Part shown: positions 1-64,000 of the stretch, piece by piece | Layout of the letters: each line of letters begins with the position of its first letter | How positions within the stretch are numbered: the stretch's first letter is position 1 | Origin: Desulfobacterales bacterium | GTDB taxonomy: Bacteria; Desulfobacterota; Desulfobacteria; Desulfobacterales; SpSt-501 | NCBI GenBank assembly: GCA_025454255.1 | Contig: JALOOU010000045.1 | Coordinates: forward strand, 11,279-75,278 | Direction: 5' to 3' | DNA: 64,000 nt | Translations under genes and position numbers: made by a program | Notes under the pieces: generated by a model | Databases searched by the model: none | The model's input: the letters and a program-made list of their open reading frames with translations, nothing else | Told to the model about the DNA's origin: nothing

Positions 1-231
1 GCAGCCATCGGGCTTCTTCCGGGCTGCGGGCAAGAGAGGCTCCAGGGCGTGGGGAATGCGGCAGGTTATGGCGCCTGCATGATGCTCCTCAACTCGTCCA
101 TGCGCGGGACGGCGGAACGGATTTCTCGAAGGATCGATTACCTCGAATTGGCCGCCGAAAAGCGCTTCCAGGAGCTCTTCGTATCCGGGATGTTTTTTCC
201 ATCCGCCTCCGACTATGGCAACGAATTCTGA
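1..231 (+). CDS. C-terminus of ASKHA/RACo-type (DUF4445) reductive activator of corrinoid proteins, 5'-partial
   Basis: Frame 1 is open from base 1: AAIGLLP...VGNAAGYGACMMLLN...IDYLELAAEKRFQELFVSGMFFP, matching the typical RACo C-terminal GNAA/ELA..F..F pattern. Confidence 0.75.
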   Translation, partial: AAIGLLPGCGQERLQGVGNAAGYGACMMLLNSSMRGTAERISRRIDYLELAAEKRFQELFVSGMFFPSASDYGNEF

Positions 232-334
232 TTTAGCCGCCGAAATAGGCCGGTGCACAGCTCTCCGCCTGCCCCTTTATTAATCGCGCTGCGGTTGGTA
301 TTCTATCCGGGCGCGGCCTCATTGTCCTTACAGG

Positions 335-371
335 GTCATTCCGGCGGGTTCCGGATCAAGTCCGGCATGAC
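335..371. repeat. Short REP-like palindromic element
   Basis: GTCATTCCGG...GGTTCCGGATCAAGTCCGGCATGAC with near-complementary ends (GTCATTCCGG / CCGGCATGAC), intergenic. Confidence 0.55.
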
Positions 372-428
372 GGGACTATTTCCAGGCAGTTTATAGGGCG
401 ACTTACTCCCCCATCCAGGAAGGCACCT

Positions 429-2177
429 ATGCCACGATCGGACACCCTTACACAAGAACTGATCTCGGCTGCGGTTGACGCAGGCCCTTGCGGAATGGTC
501 ATCAGCGACGCCGATGGCTTCATCGTATTTGCGAACCGAAAAGCGGAAGAGCTGCTCTCGGCGAGGCACGGGGGGCTCATCGGACAGAGTGTCAACACCC
601 AGATCACCTTTTTCTCACCCACCAAGGAGCAGCCCCACGTTTATCATGCCCCCGCCCACGTGCTGGGAAAGGGGGTCGTGCTCTTCCGCAACCCGCTGGA
701 GGTCAAGGAGCAACCGAGAGGCGAGTTGTGGCTGCTGTTCGAGGAGAGCTTCATCCTCCCGCTCAAGGCCTCCTGCACCCCGGAGGTCGATCAAACCATC
801 GAGTCGCTCATCGAGGGCTTCTACGACGGGATCGTGCTGGTGGAAAAAGATCGTATCATTCGCGTCAACAGCAGCTTTGCCCGCATCACCGGCATCAAGG
901 AGGACGCGATGCTGGGGATCAAGGTTGGGGAGTTGGATGGCGCAAACCACATCTGTCTTCACACCATCCAGGAAGTCGTGCGGCTCGCCCAGCAGATGCG
1001 CAAAAGTGTAACGAGCATGGGCAAGCTGAGGCATGGAAACGAAATCTACGTTACGGCAACCCCGGTGCAGCCGCGAGCCGATATCGGGTATATCATGGTC
1101 AATGTCCGAGACGTCACGGAGCTTCAGCTTCTCAAGGAGGAGGTGTCGCGGCTGCTAGCGCTTTACCTCTCCACTCCGCAGGAGGTGCGCATCAGCCAAA
1201 TCACCGGGCAGGAGATCGTGACTGAAAACCGCGTCATGCGCGGGATCCTGGATCTGGTCGCCAGGCTGGCCCAGGTCGACTCCACGGTGTTATTCGAAGG
1301 GGAGAGCGGTACCGGCAAAGAAGTTCTGGCCCGGCTCACGCATCGATTGAGTTCGCGAAGAAAAGGTCCCTTCATTTCCGTCAACTGCGGCGCCATCCCG
1401 GAGACCCTTTTCGAATCCGAGCTCTTCGGCTATGCCAAAGGGGCGTTTACCGGTGCGGTAAACGACGGAAAGCCGGGGTTTTTCGAGTTGGCGGACGACG
1501 GCGTGCTGTTTCTGGACGAAGTGAGCGAGATCCCTCTCAACTGCCAGGTCAAGCTGCTGAAGGTAATCGAAAACCTCGAGGTCATGCGGGTCGGCGGGGT
1601 GAAGACCACGCAGTTCAACGTGCGCGTCATCGCCGCCACAAACAAGAGCCTGCCCAAGATGGTCAAAGAAGGCACGTTCCGCGAAGACCTCTATTATCGG
1701 CTGTACGTCGTGCCCATCAAAATACCCCCGCTGCGCGAGCGAAGGGAAGATATCTTCTCCCTGGCGTGGCACTTTCTGAGGGTATGCAACCAGAAATTCA
1801 AGCAGTCCAAGCGGTTTTCCAAGGAAATCATCCAGGCGATGGAGACGTATGACTGGCCTGGGAATGTGCGTGAGCTCCAGAACGTCATCGAACGGTTGAC
1901 GCTAACCACGGATGATGAACTCCTCAGACCCGAGCATCTGCCCTTGAGCATATTCCAGGAGCCGCCGGGCGAAAATGCCATGTTGAAAATCAACGGCTTC
2001 CTGCCTTTGGAGAGAGCCCGCGAGGCGGTGGAAAGGCAACTTATCGTCCAAGCGCTCTCGCTTCGAGGGACTACCCGCGAAGCTGCCCGTTTGCTTGGGG
2101 TGAACCATTCGACCGTAGTGCGGAAAGTCAAACGTTACGGGATAAAGGTCCGGGAAGGATTTCCGGGGAAGTCCTGA
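429..2177 (+). CDS. Sigma54-interacting transcriptional activator (PAS-PAS-AAA+-HTH)
   Basis: GESGTGKE Walker A, GAFTGA loop, LFLDEV Walker B, FREDLYYRL, WPGNVREL, C-terminal HTH. Confidence 0.93.
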   Translation: MPRSDTLTQELISAAVDAGPCGMVISDADGFIVFANRKAEELLSARHGGLIGQSVNTQITFFSPTKEQPHVYHAPAHVLGKGVVLFRNPLEVKEQPRGELWLLFEESFILPLKASCTPEVDQTIESLIEGFYDGIVLVEKDRIIRVNSSFARITGIKEDAMLGIKVGELDGANHICLHTIQEVVRLAQQMRKSVTSMGKLRHGNEIYVTATPVQPRADIGYIMVNVRDVTELQLLKEEVSRLLALYLSTPQEVRISQITGQEIVTENRVMRGILDLVARLAQVDSTVLFEGESGTGKEVLARLTHRLSSRRKGPFISVNCGAIPETLFESELFGYAKGAFTGAVNDGKPGFFELADDGVLFLDEVSEIPLNCQVKLLKVIENLEVMRVGGVKTTQFNVRVIAATNKSLPKMVKEGTFREDLYYRLYVVPIKIPPLRERREDIFSLAWHFLRVCNQKFKQSKRFSKEIIQAMETYDWPGNVRELQNVIERLTLTTDDELLRPEHLPLSIFQEPPGENAMLKINGFLPLERAREAVERQLIVQALSLRGTTREAARLLGVNHSTVVRKVKRYGIKVREGFPGKS

Positions 2178-2284
2178 CAGACGAGGCCTCCCTACCGGAT
2201 TGGGCGCCTGCAGGGGAGATATCCGTATCGCTGAAATACCCGGAAGATGGCCGGGAAAAGTCTTAGCTGCCACAAGAGACATGT

Positions 2285-3100
2285 ATGAGCGATATTCTTT
2301 ATGCCAGTGCTGTCATTGCCTGCGCCTCGTTTTCGCAATCGGTGTCCGGGGTGGGCTTCGCCATGGTGGCCACGCCGTTTCTATTGACGATCATGAACGT
2401 TAAAGACGCCGTGTTGATCGGGTTCAGTATGGCATGGCTGAGTCAGATAGTTATCGTCTATCGGCACCGGAGTGCGATCCACCCCCAGATGTGCTTCAAT
2501 TTCGTTTTCGGCAGTGCCGTGGGCGCCCCGTTTGGTCTATGGATCTTCTCCGCATCCAGCTTCGACTCGCTGAAATTGATCGTTTGCGTTGCGCTGTTTT
2601 CCATCGCCCTTTATTCGCTCTGCACGATATGCCGGAACTGGCGCACCATCGACCGCACCGTTTCCTATCGGTTACTCCAACAAGAGGCCTCTACGCTCTG
2701 GGATATAAAGGAGTTCCTGCGGTGGGGCCGTTCCGGGCGCGTCCAGCTGATCGTCGGAAGCATCGCCGGTTTTTTCGGAGCGAGCATCGGGATGCCCGGA
2801 ATTCCGTTAACGGTATATTTCAACACGCTCAATGTCGAAAAAGACGTCGCCCGAAGCACCTCCCTTGCTTTCTTCATCGTTCTCCTGGGAGCCACACTCG
2901 CCATGAACTGGTGGGTGGGAACAATCAGCCCGCGCGTGCTGGCGATGGCGCCATGGCTCATTCCTGCGGTCCTCATCGGGATGGTAGTCGGAAACTTGGT
3001 TTTCCCGCATATCCCGCAACGCTGGTTCCAATTGACCTTGAACATGATTCTGCTCTATTCGGGATGCAAAATATTCGTCGACTATCTTGGAATGCCGTAA
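2285..3100 (+). CDS. TauE/SafE family sulfite exporter-like membrane protein
   Basis: Multi-TM protein with G.GFAMV and G..AGFFG.SIG.PG.P motifs. Confidence 0.8.
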   Translation: MSDILYASAVIACASFSQSVSGVGFAMVATPFLLTIMNVKDAVLIGFSMAWLSQIVIVYRHRSAIHPQMCFNFVFGSAVGAPFGLWIFSASSFDSLKLIVCVALFSIALYSLCTICRNWRTIDRTVSYRLLQQEASTLWDIKEFLRWGRSGRVQLIVGSIAGFFGASIGMPGIPLTVYFNTLNVEKDVARSTSLAFFIVLLGATLAMNWWVGTISPRVLAMAPWLIPAVLIGMVVGNLVFPHIPQRWFQLTLNMILLYSGCKIFVDYLGMP

Positions 3101-3240
3101 GCAAACTGAACTTTATTTCGACCGATTCAGGGATCCATGTCGATGCGGATCTTTTCTTACGTCCTCACGGCAGCCACCTTTGCCTATCGGGCTGAAGGGA
3201 AGGATGGGATTCCCTTTGCTTTCACCCGGTTGTCCAAGCC

Positions 3241-3480
3241 TCAGGGGTTGGGCTGCATCTCTACCCAGTCCCCGCGCTGCTTGACATTGGAGTTCTAATT
3301 CGGGCTTTCCGTGAGAATATAGTCCTCGCAGCGGTTGGCCCAGACCTGCCGGTACGTGGAAGGCAGTTCGAAGGACTCTGCTCGGACCGGGTATCTATAG
3401 GTCTCGGTTCCACGAATGTACTCGCTCCATGCGCGGTTGAGGCGGTCCTGGCGGCGGTTGGTGTCCTGCCACTGCTGCTG
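3241..3480 (-). pseudogene. Degraded C-terminal fragment of a hypothetical protein
   Basis: Minus strand reads QQQWQDTNRRQDRLNRAWSEYIRGTETYRYP...ELPSTYRQVWAN...YILTESPN*NSNVKQRGDWVEMQPNP*, protein-like with an internal stop and no intact 5' end. Confidence 0.45.
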
Positions 3481-3664
3481 CGCTGGTCGCTAATTTAGGC
3501 ACTGGTGCGCGACAGCGCCCGACCGGCGACCTTCCTCTTCAGGGTACTACGGGTCCAACGGGTCGAAGTTGATTAAGGGGTGATGGCCAACGTGGTGATT
3601 GGGGTTGGTTGCAATGCGTTCGGGCCGGTGCCGGAGTACACGATTATTGTCCCCTTCTGGGATT

Positions 3665-4200
3665 GGGAGAAAACCCTCGCCTTCAGGCGATCCAGTATGG
3701 TTGCTGTATGGAACACTATCGTAGATCGTGCCATACCGTTTACGAGTTGAAATATCATTTGGTATGGATCATCAAATGCCGCAAGCCGGTTTTGACATGA
3801 GAGGTCGCCAGCTGGATGCTGGAGTTGGTGAGATGAGAGATGTTTGCAAGGCGCGAGATGTAGTGATTCTCAAGGGACACATTTCGCGGGAGCATGTGCA
3901 TATCTTTGTGTCGGTTCTCCCGCAGCTTTCGATCAGTGAGCTGATGATGTCGATCAAGGGGTTAACGTCACGGAAGATTCTGATGGAGTTCAAGACCCTG
4001 AACCGTCAGGTTTGGGGGCGACACTTTTGGACCCGAGGCTACTTTGTGGCCAGCTCGGGGAACATCACAGATAAACGAAATATATCTAACAGCAAAACCA
4101 AGAACCTCCGGACGCTGACTTTAAGATCGGTGGTGATCCGTAAACTTCAGTCGGCTTTCAGTCGACACCAAAGCCACCGGCTTTAGCCGCTGTTGTTGTT
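3665..4200 (+). mobile_element. tnpA: IS200/IS605-family element remnant with frameshifted Y1 transposase tnpA (ATG 3708)
   Basis: MEHYRRSCHTVYELKYHLVWIIKCRKPVL then frameshift into ...EHVHIFVSV.P.LS.S..M..IKG.TSR...WGRHFWTRGYFV.S.G; catalytic-Tyr region (KYI*) out of frame; degenerate IS200-like end AAAGCCACCGGCTTTAGCCG at ~4170-4190. Confidence 0.85.
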
Positions 4201-4471
4201 TGCTTTTTCATTAAAAAAAATCCCCAAGATGAAGCCACTGCATGATCCGCCGATTAACCGCCCCAATTATCCCAGCAACTTCCTCCGAGATGTCTCCTGA
4301 AGGCCGCAGCTGCATCTGATACAAATCAGCACATAGCGTGCCTGGTTCGAAACGTATGAAGGATGTCATGGAGGTTGGGATTAACTGAGCAAAGGTGCAG
4401 AAGCCGTAAGGGTTGCCTTAATCGCCGATATCATTAAGGGCCGGCCATATCATGACATCAATATTTGTGAT

Positions 4472-5266
4472 CTAACGTCGCCACTGGTAAGGCAACTCGC
4501 GGATGGTGCCTGGCATGTCCATCGTCTTTAGGGCCTCTAAACAATCTAAGACGATGCACCGTTGGCGTTCCACATTTCCAGGCTCGCCAAACATGCTGCC
4601 CCGCCCGAACTTGACCCGAAGCGCGCGTGGCGGCTTGATCTTAGCCATGCGCTCTGGTTCGTTCCCCATAGAGATGGTGTAAAAACCGGATTGCTCCGCA
4701 GCGCGCTGGATCAGACCGACGGTCTGATGGCATTTGGGTCAGACAGGGACCAAAAGGAGGATGTTGACCTCGGCCGCCTTCAGTTGCTGTAATAGTTGTG
4801 GGACAGATTCAGTAAGCAACGTCACAATGTCGTTCACGTAGCTGAAGCTGTAGTGCGTTTTCGCAATCTTGCCGATGATTTTCTCCCTTTCCAGCTCTAT
4901 CAACCGCTGGAGAGGAAAAATTACGTTGATGTCCTGCTCTACAAGGCTATGGTCGTAGTGGGCGTGGGCAATGCCGAAGTCTTCCTGTCGAGCGGTTTTG
5001 GGAATTTCCCGGAACGAGGGGTCGCCGTGAATGGAGGTGGTGTCGAAGGGTGGCTGACTTCTTTTGAGATACAGGCCGCCGCTGGTGATCAGGGCAATGG
5101 CCTGCTCCGACGGTTTTCCCCGGTAGACAGTCCAGGGCACTTCTTCACTAACGATCAGCGGATAGCGCTTGACGACTTCCAGCACGTTGCCGGCCTGGAA
5201 TTCGGCCAAGCCCTCCTCAACCCATTTATCGTATGCGATTTTGAACGACTCGAGATTGATAAGCAT
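4472..5266 (-). CDS. Selenoprotein B-like protein (D-proline/glycine/betaine reductase PrdB/GrdB family), 264 aa, Sec at UGA 4739-4741
   Basis: ORFs 4739-5266 and 4472-4669 share a frame; read-through gives LLLVPV-U-PKCHQTVGLIQRAAE (UxxC); GDPSFREIP and HAHYDH motifs; hairpin just after the UGA. Confidence 0.88.
4710..4728 (-). promoter_or_regulatory. Putative bacterial SECIS hairpin
   Basis: ATCAGACC-GTC-GGTCTGAT perfect stem starting 10 nt downstream of the UGA. Confidence 0.7.
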
Positions 5267-5426
5267 GAAATACCTGAAACGGTTGCCATGACGATTTCAG
5301 GCCACAAGACCTGCGCAGCAGTATTTGATTGCTACATCATCGTCAGCGAGGAGGATTAAGCCACTGACAAAGAATTTGGAGCGCCGATAAAATTATAACT
5401 ATCTTAAATCATTATAAATTTTAAAG

Positions 5427-5511
5427 TGCCCGGGGCCGGAATCGAACCGGCACGGAGCTTAGCTCCAAGGGATTTTAAGTCCCTTGCGTCTACCAATTCC
5501 GCCACCCAGGC
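5427..5511 (-). tRNA. tRNA-Leu (anticodon TAA), CCA not encoded
   Basis: GCCTGGGTGGCGGAATTGGTAGACGCAAGGGACTTAAAATCCCTTGGAGCTAAGCTCCGTGCCGGTTCGATTCCGGCCCCGGGCA; D-loop GG, long variable arm, TTCGA T-loop. Confidence 0.97.
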
Positions 5512-5637
5512 AGGCGGCGATCCGAACGGATCAGTTGCCAGCATACACAAAAGCGAGCAGAGGCGAATTGACCCAGATCAAGGCTTCCGGCTTGATAATC
5601 CGGCAAGCTGCGCCTAATCTGAACGAGGAGCGAGCCC

Positions 5638-6870
5638 ATGCCCATCAACCTGCAGGACCTCAGGGAGTCCAACGAGTTTCTCAACACCATCCTCGACAAC
5701 ATGGGGGCGGCGGTCCTGATCGCCGACGAAAATTACCAGATCCACCAATTCAACGACTCCTTCCTCGCCCTCTTCGACAGCGCCACCATCTCCGCGATGA
5801 AGAGCTTCGGCGAGGTCAGCGGCTGCGTCAACGCCGTCAGGGAGAACAAGGCCTGCGGCGAGACCTCCGCCTGCGCAGCCTGCGTCCTGCGGCACTCGCT
5901 CATCCAAACCCTGGTCGCCGATGCGCCGGTGAACCGCAAGCCCCTCGAACGGGTTTTCTACATCCGCGGCCAGGCGGTCCACAAGTACCTGCGCTTCACC
6001 ACCCGGCGCATCGTCTACCGCGGCCGCACCATGATCCTCGTCATCATCTACGACGTGTCGGACATCGAGCGCCAGAAAGTCGAGCTGCAGCGCAAGCAGG
6101 CGCTGATCGACGAGGATCTCAAGGCCGCCGCGGCGATTCAGCGCAGCCTGCTGCCCGAGGGGGACCTCTCGCTGCCGAACCTCCGCCTAGCCTGGAAATT
6201 CGACCCCTGCGAGCGCATCGGCGGCGACATTTTCAACATCCAGCGCGTGGACGACGACCAGGTGGGCCTCTACATGATCGATGTCTGCGGCCACGGGGTG
6301 CCCGCGGCGCTGATATCGGTGGCGGCCTCGCAGTATCTCGCGGGGCCGCGCGGCCTGCTGGGAAGCGGCTGCCAGCTGGCCTCCCCGGCGACTGTGCTCA
6401 ACCACGTCAACGCGGCCTTTCCGTTCGAGCGCTTCGACAGCTATTTCAGCATCGTCTGCATGAGCATCGACACCCGCCGCGGCATCCTCACCTACAGCGG
6501 CGCGGGGCATCCGCCCCCCGTGCTCGTGCGCGGCCCCGGAACGCTCGAGATGCTGGACCGCCGCGGCCCGGTCATCGGTTCCAGCCCGGGCGACCCCTAC
6601 GGCCAGAGCGAGGTGCGCCTGGAGCCGGGGGACAAGATCATCCTCTACACCGACGGCCTCACGGAAAACCGCGGCCGCGCGGGCCGGGCCTTCGGCCGGG
6701 AGCGGTTTCACCAAATCCTGCGGGAAAGCGGTGGCCGGCCGGCCGCTGAACTGATCCGCGGCCTGCACGAGCAGGTCCGGGCGTTTCTCGAGGGCGTCAA
6801 ACCGGACGACGACATCAGCGTGCTGGGCGTCGAGTACACCGGGGCGGCGGGCCATCACTACACCATATGA
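5638..6870 (+). CDS. PAS-domain PP2C/SpoIIE (RsbU-like) serine phosphatase
   Basis: IQRSLLP, GGDIF, DVCGHGVPAAL, AGHPPP, LYTDGLTE, DDIS motifs. Confidence 0.92.
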   Translation: MPINLQDLRESNEFLNTILDNMGAAVLIADENYQIHQFNDSFLALFDSATISAMKSFGEVSGCVNAVRENKACGETSACAACVLRHSLIQTLVADAPVNRKPLERVFYIRGQAVHKYLRFTTRRIVYRGRTMILVIIYDVSDIERQKVELQRKQALIDEDLKAAAAIQRSLLPEGDLSLPNLRLAWKFDPCERIGGDIFNIQRVDDDQVGLYMIDVCGHGVPAALISVAASQYLAGPRGLLGSGCQLASPATVLNHVNAAFPFERFDSYFSIVCMSIDTRRGILTYSGAGHPPPVLVRGPGTLEMLDRRGPVIGSSPGDPYGQSEVRLEPGDKIILYTDGLTENRGRAGRAFGRERFHQILRESGGRPAAELIRGLHEQVRAFLEGVKPDDDISVLGVEYTGAAGHHYTI

Positions 6871-6919
6871 ACTCGGCCCCCGGCCCGGCGGCCGGGCCTT
6901 TCGGGCGTGCCGGAGGGGG

Positions 6920-8122
6920 TCAGGAGAAAACCGCCGGGGCGAACTCGAAGCGGTGCTGGTGGATGAGGGCCACGCAGGCGTCGACGGCCTCGGGGTCGTA
7001 GAGCACGCCCCGTTTTTCCGAGATCTCATCCAGCGCCTTGTCCAGCCCCATGGAGGGCCGATAGGGGCGGTGGGAGGACATGGTCTCGACCACGTCGGCC
7101 ACCCCCACGATGCGCGCCTCCTGCAGGATGCCCTTCCCGCTCAGCCCCTGCGGGTAGCCGCTGCCGTTGAGCCGTTCGTGGTGCTGGAGCACGATGCGGG
7201 CCACCGGCCAGGGGAACTCGACGCTCTGCAGGATGTCGAAGCCGGCCTGGGAGTGGCCCCTGACCATGCTCATCTCCAGGGCATTCAGCTGCGCGGGCTT
7301 GGCGAGAATCTCCGCCGGCAGGGAGATCTTGCCGATGTCGTGGATCGCCGAGGCGATGGCGAGCCCCTCGAGCCGCTCGGGCGAGAGGCCCATCTCCCGG
7401 CCGATGGCGCGGGCGAGCTCCGCCACCCGGCGCTGGTGGCCGGAGGTGTAGGGGTCGCGCTTCTCCACCGTCTTGGCGATGGCGAGCACGGTGCCCCCGA
7501 TGACCTTCTTCAGCTGCTCGAGGCTCTGCAGCAGCTCCTGCTGGGCGTGCTCGCGGCGTTCGACCTCGCAGCGCAGCAGCTCGTTGCTTTTGAGGAGCTC
7601 TTCGGTCCGCTGGCGGACGAGCCACTCGAGGTTGCAGTTGAGCGTCTGCACCTGCCGCTCCGCGCGCCACTTGGCGCTCAACGCGGACCCGAACTGCACG
7701 ATCTCCTGGGGGTGGAAGGGTTTCTGCAGAAACAGCAGCCGGTCGGAGAAGCCCAAAGAGCGCGGCAGGCGGCCGAGTTCGCTGCCGATGTAGCCGGTCA
7801 CCAGGACGATGTTCGCGGCCGGGTCCAGGTGCAGGATCTGCTCGGCGGCCCAGATCCCGGAGGGCCCCGGGGGCATGTTCACGTCGAGAAACACCGCGGC
7901 AAATGAGTCGCCCCGCGCCGCCGCCCGGCGGACCTCCTCCACGGCCTCCACTGCCTGGCAGCGGCACACCGTCCGGAAGGAGGCGGCCTCCGGCCATTCA
8001 GGATCGCCCCCCTTGCCCGAGGCCCCGGGCCGGGCCGGGGCGGATTCGAGGATCTCCCTGTAGATTTCTAAGATGGACGGGTCGTCGTCGACCGCAAGGA
8101 TGCTGAACACGTTGTCACCCAA
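6920..8122 (-). CDS. Response regulator with HD-GYP cyclic di-GMP phosphodiesterase domain
   Basis: REC domain (ILAVDDD, FLDVNMP, KPF); HDIGK, HHERLNGSGYP, HRPYRP; likely TTG start at 8122 after AAGGA. Confidence 0.9.
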   Translation of the reverse strand: MGDNVFSILAVDDDPSILEIYREILESAPARPGASGKGGDPEWPEAASFRTVCRCQAVEAVEEVRRAAARGDSFAAVFLDVNMPPGPSGIWAAEQILHLDPAANIVLVTGYIGSELGRLPRSLGFSDRLLFLQKPFHPQEIVQFGSALSAKWRAERQVQTLNCNLEWLVRQRTEELLKSNELLRCEVERREHAQQELLQSLEQLKKVIGGTVLAIAKTVEKRDPYTSGHQRRVAELARAIGREMGLSPERLEGLAIASAIHDIGKISLPAEILAKPAQLNALEMSMVRGHSQAGFDILQSVEFPWPVARIVLQHHERLNGSGYPQGLSGKGILQEARIVGVADVVETMSSHRPYRPSMGLDKALDEISEKRGVLYDPEAVDACVALIHQHRFEFAPAVFS

Positions 8123-8488
8123 GGTGCGCGTTTGATCCTTTTCAAGCCAGCGGAACTTCAGCCCGACCTGATGCAAAATCGGCACCAACCGGCTGCGCGC
8201 AGCGCAGCCGGTTGGTGCCTTGGCTTGGGCGTTTCGGCGCGCGCGGGCCGGCGGCCCACTTTTTTTCCGTAAACTACCCGGAATCACATTTAATAATTTA
8301 TATCGCAGTTTGCGCCGCGCTGCGCCGCCGAAAGGGCGCTGGCGGCCGGGCAGCAAGTTCCGGGAGGCGCCGGGAGAGTCGGCGGCCGCAGACCGTCAAG
8401 CCCGGCCGCGCCCCTGGGCCCCGGGCATGCGGTGAACCTTGACGATCGAGCCTTGTCAAGGAGGGGCAGTTCTGTTAGATGGGGCCCC

Positions 8489-9121
8489 ATGAAAGTGCCT
8501 GAAGTGAATCCGAAAATCATTTTGGCGTCGCAGTCCCCGCGGCGCCGCTACCTGCTCGAGCGCGCCGGGCTGAAATTCAGCGTCATCCCCAGCACGGTCG
8601 ACGAGGCCGCGCTACCGGCGGATGACCCGGCCCTGCTGGTGCGGGCCCTGGCCGAGGCCAAGGCCGCCGATGTGGCCGGCCGTTTCCCGCAGAGCTGGGT
8701 GATCGCGGCCGACACGATCGTCCTGGTGGAGGGCCGGGTCCTGGGGAAACCCGGCTCCGAGAACGAAGCGCGCGCGATGCTCGCCCGCCTGAGCGGCCGC
8801 ACCCACCAGGTGCTGACCGGCTACTGCCTCTGCTGCCGCGGCCTGGATCGGCGGGTGAGCGAGGTGGTTTCAACGGATGTGCTCTTCAAGCTGCTGACCC
8901 CGATCGAGATCGACTGGTACATCCGCACCGGCGAGCCCTTCGACAAGGCCGGCGCCTATGCCATCCAGGGCATCGGCACCTTCCTGGTCAAGCGCATCAA
9001 CGGCTCCTACACCAACGTGGTCGGGCTGCCGGTGTGCGAGGTGATCGAGCACCTGATCCGGGAGGGGGTCGTCGGCTGGGACCCGGCCGCGGCCAACGCC
9101 CTCGAGGCCAAGACCCCATGA
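8489..9121 (+). CDS. maf: Maf family nucleoside triphosphate pyrophosphatase
   Basis: ILASQSPRR, AADTIV, LGKP, DKAGAYAIQG, NVVGLP. Confidence 0.93.
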   Translation: MKVPEVNPKIILASQSPRRRYLLERAGLKFSVIPSTVDEAALPADDPALLVRALAEAKAADVAGRFPQSWVIAADTIVLVEGRVLGKPGSENEARAMLARLSGRTHQVLTGYCLCCRGLDRRVSEVVSTDVLFKLLTPIEIDWYIRTGEPFDKAGAYAIQGIGTFLVKRINGSYTNVVGLPVCEVIEHLIREGVVGWDPAAANALEAKTP

Positions 9122-9813
9122 GCGAGCCCATCGCCCTCCGCCTGGAAGCCGTGGCCGGCCGCATCCGCGCCGCCGCCGCCGCCTGCGGCCGGCACGCCGA
9201 CAGCGTGCGCCTGGTGGCCGTTGCCAAGACCTTCCCGCCCGAGGCGGTCCGCATGGCGGCGGCGGCCGGGGCGCAGGACATCGGCGAGAACTACATCCAG
9301 GAGGCGCGCGACAAATACGCCGCGCTCCAGCCGCTGCCGCTGCGCTGGCACTTCATCGGCCGGCTGCAGACCAACAAGGCACGGACCGCCGTGCGCATCT
9401 TCGAGCTGATCCACACCGTGGACTCCGTGAAGCTCGGCCGCGAGCTCGACCGCTGCGCCGGCCGCATCGCCAAGCTCCAGAAGGTGCTGGTCCAGGTCAA
9501 CGTGGCCGGCGAGGCCGCCAAGTCCGGGGTCGCCCCGGAGCAGGCCCCGGCCCTGGTGCGCGAGCTCTCGCGCTTCGAGCACATCGCGGTCAAGGGGCTG
9601 ATGACCCTGCCGCCCTTCTTCGACGACCCGCAGCGGGTGCGCCCGATCTTCGCCGCCCTGCGGCAGCTGAGCGAGCGGATCCGCGAGGCGGCGCCGGCCG
9701 GGGTCGAGATGCAGGAGCTCTCCATGGGCATGACCGGGGATTTCGAGGCCGCGATCGCCGAGGGGGCGACCCTCGTGCGGATCGGAACGGCCATCTTCGG
9801 GGAGCGCGCATGA
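9118..9813 (+). CDS. yggS: YggS/PROSC pyridoxal phosphate homeostasis protein
   Basis: LVAVAK, GENYIQE, WHFIGRLQTNK, LSMGMTGDFE.AI..GAT.VRIGTAIFG; ATGA overlap with maf. Confidence 0.95.
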   Translation: MSEPIALRLEAVAGRIRAAAAACGRHADSVRLVAVAKTFPPEAVRMAAAAGAQDIGENYIQEARDKYAALQPLPLRWHFIGRLQTNKARTAVRIFELIHTVDSVKLGRELDRCAGRIAKLQKVLVQVNVAGEAAKSGVAPEQAPALVRELSRFEHIAVKGLMTLPPFFDDPQRVRPIFAALRQLSERIREAAPAGVEMQELSMGMTGDFEAAIAEGATLVRIGTAIFGERA

Positions 9814-10346
9814 GGATCCTGCTGCACGCCTGCTGCGGCCCCTGCGCCATCTTCCCGGTGCAGCAGCTGCGCGCGGAGGCCATGGCGGTGACGGGCTTCT
9901 TCTACCCCCACAACATCCACCCCTACGCCGAGTGCCTGCGCCGCCGGGAGACGCTGCAGGCGTATGCCGACCGGATCGACCTGCCGCTTGTCATCGACGG
10001 CGGCTACGACCTGGAGGGGTTCCTGCGCGCCGTCGTCCACCGCGAAGAGGAGCGCTGCGGCATCTGCTACCGCGAGCGGCTCACCGCCGCCGCGCGCGCC
10101 GCGAAAAACGGGGGCTTCGAGGGGTTCACAACCACCCTGCTCTACAGTCGGTTCCAAAAGCACGATGCCATCCGCCGCACCGGCGAGGCGGTGGCCGGGT
10201 CGATCGGCATCCCCTTCGTGTACCGGGATTTCCGTGCCGGGTGGCAGTACGGCGTGCAGGAGTCCAAGCGGCTGGGGATGTACCGGCAGCCATACTGCGG
10301 ATGCATTTACAGCGAAAAGGAGCGCTATTTCAGGACGGCTTCGTAG
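9810..10346 (+). CDS. queH: Epoxyqueuosine reductase QueH
   Basis: LLHACCGPC, NIHP, RC..CY..RL, YRQPYCGCIYSE. Confidence 0.92.
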   Translation: MRILLHACCGPCAIFPVQQLRAEAMAVTGFFYPHNIHPYAECLRRRETLQAYADRIDLPLVIDGGYDLEGFLRAVVHREEERCGICYRERLTAAARAAKNGGFEGFTTTLLYSRFQKHDAIRRTGEAVAGSIGIPFVYRDFRAGWQYGVQESKRLGMYRQPYCGCIYSEKERYFRTAS

Positions 10347-10489
10347 ACGGCCGAACCTCTTCCCGCCGCCGGCTGGATTCAGCATCCTGCGCGTACCTGT
10401 CGCGGCTGGAAGCCGCTCCCGCGGGAGAACACTCAACGCATTGACCGAGACGATCCATCGCGGCCCGAACCCTTGACCTCCGACAATTT

Positions 10490-12319
10490 ATGTTCGGCAA
10501 CTTCATCTATTTCATCCTGGTCCTGCTGATCTACCTCACCTACACCCCGGCGGAGCAGACCCATTTCAGCGCGGCCGAGAGCCTGCTGCTCGCCGGCCTC
10601 CTGAGCCTCGCCTTCGCGGCCGCCACCCGCCACGGCTTCAAGCGCATCGAGCTCGGGATGGGACGGATCGGCTCGGGTTCGGCCGCGGCCCGCTTCCAAT
10701 CAGCGCAGCTGCGCGGCTCGGTCCTGGCAGTGGCCGTGTTCGCCCTGGATGTGTACGGGCTCAACCTGCCCTCCTTTCTTATCGACGCGCCGCTCTTCAG
10801 CCGTGCGCCCACGCTGCAGGCGCTCCTTTTCCTCGCGCTTTTCACCGGGCACCTGTGCCTGGTCTGGGCGTTCGGCTTCGAGGTCTACCGCCGGCTGCAC
10901 CCCTTCGCCGGGGGGAACCGCCGCCATTATGTGGGCTCGCATGTCTCCTTCTCGCTGCCGGTGCTGATCCCCTGGGCGCTCACCTCGGCCCTGGCCGATG
11001 CCGTCAACGCCCTGCCCTTCGAATCGCCCCGGGCCTTTCTATCGACGACCGAGGGCCAGTTCGCCTACTTCGGCCTGATCATGCTGGCCATCGCCCTGGT
11101 CGGGCCGTTGATGATCCAGAAGCTCTGGCGCTGCACCCCGCTGGCGGCCGGGGGGCACCGGGAGCGGATCGAGGCCCTGTGCCGGCGGGCCGGCATGGAC
11201 TACCGGGACATCCTCTCCTGGCCGCTCTTCGGCGGCCGGATGGTCACCGCCGCCGTGATGGGGCTGATCCGCCGCTTCCGCTACATCCTGGTGACTCCCG
11301 CCCTGCTCGACCTGCTCGAGCCCTTCGAGGTCGACGCCGTGGTCGCCCACGAGATCGGCCACATCAAGCGCCGGCACCTGGTCTTCTACCTCGTCTTCTT
11401 CGCCGGCTACCTGCTGGTCGCCTACGTCGCCTTCGATCTGATCCTCTACCTGATGCTCTTCGTCGAGCCGGTCTGGTGGCTGGTGCACCACAGCGGGGTC
11501 AACGAGGCGACCGCCGCCTCGACGATCCTGAGCCTGATGATGATCGGCGTCTTTCTCGTCTATTTCCGCTTCGTGTTCGGCTATTTCATGCGCAACTTCG
11601 AGCGCCAGGCCGACACCTACGTCTACCGGCTCTTCGACAGCGCCCGGCCGCTCGTCACCACGCTGCAGAAAATCGCCTTCACCAGCGGCGAGCCCCGCAA
11701 CCAGCCCAACTGGCACCACTTCGGCATCGGCGAGCGCATCGACTACCTGCAGCGCTGCGAGCGCGACCCGGACTGGATCCGGCGCCACGACGTCAAGGTG
11801 CGCCGGAGCATCGCCGTCTACCTGGCCGGCCTCGTCCTGCTGGGGACGGTCGGCTACCAGCTCAACCTGGGCACGATGGGCGCGCGCATGAACAACCACC
11901 TGTTCGCGAAGGTCATCGTCCGCCAGCTCGAGCGCCAGCCTGCCAACCCGGCCCTGCACGGGCTGCTGGGGGATTTCAAGTACGCCCGAAAACAGTACGC
12001 AGAGGCGCGCAGCGCCTGGGAATCCGCGCTGGCCTTGAAACCCGACACCCCCGCCGTGCTCAACAACCTGGCCTGGCTGCTCGCCACCTGCGAGGAGCCG
12101 GGTCTGCGCGACCCCGTCCGCGCCTTGGAGCTCGCCGAGCGGGCGGCCGGCCTGGAGCAGTCCGCCTACATCCTGGACACCCTGGCCGAGAGCTACCACG
12201 TCAACGGCCGCCATGCCGATGCGGTCGCCGCCGCGCGGCTGGCCCTGCGCCTGGCCACGGGGGACCCCGCCCACTACGAGCGGCAGCTCGCGAAATTCCT
12301 CGCAGCCGCGGGGGAGTAA
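10490..12319 (+). CDS. M48 family membrane zinc metalloprotease with C-terminal TPR repeats
   Basis: Multiple TM segments, AHEIGH (HExxH), FERQAD, TPR LNNLAWLLAT...DTLAE. Confidence 0.88.
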   Translation: MFGNFIYFILVLLIYLTYTPAEQTHFSAAESLLLAGLLSLAFAAATRHGFKRIELGMGRIGSGSAAARFQSAQLRGSVLAVAVFALDVYGLNLPSFLIDAPLFSRAPTLQALLFLALFTGHLCLVWAFGFEVYRRLHPFAGGNRRHYVGSHVSFSLPVLIPWALTSALADAVNALPFESPRAFLSTTEGQFAYFGLIMLAIALVGPLMIQKLWRCTPLAAGGHRERIEALCRRAGMDYRDILSWPLFGGRMVTAAVMGLIRRFRYILVTPALLDLLEPFEVDAVVAHEIGHIKRRHLVFYLVFFAGYLLVAYVAFDLILYLMLFVEPVWWLVHHSGVNEATAASTILSLMMIGVFLVYFRFVFGYFMRNFERQADTYVYRLFDSARPLVTTLQKIAFTSGEPRNQPNWHHFGIGERIDYLQRCERDPDWIRRHDVKVRRSIAVYLAGLVLLGTVGYQLNLGTMGARMNNHLFAKVIVRQLERQPANPALHGLLGDFKYARKQYAEARSAWESALALKPDTPAVLNNLAWLLATCEEPGLRDPVRALELAERAAGLEQSAYILDTLAESYHVNGRHADAVAAARLALRLATGDPAHYERQLAKFLAAAGE

Positions 12320-12451
12320 GGAAGGGAGAGGAAGCGGGGTGCGGGAGTCAACGATCCGTTGTGCGCACTGCGGAGAGGCTAGCGTTTCGGGTTCACGACG
12401 GGGGCATAACCGATTGCGGGGGGACCGGCTGCGGGCCGACCGGCGCTACCC

Positions 12452-12691
12452 TCAGCGCGGCGGGGGGTTGCGTTTGCGGTAGTGGATGAAAAGCTTGCGG
12501 GCGCCCCCGGCGACGAGAAAGAGCGCCACGAAGTAGAGGCTGAAATAGATGAAGGCGGTGGCCCCGGAGAACTGCTCGATCTGCCGAATCTGGGGCATGA
12601 CCTGGGGGATGCGGAAGCAGAGGCCGACGCCGGCCAGCACCAGCAGCACCCCCCAGGCGAGTTGAAGTCCCTGCTTAAGATTGTCGTCCAT
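12452..12691 (-). CDS. Small two-TM membrane protein
   Basis: MDDNLKQGLQLAWGVLLVLAG...FYF-rich second helix. Confidence 0.65.
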   Translation of the reverse strand: MDDNLKQGLQLAWGVLLVLAGVGLCFRIPQVMPQIRQIEQFSGATAFIYFSLYFVALFLVAGGARKLFIHYRKRNPPPR

Positions 12692-12710
12692 GGATGAAGC
12701 AGTAGACAGG

Positions 12711-12741
12711 GTGTTTCGTGTTTGGTGTTTCGTGTTTAGTG
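12711..12741. repeat. Heptamer tandem repeat (GTGTTTN)x4
   Basis: GTGTTTC GTGTTTG GTGTTTC GTGTTTA GTG. Confidence 0.7.
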
Positions 12742-12829
12742 AATGCAGGGCGCACGGCTGAACCACCTGAAAAAATCGATTCGCGCAACCCCTTTCCTCA
12801 CCGTAAACCGTGCACCGGGAAGCGATCGG

Positions 12830-13621
<792 letters not shown>

Positions 13622-13677
13622 GTTTCCTCCCTGAAGCGGTTCGTGTGGTTGCCGGCCGCGGCACCGGGCGGCGGGGG

Positions 13678-15791
13678 CTACCCCGCGGATCCGGGCGGCG
13701 GCGCGCCCAGCGCCGTGGGGCTGATGTCCTGGATGTAGCTGCGGATGCCGCGTACGATCGAATTGGCCACCTGCTCCTGGAACGCGGGCGTGGTCAGCAG
13801 CCGGCACTCGTCGCGGTTGCTGATGAAGGCGGTCTCCACCAGGACCGACGGCATGCGCGCCCCGAGCAGCACGTAGAAGGGCGCCTGCTTCACCCCCTTG
13901 TCCTTGATGCGCGGATAGCCGTTGGCGGCGAGGTGCGTGACCATCCCGGACTGTACGAAGGCCGCCAGGCGGCTCGACTCGTTGATCTTGGCGTTCTTGA
14001 GCAGATCGTTCAGGATGGAGTGCAGGTCGCTGATGTTCTTGGTGGAGGTGGCGTTCTCCATGGCGGCGACCCGGATCGACTCGTCGTCGGTCGCCAGGTT
14101 CAAAAAGTAGGTCTCCGTGCCGTAGGCGCGCGGGTCGCGCGAGGCGTTGGTGTGGATCGAGATGAAGAGGTCCGCGCGGTGAGTGTTGGCGAAGGCCGTG
14201 CGCTCCTCGAGCGTGAGGTAGCGGTCGTCGTTTCTGGTCATCAGGACCTCGAGGCCGACATCCTCTTGCAGCTTGCGGGCCAGACGCCGGGCGATCTGCA
14301 GCACGATGTCCTTTTCGTGCACCCCCGGGATGAACCCGGGCGCACCGAAGTCCTTGCCGCCGTGGCCCGGGTCGATCACCACGCGCCGCACCCCCAGGGC
14401 CAGCTGCTTGGCCAGCGCCCCGCGCGGCATCTTGCGGGTCTTGTCGACGAGCGCCTCGCCGGCCGCCCCCCCTCTGCCGGGGGTCGGCGGGGGGGCCGCG
14501 CCGTTTGCGCCCCAGACGTCGATGACGATGCGGAAAGGGTCCTTGAGCGAGAAGACCTTGTAGGTCTCGAAGGACTTGATGTCGAGCACCACGCGCACCG
14601 AGTCCAGGGTGTTGCGCGCGGCGCGGGCGTCGCTCAGGAGGTCGTCGTTGATCGGGATGGATTTCTGAACCCCCTCGCCGATGGTGCTGTGGGCCAAATC
14701 GACGTAGAGCCGCGGCGGCTTGTCGATGGAGGGGTCCGCCCGGAGCAGCCGGTGGCTGAAGTCGGTCTCGCGGTCGGCGTAGACCACGACCCGGGTGTAG
14801 TCCGGGTTGGACCAGTGGCGCAGATCCTGCACGATCGAGAGCCCCTCCTCCTCGGGGGCGGGCTTGGCGGGTGGCTTCGCGGACTTCGCCGCCGCCGGCT
14901 CGGCCTCGGCCGCCGGCGGCGGCGCCTGCGGCCGGCGGGCCACACCCGCCGGCGGGGCCCAGGGCCGCGGCATGCCCTGCAGCTCCTTGGTGGCCATGCC
15001 GGCGTAGGGGCTCTCCGGGTGCTCCTTGACGATCTTTTCGAAATTTTCCTGGGCGGCCTTCAGGTCCGAGTTGAACTTGAGCCCCTTGTGCAGGTCGTAG
15101 TAGAGCATCCCCTCCATGTAGAGGCTCGCGGCGACCCACTCCCCGGCCGGGTCCTCGAGGGGCCGATGCACAGCATCCACTCGCGCCGGTTGGCCTCGGT
15201 CGGCTTGCCGCGCCGCAGCTGCTTAAAACACGCCTCGGCGCTCTGGTAGCCCTGTTTCGCCGCGCGCGCCTCGGCGCTGCTCTTTCGGGGCGCGGCCGGG
15301 GCCTCCTTGGGGGCGGCAGCGGCCGCAGCGGCGGTGCTCTTTTCCCGGGCGGGTGCCTTGCCGGGCTTCTCCTCCCGTGCTGCCGGCTCGCTCATCTTCT
15401 GGAGCTCGGCCGCGGCCCGCTCGCGGTAGGCGCTGCCCGGGAACTGCTTCTGGATCTGCTCGAAGAGTTCGGCCGCCTTCCTGCCGTCGGCCGGTTTTTG
15501 GGAAAATTTGGCAAGGTCCCGGTAAAGCGCACCGGACTGGAAGAGGCTCGCCGGCGCCCAGGGCCCGCGGTTGTCCTGGCGGTAGACCGCCTGGAACTTC
15601 TCGATGCACCGCTCCCAGTTCTGGCGCTGCTTCTGGGCGGCCGGATCCTTGCGCAGCGCGCGCACGCAGGCGTCGGCGTCGAAAAACGCGTTGCTCAGGT
15701 CGGCGGCGGCGGTTTCACCGGGCGGGACGACCCCGGCCAGGAGAAGCCAGAGAAGCGCCCAACAGACCAACTGTGCACGGGCTCGCGGCAT
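13678..15791 (-). pseudogene. N-acetylmuramoyl-L-alanine amidase (TPR-like repeats, AMIN, Amidase_3) interrupted by a frameshift near 15160
   Basis: Signal peptide and first helical repeat in ORF 15060-15791; AMIN and amidase domains (IDPGHGGKD, FISIHTNA, LVETAFISN) in ORF 13678-15180; frames switch at WMLCIG/LEDPAGEW. Confidence 0.8.
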
Positions 15792-15834
15792 GCAACCAAG
15801 TGTTCGGTGGTGCCCCGGATGGGCAGATGGATGT

Positions 15835-18525
15835 TTACGGGTCGATTCGTTCAGACTTTACCCCAAATCGATTGGAAATTCCAGGCGAATCGACGGTTTT
15901 TTTCGATCCATCGGCCGCATCTGGCGTGCGCCCGCCGGCCAGCGCCTGCATCCGGCTCAGCGCGTTCAGCGCCTCGAGCGGGGTGAGCGCTTCGAGCTCC
16001 AGGCCGCGCAGCTCCTCGAGCACCCTGGCCTCGGGGGGGCGGAAGAGCTCCAGCTGCATCGGGCCCGGTTTGGCGTCCCGGGGGGCGGGCATCGAAACCG
16101 GGGCGCCGTGCTCCCCGCTCTCGATGCCGAAGAGGATCCGCTTGGCCCGGCGGATCACCGCCGGCGGGATCCCGGCCAGGCGGGCCACCTGGATCCCGTA
16201 GCTGCGGTTGGTGCCGCCGGGCACGAGCTTGTGCAGGAAGATGATCTCGTCGTTCCACTCCTTGACCGCGATGTTGAAGTTCTTGACGCGCGGCTTGCGG
16301 TCGGCCAGATCGGTGAGCTCGTGGTAGTGGGTGGCGAAGAGGGTCTTGACGCCGGTGCCGTTCAGGTCGTGCAGGTACTCGGCCACGGCCCAGGCGATGC
16401 TCAGCCCGTCGAAGGTGCTGGTGCCGCGGCCGATCTCATCGAGAATGACCAGGCTGCGGCCGGTGGCATGGTTCAAAATGTTGGCGGTCTCCTGCATCTC
16501 GACCATGAAAGTGCTCTGGCCCTGGGAGAGGTTGTCGAGCGCGCCGACCCGGGTGAAGATCCGGTCGACGATGCCGACGGCGGCCTTGCGCGCGGGGACG
16601 AACCCCCCCATCTGGGCCATGATGACGAGCAGGGCCGCCTGCCGCAGCACGGTGGACTTTCCGGCCATGTTCGGCCCGGTGATGATCAGCACCTGGTTGG
16701 CCGCATCGTCCAGCTCGAGCGAGTTGGGCACGAAGCGCTCCCCGCCGATCATCTTCTCCACCACCGGGTGGCGCCCCTCCTCGATGAGCAGGCGCCCGTC
16801 CTCGAGGATCTCCGGTCGGCAGTAGTGGTTCTGGTCGGCCGCCTCGGCCAGGTTCAAAAGGCAGTCGAGCTCGGCCAGAAACCGCGCCACCGTCTGCAGC
16901 TGCGGATGGCGCTCCGCGGCCGCCGCGCGCACCTGCTGAAACAGTCGGTGCTCGAGTTCGGCGCGCTGCTGCTCCGCGCCCAGCACCTTGGCTTCAAAGC
17001 GCTTGAGCTCGTCGGTGATGTAGCGCTCGGCGTTGACCAGGGTCTGTTTGCGCACGTAGTGGGCCGGGGCCGCGTGCGCGCGCGCCTTGGGCACCTCGAT
17101 ATAGTAGCCGAAGACCCGGTTGTAGCTCACCTTGAGGCTGTTGACCCCGGTCGCCTCGCGCTCCTGTTTCTCCAGCCGCGCGAGGTATCCTTTGGCGTCG
17201 CGGCTGATGGCGGCCAGCTCGTCCAGCTCGGCGTCGAAGCCGGCCTTGATGAGGTGGCCCTCGTGGATCCCCGGCGGGGCGTCCTCGCGGATGGCGCGCT
17301 CGATCAGCCCGGCCAGCCGTTGGAGCTCCTCGATCGGCCCCGGCGGCGTGAAGCGCTCCGCCGAGAGCCCGCCGAGCTCGGCCCAGAGGACGGGCAGGAC
17401 CTGAAGCGAGCGCATCAGCGCCAGGAGGTCGCGCCCGTTGGCCTGGTTCATGACGGTCTTGCTGCCCACCCGCTCCAGGTCGTGCACCGCCTTGAGCCGC
17501 TCGCGCAGCGCGCGCCGCGCGATCACCCGCTCGCGGGCCTCGGCCACGGCTTCCTGGCGCTGCGCGATGGCCTGCCGGTCGCGCAGCGGGCTGAGCAGCC
17601 AGCGCTGGAGCAGGCGCGCCCCCATGGCGGTGCGGGTGTGGTCCAGCACCGAAAGCAGGGTGCCGCGGCGCGAGCCGGTGCGCAGGTTGCGGGTCAGCTC
17701 CAGGTTGAGCCGGCTGGTCTCGTCGACCACCAGGCAGGCGTCGAGCGAATAGCTTTCCAGGCGCGTAAGGTGCGCGGTCTGCTGCTTCTGGGTCTCGGCG
17801 ACATAGGCCATCAGCGCCCCGGCCGCAGCCACGCCGGCGCGGAAGTGCTCGCAGCCGAACCCTTCCAGGTTGACGGTCTGGAATTGCTCGGTCAGCCGGC
17901 GGTAGGCCCGGCGGTAGTCGAACTCCCGGTCGTTCAGATAGGTGACCGCCGCCGCAAGGCCCTGCTCCGCCTCGGCCCCGCCCCGGGCGCTCTCGGGCAG
18001 CAGGATCTCCTTCGGTCCCACCCGCCGAACCTCCTCCCGCAGCGCCTCGGGATCTGCCGATTCGGTGGCGCGGAAGGTGGCGGTGGAGATGTCGAGGTAG
18101 GCCAGCCCCGCGGCGCCGCCGGCGCGCGCCAGCGCCAGGATGAAGTTGTCGGTGCGGGCGTCGAGGAACTCCTCGTCGACGATCATACCCGGCGTGATGA
18201 CGCGCACGACCTCGCGGCGCACCAGGCCCTTGGCGGCGGCCGGGTCCTCCACCTGGTCGCAGACGGCCACCTTGTAGCCGTTTTCGATCAGCCGGGCGAT
18301 GTAGCCGGTGGCGGCGCGGTGGGGCACCCCGCACATCGGCACGGGGGACTCGTCGTTTTTGTTGCGGGAGGTCAGGGTGATGTCGAGCACACGCGCGGCG
18401 GTCTCGGCATCTTCGAAGAACATCTCGTAGAAGTCCCCCATGCGGTAGAACAGAATGGCATCCGGGTGCTCCCCCTTGATCTGGAGGTACTGCCGCACCA
18501 TGGGGGTCGACTTGGGGGCGGTCAT
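15835..18525 (-). CDS. mutS: DNA mismatch repair protein MutS
   Basis: TPMVRQY, GDFYEMF, ITGPNMAGKST, STFMVEM, LDEIGRGTST, ATHYHEL, SYGIQVA. Confidence 0.98.
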   Translation of the reverse strand: MTAPKSTPMVRQYLQIKGEHPDAILFYRMGDFYEMFFEDAETAARVLDITLTSRNKNDESPVPMCGVPHRAATGYIARLIENGYKVAVCDQVEDPAAAKGLVRREVVRVITPGMIVDEEFLDARTDNFILALARAGGAAGLAYLDISTATFRATESADPEALREEVRRVGPKEILLPESARGGAEAEQGLAAAVTYLNDREFDYRRAYRRLTEQFQTVNLEGFGCEHFRAGVAAAGALMAYVAETQKQQTAHLTRLESYSLDACLVVDETSRLNLELTRNLRTGSRRGTLLSVLDHTRTAMGARLLQRWLLSPLRDRQAIAQRQEAVAEARERVIARRALRERLKAVHDLERVGSKTVMNQANGRDLLALMRSLQVLPVLWAELGGLSAERFTPPGPIEELQRLAGLIERAIREDAPPGIHEGHLIKAGFDAELDELAAISRDAKGYLARLEKQEREATGVNSLKVSYNRVFGYYIEVPKARAHAAPAHYVRKQTLVNAERYITDELKRFEAKVLGAEQQRAELEHRLFQQVRAAAAERHPQLQTVARFLAELDCLLNLAEAADQNHYCRPEILEDGRLLIEEGRHPVVEKMIGGERFVPNSLELDDAANQVLIITGPNMAGKSTVLRQAALLVIMAQMGGFVPARKAAVGIVDRIFTRVGALDNLSQGQSTFMVEMQETANILNHATGRSLVILDEIGRGTSTFDGLSIAWAVAEYLHDLNGTGVKTLFATHYHELTDLADRKPRVKNFNIAVKEWNDEIIFLHKLVPGGTNRSYGIQVARLAGIPPAVIRRAKRILFGIESGEHGAPVSMPAPRDAKPGPMQLELFRPPEARVLEELRGLELEALTPLEALNALSRMQALAGGRTPDAADGSKKTVDSPGISNRFGVKSERIDP

Positions 18526-18562
18526 TTCACTTTCGGAACGGGTGCGACGGAAGCTCCCCGCC

Positions 18563-18943
18563 TCAACGCGGGTGGGTCGGGGAGGTGATGGAGGACTCGG
18601 GCGGGTCGCCGGGCAACGGTTCGCCCTTGAGCCGCGCCAGCTCGGATTTGAGCGCGTTGGCCTCGGCCTCGCGGTCGGCGGCGGCGGCCGAGAGCTGCTT
18701 CAAGGCCTTGCGTTTGCGCACCTTGTCGGGCAGCGCGAAGACAAAGGCCACCAGCAGCCCGAAGACGAAAAAGATGAGGTAGAACACCGCCAGCGGCAGC
18801 TGGGGTGAGCGGTATTCAGGCGTCACGCCGAGGTTGAACCGCAGACTCTGATCGGTTCCGAAAAAATGGCTCTCGTTCTGGTACATCGCCAGACCCATGA
18901 CGGCCAGGATGATCAGCCAGATGACCAGCTTCGACTTGTTCAT
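18563..18943 (-). CDS. LapA-domain small membrane protein
   Basis: Two TM helices with QN motif, then coiled coil; directly upstream of mutS. Confidence 0.65.
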   Translation of the reverse strand: MNKSKLVIWLIILAVMGLAMYQNESHFFGTDQSLRFNLGVTPEYRSPQLPLAVFYLIFFVFGLLVAFVFALPDKVRKRKALKQLSAAAADREAEANALKSELARLKGEPLPGDPPESSITSPTHPR

Positions 18944-18967
18944 GTGAGCGTCTCCGGAAGAGTGGAT

Positions 18968-19459
18968 TCAAGGCGCGATCGCCGCGAAATGTGGTTTCAG
19001 GTTGTCGCAGGTCTCCTTCAGGTGCTGGGGGATGACGCGAACGTCGGCGAAGACCGCCAGGGCGTTGGTGTCTCCCAGCCAGCGGGGGACCACGTGCAGG
19101 TGCAGGTGCTCCTCGATACCGGCGCCGGCCACCCGGCCTAAATTCAGCCCCACGTTGAAGCCCTCCGGCCGCATCACCCGCTTGAGCACCGCAACCGCCT
19201 GCTCAACGGTGGACATGAGCAGACCCATCTCCTCGCGGTCGAGCTCCGCGAGGGAAGCTACGTGCCGCAGCGGGGCCACGAGCAGGTGGCCGTTGATGTA
19301 GGGAAACTTGTTCATCAGGACCATGGTGCGCCGTCCCCGGTAAAGGAGCAGTTCCGCGCTGCCGGAGAGCGCCTGGCAGAAGACGCAGCCGTCAACCTTG
19401 TCGGCCAGGATGTACTCGATCCGCCAGGGGGCCCACATGGTTTTCATCGTCGTCGTCAT
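18968..19459 (-). CDS. HIT family hydrolase (Ap4A hydrolase-like)
   Basis: WAPWR.EY, CVFC, NKFPY..GH, HLHLHVVPRW. Confidence 0.92.
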   Translation of the reverse strand: MTTTMKTMWAPWRIEYILADKVDGCVFCQALSGSAELLLYRGRRTMVLMNKFPYINGHLLVAPLRHVASLAELDREEMGLLMSTVEQAVAVLKRVMRPEGFNVGLNLGRVAGAGIEEHLHLHVVPRWLGDTNALAVFADVRVIPQHLKETCDNLKPHFAAIAP

Positions 19460-19534
19460 CCGCCGCTGCCCATTTGCCCGAGCTCAAATCCGCTGTGCGC
19501 GCAGTTCAATATGTAAATGCTTCGGGGCCAAAAT

Positions 19535-20311
19535 TCAACCCTTTTCTAGCGCCAGCGGAACCAGCTCGATCGCACCCCAGAGCGCCATCTGCTCGCCCGC
19601 CACGATCACCATCCCCTCCACCCCGGGGATGCGGCGCCCGTATGCGATGGCCCGGCGCAGATCCCTGGGCGACTGCACGAGGTTGCCGATCGCCGTGGCG
19701 GCGGCGTCCGCCAGGGCGCAGGAGCGTGCCACCACGCAGGCCGCATCGGCCCGACCGAAGCTGAGCGAGTGCCCGACGGTCCCGGAGGAGGTGCACACCG
19801 CCGCCGGCTCCCCGCCCCCGCCCACGACCACCCCGATCCGCAGGCTGAGGGGCGATGCTCCGGCGTAGAGCGCCACCGTGGCCGGGGCCGCGGTCTTCAT
19901 AAAAATATCGCCCCCGTTTTCGACGATGACCTCCTCGCAGCGCTCGAGCAGCCCGCAGCCCACGCGGGCGGCGATGGCCCCGGCGACCGCGGCCATCGGC
20001 CCCACCCCGGCCGCCGCCGCGGCGGCGATCATCTCCCTGACCACCGCGGGGGCCGGGCCCCCGGCCCTCCAGGGGGAGAGCGCGTGCAAGAACCCGGGGT
20101 GTTCGCGGAGGTAGGCCTCCAGGCTCTCCCGTTGCGCGCACACCAGGCGGCGCGCGGCCTCGCGCTCCTCCCGCGAGGCCCGGATCATGAGGTCGGTTTC
20201 GCCCACGACCACCTGAAAGCTGGCCAGCCGGCCGCCGGCCGCGAGGCTGCGGTAGGTGCGCGGTTCGAACCCGCCGGCCGAGGGCGCGCGCGTGAAAGGT
20301 GCGCCCGTCAT
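19535..20311 (-). CDS. UPF0280 (ApbE-like) protein
   Basis: ETDL, GPMAAVAGAIA, VENGGDI, CTSSGTVGHSLSFG.ADA, ADAAAT. Confidence 0.88.
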   Translation of the reverse strand: MTGAPFTRAPSAGGFEPRTYRSLAAGGRLASFQVVVGETDLMIRASREEREAARRLVCAQRESLEAYLREHPGFLHALSPWRAGGPAPAVVREMIAAAAAAGVGPMAAVAGAIAARVGCGLLERCEEVIVENGGDIFMKTAAPATVALYAGASPLSLRIGVVVGGGGEPAAVCTSSGTVGHSLSFGRADAACVVARSCALADAAATAIGNLVQSPRDLRRAIAYGRRIPGVEGMVIVAGEQMALWGAIELVPLALEKG

Positions 20312-21492
20312 CCCCCGCCGCTCTGGATATAGGCCGGCCGCAGATGCGCGGGGCACTGGTCGATGAAGTAGGTGTCGGTCATGCCGGCGATGAAGTCGCG
20401 CACGATCTCAGCGGGGGAGTGCCCCGCGACATACTCCGGCGACATGCCGTTCAGAAACCCCCGGAAGATCACCGAGTCCAGCCGCTGGTCGGAGATGGCG
20501 GCGAGGTACTCCGCGAACAGGCGGCGGAAGAGCTCCCGGATGGCGCCGGTCTGCGGCTTCATGCGCGGGTTCAGGTAGATGCGATCCAGGTTGAACTGCT
20601 TAAGCCGGCGCAGGGCCTCGGAGACCTCCGGGCTGAAGGCCACGTACCCCTTTTCGTGGCTGGTTTTCAGGATGTCGGTCACCAGGTGGTAGACGATCGT
20701 GCCGTTGGTGTCGCCGAGCAGGCGCACGCTCGCCTGCGGCAGATCCTCGCGGCGGATCAGCCGCAGGCGGATGGCATCCTCAATGTCGCGGCCGATGTAG
20801 CTCACGGTGTCGGCCATGCGCACCACGCAGCCCTCCAGGCTCATGGGGGTGAGCTCGGTGTCGGGCCGGTCCTTCTTGGCCTGCATCTCGGCCGCGAGGC
20901 TCGCGAAGCTCTTTCCCGGCAGCGGCGCAAGGCTCTGGTTGTGCACCTCCCCGTCGTGGCAGAGGATCCCGTCCAGGGTCTGCAGGCAGAGGTTCCAGCC
21001 CTGCCCCTTGCGCTCGACCAGGTCGAGGAAGTGCACGCTCTGCACGTTGTGCTGGAAGGTGCCGATCCCGTGCTCCACGCACAGCTCGGAGAGAAACCGC
21101 TCGCCGTCGTGGCCGAAGGGGGTGTGGCCGATGTCGTGGCCGAGAGCGATCGCCTCGATCAAATCCTCGTTCAGGCCGAGGAAGCGGCCGATGCTGCGGC
21201 TGATCTTGGAGACGAGCTGGACGTGCAGCACGCGGTGGGTGATGTGGTCGTTGCGGATCAGGTAGAAGACTTGGGTCTTGTCGATGTAGCGCGCGTAGGC
21301 GCGCGAGTGCAGGATCCGGTCCACGTCAACGGAAAACGCCTGCCGGTAGCCCTCGGTCAGAAACTCCTCCGTGCGCCGGCGCAGGGCGTCCGTGTTCCTG
21401 ACGGCGTGGGCCGAGAGGCCGGCGGCGTGGCGCAGGTCGAGCTGCTCGCGGATGCTGCGCAGCGGCGGCGGGTCAGATCTCTCCATTTGCAA
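20308..21492 (-). CDS. HD-domain dGTP triphosphohydrolase-like protein
   Basis: DRILHS, KTQVF, HR..H, GHDIGHTPFGHDGE, DFIAGMTD. Confidence 0.88.
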   Translation of the reverse strand: MQMERSDPPPLRSIREQLDLRHAAGLSAHAVRNTDALRRRTEEFLTEGYRQAFSVDVDRILHSRAYARYIDKTQVFYLIRNDHITHRVLHVQLVSKISRSIGRFLGLNEDLIEAIALGHDIGHTPFGHDGERFLSELCVEHGIGTFQHNVQSVHFLDLVERKGQGWNLCLQTLDGILCHDGEVHNQSLAPLPGKSFASLAAEMQAKKDRPDTELTPMSLEGCVVRMADTVSYIGRDIEDAIRLRLIRREDLPQASVRLLGDTNGTIVYHLVTDILKTSHEKGYVAFSPEVSEALRRLKQFNLDRIYLNPRMKPQTGAIRELFRRLFAEYLAAISDQRLDSVIFRGFLNGMSPEYVAGHSPAEIVRDFIAGMTDTYFIDQCPAHLRPAYIQSGGG

Positions 21493-22258
21493 TCATCGTC
21501 TCCATGAGCTGGGTGTGGTCGATCCCGGCCCGGCGGAAGCCCTCCAGGCCGTATTTCATGTTGGCCTCGAGCACGCCGTAGCCTTCGCCGCAGCGGCAGA
21601 TGTCGACGCCGACATCGTCCCAGCCGCAGGCCTCCGCCGTTCGCGCGGCGAGCGTCCGGGCCGCCGCGGGGACCGGCGCGAGGTCCACCCGGCCGCCGGC
21701 GGCGAGGTTCGAACGGAACTCCCCTGCGGCGCAGATGCGCCAGTAGGCGTGCACGACCCGGCCGCCGATGACGACCACGCGCATGTCCCGGTCGGCCGGC
21801 AGGTACTCCTGGATGTAGGCGATCCGGGTCTTCGCGCAGTAGTCGTGCAGCTCGCCCGGGGTGGTGATCAGGTAGACGCCCCGGCCCAGCGCGGAGCCGC
21901 GGGGGATCTTGCCCACGAACGGAAAACGGAAATGCTCGCGGATGCGCGCTTTCTGCACCGGCCCGTAGAAGACCCGGGTCCGCGGGTGCGGAATGCCCAG
22001 CAGCGAAAACAGGGCGCTCTGCCGGATCTTGTCCTGGGCGCAGGCATAGGTGTTCCAGCTGGGGAAGGTGCGTTTGCCCAGGGTGTGGAACAGGCTGGCG
22101 TAGAAGGCCGACGGGTAATAGACCGTCCCGGCCGCATGCATCAGGGCCCGCTCCCCCTCGCTGTAGTCCTCCAGGTTGGGTCGCACGCCGAGCGTCTGCA
22201 CGTTGCGGCAGTTTCGCAGTCGGCGCTCAAGGGCGATCACTTTGCGCGTAACGCTCAT
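21473..22258 (-). CDS. RimK-like ATP-grasp protein
   Basis: DKIRQ, FPFVGK.PRGS..GRGV, YIQEYLP..RD.RV, FRSNL..GG, LEAN. Confidence 0.85.
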   Translation of the reverse strand: MSVTRKVIALERRLRNCRNVQTLGVRPNLEDYSEGERALMHAAGTVYYPSAFYASLFHTLGKRTFPSWNTYACAQDKIRQSALFSLLGIPHPRTRVFYGPVQKARIREHFRFPFVGKIPRGSALGRGVYLITTPGELHDYCAKTRIAYIQEYLPADRDMRVVVIGGRVVHAYWRICAAGEFRSNLAAGGRVDLAPVPAAARTLAARTAEACGWDDVGVDICRCGEGYGVLEANMKYGLEGFRRAGIDHTQLMETMIANGEI

Positions 22259-22761
22259 GGCCTCGCTTCGAACAGTCTCTGGATCCGCTCCAGGCTGCGG
22301 GCGGTGTGGGTCCCGGCCCAGTAGAGTCTCAGGCAGCGCGGGCAGCGGCCGAACCCGGGTGCGGTCTGCCAGACGTAGTCGGGCACGGCGCCGCGGGCCT
22401 GCTGCCGGCCGATGGCCTCGATCGGCAGATTGCAGCGCAGGCAGCGGCTGAAGGGCCTGAGGTCGCACGCCGACAGCCCCAGCTCCCGGAGCACCTGCGC
22501 GGCCTGCGCGAACGGGTCGTCGGCGCGGATGAAAATCGCGGCCCGCTCCGGGAGCGCGGCGAGCACGCGGCGCGTGCGCGTCAGCAGAATGCGCCCCTCG
22601 CCGCAGCGCTGCGGGAACTTGGCCGGCGGGCACTCGGTTTCAAGGAGCGCATCGAAGCCCAGCAGGCGCAGCCATTTGCCCAGCCGGCCCAGCGTGCGTT
22701 CGACGGCGAATGCGGGGGCTCCTGGCGGCGAAGCGCCGGAGGGCGAAGCGTGCGTATGCAT
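22255..22761 (-). CDS. Mut7-C RNase domain protein
   Basis: LGRLGKWLRLLGFD, RILLTR, FSRCLRCN, CPRC.R.YW.GTH. Confidence 0.88.
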   Translation of the reverse strand: MHTHASPSGASPPGAPAFAVERTLGRLGKWLRLLGFDALLETECPPAKFPQRCGEGRILLTRTRRVLAALPERAAIFIRADDPFAQAAQVLRELGLSACDLRPFSRCLRCNLPIEAIGRQQARGAVPDYVWQTAPGFGRCPRCLRLYWAGTHTARSLERIQRLFEARP

Positions 22762-23038
22762 CGATAACCCGGGCACGTGGCGTTTCACGGGGGTTTCCGT
22801 CCAAACCCGGCCAGCGGCACTATAGCCAAAGCCTGCGGGCAGGTCAATTGCAGGAATTAACCACCGCTCAAGAATTCCCGCAAGTTGCCGATACTTCTAG
22901 AGCTGGCTTCGCAGCCGCTGCTGTCTGTCCGCCGGCGCCGCCCCAACCGCCCGACCGGCGGTGCGGCCGGGCCCCGATGGGGGCGCGAGCGGCTGCCGGC
23001 GCATCAACGCAAATTGCCATAAGAATGGACCCCGACGC

Positions 23039-25489
23039 ATGCGCAGGCGGAAACTTCTTCTGGGCGTTTTTTTAATTTTGATAGTTGGTGTTGTCGCGAT
23101 GGTGGCGGCCGAGCTGAACCGGGAGGTCATCCAGCTGCACGACGGCAGGCTGATCCCGGTCGAGCGCATCTGGCAATCGGGAACCGACCTCTTCTACGAG
23201 AACGGCAAGGAGATCGGTTTTGTGAGCCGGGCGCAGGTCAAATCGGTCGGGGCGCTCGGCGCCAAGCAGAGCCTGCAGGCGGCCGGCGGCCGGGTCGCAC
23301 GGTTTTTCGACCGCCGCCTGATCGACCTCGGCCCGCTGCTCGGGCGCGCGGCCGCCTCGACGGCCGCCTGGCCGATCCACCCGGCAGCGGCGGCGGCGCC
23401 GCTCGCTCTCGTCCTGCTCGTCGTGGCGCTGCGCCGGCTCCGCGGCCGCCTGCCCGCCGGGCGCACCGCGGCAGCCGCCGCCGATGCCCCGGCCCCCCCG
23501 CGCGCGCCCAAAACCGATGAGCTCCCCCGCCGCGCCGACGTGGTCCGGTTTTTTCTGAACCTCTACCGCCACCAGCTCGGGGCCGACGCCGATGCCCCGG
23601 CGGAGTTCATCCACCTGCCCTGCGGCTCCGGGCCCAACCGGACCTACGAGCTGCGCGTCAAACACCATGCCGACTGGATCAAGCGCCGCATGAGCATCGG
23701 CCCGCTGGGCGAGGACAGCGGCAGCAAGAGCACCTGCTACTACGTCATCTTCGACCAGCACCTGGTGGTCAAGATTCCGCCCAAGCCCATCCTCAACTTC
23801 GAGGACTACGTGACCGGCCTGAAAAAAGAGCGCCACATCGTCGCGCGCCTGGCGCCGCGGGAGTGCATCGTCCCGACGGTCTCGGTGATCCTGGATCGGC
23901 TCCACCCGACGTCGGCCGGTCCCGGCGCGACCGCGGAAACCCAGGACGAGAAGCACATCGGCTGGCTGCAGAAATCGGTCGAGGCCCAGGAGCACCTTAA
24001 GATCAACGGCACCTTCGTCTATTTCATGGACCTCTCCCAGCATCGCTTCCTCAGCCACATCATCGACGCCGCCCACGACATTACCGACGCCGTGCACGCG
24101 GAAATCACCGCCGTGCCCGAAATTCTGCGCAACCCGGGCAAGTTCAAGGACCGCTACGTCGCCGAAAACGAGTCGGTGGGCTTCGAGATCCGCGACCTGT
24201 TCAACCAGTGCGAAGTCGAGATCACCCGGCAGTTGAAGCAGCTGGGCAAATCGGCGGTCGTGCCCCCCTACCGGATCCAGAAATGGTTTCTGCAGTACCT
24301 GGAATCCCGCGCGCTGGGGGAGATGGGGGAAGGCATCACCGCCGAGCTGGCCAACTCCATCACCTATGTGTTCGCCGCCCAGTTCCAGAAGCACCGCGCG
24401 AGCGTCGAAGCCTTCCTCGCTGCGGCCCGGCGCTACTCGGCGCGGCTGGCTCTGGACCAGAACCGGCAGGTCGTCTCCGGGATCATCGCCAAGCTGCTGG
24501 ACCTGCTGGCGGAACTCGACCAAAAGCAGGTCGCCATGCGCGACCTCAAACCCGACAACCTGCTGGTGGCCGGCGACCCGCAGCGCTACCCGGCCTTCCT
24601 GCGAACTCCAGGGGAATATTCGCTGGGAATCATCGACGTCGAGACGGCGGTGGTCTTCGAGCCGGCCGAGGCGGGCCCGATCCGCCAACCCCTGCTGGGC
24701 GGCACCCCCTACTATGCCACGCCCTCGCACCTGCTGCCGAACGCGGTGCTCGCGCGCTGCTACGCGCAGCCTGGCCGCATCCTGCACTTCCAGGATTGGC
24801 ACGCCGTTCTCGTCATGATCTACAAGACCGTCACCGGCGAGCTGCTCTTCGAGCGCACCGCCCAGAAGTTCGTAGAGACCAAGACCGAGGTGATCCAGGC
24901 CCTGAAGGAGCGGCGCGCTCTCGAGGAGCTGGTGCCGGAGTTGAGCCGCGGCTTCTGGCGCAACGCCGTCGCGGAGTTCCAGGCCGGCATGCGGGCGCGG
25001 GAGGCCTCCCTGCGGCAGATCGAGGTCGACCTGCCGGCCTCCGCGCGGAAGTTGTTTTTGCAGACCCTGCGGCGCGATGCGGCCGCGACGGTGGATGCCA
25101 TCCGGCGCCTCGTCGCCGCCCAGACCCAAATCCAGTCGGCCGCGGAACGCGAGCAGCTGATCGCCTGCTCCCACGCCCGCATCGGCCGGCTGATGCAGGA
25201 AATCGAGTTCAAATCCCGAGCCGGGGCCGTTTCGGCCGAGTCGGCCCGGCAGGCCCTCACGGTGTTCAAACGCCTCATGAACCTCAAGGCCCTCTACGAA
25301 CGCAAGGCCCAGCTCGCGGCGGCCGTGGCGAGCCCGTCGATCCGTTTGAGCGCCTACGAGCTGCTCACTTTCATGTTCAACATGGTGCTCAAGACCATGT
25401 ACCGCGAGGAGTGGACGCCTTTGGCGGAAGAGGCGGCCGCGACGGCCTGCCGCGCGGACGACGAGCTCTCCCTGGCGACCACGATCTGA
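23039..25489 (+). CDS. Membrane-anchored atypical protein kinase-like protein
   Basis: N-terminal hydrophobic segments; LVVKIP, RDLKPDNLL, IIDVETA, GGTPYYATP, DW.A.LVMIY..VTGELLF. Confidence 0.75.
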   Translation: MRRRKLLLGVFLILIVGVVAMVAAELNREVIQLHDGRLIPVERIWQSGTDLFYENGKEIGFVSRAQVKSVGALGAKQSLQAAGGRVARFFDRRLIDLGPLLGRAAASTAAWPIHPAAAAAPLALVLLVVALRRLRGRLPAGRTAAAAADAPAPPRAPKTDELPRRADVVRFFLNLYRHQLGADADAPAEFIHLPCGSGPNRTYELRVKHHADWIKRRMSIGPLGEDSGSKSTCYYVIFDQHLVVKIPPKPILNFEDYVTGLKKERHIVARLAPRECIVPTVSVILDRLHPTSAGPGATAETQDEKHIGWLQKSVEAQEHLKINGTFVYFMDLSQHRFLSHIIDAAHDITDAVHAEITAVPEILRNPGKFKDRYVAENESVGFEIRDLFNQCEVEITRQLKQLGKSAVVPPYRIQKWFLQYLESRALGEMGEGITAELANSITYVFAAQFQKHRASVEAFLAAARRYSARLALDQNRQVVSGIIAKLLDLLAELDQKQVAMRDLKPDNLLVAGDPQRYPAFLRTPGEYSLGIIDVETAVVFEPAEAGPIRQPLLGGTPYYATPSHLLPNAVLARCYAQPGRILHFQDWHAVLVMIYKTVTGELLFERTAQKFVETKTEVIQALKERRALEELVPELSRGFWRNAVAEFQAGMRAREASLRQIEVDLPASARKLFLQTLRRDAAATVDAIRRLVAAQTQIQSAAEREQLIACSHARIGRLMQEIEFKSRAGAVSAESARQALTVFKRLMNLKALYERKAQLAAAVASPSIRLSAYELLTFMFNMVLKTMYREEWTPLAEEAAATACRADDELSLATTI

Positions 25490-25699
25490 AAGCGCTTGCC
25501 CTGCCTGCGGCCCGAATGCAGCGTCAAGCCAGTCGCTATCGCGGCTGGAAGCCGCTCCCACACCAGCTGAAGCATATCGTCGAAATCGTTCCGCCGCGCG
25601 TTGACATGCGCGCGGCGGCGGGTTGACAGCGGCGTGCCGGGCGGGGTAGGCTCCCCACGCCCCGGATGGGGGCTCGAGAAAGAGAGGTTGGAGCAGACG

Positions 25700-26296
25700 A
25701 TGCCCGAGAGCGCAGAACCGCCCCCGGAACTGACCCATGAGCAGGGCCGGGCCCTCCTCCGACTGGCCCGGCGGACGATAGCAGAGAAGCTGGGGCGGCC
25801 GCCGGGGCCTTGCGGTGAAGAGCCGCCCGCCTTGACGGACCCGGCGCTCGAGAGGCGGGCCGGGGTGTTCGTGACCCTGGAACTCGGAAAGCGCCTGCGC
25901 GGCTGCATCGGCACGCTCCACCCCAACGAGCCCATCGTTGCAGGGGTGCGCAGCAACGCGCTCAATGCCGCCTTCCACGACCCGCGCTTCAAACCCCTGG
26001 CCGGGCGCGAGCTCGACCGGGTGCGCATCGAAGTGAGCGTGCTCTCCCCGCCCCGGCCCCTGAGCTACACCGGCCCCGCCGAGCTTCTCGCCCAGCTCAC
26101 GCCCCATGTCCACGGGGTCATCATCCGCCGCGGCCACGCCGGCGCCACCTTCCTGCCCCAGGTCTGGGGGCAGCTGCCCAAGGCGGAGGATTTCCTCAAC
26201 CACCTCTGCCAAAAGGCCGGCCTGGCGCCGGAGGAGTGGCGGCGCGGCGGACTGGAGGTCTCGACCTACCGGGTCCAGTGCTTCAAAGAAGAGTAG
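25700..26296 (+). CDS. amrA: AmmeMemoRadiSam system protein A (AMMECR1 family)
   Basis: GVFVTL, LRGCIG, AAFHDPRF.PL, EVSVLS, ATFLPQVW, LCQKAGL. Confidence 0.92.
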   Translation: MPESAEPPPELTHEQGRALLRLARRTIAEKLGRPPGPCGEEPPALTDPALERRAGVFVTLELGKRLRGCIGTLHPNEPIVAGVRSNALNAAFHDPRFKPLAGRELDRVRIEVSVLSPPRPLSYTGPAELLAQLTPHVHGVIIRRGHAGATFLPQVWGQLPKAEDFLNHLCQKAGLAPEEWRRGGLEVSTYRVQCFKEE

Positions 26297-26330
26297 CCGC
26301 AGGCTCTCGCCCGCGGCGACGCTTAGGGTG

Positions 26331-26376
26331 AGCAAGCGAAGGGGGCGGCGGCCCCCTCGCTCGTCTTGCTGTTTTT
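26331..26376 (+). terminator. Probable intrinsic terminator between convergent amrA and pilY1
   Basis: AGCAAG.CGA.AGGGGG/CCCCCT.CG...CTTGCT imperfect stem followed by GTTTTT. Confidence 0.5.
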
Positions 26377-26444
26377 CTCCCTGCCCTCCTCTTCCCTGCC
26401 CATTTCAGCCCTGCGCCTTGAGCCGTGCGGCGCGGAGCGATTTT

Positions 26445-29400
26445 TCAATTATGCTTCCAGGACTCCACCCGGATTCTGTTCTGCGGGATGTTGACCTTGA
26501 AGGCGTTCAGGCCCGTCGGGTTGCCCAGCCCATTGTTGCCCAAGTTGCCGTCGAAGTCGGTCAGGTTGGAGTTGGAGGTCGTGACGAACATCGTGTCCTG
26601 GTGCAGCACCGGCTGGGAGCCCACCCCGCGGCCCACGTAGACGCCGACCGGCGCGACCTTGCTGCCGTCGATCGTCAGTTTGTCCGCGTCGGTGAACTTG
26701 CCGTCGGCGTTGAGGTCGAAGACCGGCTTGGTCGGCGGCAGGCCGGTCTTGTAGTCCAGGGCGAAGAGCCAGGTGTCCCCGCTACCGGTGCACTGGTCCG
26801 CGTCCGGCACGAAGGTGGTGAAGAAGACGATCCCGCCCACCACGAGCGGCTTGGTGAAGACCCGCTCGCTGCCGCCGCTGCCGGCCGGCCCGTTCCAGCC
26901 GGCTTGCCCCGCGTAGAGCTTGAGGGCCCAGGAGTTCGCGGAGGGGTTCGCGCCGTAGACGGTGCGCACCGTGCGGGTGCGGTCCCCGAAGGTGGCGCTC
27001 GTGAAGCGTGCCTCCAGCGCGCTCAGGTCGGCCAGGCTGAGAGCGGTCGCCCGCGGGGCGGCGTTGTCCTTCAGACCGAAGAAATACTGCTGCTGGCTGC
27101 TGACCTTGTCGCCCGCGGTCTCGTAGCGGCCGGTGCCATAGAACACCCAGATCAGGTCGGCGGCGTCGCTGTAAGCGGTGCTGGCCTTGCCGCGGATCGG
27201 CTGCAGGTCGGGGCTGGCCGGATAAGGGTTGAACTTGAAGAGCCGGGAGACGCTGGGGCTCTGGCCTTTGCCGATCGTGTCCACGCGGAACAGAGTGCCG
27301 TAGAGGTCGCCCACGTAGATGCAGTCCTCCTTGCCGTCGGCGGGGTTGAAGTTGGCCGTCACCGGGCTGTTGAGGGCGTTGTTCGGCTGGGCCCCGATGG
27401 TCTGCTGCATGTTCGTGTTGGCGGTTGCCATGCGGCTGGTCGGGGCCCCCGGCACGATGTTTCCCGGGAAAAAGATGGGGTCGTTCGTTTTGATCGTATC
27501 CGTTCCAGTGACGTTGGTCAGGTACAAGGTCCCGGAGGTGGGGCTGGTCGCCGTCACCGAGGCGACCGTGGCTTCAAAAGTGGTAGGCCGCGTGAAGATG
27601 AGGGCTTTCATCCCGGGGAAAAGCGCTCCGCCCAGAAGATCCCGGTAATCCACTTTGTACTGCTCCGCAATGAGCTTGACCTTGCTCTGCCCGCCGGCCC
27701 AGAGGCCGGCGCCCGTGTCGGCCTGGACCCCGAAAAGATAAGCCTCCTTGGTGGGCTGCAGGTTTTTGTTGACGGCGTAGCCCGAGCTGACGAAGACGCC
27801 CCAGGCGGAGCCGCTGGCGCCATCGGCCACGCGCTCGATGGCCGCATCCGTCCAGGTTTCGCCCATCTCGGCGTCCGTCAGTTCCCACAGGAATCTGGCC
27901 GGGCCGGATGCCGCGCCGGGCGAATTGCCCGTGGTGATGTCGAGCGCGGTGTAGGCCGCGCCGCCCTGGCGCTGGCCGATGACCAGCAGGGTGCGCCACT
28001 GGTCGCTGAGCGCGCCGAACTTGGCATAGACGTCGGCCACCTGCGGCGAGCCGTCCAGCAGGTACTGGTGGCAGTAGCCGGTTGCGCAGGGGTTGGTCAG
28101 CGGGTTGGCGAGCGCCTCCGCCAGCTTGGGCTTGAGGCTGGGCGGCAGAAACGCCCATTTCTCGGCCCCGGTCGCCAGGTCGATGGCGTGCAGCAGCCCG
28201 TCGTTGGCGCCCACGTAGATCGTCTTCGGCCGCGGGGCCGAAACCGAGTGCTGGCGCTTGAAGGCCGGATAGTCGTCGAAGCGGTAGAAGAAGGGCGGAG
28301 CCCCCACCACCACCGGGGTCGAGTTGATAATGTCGCCGATCGGCCGGCACAGGTAGTCGGAGAGCGCACTGCCGTAGTCGATGGTGTTGCCGCTTTCGTC
28401 TACGGTGAACACCTTGCGGACCGCGGGCACTTCGTCCTTCGCATCCCACAGCAAATGGCTCCAGGAGCCGTCGCTGTTCTTGGCGATGGCCTGGAGGTTG
28501 CCGGTCCAGTTGGCGCCGTTGAAGGAGGAGAGGATGACCGTGTCGCCCAGGTCGGTGGAGGTGGTGGCCGCCGGCGCCGAGCCGTAGAAGACGATGCCCT
28601 TCACGTTGTTCATGATGGCGCGGAAGGCGTTGGTCAGGTCGTCCTTGTTGCCGGCCATGTAGGGCAGGGCCTTGCCGCCGGCATCCTCGGTGTGCATCGC
28701 ATACAGGCTGTCGCTGCTCGAGGCCTTGCCGCGGGCGTTGGCCACGGCGGCAAAAGCGAAAATCTGCTCCTTCTCCCCCTCCGGGACCCCGAAGCCGATG
28801 CCCACCGCGCTCACGCCCTGGTCGGCGAGCAGCCCGGTGCGCTGCATGACGTTCTCGTTGGTGGAGTCCACGTTGCCCAGCCCGTCGGTCACCTGGATCA
28901 GAAACTTCGGCTGGCAGGCGGCCGGCTGGAAGAGAGCGCCGTAGGCGTCCGCCTTCTCCGCGGCGAAATACTTCTTGGCCGCGAGGATCGAGGGCGAGAA
29001 GGGCGTGTCGTTCTTGGGCTGCATCAACAAGTCCAGGGCCGCATAGATCTTGGCCTGGTGCTCGGCGGTGTGCGGGCTGCAGCCGACGTGGACCTTGGTG
29101 AAGTCGATCGCGGCGCCGTAGCCGTCGGCATCGCTGTTGACCCAGGTGGCGAAGCCCCAGGCGATGCTCGTGTCCTTGACCAGCTCCTTGATCACCGTCT
29201 TGGCCGAGTCGATCTTCTTTTCGATCGTCACCCCGACCCACGGGTTGGGGCTCCAGACGACGTTGGCGAGAGTCCGCGGCCGCGAAGCCATGCTGACCCC
29301 GTTGAAGAAGGTCGCGGAGTTGTTGCTGTCGTCCGCCGAGATCTTGAGGTTGAGCGCGCCGTCGTTGCTCTGGAAGGGCACGAAGCGCAGGTGGGCCTTG

Positions 29401-31424
29401 TTGATGACCGCGTTCTTGGGGATGGTGATCTCCTGAAACCTCACCCCCACCGCGCCGGCGCCCAGGTCGAGGTAGGCCGTGGTCGTGTTGATCGCGCCGA
29501 CGCTCCCGGCGATGGCGTCGTCGGAGGGCTGCTTGACGCTCGCATAAAGCGTCTTGACCTCGTCGCCGTCCACGTATTCGACCTCGAGCTTCGCGGCCGA
29601 GGGGCTGTAGCCGTCGAAGGAGCGCGCCGGCCGCCGGCCGGCGCCGCCGACGGGGTCGATGAGGAAGCTGATCGCGTTACCCGCGACCCACCCGCTCCTG
29701 TTCACGATGGCCTGAACCACTGCTTTCAGGTCGGGGGTGGTGCTGGCGGTCCAGTCGAAGTAGTCGGGGATGACGTCGACCTCGTCGCGCATGCTGCCGG
29801 AGAGGTCCAGAAAAATCATCACCGCCGGGCTGACGATGTTCTGGGTGTAGAGCGGGATGTCCCCGCAGCTGACGCTGCCCTCCTTCAGCACGCTCAGGCT
29901 CACCCGGACCACCGTTTCGGCCGGTTCGGCGCCGGGGGCGCTGAAGGTGATGAAGGCTTCGTAGGTGCCCGCGGTGAGGCCTGTCGTGTCGAAGACGAGG
30001 CTGAAATTCTGACGCTCGCCGGCGCCCAGCGTGCCCGAGGCGGCCGCCGGGTAGATGCTCAGCCACCCCGTCGGGGAGCTGGGGGTGAAGCTGATGGTCC
30101 GGGTGTAGCTCATGGCCGAGCCGCCGCTGTTGATCAGCTCGAAGAAGTGGCCCTCCGGCGCGCCGCCCTCGAAGCAGGAGCGGCCGAGCTCCGATTGGCT
30201 CAGCTGCATGGCCGCCGGCGTGCTGACCCCGCCGCCGCCGCTTTCGCCGTATTCGATGTAGAGCTGGGCGGCCTTGTTGGGATCGTTTTCAAACGCAACC
30301 ACCTGCCGCGTCTGGCCGTTGAGGCTCGGCGTGGCCGTATAGAAGATTAGCGCCAGCGACTTCGAGCTGTTGTTCCAGCCCGGCTGGCCCACGATCTCCT
30401 GCACGATGCTCTTGACGTCCACCGATGCGTATTCCACGCCCGCCTGCCAGGCCGGCAGGTTCGACCACTGCACATATGCCGTTTTGGGAATGGCGCTGTT
30501 CAGGTAGCGTCTCATCGGCGTGTCGGCGTGGTTGAGTGCGGTGGTAAACGTGGGGGCATTGAGCCGCCGCTCCCCCAGCAGCCGATAGGCCCCGGTCACG
30601 GCGTTGTAGCTGCCGGTGGATACGAACTTGAGAAAGGCCGATTTGATCGTGGTGCCCTCGGGGACATCCACGTTTTGAAAGCGCCAGCCCGAATACATGT
30701 ATAAGCTGGTGGACAGGAGCACGGACACATTGTTGTTTACGACCGTCCCGGTGGAGCTTTGGTGGAGGTCGTCGGTCGAGGCGGATATCCGCGCGGTGAA
30801 AATGGAGGCTGTGTACTCGATGTGCAGCAGGGGGGCCTTGGCCGGGTCCATGTCCCAGGATTTGGCCCGGCGGAAGACCTCGCCGGTGCCCTCGATGACG
30901 AAGGCCATGGCGTTGCCGGAGGCCCAGCCCGGACGCTTGACGAGGGCCTGGACCAGGGTTTTCAGCTCGGGGCTCTGGTGCACCATGTCCACCGTTTGCC
31001 AGGCATAATCGATCGTCCACTCGATCGGCGGATCGAGCATGACCCGGGTTGAGATATCGAAGGCGGCGGTGCTGAATTGAGACGGGTTGTCGGTGGCGTG
31101 CGCCGAAACCTTGACTTTCGTGCTGGCGCTGTCGGCGCCGCCCACGGTGAACTCGATGTAGGCGCGCGTGATCACCGCGTCCCGGGGGATCGTGATGTTG
31201 GCGAAGCGCAGACCCACCCGGCGGTAAAGCCCACCCAGGTCCAGCACGGTTTCGCCCAGGGCCACGGTACCGAGATGGTTCTCCTCGGCGTCGTTGGCGC
31301 TGCCGGAGAGGCGCACCTCGAACACCTGGTCGACGGCCCCGGCCGGCACGGGAACAGACAGCCATGCGGCCGCGATCAAAAGCACGGCCGCCGCTGCACG
31401 CTGGATCTCGGATCTGGTCTTCAT
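26445..31424 (-). CDS. pilY1: PilY1/PilC-type type IV pilus tip adhesin, 1659 aa (repeat domains, Ig-like, vWA, beta-propeller)
   Basis: Signal peptide; MIFLDLSGSM vWA MIDAS; GDIINSTP, YVGANDGLLHA, YVGDLYG, YGTGRY, DLNADGKFTDAD Ca-binding loop. Confidence 0.88.
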   Translation of the reverse strand: MKTRSEIQRAAAAVLLIAAAWLSVPVPAGAVDQVFEVRLSGSANDAEENHLGTVALGETVLDLGGLYRRVGLRFANITIPRDAVITRAYIEFTVGGADSASTKVKVSAHATDNPSQFSTAAFDISTRVMLDPPIEWTIDYAWQTVDMVHQSPELKTLVQALVKRPGWASGNAMAFVIEGTGEVFRRAKSWDMDPAKAPLLHIEYTASIFTARISASTDDLHQSSTGTVVNNNVSVLLSTSLYMYSGWRFQNVDVPEGTTIKSAFLKFVSTGSYNAVTGAYRLLGERRLNAPTFTTALNHADTPMRRYLNSAIPKTAYVQWSNLPAWQAGVEYASVDVKSIVQEIVGQPGWNNSSKSLALIFYTATPSLNGQTRQVVAFENDPNKAAQLYIEYGESGGGGVSTPAAMQLSQSELGRSCFEGGAPEGHFFELINSGGSAMSYTRTISFTPSSPTGWLSIYPAAASGTLGAGERQNFSLVFDTTGLTAGTYEAFITFSAPGAEPAETVVRVSLSVLKEGSVSCGDIPLYTQNIVSPAVMIFLDLSGSMRDEVDVIPDYFDWTASTTPDLKAVVQAIVNRSGWVAGNAISFLIDPVGGAGRRPARSFDGYSPSAAKLEVEYVDGDEVKTLYASVKQPSDDAIAGSVGAINTTTAYLDLGAGAVGVRFQEITIPKNAVINKAHLRFVPFQSNDGALNLKISADDSNNSATFFNGVSMASRPRTLANVVWSPNPWVGVTIEKKIDSAKTVIKELVKDTSIAWGFATWVNSDADGYGAAIDFTKVHVGCSPHTAEHQAKIYAALDLLMQPKNDTPFSPSILAAKKYFAAEKADAYGALFQPAACQPKFLIQVTDGLGNVDSTNENVMQRTGLLADQGVSAVGIGFGVPEGEKEQIFAFAAVANARGKASSSDSLYAMHTEDAGGKALPYMAGNKDDLTNAFRAIMNNVKGIVFYGSAPAATTSTDLGDTVILSSFNGANWTGNLQAIAKNSDGSWSHLLWDAKDEVPAVRKVFTVDESGNTIDYGSALSDYLCRPIGDIINSTPVVVGAPPFFYRFDDYPAFKRQHSVSAPRPKTIYVGANDGLLHAIDLATGAEKWAFLPPSLKPKLAEALANPLTNPCATGYCHQYLLDGSPQVADVYAKFGALSDQWRTLLVIGQRQGGAAYTALDITTGNSPGAASGPARFLWELTDAEMGETWTDAAIERVADGASGSAWGVFVSSGYAVNKNLQPTKEAYLFGVQADTGAGLWAGGQSKVKLIAEQYKVDYRDLLGGALFPGMKALIFTRPTTFEATVASVTATSPTSGTLYLTNVTGTDTIKTNDPIFFPGNIVPGAPTSRMATANTNMQQTIGAQPNNALNSPVTANFNPADGKEDCIYVGDLYGTLFRVDTIGKGQSPSVSRLFKFNPYPASPDLQPIRGKASTAYSDAADLIWVFYGTGRYETAGDKVSSQQQYFFGLKDNAAPRATALSLADLSALEARFTSATFGDRTRTVRTVYGANPSANSWALKLYAGQAGWNGPAGSGGSERVFTKPLVVGGIVFFTTFVPDADQCTGSGDTWLFALDYKTGLPPTKPVFDLNADGKFTDADKLTIDGSKVAPVGVYVGRGVGSQPVLHQDTMFVTTSNSNLTDFDGNLGNNGLGNPTGLNAFKVNIPQNRIRVESWKHN

Positions 31425-31490
31425 GGCAGGCCTCCTCGCCTCGCTCGGTCATCGATAGATCATCAATAAAACCCTTCGAAAACATCAGCA

Positions 31491-31506
31491 AGCAAGTTGA
31501 ATGCCA
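31491..31506 (-). promoter_or_regulatory. Sigma54 (-24/-12) promoter of pilY1
   Basis: Minus strand TGGCATTCAACTTGCT matches TGGCAC-N5-TTGCW, ~65 nt upstream of the ATG. Confidence 0.75.
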
Positions 31507-31733
31507 TAGTTTTTTAGCGTGCGCCGGCGGGGAGTGAAATTGATCTCATCTTTCTGGATTATATTGGTTTTGTTTCTTGCGGACGCGATGGGAGGCATGC
31601 CGGTGAGAGAAGGGCGGGATGGCTCGGCGCGATGGGGGCTGCGGCAAAATGTTTTCAGGCTATTAAAATCTTTTATGGCCTCTGCGGCCGGGGGGAATAC
31701 GGCGGTGCCGGCGGATTTGCGGGGCGGGGGGGA

Positions 31734-32117
31734 TCAGGCCGGCTTCGCCGCGGCAGACCGGCTGCCGCTCTTCGCCGCGGCCGGATCGATCATCCTGGAT
31801 GTGCCTTCGAAAACCGCGCCTTCGCGGATTTCAAAGGATGCGGCCGTGCACTCGCCGTGGAAACGCCCGGTGGGCTGGATCTCGAGCTGCTGGCGGGCGG
31901 TCACCTTGCCGGCGAGGCTGCCCTGGACGACGACGTTGCGGGCCTCGACCTCGGCCTCGACCACCCCGCCGGCGCCCACGAAAAGGTCCCCGGAGAGGCG
32001 CACGAACCCCTTGACGCGGCCGTCCACGTGCAGGCTCTCCTCGCCGCTGATTTCACCCTCGATGAGGAGCTCGCGGCTGACGAGCGAGGTGGATCCAGGG
32101 GGCACGCTGGCGTTCAT
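31734..32117 (-). CDS. Bactofilin (polymer-forming cytoskeletal protein)
   Basis: LLIEGEISG...VDGRVKG...VVQGSLAGKV...EGAVFEG beta-helix repeats. Confidence 0.88.
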   Translation of the reverse strand: MNASVPPGSTSLVSRELLIEGEISGEESLHVDGRVKGFVRLSGDLFVGAGGVVEAEVEARNVVVQGSLAGKVTARQQLEIQPTGRFHGECTAASFEIREGAVFEGTSRMIDPAAAKSGSRSAAAKPA

Positions 32118-32545
32118 GGCTCATCCTTTCCGGCCGCGGCCTTTTTGGGCTCCGCCCGCTTCGCGCTCGCGGCGCTCTGCGGCCCGGGGGGCATCCGGCT
32201 CTCGCCGTTGAAAAATGCCCCGTCTTCGACCGCAAGCCGTGGGGCTGCCAGCGTGCCCTGCACCCGGGCGCTCTTTTCGAGGTGGATCCGCTCGCGCGCG
32301 CTCAACGTGCCCTGGACCGCGCCGCTGACGGAGAGCGTCACCGCCTTGACCTCGCCCTTCACCTCGGCCGGGGGGGAGATGACGAGCTCGCCGTCCAGGT
32401 CGAACTCGCCCTCGAGCCTGCCCATCATGATGAGGTTGCCGCTTCCGGAAACCTTGCCCTTGATCGTCAGGCCGGCCCCGATGAAGGCGGTCCCTTGACC
32501 CCCCTTGGCCGGCGCGCTCGTCTTCGTTTTGCCGAATAGGCCCAT
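32114..32545 (-). CDS. Bactofilin (polymer-forming cytoskeletal protein)
   Basis: IGAGLTIKGKV...GRLEGE...VSGAVQG...VEDGAFFNG. Confidence 0.88.
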   Translation of the reverse strand: MGLFGKTKTSAPAKGGQGTAFIGAGLTIKGKVSGSGNLIMMGRLEGEFDLDGELVISPPAEVKGEVKAVTLSVSGAVQGTLSARERIHLEKSARVQGTLAAPRLAVEDGAFFNGESRMPPGPQSAASAKRAEPKKAAAGKDEP

Positions 32546-32778
32546 GTGGCGGATGCTCCGTGACGGTCTCCCCGGCGGCGGGCAGGCGGCCTGCTCGAGG
32601 GCACACCGCCTTGCTCCATATGACATCGCATGCGCCGGGAAATTGCATTCAGGTGCGGGTGCGCCCTTGTTCCGACTATATATGAAATCGGGAAAAAAAC
32701 AAACCGCTCACCCTGCCTTACCGCCGCCGGGACTTTGTGCTATAGACTGGAAACAGACGCCGCCCCGGGAGGTGGATC

Positions 32779-33492
32779 ATGCGGATGCTTTTTTGGTGCC
32801 TCTGCTCTCTTTTGCTTGTCACCCAACCGGCAAAGGCCGATGAGACCCCGCAGACCTCGGCGGCGCGCGAGCGCATGGTGCGCGAGCAGATCAAGGCGCG
32901 CGGGATCGCCAACCCGGCCGTGCTCGCGGCCATGGGCACCGTGCCGCGCCACCGTTTCGTGCCCGCCGATCAGCTGCGCGCCGCCTACGACGACCGCCCG
33001 CTTCCCATCGGCGAGGGCCAGACCATCTCCCAGCCCTACATCGTGGCGCTCATGACCGACCTGCTCGGGCTTGCACCCGCCGCGCGCGTGCTCGAGGTCG
33101 GCACCGGCTCCGGCTACCAGGCCGCCGTGCTCGCCGCCCTGGGCGCGGAGGTCTACACGGTCGAGATCAAGCAGCCGCTGCATGCGAAGGCAGCCGCCGC
33201 TTTCGAGCATCTCGGCTACCGCAGCATAAAGAGCCGCCATGGCGACGGCTACTTCGGCTGGGAGGAGGCAGCGCCCTTCGATGCGATCATGATCACCGCC
33301 GCCGTCGACCACATCCCCCCGCCCCTGCTCGCCCAGCTCAAGGAGGGCGGCCGTCTGGTGCTGCCGCTGGGAAGCCCGTTCGGCTACCAGAACCTCGTCC
33401 TCGTCACCCGGCGCGGGGGCGACCACGAGGTGCGCCAGATCGCGGGCGTGCTCTTCGTGCCCCTGACCGGCCGCGCGCTGGAGAAAAAGTAG
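32779..33492 (+). CDS. pcm: Protein-L-isoaspartate O-methyltransferase
   Basis: VPRHRFV, PIGEGQTISQPYIVA, VLEVGTGSGYQAA, APFDAI, FVPL. Confidence 0.95.
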   Translation: MRMLFWCLCSLLLVTQPAKADETPQTSAARERMVREQIKARGIANPAVLAAMGTVPRHRFVPADQLRAAYDDRPLPIGEGQTISQPYIVALMTDLLGLAPAARVLEVGTGSGYQAAVLAALGAEVYTVEIKQPLHAKAAAAFEHLGYRSIKSRHGDGYFGWEEAAPFDAIMITAAVDHIPPPLLAQLKEGGRLVLPLGSPFGYQNLVLVTRRGGDHEVRQIAGVLFVPLTGRALEKK

Positions 33493-33498
33493 GCCGCC

Positions 33499-35850
33499 AT
33501 GACCCTGGCCGCGGTCTTCCTGGTCTCGTTTTCCACCCTGGCCTTCGAGGTGCTCCTGGCCCGGGTGTTCGCCGTCAGCCAGTGGAACCACCTCTCGTTT
33601 CTCGTGATCAGCGTCGCCCTGTTTGGTTTTGCGGCCAGCGGCACGGTTTTGGCCGCATTGAAGTCGACCCGCTCGGACGGCAGCGACCCGTTTCCGCAGC
33701 GCTGGGTCCCTTTTGCGGCGCTCCTCTTCGCGGCATCGCTCTTGGCCGTGCTCGTCTGCCTGAACCGCGTGCCCCTTGACTACCACCGCCTGCCGCATCA
33801 GCCGGCCCAGGCGCTCTATCTGCTCGTCGTCTACCTGGCGGTCGCCGTGCCCTTTTTCTTCTCGGGCGCCCTGGTCGCGGGGGCCTTCATCCGCCTCCCC
33901 GCGCACCCCGGCACCGTCTATTGGGCCTCGATGTCCGGCTCGGCCCTGGGCGCGCTGGCGCCCGCGCTGCTGCTGCCTTTTTTAGACGAGGCGCGCCTTC
34001 TGATCGCGGCGGCTCTGCTGCCGCTCGCGCTTTTCGCCTTCGGCGCCGGCCCGGGGCGGGGTGCGGCGGCCGCCGCGCTCCTGGTCGCGGCCGCCGCAAT
34101 ATTCCTGCTCACGCCGGGGGCGGCGCCGTTGCGGGAGATCGCACCCTCCGAGTTCAAGTTCCTCTCCCAGGTCCTGCAGTTTCCGGAGACGCGCGTGGTC
34201 GAGGCCCGCACCTCGGTGCGCGGCCGGATCGAGCGGGTCGCAAGCCCGCACCTGCGCTTTGCGCCGGGGCTGAGCCTTCAATACCCCGGCGCGCTGCCCG
34301 CCGCCCAGGCCGTCTTCAGCGACGGGGACCGGCCCCTCTTCCTCTACGACACCGCCGCCTCCGGGTGGCCGGATTTCGCCCGCCACAGCCTCTCGTTCAC
34401 GGCCTACGCGGTTGCCCCCCGGCTGGAGAGGGTGCTGGTGATCGCGGGCGGGGGCGGGCTCGCCATCGCCTGCGCGGCGGCCTCCGGCGCAGCCGAGGTC
34501 CTCATTCTGCACCCGAACCCGGCGGTGGCGCAGATGATCGGCCGCCACTACCGGATGAACGCAGCTCCCGAGCAGGCGCGCACGCGCCTCGCGCGGGCCG
34601 AGGAGCGCTTCGATGTCATCCACCTCGAAAACTGGGGGGCGACCATCCCGGGCGCCGGCGCGCTCGACCAGGACCACACCCTGACGGTCGAGGCTTTTTC
34701 GGCCTACCTGCAGCGCCTGACCCCCGAGGGACTCTTCGTCGTCTCGCGCCGGCTGCTCCTGCCGCCGGCCGACTCCCTGCGCCTGTGGTCCGCCGCCCGC
34801 CAGGCGCTGGCCGCGGCCGGGGTGGCCGAGCCCGAGCGCTGCCTGGCGCTCCTGCGCAGCTGGGACAGCTTCACCCTGCTCATGGCCCGCAGCCCGCTGC
34901 GGGCCACCGCGCCCCTTCTGGAAAGGGCCCGCAGCCTCAACTTCGACGTGGTCTTTTTGGCGGAGGCCGGCGCGGAGCTCGCCAACCGCTACAGCGTCTT
35001 CGATGCGCCCTATCACTATCAGGAGCACCTGCGGCTGGCGCAGGCCTATTCGGCCGGCCGGGCGCAAGAGTACTTCCGGGACTACCTGATCGATGCCGCG
35101 CCCCAATCGGACCTGCGCCCCTTTCCGGAGCGCTTTCTCAAGTGGAGCCGGGCCGGGGAGCTGCACCGCACGCTGGGCGGCCGCAGCCACGTCTTTCTTT
35201 TCTCCGGCGAGGCCGTCGTCGCCGTGGTCTTCGCCGAGGCGCTGCTGGTCAGCCTCGCGCTGCTTCTGATCCCGCGGCGGCTGGGCCCGGAGGGCACCCC
35301 TCGCTTGCGCCCGGCCGTTCTTTTCTTCTTCCTTTCGATCGGGGCCGGTTTCATGTCGGCCGAACTTTTTCTGGTCTATGCCGGCACCTTCTTCCTGGGG
35401 GACCCGGTCCTCAGCCTGACCCTGGTGGCCGCGGGCGTGCTCGTCGCCGCCGGCGCCGGGGGGCTCGCAGCGCAGCGCCTGGGCGCATCCGCCCTCCGGG
35501 GCTCGGCCGTGGCGGCCGTTTTCTGCGTCGCGCTCGCCGCCCTCGGGCTAGGGGCGGCGGCGGAAACGCTCTTGGCCCTGCCCTGGACCGGGCGCTGCGG
35601 CCTGGTGCTGGCGGCGGCCATGACCCCGGGCTTCGCCATGGGGATGCTCTTTCCGCTGGGGATGCGGTTTGCGGCCCCGCGGCCGGCAGACAAGGCCTAC
35701 GCCTGGGCCGCAAACGGCTGCGCTGCGGTGCTGGCCGCCATCGCCAGCGCTCAGCTCGCCATCGGCATCGGGATCCACGCGATCGCGGCCGCCGCACTCC
35801 TCTGCTACGTTGCGGCGGCGCTGGCAGGCGGCTATGCGCATCGAGGTTGA
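33499..35850 (+). CDS. Polytopic membrane protein with degenerate spermidine synthase-like SAM-binding domain
   Basis: TM block (IS.ALFGFAASG), VLVIAGGGG, FDVI, T.EAF..Y..RL.P.G, second TM block ending AWAANG. Confidence 0.75.
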   Translation: MTLAAVFLVSFSTLAFEVLLARVFAVSQWNHLSFLVISVALFGFAASGTVLAALKSTRSDGSDPFPQRWVPFAALLFAASLLAVLVCLNRVPLDYHRLPHQPAQALYLLVVYLAVAVPFFFSGALVAGAFIRLPAHPGTVYWASMSGSALGALAPALLLPFLDEARLLIAAALLPLALFAFGAGPGRGAAAAALLVAAAAIFLLTPGAAPLREIAPSEFKFLSQVLQFPETRVVEARTSVRGRIERVASPHLRFAPGLSLQYPGALPAAQAVFSDGDRPLFLYDTAASGWPDFARHSLSFTAYAVAPRLERVLVIAGGGGLAIACAAASGAAEVLILHPNPAVAQMIGRHYRMNAAPEQARTRLARAEERFDVIHLENWGATIPGAGALDQDHTLTVEAFSAYLQRLTPEGLFVVSRRLLLPPADSLRLWSAARQALAAAGVAEPERCLALLRSWDSFTLLMARSPLRATAPLLERARSLNFDVVFLAEAGAELANRYSVFDAPYHYQEHLRLAQAYSAGRAQEYFRDYLIDAAPQSDLRPFPERFLKWSRAGELHRTLGGRSHVFLFSGEAVVAVVFAEALLVSLALLLIPRRLGPEGTPRLRPAVLFFFLSIGAGFMSAELFLVYAGTFFLGDPVLSLTLVAAGVLVAAGAGGLAAQRLGASALRGSAVAAVFCVALAALGLGAAAETLLALPWTGRCGLVLAAAMTPGFAMGMLFPLGMRFAAPRPADKAYAWAANGCAAVLAAIASAQLAIGIGIHAIAAAALLCYVAAALAGGYAHRG

Positions 35851-36064
35851 GTGCTACGCGGGCTACCGCGGCGAGGAGACGCCGCGGGTTATCCGCTTTC
35901 GCGACCGGAGGGTGGCCGCCGTCGAGGTGCTCGACCGCTGGCTCGCGCCCGACCACCGCTATTTCAAACTCCGCGGGGAGGACGGCGGGATCTACATCAT
36001 CCGCCACGACGTCGCCGGCGGGCAGTGGGAGCTGTGCGTTTATGACGCCGAGCGCGCAATCTGA
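35834..36064 (+). CDS. Small conserved hypothetical protein
   Basis: MRIEVECYAGYRGEETP...VLDRWL.PDHRYFKL...YIIRHD...WEL; overlaps both neighbours. Confidence 0.75.
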   Translation: MRIEVECYAGYRGEETPRVIRFRDRRVAAVEVLDRWLAPDHRYFKLRGEDGGIYIIRHDVAGGQWELCVYDAERAI

Positions 36065-37112
36065 GCTGGCACGGCCCTACCGGCCGCCGCTTTTTCTGCG
36101 AAACGGGCTGCTCCAGACCCTCCTGGCCAGCCTGCGCCTGCGCGCCGCGGGGGCGAACCCGATGCGCACGGCCGCCCGCGAGCTGATCCTGGAGACCTCC
36201 GCTGGCGTGCGCCTGCTGGGGGCGCACTCGCCCCAGGCTCCGGCCCCGGGGCGGGGGCTCGCCATCCTCCTGCCCGGCTGGGAGGGCGGCATCGATTCCA
36301 CCTACATGCTCTGCACGGGCCGCGCCCTCTTCCGGCGCGGCTTCGACGTCTTCCGCCTCAACTATCGCGACCACGGGCGCAGCCACCACCTGAACCGGGG
36401 GATTTTCTACGCGGTCCTGCTGGATGAGGTGTTCGAGGCCGTCGCCCGGGCCGCGGCCCTGGCGGCGGGCCGGCCGGTGCTCTTGGCAGGCTTTTCGCTG
36501 GGCGGAAACTTCGCGCTGCGCATCGGCCGGCGCTGCGGGGCGCAGCCCATCCCCGGCCTGTGCCGCATCGTCGCCGTCAGCCCGGCGCTCGACCCGGCCG
36601 CGGCCACCGCGCGGATCGACCGCCACCCGCTGATCCGGGGCTATTTCCTCGAAAAGTGGCGCCGTTCCCTTGCGCTCAAGCAGTCCCTTTTCCCGGAGCT
36701 CTACGATTTCGCCCCCGCCCTGGGGATCCAAACCGTCATGGGGTTGACCGAGCACCTGCTCGCCCACCACAGCCCCTATGCCTCGGCCGCCGCCTATTTT
36801 GCCGACTACACCCTGACCGGCGAGGCCTTGGCCTCGCTGCGCGTGCCGGCCAGCCTGTTGACCGCCGCGGACGACCCCATCGTCGCGGCCGCCGATTTCG
36901 AGGCGCTGCGCTGCGGGCCTGCGACCGAGGTCGTGGTCCATCGCCACGGCGGGCACAACGGGTTCCTGCAGGGCTGGCGCCTGCAAAGCCGCTATGAAAG
37001 CGACATCCCCGAGCTCTTCGAGCGGGTTTGCGCGGGTCGCACGTTGCCATCGGCCGGCGGGATGAATATTGTCCAAGGCGATGCGTCGAGTAAAAGCGAT
37101 TGCAAGGGATGA
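36042..37112 (+). CDS. YheT-like alpha/beta hydrolase
   Basis: NGLLQT, GWEG, RLNYRDHG, GFSLGGN nucleophile, DDPIV, GGHNGF. Confidence 0.88.
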   Translation: MTPSAQSELARPYRPPLFLRNGLLQTLLASLRLRAAGANPMRTAARELILETSAGVRLLGAHSPQAPAPGRGLAILLPGWEGGIDSTYMLCTGRALFRRGFDVFRLNYRDHGRSHHLNRGIFYAVLLDEVFEAVARAAALAAGRPVLLAGFSLGGNFALRIGRRCGAQPIPGLCRIVAVSPALDPAAATARIDRHPLIRGYFLEKWRRSLALKQSLFPELYDFAPALGIQTVMGLTEHLLAHHSPYASAAAYFADYTLTGEALASLRVPASLLTAADDPIVAAADFEALRCGPATEVVVHRHGGHNGFLQGWRLQSRYESDIPELFERVCAGRTLPSAGGMNIVQGDASSKSDCKG

Positions 37113-37201
37113 GAGCCAAGCGCAACGGCGCGCGCGGCACGGGGTTCCGACCGAGAGATGGATGTTTGGATGTCGACCGACAGCCAGAAACAGGAGGATG
37201 G

Positions 37202-37702
37202 ATGAGCGAGGATAGAGCGACCGAGATTTTAAAGAATGCGATCCTGCTGGAGAAGCGGGGGCAGGCCTTTTACGGCAAGGTGGCCGCCCAGACCTCCGCC
37301 GGGGCCGTGAAAGAGTTCTTCGCCCTGATGGCCGCGGAGGAGGCCCGGCACGTGCAGATCCTCTCGGAGCAGTTCAAGAGCTTCCGGGACACCAAGAAAT
37401 TCAAGCCCGAGCGCTACACCGAGCCGGATTTCGCCACGGCCTCCCGCATCCTGACCGAGGAGCTCAAGCGCCAGATCGCTGCGGCCGACTTCGAGGCGGC
37501 CGCCGTGGCCGCCGCCATGGCGATGGAGAAAAACGCGATCGAAATCTACAACCGCCGGGCGGGCGAGGCGCAGGACCCCGACGAAAAGGCGCTCTACGCC
37601 TGGCTGGCGAAGTGGGAGGGCGAACACCTCGCGTTCCTGTCCAAGCTCGACCGCGAAATCACCGAGCAGGTCTGGAACGACAACAACTTCTGGCCTTTCT
37701 GA
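37202..37702 (+). CDS. Rubrerythrin/ferritin-like protein
   Basis: AILLEK.G..FY, EEARH, AMEK.A...Y, WEGEH di-iron ligands. Confidence 0.85.
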   Translation: MSEDRATEILKNAILLEKRGQAFYGKVAAQTSAGAVKEFFALMAAEEARHVQILSEQFKSFRDTKKFKPERYTEPDFATASRILTEELKRQIAAADFEAAAVAAAMAMEKNAIEIYNRRAGEAQDPDEKALYAWLAKWEGEHLAFLSKLDREITEQVWNDNNFWPF

Positions 37703-37719
37703 GCATCCGCGAGCCGCGG

Positions 37720-38496
37720 CTATCGGTTTTTCCAGACCGGGTTTTTTTTCTCGATGAACGCCCGGATCCCGGTCTGGGCGTCCGCGGCCTGAAGGTTCAA
37801 GGCGATGGTGTGCGTTGCCAGCTGCAGGGCCTTGTCGTCCGGCTGGTCCACCTGGGCGTAGAAGCCCTGTTTGCCGATGGCGAGCACCAGGCGGCTCGCC
37901 TCCGCGATCTGCGCCGCCAGGCCTTCGGTTTCGGCTTCCAGCCGGTCGAGCGGCACCACCCGGTTGACCAGGCCCAGCGCCTGGGCCTCCGCGGCGCTGT
38001 AGTAGCGGCCGGTCAGCAGCATCTCCATCGCGGCCTTCCGGCCTACGGCGCGCGTGAGCGCGGTCATGGGCGTCGTGCAGAAGAGCCCGATTTTGACCCC
38101 CGGGGTCGCGAAGCGGGCGCCCTCCTCGGCCACGACCAGGTCGCACCAGGCCGCCAACTGGCAGCCGGCGGCGGTGGCGACGCCCTGGACCTGGGCGACC
38201 ACAGGCTGGGGGATGGTGTGCAGCCGCTGCATCATGCGGCTGCAGCGCTCGAAGATCTCAGTGCTCGCGCGCATCCCCCGGCCCACCATCTCCGTCAGGT
38301 CGTGGCCGGCGCAGAAGTGCGCGCCCGCCGCCCGGAGGATGAGCACCTTGAGGGCCTCGTCGGCCGCCGCGCGCTCCAAGGCGTCGGTCAGCTCCGCGAT
38401 CATCCGCTGGGAGAGGGCGTTGATCCGGCGCGGGTTGTTGAGGGTCAGGATGCCGACGGGGCCCTTGCCGGTGAAGAGGATCTCCGCGTAGGTCAT
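37720..38496 (-). CDS. Enoyl-CoA hydratase/isomerase family protein
   Basis: FCAGHDL, ATAAGCQL, FATPGVKIGLFCTTP, MEMLLTG. Confidence 0.9.
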   Translation of the reverse strand: MTYAEILFTGKGPVGILTLNNPRRINALSQRMIAELTDALERAAADEALKVLILRAAGAHFCAGHDLTEMVGRGMRASTEIFERCSRMMQRLHTIPQPVVAQVQGVATAAGCQLAAWCDLVVAEEGARFATPGVKIGLFCTTPMTALTRAVGRKAAMEMLLTGRYYSAAEAQALGLVNRVVPLDRLEAETEGLAAQIAEASRLVLAIGKQGFYAQVDQPDDKALQLATHTIALNLQAADAQTGIRAFIEKKNPVWKNR

Positions 38497-38620
38497 GTCG
38501 GCCTCCCGCAAAAAAATGGGGCCTTGCCCGGAACCGCTTCCCGAACAAAGCCCGTGGCTTCGGCAGCTGCGCGGACGGAGCCGGGAGCCCGGCCCCCGCC
38601 CGCCGCGCACGGCGCTGAGA

Positions 38621-38821
38621 CTACACCCCCGAGCGCCCGTCGTCGCAGGCGTCGTCGTCGCCGGTGAACCGGCTGTGTTCGGCCGTGGTGCTGACCTCGC
38701 ACACCGGCAGCTTCTCGGTTGCCCGCATGGGCTTGCCGCAGCACTCCGGCACCTTGGCAGCCGCCTTGATCTCAGCGGTCTTGCCGCAGTTCTCGCATTC
38801 GAATTTGCGCGTGTCGGCCAT
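38621..38821 (-). CDS. Small Cys-rich metal-binding protein
   Basis: CENCG...PECCGKPM desulforedoxin-like motif; RBS GGAGGAG. Confidence 0.7.
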   Translation of the reverse strand: MADTRKFECENCGKTAEIKAAAKVPECCGKPMRATEKLPVCEVSTTAEHSRFTGDDDACDDGRSGV

Positions 38822-38887
38822 GAACTCCTCCTGGATGGATTCGGCGTGATCGGAACGGCCGCAGGATAGAAAATCCCCGCGGGCGTG

Positions 38888-40138
38888 TCAAGAAAAAGCG
38901 CCGATGATGCCGACGACCGCTCCGGTCATGCAGGTCGCGAGCGTGCCGGAGACGATGGCGCGCGGACCCAGCGCGACGATCTCGTTGCGCCGGCCGGGAG
39001 CCATTGTGCAGAGCCCCCCGAGCATGATCCCGAGGCTTCCGGGGTTGGCGAAGCCGCACATGGCGTAGGTCATGATCAGAAGCGTGCGCGGACTGAGCGT
39101 GTCGGGGGGCAGCCGGCTCATGTCGATGTAGGCGATCAGCTCGTTTAGGATCGTCTTCGTTCCCATCAGCGCCCCGGCCGCCGCGGACTCGGACCAGGGC
39201 ACCCCCATCAGCCAGCAGACCGGCACCATGGCGAGCCCGACGATGCGCTGCAGGCTGAGGGGCTCCCCCGCGATTTCAGGCAGCAGCCCCAGCGCCAGGT
39301 TGAGCAGCGTCACCAGGGCCACCAGCACGATCAGCATGCCGACGATGTTGACGAGCAGCTGGATCCCCTGCAGCGTGCCCTGCGTGAGGGCGTCCATGGC
39401 GCCCGCGGCCGTCGCGGGCGGGCGCATCTCGCCGGGGGTTGGATCGCCGCTCTGCGGTATCATGATGCGCGCGATCGTGACGGCGGCCGGCAGGCTGATG
39501 ACCGAGGCGATGAGGATGTGCCCCATGGCATCGGGCACCTGCTTTCCCAGGATGGTGGCGTAGAGGGCCATCACGGTGCCGGCGACGGTGGCCATGCCGC
39601 AGGTCATGACGGAAAAGAGCTCGCTGCGCGTCAGGCGCGCGAGGTAGGGCCGGATGAAGAGCGGCGCCTCCACCATGCCGACGAACACGTTGCAGGAGTT
39701 GGCCAGGCCCTCCGCCCCGCCCACCCCCAGGCACTTGCGCAGGCCCCAGGAAAGCCCTCTCACCACCGCCGGCAGGATCCGCCAGTGGAAGAGCAGCGCT
39801 GAGAGGGCGCTGACGAGCAGCACCAGCGGCAGGGCCTGGAAGGCCAGGATGAAGCTGCTGCCCACGTGGTTCTCGTCGTAGGGCAGCGCATCGCCCCCCA
39901 GGTAGCCGAAAACGAACGCGGTGCCCGCGCCCGCAGCCTCCTGGAGGGCCAGCACCATCCGGTTGAGCAGCACGAACAGCTCGCGCGACAGGGGCAGGTG
40001 GATCAGGACGGCGGCCAGGCCGACCTGCAGCGCGATCCCTGCGAGGACGAGCTTCACGCTCACCCGCCGCCGGTCTTCGCTGAAAAGCCAGGCAATCCCG
40101 GCGAAGGCGGCCAGCCCGGCCATGCTCTGCCAGATCAT
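38888..40138 (-). CDS. nupC: Concentrative nucleoside transporter (NupC/CNT family)
   Basis: FVFGYLG, FVGMVEAPL.IRPY, GMATVAG, GTKTILNELIAY, CGFAN. Confidence 0.9.
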   Translation of the reverse strand: MIWQSMAGLAAFAGIAWLFSEDRRRVSVKLVLAGIALQVGLAAVLIHLPLSRELFVLLNRMVLALQEAAGAGTAFVFGYLGGDALPYDENHVGSSFILAFQALPLVLLVSALSALLFHWRILPAVVRGLSWGLRKCLGVGGAEGLANSCNVFVGMVEAPLFIRPYLARLTRSELFSVMTCGMATVAGTVMALYATILGKQVPDAMGHILIASVISLPAAVTIARIMIPQSGDPTPGEMRPPATAAGAMDALTQGTLQGIQLLVNIVGMLIVLVALVTLLNLALGLLPEIAGEPLSLQRIVGLAMVPVCWLMGVPWSESAAAGALMGTKTILNELIAYIDMSRLPPDTLSPRTLLIMTYAMCGFANPGSLGIMLGGLCTMAPGRRNEIVALGPRAIVSGTLATCMTGAVVGIIGAFS

Positions 40139-40229
40139 GTGAGGACCCTCCTCGGGCAAAAAAAGGGGGCAAGGATTCAAGGGGTCGAGGGCCGCCGGAC
40201 CTGTCGATTTCAGGCCGTTTCGCCTTTGC

Positions 40230-40784
40230 TCACTTTTTGACGGCGACCAGCGCCGCCATGACCCGCTCCCCCTCCCGGCCGGTTTCGCCGCCCTCGCGGT
40301 AGTAGATGACGTTAAGGGACAAAAACGCGTGCAGCAGCTCGTTTTCGCGCAGCAGGTAGTCGCGGCAGTGGCCCTCCTCGGCAGCGCTGCCCGGCGCGGC
40401 CACCAGGGTCTCGAAGATCAGAATCCCCCCCGGGGCGAGCCCCTCGCAGATCTGCGGAAAAAGCCGCCGGTTGAGGTAGAGCACATCGACGATGAGATCG
40501 TAGCGCGCCGCGGGGATGTCGAAGAGCTCCAGGTCGGCGCAGATGATGCGAACGGCGGGGTGTCTCCCGGCAAACAGCGAAAGCCCCGCATCGGCGATGT
40601 CGACCGCGTCGACGCGGAAGCCCTGCCCCGCCAGGTAGAGCGCGTGGCGCCCGTTTCCGGCCGCGATGTCGAGCGCCCGCCGCCCCGGCGCAAGCCGGGC
40701 GAACTCCCGCACGACGGCGGCCGGCGCGCCCGGATGCTCCTGGCGCCGGTACCTCTCGTTCCACTTGAGGCGGTCGGATTTCAT
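40230..40784 (-). CDS. Class I SAM-dependent methyltransferase (TehB-like)
   Basis: KWNERY, ALDIAAGNGRHA, VDAVDI, L.PGG.LIFET, ENELL. Confidence 0.85.
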   Translation of the reverse strand: MKSDRLKWNERYRRQEHPGAPAAVVREFARLAPGRRALDIAAGNGRHALYLAGQGFRVDAVDIADAGLSLFAGRHPAVRIICADLELFDIPAARYDLIVDVLYLNRRLFPQICEGLAPGGILIFETLVAAPGSAAEEGHCRDYLLRENELLHAFLSLNVIYYREGGETGREGERVMAALVAVKK

Positions 40785-40838
40785 ATCGCTCCGGCACACA
40801 CGTTATCAAGGGTCTCATAATTGTCAGGACAATGGTTG

Positions 40839-40964
40839 AAAATCCCCCCGGCCTCCCTTTTTTATGTAGGGAGGGGGAACCCCTCTTTAGCAAAGAGGGG
40901 ATAGGGGAGATTTGCCGCAGAGGCCGAATCCCTCCCTTGGCAAAAAGAGGTGCGGAGGGATTTT
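40839..40964. repeat. REP-like palindromic repeat, copy 1 plus a partial copy
   Basis: AAAATCCCCCCGGCCTCCCTTT...AGGGAGG..CCCCTCTTT.GC.AAAGAGGGG...GATTT nested hairpins; homologous to 43504-43576. Confidence 0.75.
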
Positions 40965-40970
40965 CGGCGT

Positions 40971-42014
40971 TCAGCCCTTTTTGCGGCCGGCCGCCAGCCT
41001 GGCGGCGAGCTTTATGGCCTCGATCATCGACTGGGGCGTGGCCCGGCCCTCTCCGGCCTTGCCGAAGGCGGTCCCGTGGTCCACCGAGACCCGGATGATC
41101 GGCAGCCCCAGAGTGACGTTGACCCCCGCCATCTGGCCCCAGGTGCCGGTCGCGTCGTCGTACTGAAACCCCATGAGTTTGGTGGGGATGTGGCCCTGGT
41201 CGTGGTACATGACGACGACCAGGTCGTACATGCCCCCGCGCATTTTGGAAAAGACCGTGTCGGCCGGCAGCGGACCCTCCGCCCGGATCCCGTCGGCCCG
41301 GGCGGCCGCGACCGCCGGCGCGATCTCCCGGTCGTCCTCCTCGCCGAAGAGGCCCCCCTCCCCGCAGTGCGGGTTCAGCCCGGCGACGGCGATCCGCGGG
41401 GAGTCGATCCCCATCCGCCGCAGCGCCTCGTCGGCCAGACGGATCACGGTCAGCACCCGCTCCTTCGTCACGCGCTCGCAGGCCGTCTTCAGCGACACGT
41501 GGGTCGACACGTGGGCCACGCGAAAGCGGCCCTCGGCCAGCATCATCGAATAGTCCCGCGTTCCGGTCAGCTCGGCGTAGATCTCGGTGTGGCCGGCGTA
41601 GTGGAACCCGCCGGCGTTGATGGCGGCCTTGTTGATCGGGCCGGTGACGGTGGCGGCGATCTCGCCGGCCATGGCCAGCTCGATCACCTTGGCCACGTAT
41701 TCGAAGGAGGCCCGCCCCTGCGCGGCGGTCACCTGCTTGTGGCGCAGCTGCGAAAGCGGCAGGTTGGCGAGGTCGAGCACGTCGACGGCGCCGAGCGCAA
41801 ACTGCGCCTCGGCCACCTTTTGGCGCGCGGCGGTTGCGAGCTTCAGGCCGCTGAAGCGCACGGCGTCTTCCATGACACCCGCATCCCCCACCACGATCGG
41901 CCGGCAGATGCCGTAAATTTCATCCAAGGCCAGCGCCTTGGCGCAGATCTCCGGCCCGATCCCCGCCGGGTCCCCCATGGATATGCCGATGATCGGCAAG
42001 CTTTTGTTTTCCAA
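40971..42014 (-). CDS. pdxA: PdxA family dehydrogenase (probably PdxA2, 4-phospho-threonate/erythronate type)
   Basis: GDPAGIGPE, GPINK, GHTE, LNPHCGE, MYHDQGH, RVSVDHGTAF; TTG start after AAGGGGG. Confidence 0.9.
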   Translation of the reverse strand: MENKSLPIIGISMGDPAGIGPEICAKALALDEIYGICRPIVVGDAGVMEDAVRFSGLKLATAARQKVAEAQFALGAVDVLDLANLPLSQLRHKQVTAAQGRASFEYVAKVIELAMAGEIAATVTGPINKAAINAGGFHYAGHTEIYAELTGTRDYSMMLAEGRFRVAHVSTHVSLKTACERVTKERVLTVIRLADEALRRMGIDSPRIAVAGLNPHCGEGGLFGEEDDREIAPAVAAARADGIRAEGPLPADTVFSKMRGGMYDLVVVMYHDQGHIPTKLMGFQYDDATGTWGQMAGVNVTLGLPIIRVSVDHGTAFGKAGEGRATPQSMIEAIKLAARLAAGRKKG

Positions 42015-42115
42015 ACGAACCCCCTTTCCGCATTCGTTCACGGCGAATGCCTTTTCCCCTCTGGAACGATGGGGTTAGCGGCATTCTGGTAATGAACCCA
42101 ACACTTGCCCCCGGC

Positions 42116-42221
42116 GTCGACTTCGTAATAAGCCCAAGTTCAAGGCGTGAGAGTTTCGCAGAGCGAGGCGTAGCTGCGAAATGAAGCACAACGCCGAAAT
42201 TGGGCTTATTCCGAAGTCGAC
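42116..42221. mobile_element. 106-bp MITE-like element with 22-bp terminal inverted repeats
   Basis: GTCGACTTCGTAATAAGCCCAA ... TTGGGCTTATTCCGAAGTCGAC (1 mismatch), non-coding interior. Confidence 0.7.
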
Positions 42222-43486
42222 CCCCGGATCGGCAGCAGGTCCGGCGCATGGGTCAGCACCGCCACCCGGGCGCCCGGCCCCCGGCGCCGCAGGGCCTCCG
42301 CCAACGCCCACTGCAGGCTGGGCGCGTGGGTGTGGCCGAGCTTAACCTTGTGCTCGGCCGGAATGCCCGGCGAAAAGGTGATCACCGAGGCCTTCTCGCG
42401 CACCAGGGCCCAGGCCACGGCCAGGGCCGCGGCCACCCCGTTTTTGATCCGGCCCTCCCGGTAGGCGGCCCTGATCCGGCGCGAGGGCCAGGCGGTGTAA
42501 TCGAGCAGGTCCGTGTGCACCGGGCTCACCCCCTCGGGCGCCGGGGTGCAGACGATGATCGTGCCCCCGGGCTTGACCATGCGCTGGGCCGGGTACTGGG
42601 CCTTGTGGGACTGCCAGAAGTCGAGGTCGCAGGGGGCGGAGTTCGCGATCACGATGTCGGGTTGCTCGCGGTAGGCCACCCCGTAGATCCGCCGGGCCGC
42701 GCGGACCCCGGCCGCGAAGGCCGCGCGCATCTCTCCGAAGAAAAGGTCTGTGACCCGCCCCTGGCTGTCCATGACGACGTTGAAGATCGTGCGCATGCCC
42801 ACCCGGTCGGCCATGTCGTCCATGTCCCGGCGCACCGGGTTCTCCTCGATCCCGAGCAGGGAGTCCCCTCCGCCCTCGCAGGAGAGCATGTGGGTTTCGG
42901 CCGTGGTCTGCGGGCCGCAGACCCCGGGCTGGATGATCTTGGAGCTGCCCGAGAAGCCCGGGATGTGGTGCGGGACGATGGCCCCCAGGCCGATGACGAC
43001 ATCCGCCGCCACCACGGCGCGGTTGACCATGAGCGGGGTCCCGGCGGCCGAACGGCCCAGATCGACCAGGTTGTCGGGCTCCCGCCACTCGTGGTTGAAC
43101 ACCCGGATCCGCCGCCGGACGGCGGCGCCCACCTTGGCGTCGATCTCGGGCTCGCTCATGTAGCGGTGGGTGCCCAGGGCCAGAATGCAGCCGATGCGGC
43201 CGTCCGGCACGCCGGCCGCATTGAGCCGGTCGAGCAGCGGGGGGATCATGCGGTCGACCGGGGTGAGCCGGGTGTTGTCGTCGCTTACCAGCAGCACGCG
43301 GTCGCCCGGCCGCACCCACTGCTCGAGCGGCGGCTGCCCGATGGGGTCGGCGAGGGCGGCCGCAATGGCCGCCTGCAGGTCCGCCAGCGGGACGGATGCA
43401 TGCGGGGCGATGACCTGCGCGAGGTTGGCCTCCGGGATATCGACGCCCAGCGGTTGGCCGTCGAAGGGGATGGTGACGGTCGTCAT
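42206..43486 (-). CDS. larA: LarA-superfamily nickel-pincer alpha-hydroxyacid racemase/epimerase
   Basis: SDDNTR.TP, ALGTHR, PHH..GFSG.SK...PG, WQSHKA. Confidence 0.88.
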   Translation of the reverse strand: MTTVTIPFDGQPLGVDIPEANLAQVIAPHASVPLADLQAAIAAALADPIGQPPLEQWVRPGDRVLLVSDDNTRLTPVDRMIPPLLDRLNAAGVPDGRIGCILALGTHRYMSEPEIDAKVGAAVRRRIRVFNHEWREPDNLVDLGRSAAGTPLMVNRAVVAADVVIGLGAIVPHHIPGFSGSSKIIQPGVCGPQTTAETHMLSCEGGGDSLLGIEENPVRRDMDDMADRVGMRTIFNVVMDSQGRVTDLFFGEMRAAFAAGVRAARRIYGVAYREQPDIVIANSAPCDLDFWQSHKAQYPAQRMVKPGGTIIVCTPAPEGVSPVHTDLLDYTAWPSRRIRAAYREGRIKNGVAAALAVAWALVREKASVITFSPGIPAEHKVKLGHTHAPSLQWALAEALRRRGPGARVAVLTHAPDLLPIRGSTSE

Positions 43487-43503
43487 GCAGGATCCTGTTC
43501 GGC

Positions 43504-43576
43504 AAAATCCCTCCTGACCTCCCTTTGCCGAAGGGAGGGATCACCCCTCTTTGACAAAGAGGGGCCAGGGGGATTT
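43504..43576. repeat. REP-like palindromic repeat, copy 2
   Basis: AAAATCCCTCCTGACCTCCCTTTGCCGAAGGGAGGGATCACCCCTCTTTGACAAAGAGGGG..GGGGGATTT. Confidence 0.75.
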
Positions 43577-43769
43577 CGGAAACGATGTCAATTCAATTTC
43601 GAGACGATCAATAGGTTCGGGAGAGATGAGTTACTCGATTAGGCGGCTGGAGTCAACCTGGGCCGGAGAACGCGCGCCGGCCGGAGGCCGCTTCCCCCGG
43701 CCGTTGACCGCCCCCCGACTGCTGCGATATCATACGGCATTTTTCGGAATCCGGCGAGGAGAGCTGCAA

Positions 43770-45056
43770 ATGGCGCTCGAAGAGCTGAAAGCGGACCACC
43801 TCGCCTCCCGCCGCGGGGGGCAGGCCGCCGTCTGCTCGGCGCACCCCGAGGTGCTGGCGGCCGCCATCGAACTGGCCGCCGACAACGGCCGCCCGCTTCT
43901 GGTGGAGGCCACCGCCGGCCAGGTCAACCAGTTCGGCGGCTACACCGGAATGACCCCCGCCCGCTTCGCATCCTTTCTGAACGGCGTCGCGGACGGCATG
44001 GGGTTTCCCCGCGACCGGCTGCTGATGGGGGCCGACCACCTGGGGCCCTACGTCTGGAGGTCGGAGACGGCGGCGGCGGCCATGGCCAAGGCCGCCGAGC
44101 TGGCCCGCCAGTGCATTTCGGCCGGCTTCGTCAAAATCCATCTGGACACCGGCTTCGGCTGCAGCGACGATGCCGCCGCGATCCTCCCCCCGGCGCTGGC
44201 GGCCGAGCGGGCGGTTGGCTTGTGCGGCGCCTGCGAGGCGCAGGCGGCCCGCCTGCCGGCCGGCCGGCGGCGCCCGCTTTACGTGATCGGCGCCGAGGTG
44301 CCGCCGCCCGGCGGCGCGTTGGAGCAGCCCGAGGCGGTCGAGCTCACCCGGCCCGAAGAGGTCGCCGAATTCATCGGCTTGGCCGAGAGGGGGTTCCGCC
44401 AGGCCGGCCTGGCCCAAGCCTGGGAGCGGGTGCTCGCCGTCGTCGTCCAGCCCGGGGTCGACTTCGGGGACGCGGGCGTGGCCCGCTACGCGCCGGACAA
44501 GGCCCGGGCCCTTTCGCAGTTCCATGCCGCGCTGCCCGGGATCATGACCTACGAGGTCCACTCCACCGACTACCAGCCGCCCGAGGCCCTGGCGCAGATG
44601 GTGGCCGGCCATTTCACCCTGCTCAAGGTCGGCCCCTGCCTGACCCACGCCTTCCGCGAGGCCGTGTTCGCCCTGGAGCAGATCGAGCTGGAGCTGCTGA
44701 AGGCCCGGCGCTCCGCGGCGCCCTCCGAGCTGAGCCGGGTCATGGAGGGGCTCATGCGCGCACACCCGGCGCACTGGCGTTCGCACTATCGCGGCAGCGC
44801 GGAGGAGCTCCGCCGCAAGCGGCGCTCCAGCCGGCTTGACCGGATCCGCTACTACTGGTCCATGCCGGAGGCGCAGGCGGCGCTTGCGCGGCTGCGCAGC
44901 AACCTGGCGCCGGCGGTCCCGGCCGAACTCGCCGCGATCCATTTCCCGGAAGCCGGCCGGTGGCCGCAAACGGACGGCCGGGGCTGCGAGCCCACCCGGC
45001 TGGTCCGCCGCCGGATCCGCGCGGCACTGGAGCCCTACGCCCTTGCATGCCGGTGA
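43770..45056 (+). CDS. GatZ/KbaZ family (tagatose-6-phosphate 4-epimerase-like) protein
   Basis: CSAHP, EAT..QVNQFGGYTGMTP, DHLGP, KIHLD, VVQPGV.F, EVHSTDYQ, LKVGP, DRIRYYW. Confidence 0.9.
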   Translation: MALEELKADHLASRRGGQAAVCSAHPEVLAAAIELAADNGRPLLVEATAGQVNQFGGYTGMTPARFASFLNGVADGMGFPRDRLLMGADHLGPYVWRSETAAAAMAKAAELARQCISAGFVKIHLDTGFGCSDDAAAILPPALAAERAVGLCGACEAQAARLPAGRRRPLYVIGAEVPPPGGALEQPEAVELTRPEEVAEFIGLAERGFRQAGLAQAWERVLAVVVQPGVDFGDAGVARYAPDKARALSQFHAALPGIMTYEVHSTDYQPPEALAQMVAGHFTLLKVGPCLTHAFREAVFALEQIELELLKARRSAAPSELSRVMEGLMRAHPAHWRSHYRGSAEELRRKRRSSRLDRIRYYWSMPEAQAALARLRSNLAPAVPAELAAIHFPEAGRWPQTDGRGCEPTRLVRRRIRAALEPYALACR

Positions 45057-45110
45057 AGAAGACGATAGGAGTAGCCAGCAGCCTCTAACCCATACCCGCG
45101 GAGGTGTCTC

Positions 45111-45926
45111 ATGGCAAAGCGCGCTCTGTGCATCGGCATCAACGACTACCCCGGGACCGGCAGCGACCTCGCCGGGTGCGTGAACGACGCCAACGACTGG
45201 GCGGCGGCCCTCGCCAAGCGCGGGTTCAGCGTCGCAACGCTCTTCGACCGCAAGGCCACCGGGGCCGGCATCCGCACGGCGATCAGGACCCTCCTCGATG
45301 CCTCCAAGCGCGGGGACAGCCTGATCGTCCAGTACTCCGGCCACGGCTCCTTCGTGCCGGACGCGGACGGCGACGAGCCGGACGGCACCGACGAGTGCCT
45401 CTGCCCCTACGACATCGGCAGCCGCGGCCCGATCACCGACGACGAGCTCTTCGAGCTGTTCAACGCCAAGGCCGCGGGCGCCCGGCTGGTGATGATCTCC
45501 GACTCCTGCCATTCGGGCACCGTGTCGCGCTTTGCGCCGATCTCCACCCCGCCCACCATGCCCGGCCCGGCGGCGCCCCGGCGCATCGTGCGCTTCCTGC
45601 CGCCGGCGGTGTTCCTCTCCAGGCGCGAGGTGGGCAAAATGGGTCTCTCGCGCGCCCTGCACCGCTCGAGCCCCCCCGGCCGCTACGCCTCGCTCCTGAT
45701 GTCCGGCTGTCAGGACACCGAATACAGCTACGACGCCTGGTTCCAGGGCCGTGCCAACGGGGCCTTCACCTACGTCGCCCTGCGCGCGCTCGCGTCCCTG
45801 CCGGCCAAGGCGACCTACCGCGACTGGTACAACGCGATCCGCAAGGCGCTGCCCTCGCAGCAGTACCCGCAGACGCCCAACCTGTACGGCTCCTCCAGCA
45901 TGAAGCGCTGGAAGGCGCTGGGGTGA
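45111..45926 (+). CDS. Caspase-like (C14 metacaspase) protease
   Basis: ALCIGINDY, L.GCVNDA, YSGHGS (His), DSCHSG (Cys), GAFT, QTPNL. Confidence 0.9.
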   Translation: MAKRALCIGINDYPGTGSDLAGCVNDANDWAAALAKRGFSVATLFDRKATGAGIRTAIRTLLDASKRGDSLIVQYSGHGSFVPDADGDEPDGTDECLCPYDIGSRGPITDDELFELFNAKAAGARLVMISDSCHSGTVSRFAPISTPPTMPGPAAPRRIVRFLPPAVFLSRREVGKMGLSRALHRSSPPGRYASLLMSGCQDTEYSYDAWFQGRANGAFTYVALRALASLPAKATYRDWYNAIRKALPSQQYPQTPNLYGSSSMKRWKALG

Positions 45927-46333
45927 CCGCGGGGGCTCTGGATGGCCCTCGTGAAGTTCTACGAGGTCCAGAAGCACTCGATCCTGAAGGGCCGTCTGTA
46001 ACGCCCCATTCCCGCCTTCATGGACGAGACGTTTTTTCCGGACCAAGCTCGGTGCCGAGCAGCGCGCGATCGCAGCCGAAGCGGCCGTGTTTCTGGCCCC
46101 CCACCCAGCGGCTTTTCGCAGGAAGCCGACATCCAGGGATCGAGAAGCTCGAGATTGAAGCGGACATTCGCTTCGGCTCGAGGCAAACCGTCTGGGCGGA
46201 TCGCCGTTACCCCGCGATCTGGCTGGGCGAGGTGCTCCACCCGGCGGAGCTGATGGCCCGACCCCATGGCCCGGGGGGAATGCGGCGGGGATGAACGCCC
46301 CGCCGCTAACAAAATCGCCCAGGAGAGGTCCGC

Positions 46334-47494
46334 ATGCCCTTGTTGGCCGAAGAGCTTGCCTGCGTCATCGACCTGCGGCGGCGACTGCACCGCACGCCGG
46401 AGCAGGCCGGCAACGAAGCCGCCGCCGCCGGCCTGCTTTTGGGCTTCATCTCCCGCTTTCGGCCGGATGAGGTGATCACAGGCCTCGGCGGGCATGGGGC
46501 GGCCGCGGTCTTCAGGGGGCCTGAGCCCGGCCCCACCGTGGCCTTCCGGGCCGAGCTCGATGCGGTGCCGGTCGCGGAAGTCGACGGCGCCGCCCACTGC
46601 TCCCGCGCGCCGGGTGCGTCCCACACCTGCGGCCACGACGGCCACGCCGCCATCGTGGCCGGCGTGAGCTGCGTGCTGGCCCGCCGGCCGGTTCGCCGGG
46701 GCCGCGTGGTGCTGCTGTTCCAGCCTTCCGAGGAGACGGGCGAAGGGGCGCAGCGGGTCATCGCGGACCCCAAGTTTCAGCGCATCAAACCGGACTGGAT
46801 TTTCGCCCTGCACAACCTGCCCGGCCATGACCGGGGGCAGGTGCTCGTCCGCGCGGGGGTCTTCGCCTGCGCCTCCAGCGGCATGGTGGTAGAACTCACC
46901 GGGGCCACCTCCCACGCCGCCCACCCTGAGCAGGCCCGCTGCCCGGCCCTGGCCATGTGCGCGATCATAAAAAACTTGATCGCCCTGCCCCGCAGCTTCG
47001 ACTTTTTCACCCTGGTGACCGTGGTGCATGCCCGTCTGGGAGAGATCGCTTTCGGCACCACACCCGGCCGGGCGGAGATCATGGCCACGCTGCGCGCCGC
47101 CGGGGACGATCAAATGCAGCAGCTGCTGGCGGCAGCGCGCCGCCTGGCCGCGGAGCAGGCCGCCCGGGAACGGCTGGAGCTCGCGACCCGCTTTTGCGAC
47201 CCGTTCGCGGCCCTGGCCAACGACCCGGCCGCCGTGGACCTGATCCGCCGCGCCGCCTTCGAATCCGGCCGAGAGCTCCGCGAGACCGCCGAGCCCTTCC
47301 GCTGGTCGGACGATTTCGGCCGCTTCACGGCGGTCGCGAAAGGGGCCATGTTCGGCCTGGGTGCGGGCCGGACCCACGCACCCCTGCACAGCCCGACATA
47401 CGACTTCCCCCACGAGCTGATTCCCATGGGGGTGGAGCTGTTCGAGCGCATTCTCGCCGGAGTCTCCGCTCCGCCCGAACAAGAGCGTCGTTGA
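46334..47494 (+). CDS. M20 family amidohydrolase
   Basis: RRRLHRTPE, RAELDA, HTCGHDGH, FQPSEETGEG, HNLPG, LHSP.YDF. Confidence 0.9.
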   Translation: MPLLAEELACVIDLRRRLHRTPEQAGNEAAAAGLLLGFISRFRPDEVITGLGGHGAAAVFRGPEPGPTVAFRAELDAVPVAEVDGAAHCSRAPGASHTCGHDGHAAIVAGVSCVLARRPVRRGRVVLLFQPSEETGEGAQRVIADPKFQRIKPDWIFALHNLPGHDRGQVLVRAGVFACASSGMVVELTGATSHAAHPEQARCPALAMCAIIKNLIALPRSFDFFTLVTVVHARLGEIAFGTTPGRAEIMATLRAAGDDQMQQLLAAARRLAAEQAARERLELATRFCDPFAALANDPAAVDLIRRAAFESGRELRETAEPFRWSDDFGRFTAVAKGAMFGLGAGRTHAPLHSPTYDFPHELIPMGVELFERILAGVSAPPEQERR

Positions 47495-47632
47495 AATCCC
47501 CGGGCGCAAGGCCGGCGCGGGATCAGCGCCGCCCGCCCCGGCTAACTCCGCGGGATGCAGCTGGTTGCTCCGAGGCTGAACCATCTTCATCCGTCCGGCG
47601 GCATGGGGGGCTTTCCGCTCGAGCGCCTTGAA

Positions 47633-47661
47633 TTGCCAATTCAGCCCGCCGGTGGTACAAC
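47633..47661 (+). promoter_or_regulatory. Putative sigma70 promoter of rnk
   Basis: TTGCCA-N17-TACAAC. Confidence 0.45.
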
Positions 47662-47738
47662 CCATTCACTCGCCGCCACAAGGCGAACACTTTGTTCCCT
47701 GAAGATCGGCCGAAGAAATCTGCTCTGGAGGGGCACCC

Positions 47739-48155
47739 GTGGACGAACGAAAACCTGCCATCATCGTGTCATCGCTCGACTTCGAGCGGCTCGAGGCGCT
47801 GCTGGACTCGCTGCCGCCCAACAGCTTCCCGGAGGCGGAGCTGCTGGCGGCGGAGCTCGACCGGGCCCGGAAGCTCGATCCGCAAAAAATGCCGGCCGAC
47901 GTCGTCACCATGAATTCCAGGGTGCGCTTCGCCGTGGAGCCCTCCGGCAAAGAGTACGAGCTGACCCTGGTCTACCCAAAGGCCATCGACGAGTCCGCCG
48001 GCAAGATCTCCATCCTCGCCCCCGTCGGCAGCGCCCTGCTGGGCCTCTCCGTCGGCCAGGAGATCGAATGGCCCGCGCCGGGCGGAAACATCGTCCGCGT
48101 GCGGATCATCGACATCCTCTACCAGCCGGAGCGCGCCGGGGATTTCCACCTCTGA
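47739..48155 (+). CDS. rnk: Regulator of nucleoside diphosphate kinase Rnk (GreA/GreB-like)
   Basis: D.ERL..LL, ELDRA, DVVTMNS.V, LVYP, ISILAPVGSALLGL..GQEI.W, YQPE. Confidence 0.92.
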   Translation: MDERKPAIIVSSLDFERLEALLDSLPPNSFPEAELLAAELDRARKLDPQKMPADVVTMNSRVRFAVEPSGKEYELTLVYPKAIDESAGKISILAPVGSALLGLSVGQEIEWPAPGGNIVRVRIIDILYQPERAGDFHL

Positions 48156-48309
48156 CGATAGAGGCGGCGCTTTTGGACGTTATGCTTTCCAGGGAGGCTC
48201 TGGTCCTGCGGGAGGAGGCACGCGAGCTGGTGCGCCGGGGCTCCGTGCGGGATGATCCCGGAGATGGAGCAGGAGCGCATCCGCCGTCGCAAAGGACCCC
48301 GCGCGGGTT

Positions 48310-49152
48310 TTAGCAGAGGATGCGCTCCCTGCCGCAGGCGATGATGAGCTCGGACCGCCGGGCGGTGCAGGCGAGGGTCATGTTGAGCGCCCGGCCCATT
48401 TCGGCGGCGAGCGCGGTGGGCCGCGACATCCCGACCACGATGGGCAGCCGCGCGCGGGCGGCCTTCTGAACCATCTCGTAGCTGATGCGCGAGGAGAGGA
48501 TCAGAAGCGCGGCCGCGGAGAGCTTCCGGCCGACGAAGGCCTTGCCGATGGCCTTGTCGAGCGCGTTGTGCCGCCCGACGTCCTCGGCGAAGGAGAGCGT
48601 CTCCAGGCGGCGGTCGATCAGCATCGCCGCGTGCGCGCCCCGCGTGCGGCGGTGGATGACCTGGTTTTCGGCGAGCCGCTCGATGCATTTCAGGAGCTGG
48701 TCGATCGAAACCCGGAACGGGTCCGTGTTGGGGGCGACGACCTGGTAGATATCCTTGACCATCTCCTTGCCGCAGATCCCGCAGCTGGTCTGGCTGACGA
48801 AGCTCTTGCGCTCGAGCAGCTCGCCCACCTTTTCGCGCCGCTCGGGCTTCAGGCGCACCTCGATGATGTTCGGGTCCAGGTCCTTGCAGTAGCCGATGGA
48901 GGCAAAATCATCGGGGGAGTCCGCGATCCCCTCCCCCAGGCAGAACCCCGCCGCGTGGAACAGCTCCTCCCCGGGGGTGCGCATCACGACCGAGTAGGGC
49001 TTGCCGTCGATGCGGATGAGAAGCGGCTCCTCCCCGATGAACTCGCACGCATCGGGCCGGCATGCGCCGGCCTCGCAGCGGAAAATCGAGTTGGGGTGGG
49101 CAACCAAGCCGGCCATGTCCGCGGCGGGCCCGCTGCATGGGTCTTCGCTCAT
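48310..49152 (-). CDS. fdhD: FdhD sulfurtransferase (formate dehydrogenase accessory protein)
   Basis: EEPL, MRTPG, SCGICG, T.GAHAA, EDVGRHNALDK.IG, SSR.SYEMV.K. Confidence 0.93.
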   Translation of the reverse strand: MSEDPCSGPAADMAGLVAHPNSIFRCEAGACRPDACEFIGEEPLLIRIDGKPYSVVMRTPGEELFHAAGFCLGEGIADSPDDFASIGYCKDLDPNIIEVRLKPERREKVGELLERKSFVSQTSCGICGKEMVKDIYQVVAPNTDPFRVSIDQLLKCIERLAENQVIHRRTRGAHAAMLIDRRLETLSFAEDVGRHNALDKAIGKAFVGRKLSAAALLILSSRISYEMVQKAARARLPIVVGMSRPTALAAEMGRALNMTLACTARRSELIIACGRERILC

Positions 49153-50006
49153 GCGGCCGACGGGCTCTTTTCAGCCCCTTTGGTTTTGCGGGCGAGCGTG
49201 CGCCGCTCTTCGGGGATCGGCGGGGGCGCAGGCTGGCCTGAAATTTTGCACACCGCAGCGAAGCGCTCGGGGCAGGCCTCGAAGCAGGTGCCGCACTTGA
49301 TGCACTTTTCCTGGTCGACGACGTGGATGCGGTTTTTGCCCCCGTCGATGGCCTCGACCGGGCACTTGCGGGCGCAGATCATGCAGGCCTGGCATTTTTC
49401 GGGGTCGATGTAGTAAGTGACGACCTCGCGCAACACCCGCTCGACCTCCTCCCGCGCGAAGAGCTCCCGGTACTCCTCCTCCCGGCTCAGCCGCGAGGCG
49501 AGCTTCTCGCGCTGGGTCAGCTTCAGGTAGGGGACGAGCTTCGCCACGCGCTTGAGCCTTGCGGCCAACTCCCCCCGTTCCAGCCCCTCGCCTTCCCCCA
49601 GCGGCCCCAGCGCCTTCATCTTCTTGCCGAAATCGTTGACCGCCTCGGTAAAGAGGATCCCGTCGGCGGCGGACATGAACTCGATCCGAAGCCGCTCCGG
49701 GTTCAGTTCGACGTGCTCCATGATCCTGCGGCAAAGGAGCGCCATGTTCAGGGCGTGGAAATTCCCGTGCGTGACGTAGTTGCACTCGTTCAAGCGGCAG
49801 CCGCCGATGAACACCCCGTCCATCCCGTTTTGGAAGGCGCGCAGCACAAAGGCGAGGTCCACCCTGCCCGCGCACATGACGCGGATCAGCCTCATATCGG
49901 TCGCATATTGCAGTCTGGAAACTCCAGCCAGGTCAGCAGCGCCGTACGCTCACCAGTGGCATACGAAGCCCAGGAGCCTGGGCCTGAACGTGTGTCCTGC
50001 ACGCAT
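49149..50006 (-). CDS. bamF: BamF: selenocysteine MvhD-like subunit with C-terminal 2x[4Fe-4S] domain; Sec at UGA 49950-49952
   Basis: In-frame read-through MRAGHTFRPRLLGFVCHW-U-AYGAADLAGVSRLQY...RVMC.GRVD...GGC...CNY; CQACMIC...CP and CIKCGTC...CP; hairpin CTGGA-GTT-TCCAG at 49915-49927. Confidence 0.88.
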
Positions 50007-50059
50007 GCGGGTTCACCCTCTTTTGTGGTGTTGCCGGTCGTCGCGACGGCCGTTTGAAA

Positions 50060-53000
50060 CTACGCCTCCACCGCCGCGTCGATCTGGCAGAGGAGCTCCT
50101 CGTCGGTGAAGTGCTTGAGCACGATCGCCCCGGTCGGGCACTTGGCGTTGCACAGGCCGTCGCCCTTGCAGAGCACCGGGTTGACGGCGGCCTTTTTGCC
50201 CTGCCGCGTCTCGCGGAACTCGATCGCCCCGTAGGTGCAGGCCGCGATGCACTCCCCGCAGGCCATGCACCTCTTCTCGTCCACTTCGCACACCGCGCCG
50301 GAGGCGACGACGGTGTCGTGGGAGAGCAGCGTCAGCACCCGACCCGCCGCCCCATAGGCCTGCTTGATCGTCTCCGGGATGTGCTTGGGGTAGTGCGCCA
50401 GCCCGCAGAGGTAGACCCCGTCGGCCGCGAACTCGACCGGGCGCAGCTTGACATGGGCCTCCTTGAAAAAGCCGTCCGGGCTGAGCGACACCTTGAACAA
50501 GCCGGCGATCTCTTTGGTTTGTTCGGAAGGGACGACCGCAGCGGCCAGCGCGAGCACATCGGCATCGATCACCAAGCCCCGCCCCAGGATGGGGTCGTTT
50601 GCCGTCACCCTCAGAACCGCCCTGCCGCCCTCCTTCAGGGGTTCCACCTGCGGCGGGTCCTGCGGCTCGTAGCGGATGAAACGCACCTCCTTGTCCGCAG
50701 CCTCCCGGTAGTGGTCCTCGCTGAACCCGTAGCTCATCATGTCCCGGTAGAGGATGTAGATCTCAACTGCAGGGTTGAGCTCTTTGAGCTTCAAGGCGTT
50801 CTTGATGGCGGCGCTGCAGCAGATCCGGCTGCAGTAGTTCCTCTCCGCGTTGCGGCAGCCCACGCACTGGATCATGACGATCCGCTCGGCGTTGACGACC
50901 CGCCCCTCCGCCGCGGCGATGCGCTCCTCGAGCTCGAGCAGGGTCATGACCCGCTCGTCCTGCCCGTAGCCGTATTCACCGGGTTGGTAAAGCTCCGCGC
51001 CGATGGCGATGACGGCGGCGCCGTGTTTGATCTCGGCGGGCCCGCGCTCGGATCGGACCTTTGTGACGAAGTTGCCGACGTAGCCGGTCGCCTCCGTGAT
51101 GGCGGCATGGGTGTAGACGTGGACGAGAGGGTGCCGGTAGATCGTCTTGACGAGCTCGCGCACATAGGCCTGTACGTCCATCCCGTCCAGGGTGTAGTGC
51201 AGCCGGCGTGCGATCCCGCCCAGCTCCGCGTCCTTTTCCACCAGGTGCACCTCGTGGCCCTGCCGGGCGATGGAGAGCGCGCAGGTCATGCCGGCGACCC
51301 CGCCGCCGACCACGAGCGCCGCCTTGTCGACCGGCAGGTCGAACTCCTGCAGCGGCTCCAGGCGGCCGGCGCGCGCCACCGACATGCGCACGATGTCCTT
51401 GGCCTTGCGGGTGGCCTCCTCCTTCTCCTTGGAGTGGACCCAGGAGCAGTGCTCGCGGATGTTGGCCATGTCGAAGTAATATTGGTTGAGCCCCGCCTCG
51501 CGCAGGGTGTCGCGGAAGAGCGGCTCCAAGGTCCGGGGGCTGCAGGCGGCTACCACCACGCGGTTGAGCCCCTTCTCCTTGGCCAGATCCGTGATCTCCT
51601 TGGCGCAGTTGGAGGCGCATGAAAAGAGCTGCTCCTGGGCGTAGACGACGTTGGGCAGCCCGCGCACATAGTCGACCGTTGCGGGCACATCGACGATCCG
51701 CCCGATGTTGGCCCCGCAGTGGCACACGAAGACCCCGATCCGCGGCTCTTCGGCGGCGACCTCCGTTTCCGGCGGGTAGGTCCGCTCCCGGGTCAGCTTG
51801 CCGCGCCGGTAGTCCAAAAGCGCGCCGCAGTGGGCCCCGGCGCCGCTGGCGGCGAAAACCGACTCGGGGATGTCGATCGGCCCCTGGAAAGCGCCGCTGA
51901 CGAAAACTCCGGGCCGGCTCGTCGCCATGGGGGCGAAGGGGTCGACCTTGCAGAAGCCGTGCGCGTTGGTCTCGATGCCGAAGGTTGCGGCCAGCCGCTT
52001 CGCATCGGCGGGAGGGGTCAGGCCGACGGAGAGCACCACGAGGTCGAACGCCTCCTCCTTGACGCCGTCGGCAGGGGTCGCATAGCGGATGACCACGTTG
52101 TTCGTCTCCGGCAGCTCCTTTACGACCGAGACGTAGCTGCGGATGAAGCGCACCCCGGGCAGCTTTTCGGCCCGCTCGCAGAAGCGCTCGAAATCCTTGC
52201 CGTAGGAGCGGATGTCGTTGTGGAAGACGGTGCACTCGGCCGCCGCGTCGTGGTCCTTGGCCAGGATCACCTGCTTCTGGGTGTAGGTGCAGCAGACCGC
52301 CGAGCAGTAGCTGTTGTCGCCCGGGGTCACGCGCCGGGAGCCGACGCACTGGATCCAGGCGATCTTGTGCGGGTGCCTGCGGTCGGAGGGGCGCAGGATC
52401 TCGCCCTCGTACGGCCCGGTGGCGCACAGCAGCCGCTCGAAGTCCATGCTGGTGACCACGTTGGGCATCCGGCCGTAGCCGTAGTCGCCACGCAGCTTGG
52501 GATCGAAGGGCTCGAACCCGGGGGCCAGGATGACGGCGCCGACCTTGATCGCCATCTTCTCGGGCGCCTGGTGGAAGTCGATGGCGTTGTTTTTACAGAC
52601 GCCTTCGCAGATGCGACATTTCTTCTCCTTGAGGTAGAGGCAGCTCTCGTCGATGTAGGCGACCAGCGGGATGGCCTGGGAGTAGTAGATGTGGACGGCC
52701 TTGTTCGGCGAAAGCTCCTGGTTGAAAGGGTCGGGGTAGTTGACCGGGCAGTACTCGACGCAGGTGGTGCACCCCGTGCACTTCTCCTCCACGATGTAGC
52801 GGGGCGTTCTGACCAGCTCGACCGTGAAGTCCCCCGCCTCACCGGAGACGCGTTCGACTTCCGTCAACGTCAGGATCTCTATGTTCGGATGCCGGCCGAC
52901 CTCGACCAGTTTGGGCGAAAGAATTCACATCGAACAGTCGTTGGTCGGAAAGGTCTTGTCCAGCTGGGCCATGCGGCCGCCGATGGCCGGCGATTTGTCG

Positions 53001-53155
53001 ACCAGGTAGACCTTGAAACCGGCGCCGGCCAGGTCGAGCGAAGCCTGGATGCCGCTGATCCCCCCGCCGAGCACCATGACATCCCCGAAGCGGCTGCCGC
53101 CAAGGCCCCGGCAGAGCTCCTGGACTTTTTCCTTCAACAACAAGTCTCTCTCCAC
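50060..53155 (-). CDS. bamE: BamE: HdrA-like flavin/Fe-S subunit; Sec at UGA 52925-52927
   Basis: ORFs 52925-53218 and 50060-52867 share a frame: [27 protein letters not shown]; two GGG.G FAD motifs, [16 protein letters not shown]; hairpin CTGGTCG-AGGT-CGGCCGG at 52892-52909; probable GTG start. Confidence 0.9.
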
Positions 53156-53248
53156 GTGTTGCATCCTCTCGTCGGATGCGAGGCGCAGACCGCCGCCGGG
53201 CCTATCCGGATGTGCCACGCTCCGAAAATGGGGCGTGAAACGCCGGGG

Positions 53249-54400
53249 CTACACCGCCTCGCGCAGTATCTCGGCAATGTCCTTGATCTCGATCTTATCC
53301 GCCAAACCGGTGGTCAGCCGGCTGTCCTCGAAATTGGCGATGCAATAGGGGCAGGAGGTCGCCAGGACCTCGGCCCCGGCTTCGGTCGCCTGCTCCAGCC
53401 GCAGGTCGGAGAAGCGCTCGCCGCGCGGGGTCTCCATCCAGATCCGGCCCCCGCCCCCGCCGCAGCAGAGGCTGTCGACACGCGACTCGGCCATCTCGAG
53501 CAGCTCGAGGCCCGGGACCTTTTTCAAAACCGCGCGCGGCTCCGCGTAGATCCCGTTGTGCCGGCCCATGTAGCAGGGGTCGTGGTAGGTCACCCTCTTT
53601 TTGAACTCTTTTGCGATCTCAAGCCGGCCCGCCCGGATCAACTCCGCCAGGTACTGGGAGATGTGCACCACCTCGAAGTTGACCCTGAATTCGGGGTACT
53701 CGTTTTTGAAGGTGTGGTAGCAGTGCGGCGAGGAGACGAGGATCTTTTTGACCCCGTGGTCGATGAAGGTTTTTATGTTTTCACGGGCCAGACGCCTGAA
53801 GGCCTCCTCGTCGCCCGTCTTGCGGATGCTCTCGCCGCAGCAGTTCTCCTTGGCCCCCAGGATCCCGAAGTCGACCCCGGCCTTGTTGAGAAGCTCGGCC
53901 GTGGCCCGCGCGACTTTTTTCAGCCGCGCGTCGTAGCTCAGGTAGCAGCCCGGGAAATAGAGGATCTCCATCCCCTCGGCGAAGCTCTTGACCCCGAGGC
54001 CTTCGGCCCAATCCGCCCGCTTCCTGCGTTCTTCGTTCAGGGGGTTGCCCTCGCCCATGAGGCTGCCGCGCACGCCGCGGATCGGCCGCGCCGTGGCGGG
54101 AAACACCCCGTACTCGGTTGCGATCCGGCGCAGGGCCACGCCGGAGTCGATCTGCCGGACGTCCCGCGGGCAGTGCTGGGGGCAACGGCCGCAGGTGGTG
54201 CAGCGCCAGATGTCCTCGCTTTCGATGTCGGTCATCCCGAAGGCCGCCTCGCGGACGATCCGGCGCATGCTGAAGGCCCGGAACCGGTTCCAGGGGCAGA
54301 CCACGTCGCACAGGCCGCACTGAAAGCAGAGTTTGAAGGCCTCCCCGCCGTTGGCTTTGATGACATCGACGATCTCTTTGTAGTCGGCTACGTTGTCCAC
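53249..54400 (-). CDS. bamD: BamD: HdrD/GlpC-like Fe-S protein with CCG domains
   Basis: CFQCGLCDVVCP, CTTCGRC...CP, ENCCG, YHDPCY.GRHNG, CCGGGGG, TSCPYC. Confidence 0.9.
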   Translation of the reverse strand: MDNVADYKEIVDVIKANGGEAFKLCFQCGLCDVVCPWNRFRAFSMRRIVREAAFGMTDIESEDIWRCTTCGRCPQHCPRDVRQIDSGVALRRIATEYGVFPATARPIRGVRGSLMGEGNPLNEERRKRADWAEGLGVKSFAEGMEILYFPGCYLSYDARLKKVARATAELLNKAGVDFGILGAKENCCGESIRKTGDEEAFRRLARENIKTFIDHGVKKILVSSPHCYHTFKNEYPEFRVNFEVVHISQYLAELIRAGRLEIAKEFKKRVTYHDPCYMGRHNGIYAEPRAVLKKVPGLELLEMAESRVDSLCCGGGGGRIWMETPRGERFSDLRLEQATEAGAEVLATSCPYCIANFEDSRLTTGLADKIEIKDIAEILREAV

Positions 54401-54429
54401 GGCCTGTCTCGACCCTCTTGCGCCTTGGT

Positions 54430-54978
54430 TCAGCCCTTTTTCGCAACCGCCATCCGGGCAACGGCTTCCATGATCTTGTCCAGCCCGTACTTGTCGGCCA
54501 ACGCCTCGAGGCCGGTGTCGAGCTCCTCCCCGGCCGCCGCCTCTTCGACCTCCTCCTCCCGCTCTTCGTAGACCAGGGCGTCCGTGATGCACCACTGGAC
54601 GCACAGGGGCTGCTTCAACTCCGGGTCGCTCTCGCACATATCGCACTTCAGGGGCAGCCCGGAGTCGGGCTCCTTGAAAAGGTCCCGCGACGGGCAGGAG
54701 GCGCGGCAGAAGGAGCACTCGTCGTACTCCTTGCCGTCGATCGTGTACTTGTCGCGGCCCATGCACTCGGCCCGGGCGTGCTCGCCGGCGTAGACGGGCA
54801 CATAGATGTCTTTGAGGGGTTCGCGGATCACCCGGATGCGGGAGCGCGCCGGGTTGTTGCTGCTGTACTTGGGGGCCGCGTGAAAAGCGGAGCAGGCCAC
54901 CTCGCACGCCCGGCAGCCGTTGCACTTGTCCACATCGACCTTGATGGTTTTTATCTTCTTCCTCTTTTTCTCGCCCAT
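54430..54978 (-). CDS. bamC: BamC: 4Fe-4S ferredoxin subunit
   Basis: KCNGCRACEVACSAFH, NPARSRI, ECSFCRASCP, KCDMC, CVQWC; directly after bamB. Confidence 0.9.
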   Translation of the reverse strand: MGEKKRKKIKTIKVDVDKCNGCRACEVACSAFHAAPKYSSNNPARSRIRVIREPLKDIYVPVYAGEHARAECMGRDKYTIDGKEYDECSFCRASCPSRDLFKEPDSGLPLKCDMCESDPELKQPLCVQWCITDALVYEEREEEVEEAAAGEELDTGLEALADKYGLDKIMEAVARMAVAKKG

Positions 54979-54999
54979 GGCGGCTCCCATCCCTTCGCG

Positions 55000-57006
55000 T
55001 TAGTTGGCCGCAGGCCCTTTCGGCGCCTCCGCAGAAGCCGCCTCCACTGCATCGGTCAGGATCCCACGTTTGAGGAAGTCCTCGGCCACATAGTCCAGCC
55101 CCAGCCCGCGCAGGGAGTCCTGGGTCGGCACCCCGTCGTTGTTCCACCCCTTGAACGCGTAGTAGGTGTCCAGGAGCTCCTTCTCCAGCTCGGGGAAGCG
55201 CTTCTTCCAGTGGTTTTCGGGCGGCTTCTCGTCCTTGCGGCGCATCCCCCGCCGGATGTTGATGGCCCGGACCAGCGTCCGGTACCTGCGGGCGGCCAGC
55301 GTCAATTTCTCCTCGTCCATCTCGATCCCGGCCCCGGCGGAGATGAACTTGGGGTAGTTGTGGATGTGGTAGGGCGGCTTCAGGGGGAAGGAGGAGAGCC
55401 CGGCGCACATCCCGAGCGCATCGTCGATGTAGTGCATCCGCTCCTGCCAGTCGACGATGTCGCAGCACATCGGCACCGTCGGGTAGAAGGGGATCGATTT
55501 CTCCCCGCGGGGCTCCCAGTCCAATAGGTACTGCTTGAACTTTTCGTCCGGCACCTGGAACCAATCCTTGACGAATTTCTCCCGCTCCTCGCGCGTGGCG
55601 AAGGGCGCCTGGGGAAACTGCCCTTCGATCTGGGTGATGTTGATCTTCTCGCCGGTGGCGTACATCAGAAAGTAGATGGGGTTGAGCATCGAGAGCTTGA
55701 GCGGCAACTGCTCGTGCTTCTTGATGTTGTTGTGGGCGTAGGCCTCAGCGCCCTTGCCGATCTGTTTGGCGGCCCAGTAGGTGCCGTTGGCAAGCAGATC
55801 CCCGACCCCTTCGCGCCGCACAATCCGGTCGAGCAGCCAGTGGAAGCGCTCCTCGTTGCCGGCGGGCAGGCCGGGCAGGTCGGTGTCGGTGAGGATGCCG
55901 TTTTCGTAAAGCTCCAGCGCAAAGGCCATCACCTGCGGGGTCGAAAACCCGTCCACGCCGTACTCGGTGGCGCGCTGCGCGATGTGCAGGCCGAACTCCA
56001 GGTCGGCCATGGCCGCCATGGTGTAGGTGAGCTTCGAGAAGCACTTCATCATGTAGGTCGGCAGCCCCGGCACCGAAATGGTCGCCCCGCATTTCATAGG
56101 GCAGTTGTAGCAGCTGATGAGCCGGGTGCGCATCTTCTCCAGCGTCTCGGTCCACTTCTCGGCGACCTCCTGGTTCCAGAAATCCTTGCGGCGGAGCCTG
56201 GAGTTGCCCCACATGAAGTTTTCCGTGTGCCACTTCTCGTCGTGCACGGCCATCTCCTGCGGCGAGCCGAGCCCGGCCAGTATGGGCATGACCCCCTCGA
56301 TCGGATTGGCGTTGCGGAATTTTATGTACTCCAGCACCTCGTTGCAGAGCTCCATGAACTCTGCCGGCCGGGCGATGTTGATGTCCTTGGTGCCGCGCAC
56401 GGCGATCGCCTTCAGCCCCTTGTCGCCCATGACGGCGCCGATCCCGCCCCGGCTGGCGCTGGAGCGGCCCTGCTCGATGGAGGCGAAGTAGACCCGGTTC
56501 TCCCCGGCCAGGCCGATGGCGGCCACCTGGGCCTTGGGCTCCTTCAACTCCTGGCGGATCAGCTCGGCCGTCTCCCCGGCGCCCTTGCCCCGCAGGTGAG
56601 AGGCGTTGCGCAGCTCCACCGTGTCGTTGTTGATCCACAAGTAGACCAGCTCGGGCGACTTGCCGCGGAAGATCACCTTGTCGTAGCCGGCGTATTTCAA
56701 TTCGGGCGCCCAGAAGCCCCCCATCATCGAAAAGGCCATCAGCAGCGTCTGCGGCGAGATGGTGGAGACGATGGTGCGGTTGCAGCCGGTCGCCGGGGTG
56801 CCGCACAGCAGGCCGGCGCTGAAGATCAGGAGATTTTCGGGGGAGAACGGTTCGACCTCGGGCGGGACCCGGTCCCACAATATTTTGGCGTTGGTGCCCA
56901 GGCCCCCCAGATAAAGCTCGGTGTCCCGCGGGTCGGTTGCCACCCGCTCAATGCTCCCGCGGGTGAGATCGATCTCCAAGTTGTAGCCTGTCTCTGCGTA
57001 CCTCAT
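55000..57006 (-). CDS. bamB: BamB: tungsten-containing catalytic subunit of class II benzoyl-CoA reductase (AOR family)
   Basis: MRYAETGY.LE.DL, SPQEM.VHDEKWHTENF, ISCYNCPMKC, MMKCF.KL, HEQLPLKL, closely matching the Geobacter BamB sequence as I recall it. Confidence 0.93.
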   Translation of the reverse strand: MRYAETGYNLEIDLTRGSIERVATDPRDTELYLGGLGTNAKILWDRVPPEVEPFSPENLLIFSAGLLCGTPATGCNRTIVSTISPQTLLMAFSMMGGFWAPELKYAGYDKVIFRGKSPELVYLWINNDTVELRNASHLRGKGAGETAELIRQELKEPKAQVAAIGLAGENRVYFASIEQGRSSASRGGIGAVMGDKGLKAIAVRGTKDINIARPAEFMELCNEVLEYIKFRNANPIEGVMPILAGLGSPQEMAVHDEKWHTENFMWGNSRLRRKDFWNQEVAEKWTETLEKMRTRLISCYNCPMKCGATISVPGLPTYMMKCFSKLTYTMAAMADLEFGLHIAQRATEYGVDGFSTPQVMAFALELYENGILTDTDLPGLPAGNEERFHWLLDRIVRREGVGDLLANGTYWAAKQIGKGAEAYAHNNIKKHEQLPLKLSMLNPIYFLMYATGEKINITQIEGQFPQAPFATREEREKFVKDWFQVPDEKFKQYLLDWEPRGEKSIPFYPTVPMCCDIVDWQERMHYIDDALGMCAGLSSFPLKPPYHIHNYPKFISAGAGIEMDEEKLTLAARRYRTLVRAINIRRGMRRKDEKPPENHWKKRFPELEKELLDTYYAFKGWNNDGVPTQDSLRGLGLDYVAEDFLKRGILTDAVEAASAEAPKGPAAN

Positions 57007-57130
57007 CTCTTTCCCCTCTTATTGCGGTACCGGCCTGATTCGAGCTGACGGGAGTTCGACTCTGTTTTTAGGTTGAAGCTGATTGCGAGTGTCATGGCGC
57101 TCGCGCCGGCGCGAGGTCGGTGCAACGCGA

Positions 57131-57196
57131 TTTAGCTACATATTAACTACATTTTAGCTGTATTGTAGTTGTACGAGGTTCCCCGTGGTTTGTCAA
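57131..57196 (-). promoter_or_regulatory. Sigma70 promoter of the bam operon overlapped by four 11-bp tandem repeats (putative operator)
   Basis: Minus strand TTGACA(57196-57191)-N17-TACAAC(57173-57168); plus strand TTTAGCTACAT ATTAACTACAT TTTAGCTGTAT TGTAGTTGTAC. Confidence 0.7.
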
Positions 57197-57286
57197 GATA
57201 AAAACTTTTCGAGGTCGGGTTGCAGGCGGAGGCTTGACCGAAAAACCGCCGGGGGTGCCGCATAGTTTAACGAATATCGGGAGGGT

Positions 57287-57952
57287 TCACTTTTTGAGCT
57301 CATCCGTCACTTTCCAGAACCACCACTGCTGCCGCCGCGGGTTGTGGAAAAGGGAGGTGTCCTGATCGAACTGCTCCTGTTCCTTCAAGCTCTGCTCCAT
57401 GGCGGCGGCCATCCGCTCCTTGACCAGGCGGGAGAGCTCCGCCTGCACCTCCTGCGGCGAGGCTTTGATGACGAGCAGCCCGGAGACCCACTCGCGGCTC
57501 TCCTGGGTCAAGCGGCGGGCGGCGATTTCGGTCAGCGCGAAATGGATCTGCTCGTGCTGGAGCACGTAGGCACGCATGGCGGGCGTAATGCCGGGGTTCC
57601 ACCAGGAGCGCTCCGGCAACAGGACGGCTTCGAACCCGATCCGTTCGATTTGACCGAAAAAGATCGGGGCCCCTTTCAAATCGCCCTGGGAGATCCTGAT
57701 TCTCGAATCCGGGGCCAGCCGGATCTGGATGGCCGCGTGCGCGTTGATGTTGCGGGCATGCTCGGCCATCTGCTCCGACAAGGAGGCGGCGCGAAAATCC
57801 TGGGTGGTCAGCTCGCGGTAGGTCACGCCGGCCTCGGTGTGCAGCGGCGCCTCGACCGGCTGGGTCATCCGCGGCCGGGCATACTCCGGCAGCTGCGCGC
57901 AGGCAGGCAAAAGGGCGACCACCCAAAATAGTATCAAAGGGCGCAGCTGCAC
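57287..57952 (-). CDS. Lipoprotein with DUF922-like HExxH metalloprotease motif
   Basis: Lipobox LLPAC, L...DF, LQHEQIHF.LTE, Q.QFD.DT...Q.WW. Confidence 0.7.
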   Translation of the reverse strand: MQLRPLILFWVVALLPACAQLPEYARPRMTQPVEAPLHTEAGVTYRELTTQDFRAASLSEQMAEHARNINAHAAIQIRLAPDSRIRISQGDLKGAPIFFGQIERIGFEAVLLPERSWWNPGITPAMRAYVLQHEQIHFALTEIAARRLTQESREWVSGLLVIKASPQEVQAELSRLVKERMAAAMEQSLKEQEQFDQDTSLFHNPRRQQWWFWKVTDELKK

Positions 57953-57987
57953 CCGCAAGAGGGGCCTCACCGGATCAGAAGCTTGCT

Positions 57988-58698
57988 TCACGGGCCGGAG
58001 GTGTCGGGCCGCGAGGCGGCGGCGCGGCGGCCCGGCTTGGGATTTGGGCACAGGTCCCTGATCCAGTTGCGGATGGTCATCTCCGAATAGGGGCTGCCGT
58101 CGGGCTTTCGGGCCCGGCGGACGATCTCGCTGTGGTTGACCATGGCGGCAATGGTGAAGTCGGGCTGCCGATCCCATATCCGCTTGGCGATTTCCCGGCA
58201 CTGGGCGCTGCACTCCTGTGCCTGGATGGATCGCGACGGTTTGGCTGCGATCGCAGGCGCCTTTGGCCCTTCGGGTGCCTTGGACGGCTTGGGCAGATAA
58301 CGGTCGAGCTCAGCCTCCGGGTATCGGGAGTTCATCAGTCCGGTGGTGAAACACCCCTCCAGACCGCGCTCCTTGGGCAGCTCGAATTGATCCCAGTCGG
58401 CGTTCTTGATGGTCTGCAGATAGGATTTGCAGGCCTGCAGCTTTTCCTCCAGAGGCTCCATGCGGCCGGAGATCAAATTCTCCCTCTCCGTGCCGGTGAG
58501 CGCCCATGCCGTCTCGTCGAGCCGCGAGAGCTCCCGCTCCAGTTCGGCGATATGCTGCGCCATGACGTCGGCGGGCCGAACCGGCAGGCCGTGTTCGTTG
58601 TGCGGCGTGAGGCTCTTGGTGATGCACCCTTGAACGATCTCGGAATCGGAAATCTTGGCCAGCGACCGGATCTGGCTTCCCTGAACCCAACCCTGCAT
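57988..58698 (-). CDS. Hypothetical protein, coiled coil plus C-terminal HTH-like segment
   Basis: 236-aa ORF with RBS AAGGAGGAG; C-terminus CREIAKRIW...YSEMTIRNWIRDL. Confidence 0.65.
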   Translation of the reverse strand: MQGWVQGSQIRSLAKISDSEIVQGCITKSLTPHNEHGLPVRPADVMAQHIAELERELSRLDETAWALTGTERENLISGRMEPLEEKLQACKSYLQTIKNADWDQFELPKERGLEGCFTTGLMNSRYPEAELDRYLPKPSKAPEGPKAPAIAAKPSRSIQAQECSAQCREIAKRIWDRQPDFTIAAMVNHSEIVRRARKPDGSPYSEMTIRNWIRDLCPNPKPGRRAAASRPDTSGP

Positions 58699-58809
58699 TA
58701 CTCCTCCTTGCTGAAGATTTGCGGCATACCCGAGCGAAGATGTGGCGGCGCTTCAGATCGGTGCGGCGAGGCAGCATTCGAGATATCGTTATTTATAAAC
58801 GATTACAAT

Positions 58810-58838
58810 ATGATATCAAGATAGACGGAACAAGTCAA
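58810..58838 (-). promoter_or_regulatory. Putative sigma70 promoter of the 236-aa gene
   Basis: Minus strand TTGACT-N17-TATCAT, followed by an AT-rich palindrome ATCGTT...AACGAT. Confidence 0.5.
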
Positions 58839-58901
58839 CAGTGTTTCGCGAAACAGGCATGCCCCGCTGCGGAAAAGAGGGCCGGCAGGGGCTTGGCACG
58901 C

Positions 58902-59891
58902 TCACTTGCCGGCGGCAACCGCGACTGCCCGGGCTATCTCCGGCAGGATCCGGCTCCAGGTCGAGCCGTTGAGCGTTTTGGACCAAAGCTCGCCGCCGGA
59001 GGAGACCGCGATCAATTCGCCTTGCAGTTGAAAAAAACGTTCGACCATGCGATCGGCCCAAGGGGCCTGCATGCCCGTGGAGGCCGGGTGCCAGGTGCGG
59101 CCCCCATCCAGCGAGGCTTCGACCCGGCCGTTCCGTGAGACCCCATCGGCCGGGCCGGCGATGATGTGCCGGTGGCCGCAGGGGTCGACCCAGGCTGCGC
59201 GGACGTAGCCGGGGTGGATCTTCTTCCAGGATCGGCCCCCGTCGACTGAACGGAAAAGCCCCCCGCCGGTGGCGGCGGTCACGCAATCCGATGAGCTGGG
59301 GTGGACGGCTATCGAATGCACATCCGGGTGGATCAGCGCCCCCAGGTCGCGGTCCATCTGCGGTTTGCCGTCGCTGCCTGCGGCCAATCGCCATGAACGC
59401 CCGTCGTCGTCCGAAACCAGCACCCCGCCGACCTCGACGGCGGCGTAGATCCGGCCGCGGTCGGGGCCGGATGCGGCGACGGCGAACCCGCGCACGCAGC
59501 CGGCCCGAGGGGAGTAGGGCAAAAACCAGCCGTTCGCATCGCGAAGCTTCCAGACCCCCGGATCGGCATCCCAGGAGGCCCCGGCGTCTCGCGAAACGAA
59601 AATCCCCGCCGGCTCGGTGCCGGCCAGGATCGGGCCGCCCGGCCCCGGAGAGGCGCTCACCCAGCGCACATGGCGGAGCGCAAGCCCCTCGTCGGCCTTG
59701 AGCCAGGTCCTGCCGGCATCCCTCGAACGCCAGATGCCCTCGGGCGAGCCTGCCAGGACGACTGCCCCGCGGACGGCGACGCTGGTCAGAGGCAGGCCGC
59801 TCAGCGCCTGCCCGCTCACGCGCCAGGCGCCGTCGGCGCGGGCCGCATTATAAAGCCCGACCGCGGTTGCGATGAAAAGAGCGGCCGCCAT
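58902..59891 (-). CDS. BNR/Asp-box beta-propeller protein
   Basis: Repeated S.D.G.(T/S)W boxes (SRDAGRTW, SRDAGASW, SDDDGRSW, SVDGGRSW, SLDGGRTW), GTEPA, DVH. Confidence 0.85.
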   Translation of the reverse strand: MAAALFIATAVGLYNAARADGAWRVSGQALSGLPLTSVAVRGAVVLAGSPEGIWRSRDAGRTWLKADEGLALRHVRWVSASPGPGGPILAGTEPAGIFVSRDAGASWDADPGVWKLRDANGWFLPYSPRAGCVRGFAVAASGPDRGRIYAAVEVGGVLVSDDDGRSWRLAAGSDGKPQMDRDLGALIHPDVHSIAVHPSSSDCVTAATGGGLFRSVDGGRSWKKIHPGYVRAAWVDPCGHRHIIAGPADGVSRNGRVEASLDGGRTWHPASTGMQAPWADRMVERFFQLQGELIAVSSGGELWSKTLNGSTWSRILPEIARAVAVAAGK

Positions 59892-60024
59892 GGCCCCCCC
59901 GGTGCTTTTGCAGATATCGCATCGATTCGATAGCCGCCAGCGCGTCAGCGCGGCGTGGCGCAGCCTCCCCGGCCCTTCACGCCTGCCGCCGAGTTCTTCT
60001 CCTGCGAACCGGGGTGGCGGCGCG

Positions 60025-60777
60025 TCATACTTTAGCCTGGATTCTCAGCTGCTTGTCCGGCCAGAGGGCAAACTCCGCCGGAAGCAGGCCGACGATTTCG
60101 TGGCCGGACATGCTGTAGAGATCGTAGGTCACATCCAGCTGCTGGACGACATCGATGAAACGGTAGAGCGACCCCGGGGCCCTGCGGTTCATGATCGGGC
60201 CGCGCTTGGGCCTGTTGCGGGCATCGTCGAAGTAGAGCAGGTGCAGCGCCTCCATGACGCCCCGGTTGGTGATAAAGCTCTGCCGTGTCGCGATTTCGTG
60301 GTGGAAGTGGTTTTCGACGGAGAGCACCGAGTGCAGCAGCAGCTTGGACAACTCCTCCCCCCACTCGTAGACGGTGTAGACGAGATAGGCCCCCATGAGC
60401 AGATGCCTGTGGCCGTGGGGGTATCCCGGCTCGGGAATGTGGCGGTAATCCCGCCCCGGCCGGCGCCGGCCCTTGTCGTTGGCCGGGCAGACCTGGTCGA
60501 AATAGAAGAGCGACATCCAGCTCCAGAGGTGCACGTCGCCGGCAAGCGCATCGGGCCGCTCGGGCAGATCCTCCAGCGTTCGGTCCAGGTAGCGCGCCAG
60601 GGCCAGGCGCGAGTCGAAGGCCGTGCGCTCAAGCTGCACCCGCCCGCCGACGGGCTTCGCGCATTCGGGATCCGCCAGCAGCCCCTGCGGCGGCTCCGAA
60701 GCCGCCCCGCCCCCCAGTTCGTGCAGATAGGCCCGGAACCGTTCGAGCCCTTTGTCTGTGAATTTTCTGAGCTCCAT
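60025..60777 (-). CDS. Hypothetical protein (gene 3 of GHKL operon)
   Basis: 250 aa, 6 nt after gene 2; LWSWMSLFYFDQVCP, RHLL.G, RQ, Q.D.TYDLYSM, LLP.EF. Confidence 0.8.
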   Translation of the reverse strand: MELRKFTDKGLERFRAYLHELGGGAASEPPQGLLADPECAKPVGGRVQLERTAFDSRLALARYLDRTLEDLPERPDALAGDVHLWSWMSLFYFDQVCPANDKGRRRPGRDYRHIPEPGYPHGHRHLLMGAYLVYTVYEWGEELSKLLLHSVLSVENHFHHEIATRQSFITNRGVMEALHLLYFDDARNRPKRGPIMNRRAPGSLYRFIDVVQQLDVTYDLYSMSGHEIVGLLPAEFALWPDKQLRIQAKV

Positions 60778-60783
60778 CAGCGC

Positions 60784-61542
60784 CTAGCGCAGCTCCTCGA
60801 ACGCCCGGTTGAATTTCGCCAGCACCTCGAACTTTGCCGAGAAGGCCTCGACCGCCTGGTCGATCCATTCCTGCCGCCCCTCTTTGAATGCGGGCGGATC
60901 GCTCATCCCGGGCAATTGCCGCGCGAGCCGCAGCCACAGGCTGGGCCAGTCGTCGTCGCAGTCCGGGTCGGTGTGGTCCTCTGCGACCACCACCCGCGTC
61001 AGGACCTGCCGAAAAACCTCCGGGTAGACCAAGGCGAAAAAACGATGGTCCGAACCGGCCACGAGGCCGATCTCGTCCACATGTTGATTCAGTTTCAAAA
61101 CCGGCCAGTCCCCGTCGAGGTCGAGCTGCCAGATGGCATGGCCCAGGTCGTCGTATTCGACGAACAACAGCGCGTGGCTGCCGGCCGGCTCGCGCTCCAC
61201 GGTCTCCGGCCGGATCTTGTCGAGCGCGGCCAGGATGCGTCCGTGCGCAGAGGAGCGATCCACCACCTTGACCCGGAACAAAGGGGTGGTCGCAGCCGAA
61301 AAACGGCTCAGCCGGCGGTCCGCCGGGCTTTTGCGGTTGGAGATGCTGCCGAAATCGAAGCGCTGGTAGGCCGTGCGGTGGTAGGCCTCGGCGTAGATGC
61401 GGGCATTCGCGGGCAGCCTCAGATCGGAGAGGTCCGCCTGCAGGTTGAAAAACCTGCGGCCCTCGGCATCGCGCAGGATGTCCACGCGCACGCTGGTCCG
61501 CCTGATCTTTTTGCGGCCGGTGAAATTGATCTTCCGGATCAT
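60784..61542 (-). CDS. Hypothetical protein (gene 2 of GHKL operon)
   Basis: 252 aa, MIRKINFTGRKKI, beta-rich N-half (RFDFG, FRVKVVD), helical C-half; 9 nt after gene 1. Confidence 0.8.
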   Translation of the reverse strand: MIRKINFTGRKKIRRTSVRVDILRDAEGRRFFNLQADLSDLRLPANARIYAEAYHRTAYQRFDFGSISNRKSPADRRLSRFSAATTPLFRVKVVDRSSAHGRILAALDKIRPETVEREPAGSHALLFVEYDDLGHAIWQLDLDGDWPVLKLNQHVDEIGLVAGSDHRFFALVYPEVFRQVLTRVVVAEDHTDPDCDDDWPSLWLRLARQLPGMSDPPAFKEGRQEWIDQAVEAFSAKFEVLAKFNRAFEELR

Positions 61543-61551
61543 GTCATGTTC

Positions 61552-63447
61552 TCAAGGGTAGGTTCGCACCCGCAGGTCCCGGCGGGTGTCGAAGCCGGTC
61601 ACCGTCAGCCTGAAGTCGCTGCGCACCACCTCGATCTGAATCGCATTCTCCTTGCAGAGCTTGAGGCGGGCGCCTTCGCTTCGGATTTGGATCGGCTCCC
61701 GGCTCACGTCGAAATCGAGCGGGGTGTATTTCTTGAACGGGTTGCCGCTGCGGACCTCGTAGGCGATCCACTGGGTGATCAAACGCGGGACCTGGGTCGC
61801 CCGGGTGCGCCGGCTCAACCGGAAGCCGCCCTTGACGGCGCTCAGCTGCAGGTAGCTGCCGGGTTCGAGTTCGATGAACTCCCCGCTCCCGGGCAAGGCG
61901 TTCTCTTTTTCGGATGGCTGCCTCCCGGGCGTTTCAGCGTTTCCCGTCGGTTCGAGCGGCACCGCGAAGATATGCTTGAGCAGGTTCTCGTCGCGGCCCT
62001 TCTGCGGCTGGGTCAAAATTCTCACCAGCTCCCGGGGGCTGGTCTTGACATAGTCCAGCGTGGCCGGGCCCAGCTTGTACCTGCTTTTGAACTTCTTCGA
62101 ATTGCGCTCCCATTGCGTGTGCGCCGGGTTCTCCGCATCGCCCAGAAATGCGGAGAGGCCGCTCTCGGCAATTGAGACGATCGCGCGCACGCCCTTGTGT
62201 TTGAGCGATGAGACCTCGGGGATGGTGATCCCCTGCCGGATGAAATGATCCTCCGGCCGGTCCAGCTTCTCGTCCCGTTCGAGGAAGACGGAAAAGCCGG
62301 TGTGAAACGTCTGCGCCCCGTCGTGTTTTATGACCGCAACCGGAACACGGAACGCCAGCCGGCGGCCGACGGCGAATTCGCCCCGGATCGCATCCAGCTG
62401 CTCGGCGTCGAAGAGCTCCTCGGTGAGCTTGGGGCGCTTTCCAACCAGGGGCTCCTTGAGCTGAATGCAGCGCTCCAAGGGCTGGTGGATCGCCCAGCGC
62501 GCCAGGCCCATCAGACCGGGCAGCCCCTGCTTCTCCGCCCACTGGGATTTCTTGAGGTAGTCGTCCAGGCTGGCCGCATCGAGCCGGACCCTTTTGCCGT
62601 CGAAGCTGAGCTCTACCACGAGCTGGCCGGCCAGGATGGGGAAAAAATAGTGGCGGATCACCGCGGCGGCACAGCCTCTGAGATGGATCTCCTTGTCCGG
62701 GTAGGGGATCAGAACGGAGAGGCCGGGTTTGCCGATGCGGTCCAGCGAAAAATGGCGCGAAAACCTCGCGTGGTAGCTTGGGTCTTCCACCGGCAGCGCC
62801 AGATGGCCGCGAAACAAGCCGAAATACCCGTAGGGTGCATAGCGCGCGCCGTCCAACTTATGGATTTTGAGGACGGACTGCCCCATCAGGCAGGCGCGGC
62901 CGTCATCCCGGCGAACGGTGAGCCCGAAAAAGGTGTTGATGCGGGAAGCCGCCTGGAAGACGGTTTTACCCAGACCCCAGCGCCCCAGGTCGGTCAGCTC
63001 TTTCTGGGTGCGCCCGATGTTGCGCCAGAAGTAAAAGAAGTCGTTTTTGGGGGCATCCTCGTCCAGGTCATCGTACTGCAGCACATCCCCTTGAAGGCCC
63101 CGCGTGCCGTAGTCCTCGATCACCATCGCGCTCAGCGGTTCGATCAGGGGGGGCGCCTCCGGAAGGCCCGCATGCCGGGAGCACAGATGCGGAGCCAGAC
63201 CGTCGATGTAGCATCGGCGCAGCTCGTCAGCATCGACGCCTGCGATCGGGTGCGGGTGATGGGAGAAGCGCACGGTCACCGGCCCGCCCCCGTCGGCCGC
63301 ATCGAGGGAGTTTTGAATGGATTCGCGCACCAGTGCGTCCGTGATGCTGCGCAGCGCCTCGGTGGTGAAAAACTCCCCCTCGATCGGGTCGACATTCATC
63401 TCCCCGGGCTGCATCGCCCGGAAACGCCACTGGGGTTGAAAAGTCAT
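61552..63447 (-). CDS. GHKL-superfamily (MORC/MutL/Hsp90-like) ATPase of unknown function
   Basis: Bergerat motifs LVRESIQNSLDA (N box), IEDYGTRGL (G1), GRWGLGK (G2); no His-kinase H box. Confidence 0.8.
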   Translation of the reverse strand: MTFQPQWRFRAMQPGEMNVDPIEGEFFTTEALRSITDALVRESIQNSLDAADGGGPVTVRFSHHPHPIAGVDADELRRCYIDGLAPHLCSRHAGLPEAPPLIEPLSAMVIEDYGTRGLQGDVLQYDDLDEDAPKNDFFYFWRNIGRTQKELTDLGRWGLGKTVFQAASRINTFFGLTVRRDDGRACLMGQSVLKIHKLDGARYAPYGYFGLFRGHLALPVEDPSYHARFSRHFSLDRIGKPGLSVLIPYPDKEIHLRGCAAAVIRHYFFPILAGQLVVELSFDGKRVRLDAASLDDYLKKSQWAEKQGLPGLMGLARWAIHQPLERCIQLKEPLVGKRPKLTEELFDAEQLDAIRGEFAVGRRLAFRVPVAVIKHDGAQTFHTGFSVFLERDEKLDRPEDHFIRQGITIPEVSSLKHKGVRAIVSIAESGLSAFLGDAENPAHTQWERNSKKFKSRYKLGPATLDYVKTSPRELVRILTQPQKGRDENLLKHIFAVPLEPTGNAETPGRQPSEKENALPGSGEFIELEPGSYLQLSAVKGGFRLSRRTRATQVPRLITQWIAYEVRSGNPFKKYTPLDFDVSREPIQIRSEGARLKLCKENAIQIEVVRSDFRLTVTGFDTRRDLRVRTYP

Positions 63448-63679
63448 CGCTCGGTCGTGTAGTCGGATAGTTGGAAAGCGCCTGCGCGCCGCTTCCGAAC
63501 TTACCAGCGCGGCCCTGCTCCGTCAATCGTGGCCGCACTGGGTTCTCGGCGGGCGTTTGACAGGCGCGGTCAAAGATTCGTAAAAAGTGTAAAGTCGCAG
63601 CGCCCGTCGACCGATATCCACAGACAGCGATGCCGGCAGATCGCCGGATACGAAAGCGCCTTCTGCACCCGGGAGTCCC

Positions 63680-64000
63680 ATGCGAAAGATCGTCAGGAGA
63701 ATGTCCGCTGCCAAAAGCCCTTCGCAGGTCTGGCTCGACCGGATCCGCGCCCACGTGATGTCGGTTTTCAGCTGCGGGCCGAACTCCATCCACGGCCCGT
63801 CGCACTGGCGGCGGGTCGAGTCCTTCGGGCTCGACATCGCCGAACGCAGCGGCGCCGACATCGTGGTGGTGCGCCTTTTCGCCCTGCTGCACGACGCCTG
63901 CCGCCGAAACGACGGGGACGACCTCGAGCACGGCCCGCGGGCGGCGGCGATGCTCTACCGGATCGTGCCGTCCGTCTTCGCGATCGACCCGAAACGCTTC
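63680..64000 (+). CDS. HD-domain phosphohydrolase, 3'-partial
   Basis: Open to window end: SIHGPSHWRRV...FALLHDACR.ND..D.EHGPRAA; absent from the ORF track because it has no stop in the window. Confidence 0.8.
   Translation, partial: MRKIVRRMSAAKSPSQVWLDRIRAHVMSVFSCGPNSIHGPSHWRRVESFGLDIAERSGADIVVVRLFALLHDACRRNDGDDLEHGPRAAAMLYRIVPSVFAIDPKRF

Follow-up and report, generated by a model that had tools for sequence, protein, structure and literature searches.

GHKL ATPases have reportedly been recognised in recent years as engines of anti-phage immunity, as in Tiamat, GHKL-Shedu and SLFN–Argonaute fusions, and in every GHKL defence example studied, to our knowledge, the ATPase is fused to a known nuclease. 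In the parts of the sources drawn on here, Tiamat and GHKL-Shedu (VcSduA) are presented as single-protein defences in which an N-terminal GHKL domain is thought to gate a C-terminal effector (bioRxiv 10.64898/2026.09.30.754977, PMC12137116). The prokaryotic MORC or paraMORC1-5 proteins are GHKL ATPases of restriction-modification operons; the sections used of their description give them a GHKL and S5 module to which each family adds its own C-terminal extension, a sporadic and laterally mobile distribution tied to Dcm, Vsr and restriction-modification systems, and operons that contain helicases of superfamily II as well as DNases of recognisable type (restriction-endonuclease fold, HNH, TIR) (Iyer, Abhiman & Aravind 2008, PMC2292703).

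The closest known system to the locus described here is the candidate PDC-M33, which, according to the consulted portion of its source, is a three-gene candidate identified from its position within systems of the BREX, DISARM or type I restriction-modification kind, in a set of 145 PDC systems that all have candidate status (bioRxiv 10.1101/2024.01.29.577857). PADLOC-DB v2 lists it as a "phage defence candidate" with genes A, B and C, the last being Pfam DUF6339 (PF19866), and a literature search found no paper naming "PDC-M33" or "DUF6339". The triad of genes analysed here shares an ATPase and a gene layout with PDC-M33, and is judged fairly probable to be an accessory, horizontally exchanged machine of three proteins that protects the cell from foreign phage or plasmid DNA much as restriction does.

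The Locus and Its Three Genes

The locus lies in the window, i.e., the whole stretch of 64,000 nucleotides of Desulfobacterales DNA that was analysed, and consists of three open reading frames on one strand:

61552..63447, minus strand: gene 1, 631 aa, the GHKL ATPase subunit, a distant homologue of PADLOC PDC-M33A
60784..61542, minus strand: gene 2, 252 aa, no family assigned, predicted to bridge gene 3 and the ATPase's C-terminal domain
60025..60777, minus strand: gene 3, 250 aa, no family assigned, mainly helical, a candidate effector or sensor

Genes 1 and 2 are separated by 9 nt (61543-61551) and genes 2 and 3 by 6 nt (60778-60783), in agreement with the three packed, co-oriented genes that an earlier note on this DNA had described, and the motifs quoted in it (RESIQNSLDA, DYGTRG, GRWGLGK, FIRQGITI...AENPAHTQW, LWSWMSLFYFDQ, RHLL and YDLYSM) are all present in the translations. 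Homologue searches at E ≤ 0.001 returned 1911 homologues for gene 1, 445 for gene 2 and 345 for gene 3, and these numbers, combined with the collinearity of the triad elsewhere (see below), show that the reading frames are genuine genes and not chance ones.

None of the three proteins has a match in Pfam, NCBIfam or PHROGs, and the earlier impression that genes 2 and 3 match no recognisable family thus holds. No nuclease, helicase or methylase domain was found in genes 1-3 with Pfam, NCBIfam, PHROGs, PADLOC and PDB sequences, and the operon of the window contains no methyltransferase, helicase or recognisable nuclease, again as had been noted. A cognate DNA methyltransferase is present neither in nor beside this operon, and no C5 methylase (PF00145) was found in the window's genome, which is 87% complete. 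The flanks encode a BNR-repeat protein, an HD-domain protein, a DUF488 protein and reading frames with no assignment, without defence genes and with no integrase or tRNA close to the locus; the downstream flank is unlike that of the closest relative (locus L003).

The ATPase Subunit

GHKL ATPases are recognised by motif I, with the catalytic Glu and the Mg-binding Asn, motif II (D-x-G-x-G), with the adenine-binding Asp, and motif III (G-x-x-G-x-G). In gene 1, motif I (E-x3-N-x2-D) is R41-E42-S-I-Q45-N46-S-L-D49-A50, motif II is E111-D112-Y-G-T-R-G117, in which the second Gly stands one residue later than in the textbook form, and motif III is G155-R-W-G158-L-G160-K161, which agrees with the consensus. 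Residues E42, N46, D49, D112, G117, G155, G158, G160 and K161 are invariant across 65 gene 1 homologues. The protein is divided as follows:

62698..63411, minus strand: Bergerat-fold ATP-binding domain, gene 1 residues ~13-250, with E42-x3-N46-x2-D49, D112-x-G-x-x-G117 and G155-x-x-G158-x-G160-K161
61999..62685, minus strand: transducer (S5-like) domain, residues ~255-483, with the family motif G436-D-A-E-N-P-A-H443-T-x-W446
61861..61974, minus strand: low-confidence linker, residues 492-529, pLDDT <50
61555..61860, minus strand: C-terminal beta-sandwich, residues 530-631, where the N-terminal strand of gene 2 is predicted to dock

The AlphaFold2 model of gene 1 (pLDDT 82.2) contains the Bergerat fold, and a Foldseek search of this model against the PDB gave 279 matches at E ≤ 0.001, all of them GHKL proteins among the matches listed. 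Model residues 13-483 align with Hsc82 4-406, MutL LN40 1-331, MORC3 9-384 and SMCHD1 118-561. The model places gene 1 among the non-kinase GHKL ATPases of the dimerising GHL type, with a transducer following the ATP-binding domain; the same assignment had been suggested from the motifs, and it is now borne out by alignments that cover both domains.

Membership in the MORC family proper was considered and rejected, since Pfam HATPase_c_3 does not match gene 1 and the fold resembles other GHL proteins at least as closely as it does MORC. The SMCHD1/MORC chromatin ATPases show 10-12% identity and differ from the triad, which has no hinge, CW or coiled-coil domain; their likeness to gene 1 lies in the GHL module, which is also common to Hsp90 and MutL.

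Topoisomerase VI, whose B subunit joins a GHKL domain to a transducer and whose A subunit cleaves DNA, is likewise distinct. Neither a Toprim nor a winged-helix (Spo11-like) partner is seen in genes 2 and 3, gene 3 matches no solved fold, and in place of the long transducer helix of topoisomerase VI the triad ATPase has a beta-sandwich as its C-terminal domain.

Comparison with PDC-M33 and Other Systems

Gene 1 matches the PADLOC PDC-M33A model with an E-value of 1.1e-14, a partial match (residues 25-300 of 631, profile positions 24-283 of 627), where a true PDC-M33A member matches it over the full length with an E-value of 3.5e-82. In an hhalign comparison with the Arthrobacter PDC-M33A the probability was 98.8% (E 1.3e-16) over residues 27-485, i.e., homology between the two ATPases covers the GHKL and transducer domains, and the C-terminal domains do not align. 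Both ATPases carry the motif E-(N/P)-P-x-H-x-x-W, and both families have the same tight, co-oriented layout, with an ATPase of ~630 aa followed by proteins of ~250-295 aa and ~250 aa (628/295/252 aa with overlapping junctions on the Arthrobacter plasmid, 639/288/262 aa in Enterococcus). Methylase, restriction and Abi genes adjoin both. Five of nine inspected PDC-M33 plasmid loci lie by methylase genes (Dcm or N6) and three by annotated endonuclease genes, with AIPR, AbiGII or Shedu as neighbours of others.

The partner proteins, in contrast, have no similarity detectable at the sequence level. The PADLOC models PDC-M33B and PDC-M33C do not match genes 2 and 3 at E ≤ 1, nor those of five divergent relatives; hhalign gave 0.9% for gene 2 against nine PDC-M33B sequences and 1.7% for gene 3 against eight PDC-M33C sequences; and DUF6339 matches none of 69 gene 3 relatives. 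PDC-M33 further differs in an extra upstream gene of 62-80 aa at six of the nine inspected loci, and in being plasmid-borne in Bacillota, Actinomycetota and Deinococcota; it occurs in one of 401 genomes of the window's phylum. The statement that the operon fits no named system therefore stands for genes 2 and 3, which the B and C models miss, and fails for the ATPase, which is homologous to PDC-M33A within an identical three-gene layout. The PADLOC check proposed earlier came out in the same divided way: the named-system models match none of the three proteins, and the partial match of gene 1 has no counterpart in the other two.

The triad is set apart from the paraMORC operons, as these are characterised in the sections used (PMC2292703), by having no such helicase or DNase and by two dedicated small partners. 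It resembles Tiamat and GHKL-Shedu, on the accounts drawn on above, in a GHKL ATPase presumed to control an effector; there the ATPase is fused to a PD-(D/E)xK nuclease in one chain, whereas in the triad the candidate effector is separate and would be reached via a predicted adaptor.

Genes 2 and 3 and the Predicted Complex

Gene 2 has no match in Pfam, NCBIfam, PHROGs, PADLOC or PDB sequences. Its relatives amount to 2133 cluster representatives (50% identity) at E ≤ 0.001, mostly 240-270 aa long among the 150 matches listed, and M1, R3, N6, T8, R10, E52, R90 and K92 are invariant. The gene 3 model is confident and mostly helical, and its fold has no relative among solved or viral structures; its invariant residues are of the types His, Arg, Asp, Glu and Trp. 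No endonuclease family was detected in the three proteins with Pfam, NCBIfam, PADLOC and a PDB sequence search, to which a fold search was added for gene 3.

Multimer modelling, which the earlier note had suggested, was carried out with gene 1 residues 255-631, gene 2 and gene 3, gene 2 being the scored chain. The median complex score was 0.74, compared with 0.23 for the best of three controls, which favours a physical assembly of the three proteins as modelled. The score mark was attained by 116 of 157 solved complexes and by 2 of 215 mismatched pairs, counts that are only a rough guide for predictions with their own alignments and three chains. Contact agreement between runs was at least 76%, and partner pLDDT at least 81. 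In the predicted structure, gene 2 bridges the ATPase C-terminal domain and gene 3, and residues that are invariant lie at the contacts (gene 2 residues 1-10, K92 and G101; gene 1 F619, R623 and D624; gene 3 R165 and D219). When the ATPase fragment was swapped and genes 2 and 3 were kept, the score fell to 0.23, and the gene 2–gene 3 contact alone is therefore without independent support.

Distribution and Neighbourhoods

Of 80 loci from other genomes, which span several bacterial phyla and two archaea, 77 keep gene order 1-2-3 and strand, the remaining three being interrupted by contig ends, and many junctions in these loci abut or overlap. There is no conserved fourth gene, the commonest flank cluster occurring in just 9 of the 80 loci. 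The three genes are an obligate unit, and the question of co-occurrence raised earlier is answered by this collinearity. Relatives of gene 1 occur in 197 species of the genome-contig species set, from Desulfobacterota, Pseudomonadota, Nitrospinota, Nitrospirota, Planctomycetota, Acidobacteriota and Myxococcota as well as the two archaea. Within the same order the gene 3 profile was found in only 8 of 201 genomes, and in none of four other genomes of the same genus, each at least 98% complete. The triad is accessory, mobile and horizontally scattered.

This patchy distribution across phyla, together with transposase or IS genes close to three loci (L017, L062 and L078) and the plasmid location of PDC-M33 relatives (18 plasmid records for the B protein), could also mean that the triad serves a mobile element and not the host, e.g., as an addiction, exclusion or anti-defence module on integrated elements. 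Such a role appears improbable, because the window's family is almost missing from plasmid, phage and viral-contig collections (one distant full-length match in 72,556 plasmids; one weak match among 50,697 phage records, partial in that it covers 39% of gene 1; no match to the triad in IMG/VR), because the flanks are chiefly chromosomal genes, and because neither integrase nor tRNA lies near the window locus.

Among the 76 loci with scanned flanking reading frames, 25 have defence, restriction-modification or toxin-antitoxin neighbours, a count made without a matched random control. Restriction-modification or methylase genes account for 17 of these and other defence or toxin-antitoxin genes for eight more; neighbours outside restriction-modification include Cas3, SIR2-TIR, RES, AbiE, SoFic, HKD-SNF2 and PDC-S11, and loci L047 and L062 are multi-system defence islands. 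Restriction-modification, Abi, toxin-antitoxin and CRISPR genes are often neighbours of the triad in other genomes. At the other 51 loci, the reading frames nearest to the triad include no gene of the defence, restriction-modification or toxin-antitoxin kind.

Metabolic genes are the only neighbours at many loci, the top fold matches of gene 1 are Hsp90 and MutL-type modules, and conservation is high (58-82% identity in the best 120 of the 1911 gene 1 homologues), all of which would suit a housekeeping chaperone or DNA-repair complex, i.e., a specialised Hsp90/MutL-like machine with no role in conflict. This is nevertheless very improbable given the absence of the triad from all four sister genomes of the genus and from 193 of the 201 genomes of the order, the in-frame stops in copies at four loci, and the repeated adjacency to restriction-modification and defence genes.

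The Methylase Link and the Proposed Function

Dcm adjoins the triad in nine of the 80 loci, all of them divergent relatives, and eight of these also carry Vsr; eight further loci have other methylases or restriction-modification genes. The triad-linked Dcm genes belong to several lineages (25-53% identity). The Dcm-linked loci branch early, with a root that is placed by very long outgroup branches, and the window's clade has no linked methylase. Since Dcm and Vsr travel with the triad, methylation that shields self DNA fits better than an attack on modified DNA, and the earlier suggestion of a "possibly modification-dependent" complex is not favoured; in the window's own genome, at 87% completeness, no C5 methylase was found.

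The defence reading is preferred, and its mechanism may be pictured as follows. By analogy with Hsp90, MutL, Topo VI-B, MORC and SMCHD1, gene 1 would act as an ATP-gated clamp. Gene 2 would be the adaptor: according to the prediction, its invariant N-terminal strand extends the ATPase's C-terminal beta-sandwich and its body holds on to gene 3, and gene 3 would be the best candidate for target recognition or attack. In the early-branching group with Dcm, and usually Vsr, methylation probably labels self, and the triad would act on unmarked DNA.

An abortive-infection or toxin system would work differently: the ATPase complex would sense a phage protein or a disturbed cell state instead of DNA chemistry, and would release a toxic effector, gene 3 or else gene 2, to arrest the cell, with methylation being irrelevant. 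We regard this as unlikely, because the methylase linkage, in the nine Dcm loci and at five of nine inspected PDC-M33 loci, indicates DNA as the substrate, and no known toxin fold was seen in gene 3. Nuclease-free compaction or silencing of DNA, in which an ATPase dimer clamps foreign or unmethylated DNA as MORC/SMCHD1 do, with genes 2 and 3 as loaders or readers (xenogeneic silencing), is also rather unlikely. The fold likeness of gene 1 to SMCHD1/MORC is no better than that to Hsp90, Topo VI-B or MutL, a stabler inheritance than eight of 201 genomes would be expected, and not having recognised a nuclease says little about whether one is present.

A more specific form of the defence reading is offered tentatively, as a speculative proposal: a new methylation-guided restriction or silencing machine, composed of a GHKL clamp like those of MORC, SMCHD1 and Hsp90, a dedicated adaptor and an effector of unseen fold (either a nuclease of a new class or a device that traps DNA without a nuclease), whose ancestral form was paired with Dcm-Vsr and which has since come to work without a linked methylase. 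In that case prokaryotes might have their own version of the tie between cytosine methylation and MORC/SMCHD1 ATPases that exists in eukaryotes.

Significance

The triad combines a GHKL ATPase with two dedicated partners, and for one of these the fold is predicted with confidence and has no counterpart among solved or viral structures. The family is large, with 1911 homologues of gene 1 and 2133 cluster representatives for gene 2, and includes bacteria and archaea. Current defence finders would miss the triad, since a candidate model is matched by the ATPase alone, and by that in part, and its recognition joins the PDC-M33 candidate to a much wider superfamily. If the triad is a defence system, it would add a new effector fold and a clamp/adaptor/effector architecture, and it would provide a tractable bacterial model of how a GHL ATPase is coupled to cytosine methylation.

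The three-gene locus

The three genes lie on the minus strand close to the right end of the window, the contig itself running only ~930 nt past that end. They and their two upstream neighbours are arranged as follows.

61552-63447, minus strand: gene 1, ORF of 631 aa
60784-61542, minus strand: gene 2, ORF of 252 aa
60025-60777, minus strand: gene 3, ORF of 250 aa
63680 onward: HD-domain gene (Pfam HD, E 2e-5), upstream of the operon and divergent from the DUF488 gene
L001 (the window's own locus) 4218-4604, ~220-610 nt past the window's right end, minus strand: DUF488 gene, 128 aa (PF22751 'Active DUF488-N3 subclade', E 1e-44)

The ORF coordinates agree with the gaps of 9 and 6 nt claimed in the earlier note, and every sequence motif cited there was found in the ORF translations. 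The three proteins gave nothing significant in Pfam, NCBIfam and PHROGs scans (in PHROGs, gene 3 reached E 0.045 and 0.26 at best), and sequence searches of the PDB with single proteins and profiles returned no match for gene 1 and just noise (E of at least 0.4) for genes 2 and 3. In the ESM Atlas, gene 2 met just unnamed clusters of its own kind, and gene 3 gave no usable match. At the locus, a promoter and terminator scan yielded no signal over shuffled background, and no tRNA was found nearby.

The flanks encode a BNR-repeat protein, two unknown ORFs, the HD-domain protein and the DUF488 protein; taken alone, the window locus carries no defence-island signal. The HD-domain gene was rejected as an additional component, as it stands beside the triad elsewhere in the closest relative (L003) only, and the adjoining DUF488 gene is not kept beside the triad in relatives. 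Downstream of the triad (window 50060-57006, minus strand), ORFs of 935 and 771 aa resemble, to judge from their translations, a heterodisulfide-reductase-type Fe-S flavoprotein cluster, and one of 668 aa likewise resembles an aldehyde:ferredoxin oxidoreductase, which would fit an anaerobic, sulfate-reducer-like organism.

Conservation and distribution of the triad

When one genome per species was scanned, 197 loci with gene 1 relatives were obtained, and the best 80 of these were taken for comparison. Their hosts are bacteria of the Desulfobacterota (Thermodesulfobacteriota), Burkholderiales and other Pseudomonadota, Nitrospinota, Nitrospirota, Planctomycetota, Acidobacteriota, Myxococcota and Bdellovibrionota, together with two archaeal MAGs (Brockarchaeota and Methanoregulaceae). 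The three-gene operon proposed in the earlier note recurs throughout: genes 1, 2 and 3 are consecutive, in the same order and on one strand in 77 of the 80 loci, their junctions abutting or overlapping by a few bases in many, and the three loci with an incomplete triad (L010, L061, L076) are interrupted by a contig edge. The triad is thus an obligate unit. A very distant version on a Rhizobium leguminosarum plasmid (670, 260 and 257 aa) has second and third proteins that align to the profiles of gene 2 and gene 3 with hhalign probabilities of 97.5% and 99.6%. Word-indexed searches at E <= 0.001 found 1911 proteins for gene 1 (8000 candidates scored), 445 for gene 2 and 345 for gene 3; among the matches listed, nearly all homologues are unnamed or 'hypothetical', and not one carries a Pfam domain. 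Such three-gene GHKL systems form a large family, obligate in their composition and present in both bacteria and archaea.

A family-wide fourth gene was rejected, the most frequent flank cluster occurring in 9 of the 80 loci. Confined to four Planctomycetota loci is a protein of ~215 aa with no Pfam family, encoded directly upstream of the ATPase gene and co-oriented with it (plus strand; L067:8429-9907, L075:9162-9971, L076:9306-9950, L078:9296-9955). These proteins share 33-41% mutual identity, that of L067 forming the C-terminal portion of a 492 aa ORF, and Dcm is present in all four loci; they may be an additional, fourth subunit of this Planctomycetota sub-type, or its regulator.

The triad is an accessory, mobile unit, and some of its copies are decaying. 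Within the window's order, 8 of 201 genomes gave a match to the gene 3 profile, the window's genome counted, whereas the four other genomes of its genus, each at least 98% complete, gave none. The closest relative (80% identity) has the upstream HD-domain gene in common with the window and a different downstream flank, and the gene 1 tree agrees with taxonomy in part. Searches for the triad on mobile elements gave one distant full-length match among 72,556 plasmid records, a single weak partial match among phage records and no relative in IMG/VR. Two unlikely rival explanations of the triad are that it serves a mobile element or has a housekeeping role. Gene 1 is broken by in-frame TAG or TAA stops in L017, L051 and L064, as is gene 3 in L065, a shortened gene 2 in L050 (12363-14034) is followed by an insert of ~1.3 kb ahead of gene 3, and a 411 aa ORF in L013 (11605-12840) joins gene 2 to gene 3 from residue ~69; these copies are decayed or mis-assembled. 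About ten more loci gave merely partial best alignments, for which decay and assembly error look alike.

The three proteins and their predicted assembly

The AlphaFold2 model of gene 1, built from 65 sequences (mean pLDDT 82.2, pTM 0.70), has a predicted disordered stretch at residues 492-529 and a predicted all-beta C-terminal domain at residues 533-630. With this model, Foldseek returned 279 PDB matches at E <= 0.001, headed by topoisomerase VI-B (3.7e-10) and followed by Hsp90 and GyrB, and in a separate structure search of 48,161 chains SMCHD1 ranked first. The ATP-binding residues E42, N46, D49, D112, G117, G155, G158, G160 and K161 are unchanged in 65 of 65 sequences, and a family-specific transducer motif, G436-D-x-E-x-P-A-H443-x-x-W446, is invariant in the same set. 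Because of these fold matches and invariant ATP-binding residues, gene 1 is a GHL-type member of the GHKL ATPases, in which a transducer accompanies the ATP-binding domain. The earlier note had called it MORC-like; the GHKL fold and transducer held, and the specific assignment to MORC was lost, since Pfam HATPase_c_3 matched none of 39 gene 1 relatives and MORC was not the top fold match.

For gene 2, a profile search against 1.84 billion cluster representatives gave 2133 at E <= 0.001, the best 150 of which are mostly stand-alone proteins of 240-270 aa. Its invariant positions include M1, R3, N6, T8, R10, E52, R90 and K92 together with several tryptophans. One homologue (P0185) is labelled 'uncharacterized protein YacL (UPF0231 family)' by one source, probably a spurious automatic name, given that the window's gene 2 matches no Pfam or NCBIfam model. 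Gene 3 was modelled confidently as a mostly helical protein (pLDDT 92.9, pTM 0.88), for which Foldseek gave a best E of 1.7 against the PDB and no match in BFVD; the family probably brings a new fold. The gene 3 invariants among 69 sequences include W85, W87, H125 (within H-R-H-L-L), R165, Y182, R206, D219 and E235. Genes 2 and 3 were ruled out as paralogues (hhalign 0.3%), and their co-clustering in the flank analysis is an artefact of over-extended ORFs and one fused ORF.

A complex of gene 1 residues 255-631 with genes 2 and 3 was predicted using custom alignments, gene 2 being the protein scored. The median score was 0.74, compared with 0.23 for the best of three controls; in a benchmark, 116 of 157 solved complexes and 2 of 215 mismatched pairs reached that score, counts that are only rough for a job of this kind. 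Contact agreement between runs was at least 76% and partner pLDDT at least 81. Residues 1-10 of gene 2 are predicted to lie on the beta-sandwich of gene 1 (619-631, 533-542 and 564-572), and gene 2 residues ~50, 92-94 and 99-103 are predicted to touch gene 3 at 163-171 and 216-223. The predicted interface residues coincide with invariant positions in all three alignments, an independent reason for giving these interfaces weight, and the complex model supports binding among the three proteins. When the ATPase fragment was exchanged for an unrelated protein in the presence of genes 2 and 3, the score was 0.23, so that the model lends no separate support to a contact of gene 2 with gene 3.

Neighbourhoods in relatives and the methylase link

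The nearest ORFs in relatives (up to three per side, at least 150 aa) were scanned with Pfam, and a subset with PADLOC, giving 269 ORFs in 76 loci, after L024 (a duplicate of L023) and L042, L046 and L052 (no such ORF) had been left out. Restriction-modification or methylase genes stand beside the triad in 17 of the 76 loci and other defence or toxin-antitoxin genes in 8 further ones.

Defence-type genes beside the triad, by relatives' locus
Type I restriction-modification: L021, L047, L060, L062
Type III restriction-modification: L040
Eco57I- or MmeI-like: L031, L067
McrBC and methylase: L041
N6_N4 methylase: L025
Dcm: L067, L070, L072, L075, L076, L077, L078, L080, L081
PDC-S11/DUF4268, AbiEi, WYL: L017
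PDC-S11-like: L022
Cas3: L023
RES, SIR2-TIR: L027
ParE, SoFic, second GHKL: L044
HKD-SNF2 with ImmA or AbiEii: L049, L050
ZorD/DpdE-like helicase: L059

Wider scans revealed multi-system islands at L047 (HsdS, Hachiman HamA/B, AbiEii-WYL, HsdM) and L062 (SIR2-HerA, RhuM, HsdR). Defence-type neighbours occur in 25 of the 76 loci, which would exceed expectation when set against the few per cent of genes that generally serve defence, a background figure and not a set of matched random genes; in the other 51 loci the neighbours are just metabolic, regulatory or unknown. An Abi-type toxin is a less likely rival reading of the triad. Two further observations concern single loci. In L044, from a Casimicrobiaceae MAG, a second, unrelated GHKL protein (15694-17565, plus strand, 623 aa, HATPase_c_3 E 5.6e-11, no PADLOC match) is encoded ~2.3 kb downstream of the triad, directly behind the SoFic gene (PADLOC E 1.3e-118); and in L041, from a Pseudomonadales MAG, a UvrB gene (12491-16237, plus strand) is split by an intein whose homing-endonuclease domain is of the LAGLIDADG type (Pfam Intein_splicing, LAGLIDADG_3).

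By local tblastn, 9 of the 80 loci have Dcm next to the triad, 8 of them with Vsr as well; the genes lie 11-2510 nt away, and their orientation varies. As judged from their sequences, the linked Dcm proteins come from several lineages (25-53% pairwise identity), which argues for a functional pairing of Dcm and triad, not one inherited adjacency. In a gene 1 tree rooted on PDC-M33A, the ATPase of a PADLOC candidate, four of the five included Dcm-linked rows fall on two early branches, with L077 nested, the root being unsure because the outgroup branches are very long. The C5 methylase family had no match in the window's genome (87% complete), 9 of 14 control genomes being positive.

Relation to PDC-M33 and other GHKL systems

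The earlier note had looked to an empty PADLOC result as a sign of novelty and held that the operon fits no named system. Genes 2 and 3 were indeed unmatched, and gene 1 partly matched PDC-M33A (E 1.1e-14, residues 25-300), the sole match. Gene 1 is homologous to PDC-M33A over residues 27-485, covering GHKL domain and transducer (hhalign 98.8%, E 1.3e-16), the aligned region sharing the motif E-N/P-P-x-H-x-x-W, whereas genes 2 and 3 have no PADLOC match to PDC-M33B and C. Small alignments gave no significant similarity of gene 2 to PDC-M33B (hhalign 0.9%) or of gene 3 to PDC-M33C/DUF6339 (1.7%), nor did single sequences, and not one of the 69 relatives of gene 3 matched DUF6339. Although collinear, the best local alignments are far from significant; in gene 3 they cover a W-rich helix, in gene 2 a VYPE/ILPAL helix and then a W motif. 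The claim of an operon outside named systems holds in part: the triad is a divergent relative of PDC-M33 and hence not entirely without precedent.

An Arthrobacter agilis plasmid triad (628, 295 and 252 aa) represents PDC-M33A, B and C (E 3.5e-82, 6.4e-30 and 1e-31), its third protein being Pfam DUF6339, and is flanked by a dcm-vsr-type II endonuclease cluster and a Shedu gene.

Genes adjoining PDC-M33 on other plasmids
Enterococcus: AIPR gene
Paenarthrobacter: type II restriction endonuclease and dcm
Planococcus: DNA cytosine methyltransferase
Lactococcus: AbiGII
Priestia: MutH/Sau3AI family endonuclease
Ligilactobacillus (two plasmids): N-6 DNA methylase and MmeI-type methyltransferase genes
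Deinococcus: no such neighbour gene

Six of the nine PDC-M33 loci have a small gene (62-80 aa) upstream of the ATPase, which lies outside the three-gene PADLOC definition and is missing from the window's family; the exceptions are the Enterococcus and Lactococcus loci and one that the annotation does not resolve. Such small hypothetical genes are located at L084:5669-5896, L086:870-1058, L087:877-1110, L089:837-1067, L090:636-878, L091:648-890 and L092:864-1094. In the window's phylum, PDC-M33B turned up in a single genome out of 401, and a metagenome scan with the Arthrobacter PDC-M33A found no relative.

The PDC preprint (10.1101/2024.01.29.577857) presents its PDC systems as candidates, 145 in number and all untested, which were found inside BREX, DISARM or type I restriction-modification systems. 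In Iyer, Abhiman and Aravind (2008, PMC2292703), prokaryotic MORC/paraMORC GHKL proteins are predicted to act in restriction-modification and are described alongside superfamily II helicases, DNases, Dcm and Vsr, a theme that fits the triad, whereas the operon composition given there differs. In GHKL defence proteins that have been studied by experiment, such as Tiamat (bioRxiv 10.64898/2026.09.30.754977) and the Shedu protein VcSduA (PMC12137116), the ATPase is fused to a PD-(D/E)xK nuclease. Our literature search found no description of the triad and neither 'PDC-M33' nor 'DUF6339' in any of the papers covered; the composition of PDC-M33 may be given in the PDC preprint's supplementary tables.

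A probable mechanism

The complex would most likely consist of a clamp, an adaptor and an effector. GHL proteins dimerise on ATP, and the ATPase would do the same, while its beta-sandwich would tether gene 2, which in turn is predicted to carry gene 3. Invading DNA would be the target, as suggested by the neighbourhoods and by the Dcm-Vsr and methylase links in basal relatives and in PDC-M33; at the Dcm-linked loci, methylation would shield self DNA. Recognition or cleavage of the target may fall to gene 3, or less likely to gene 2, no catalytic fold being recognised in either. A less likely rival reading is a nuclease-free compaction or silencing of DNA. The triad also fits the long-predicted tie of GHKL ATPases to restriction-modification systems.
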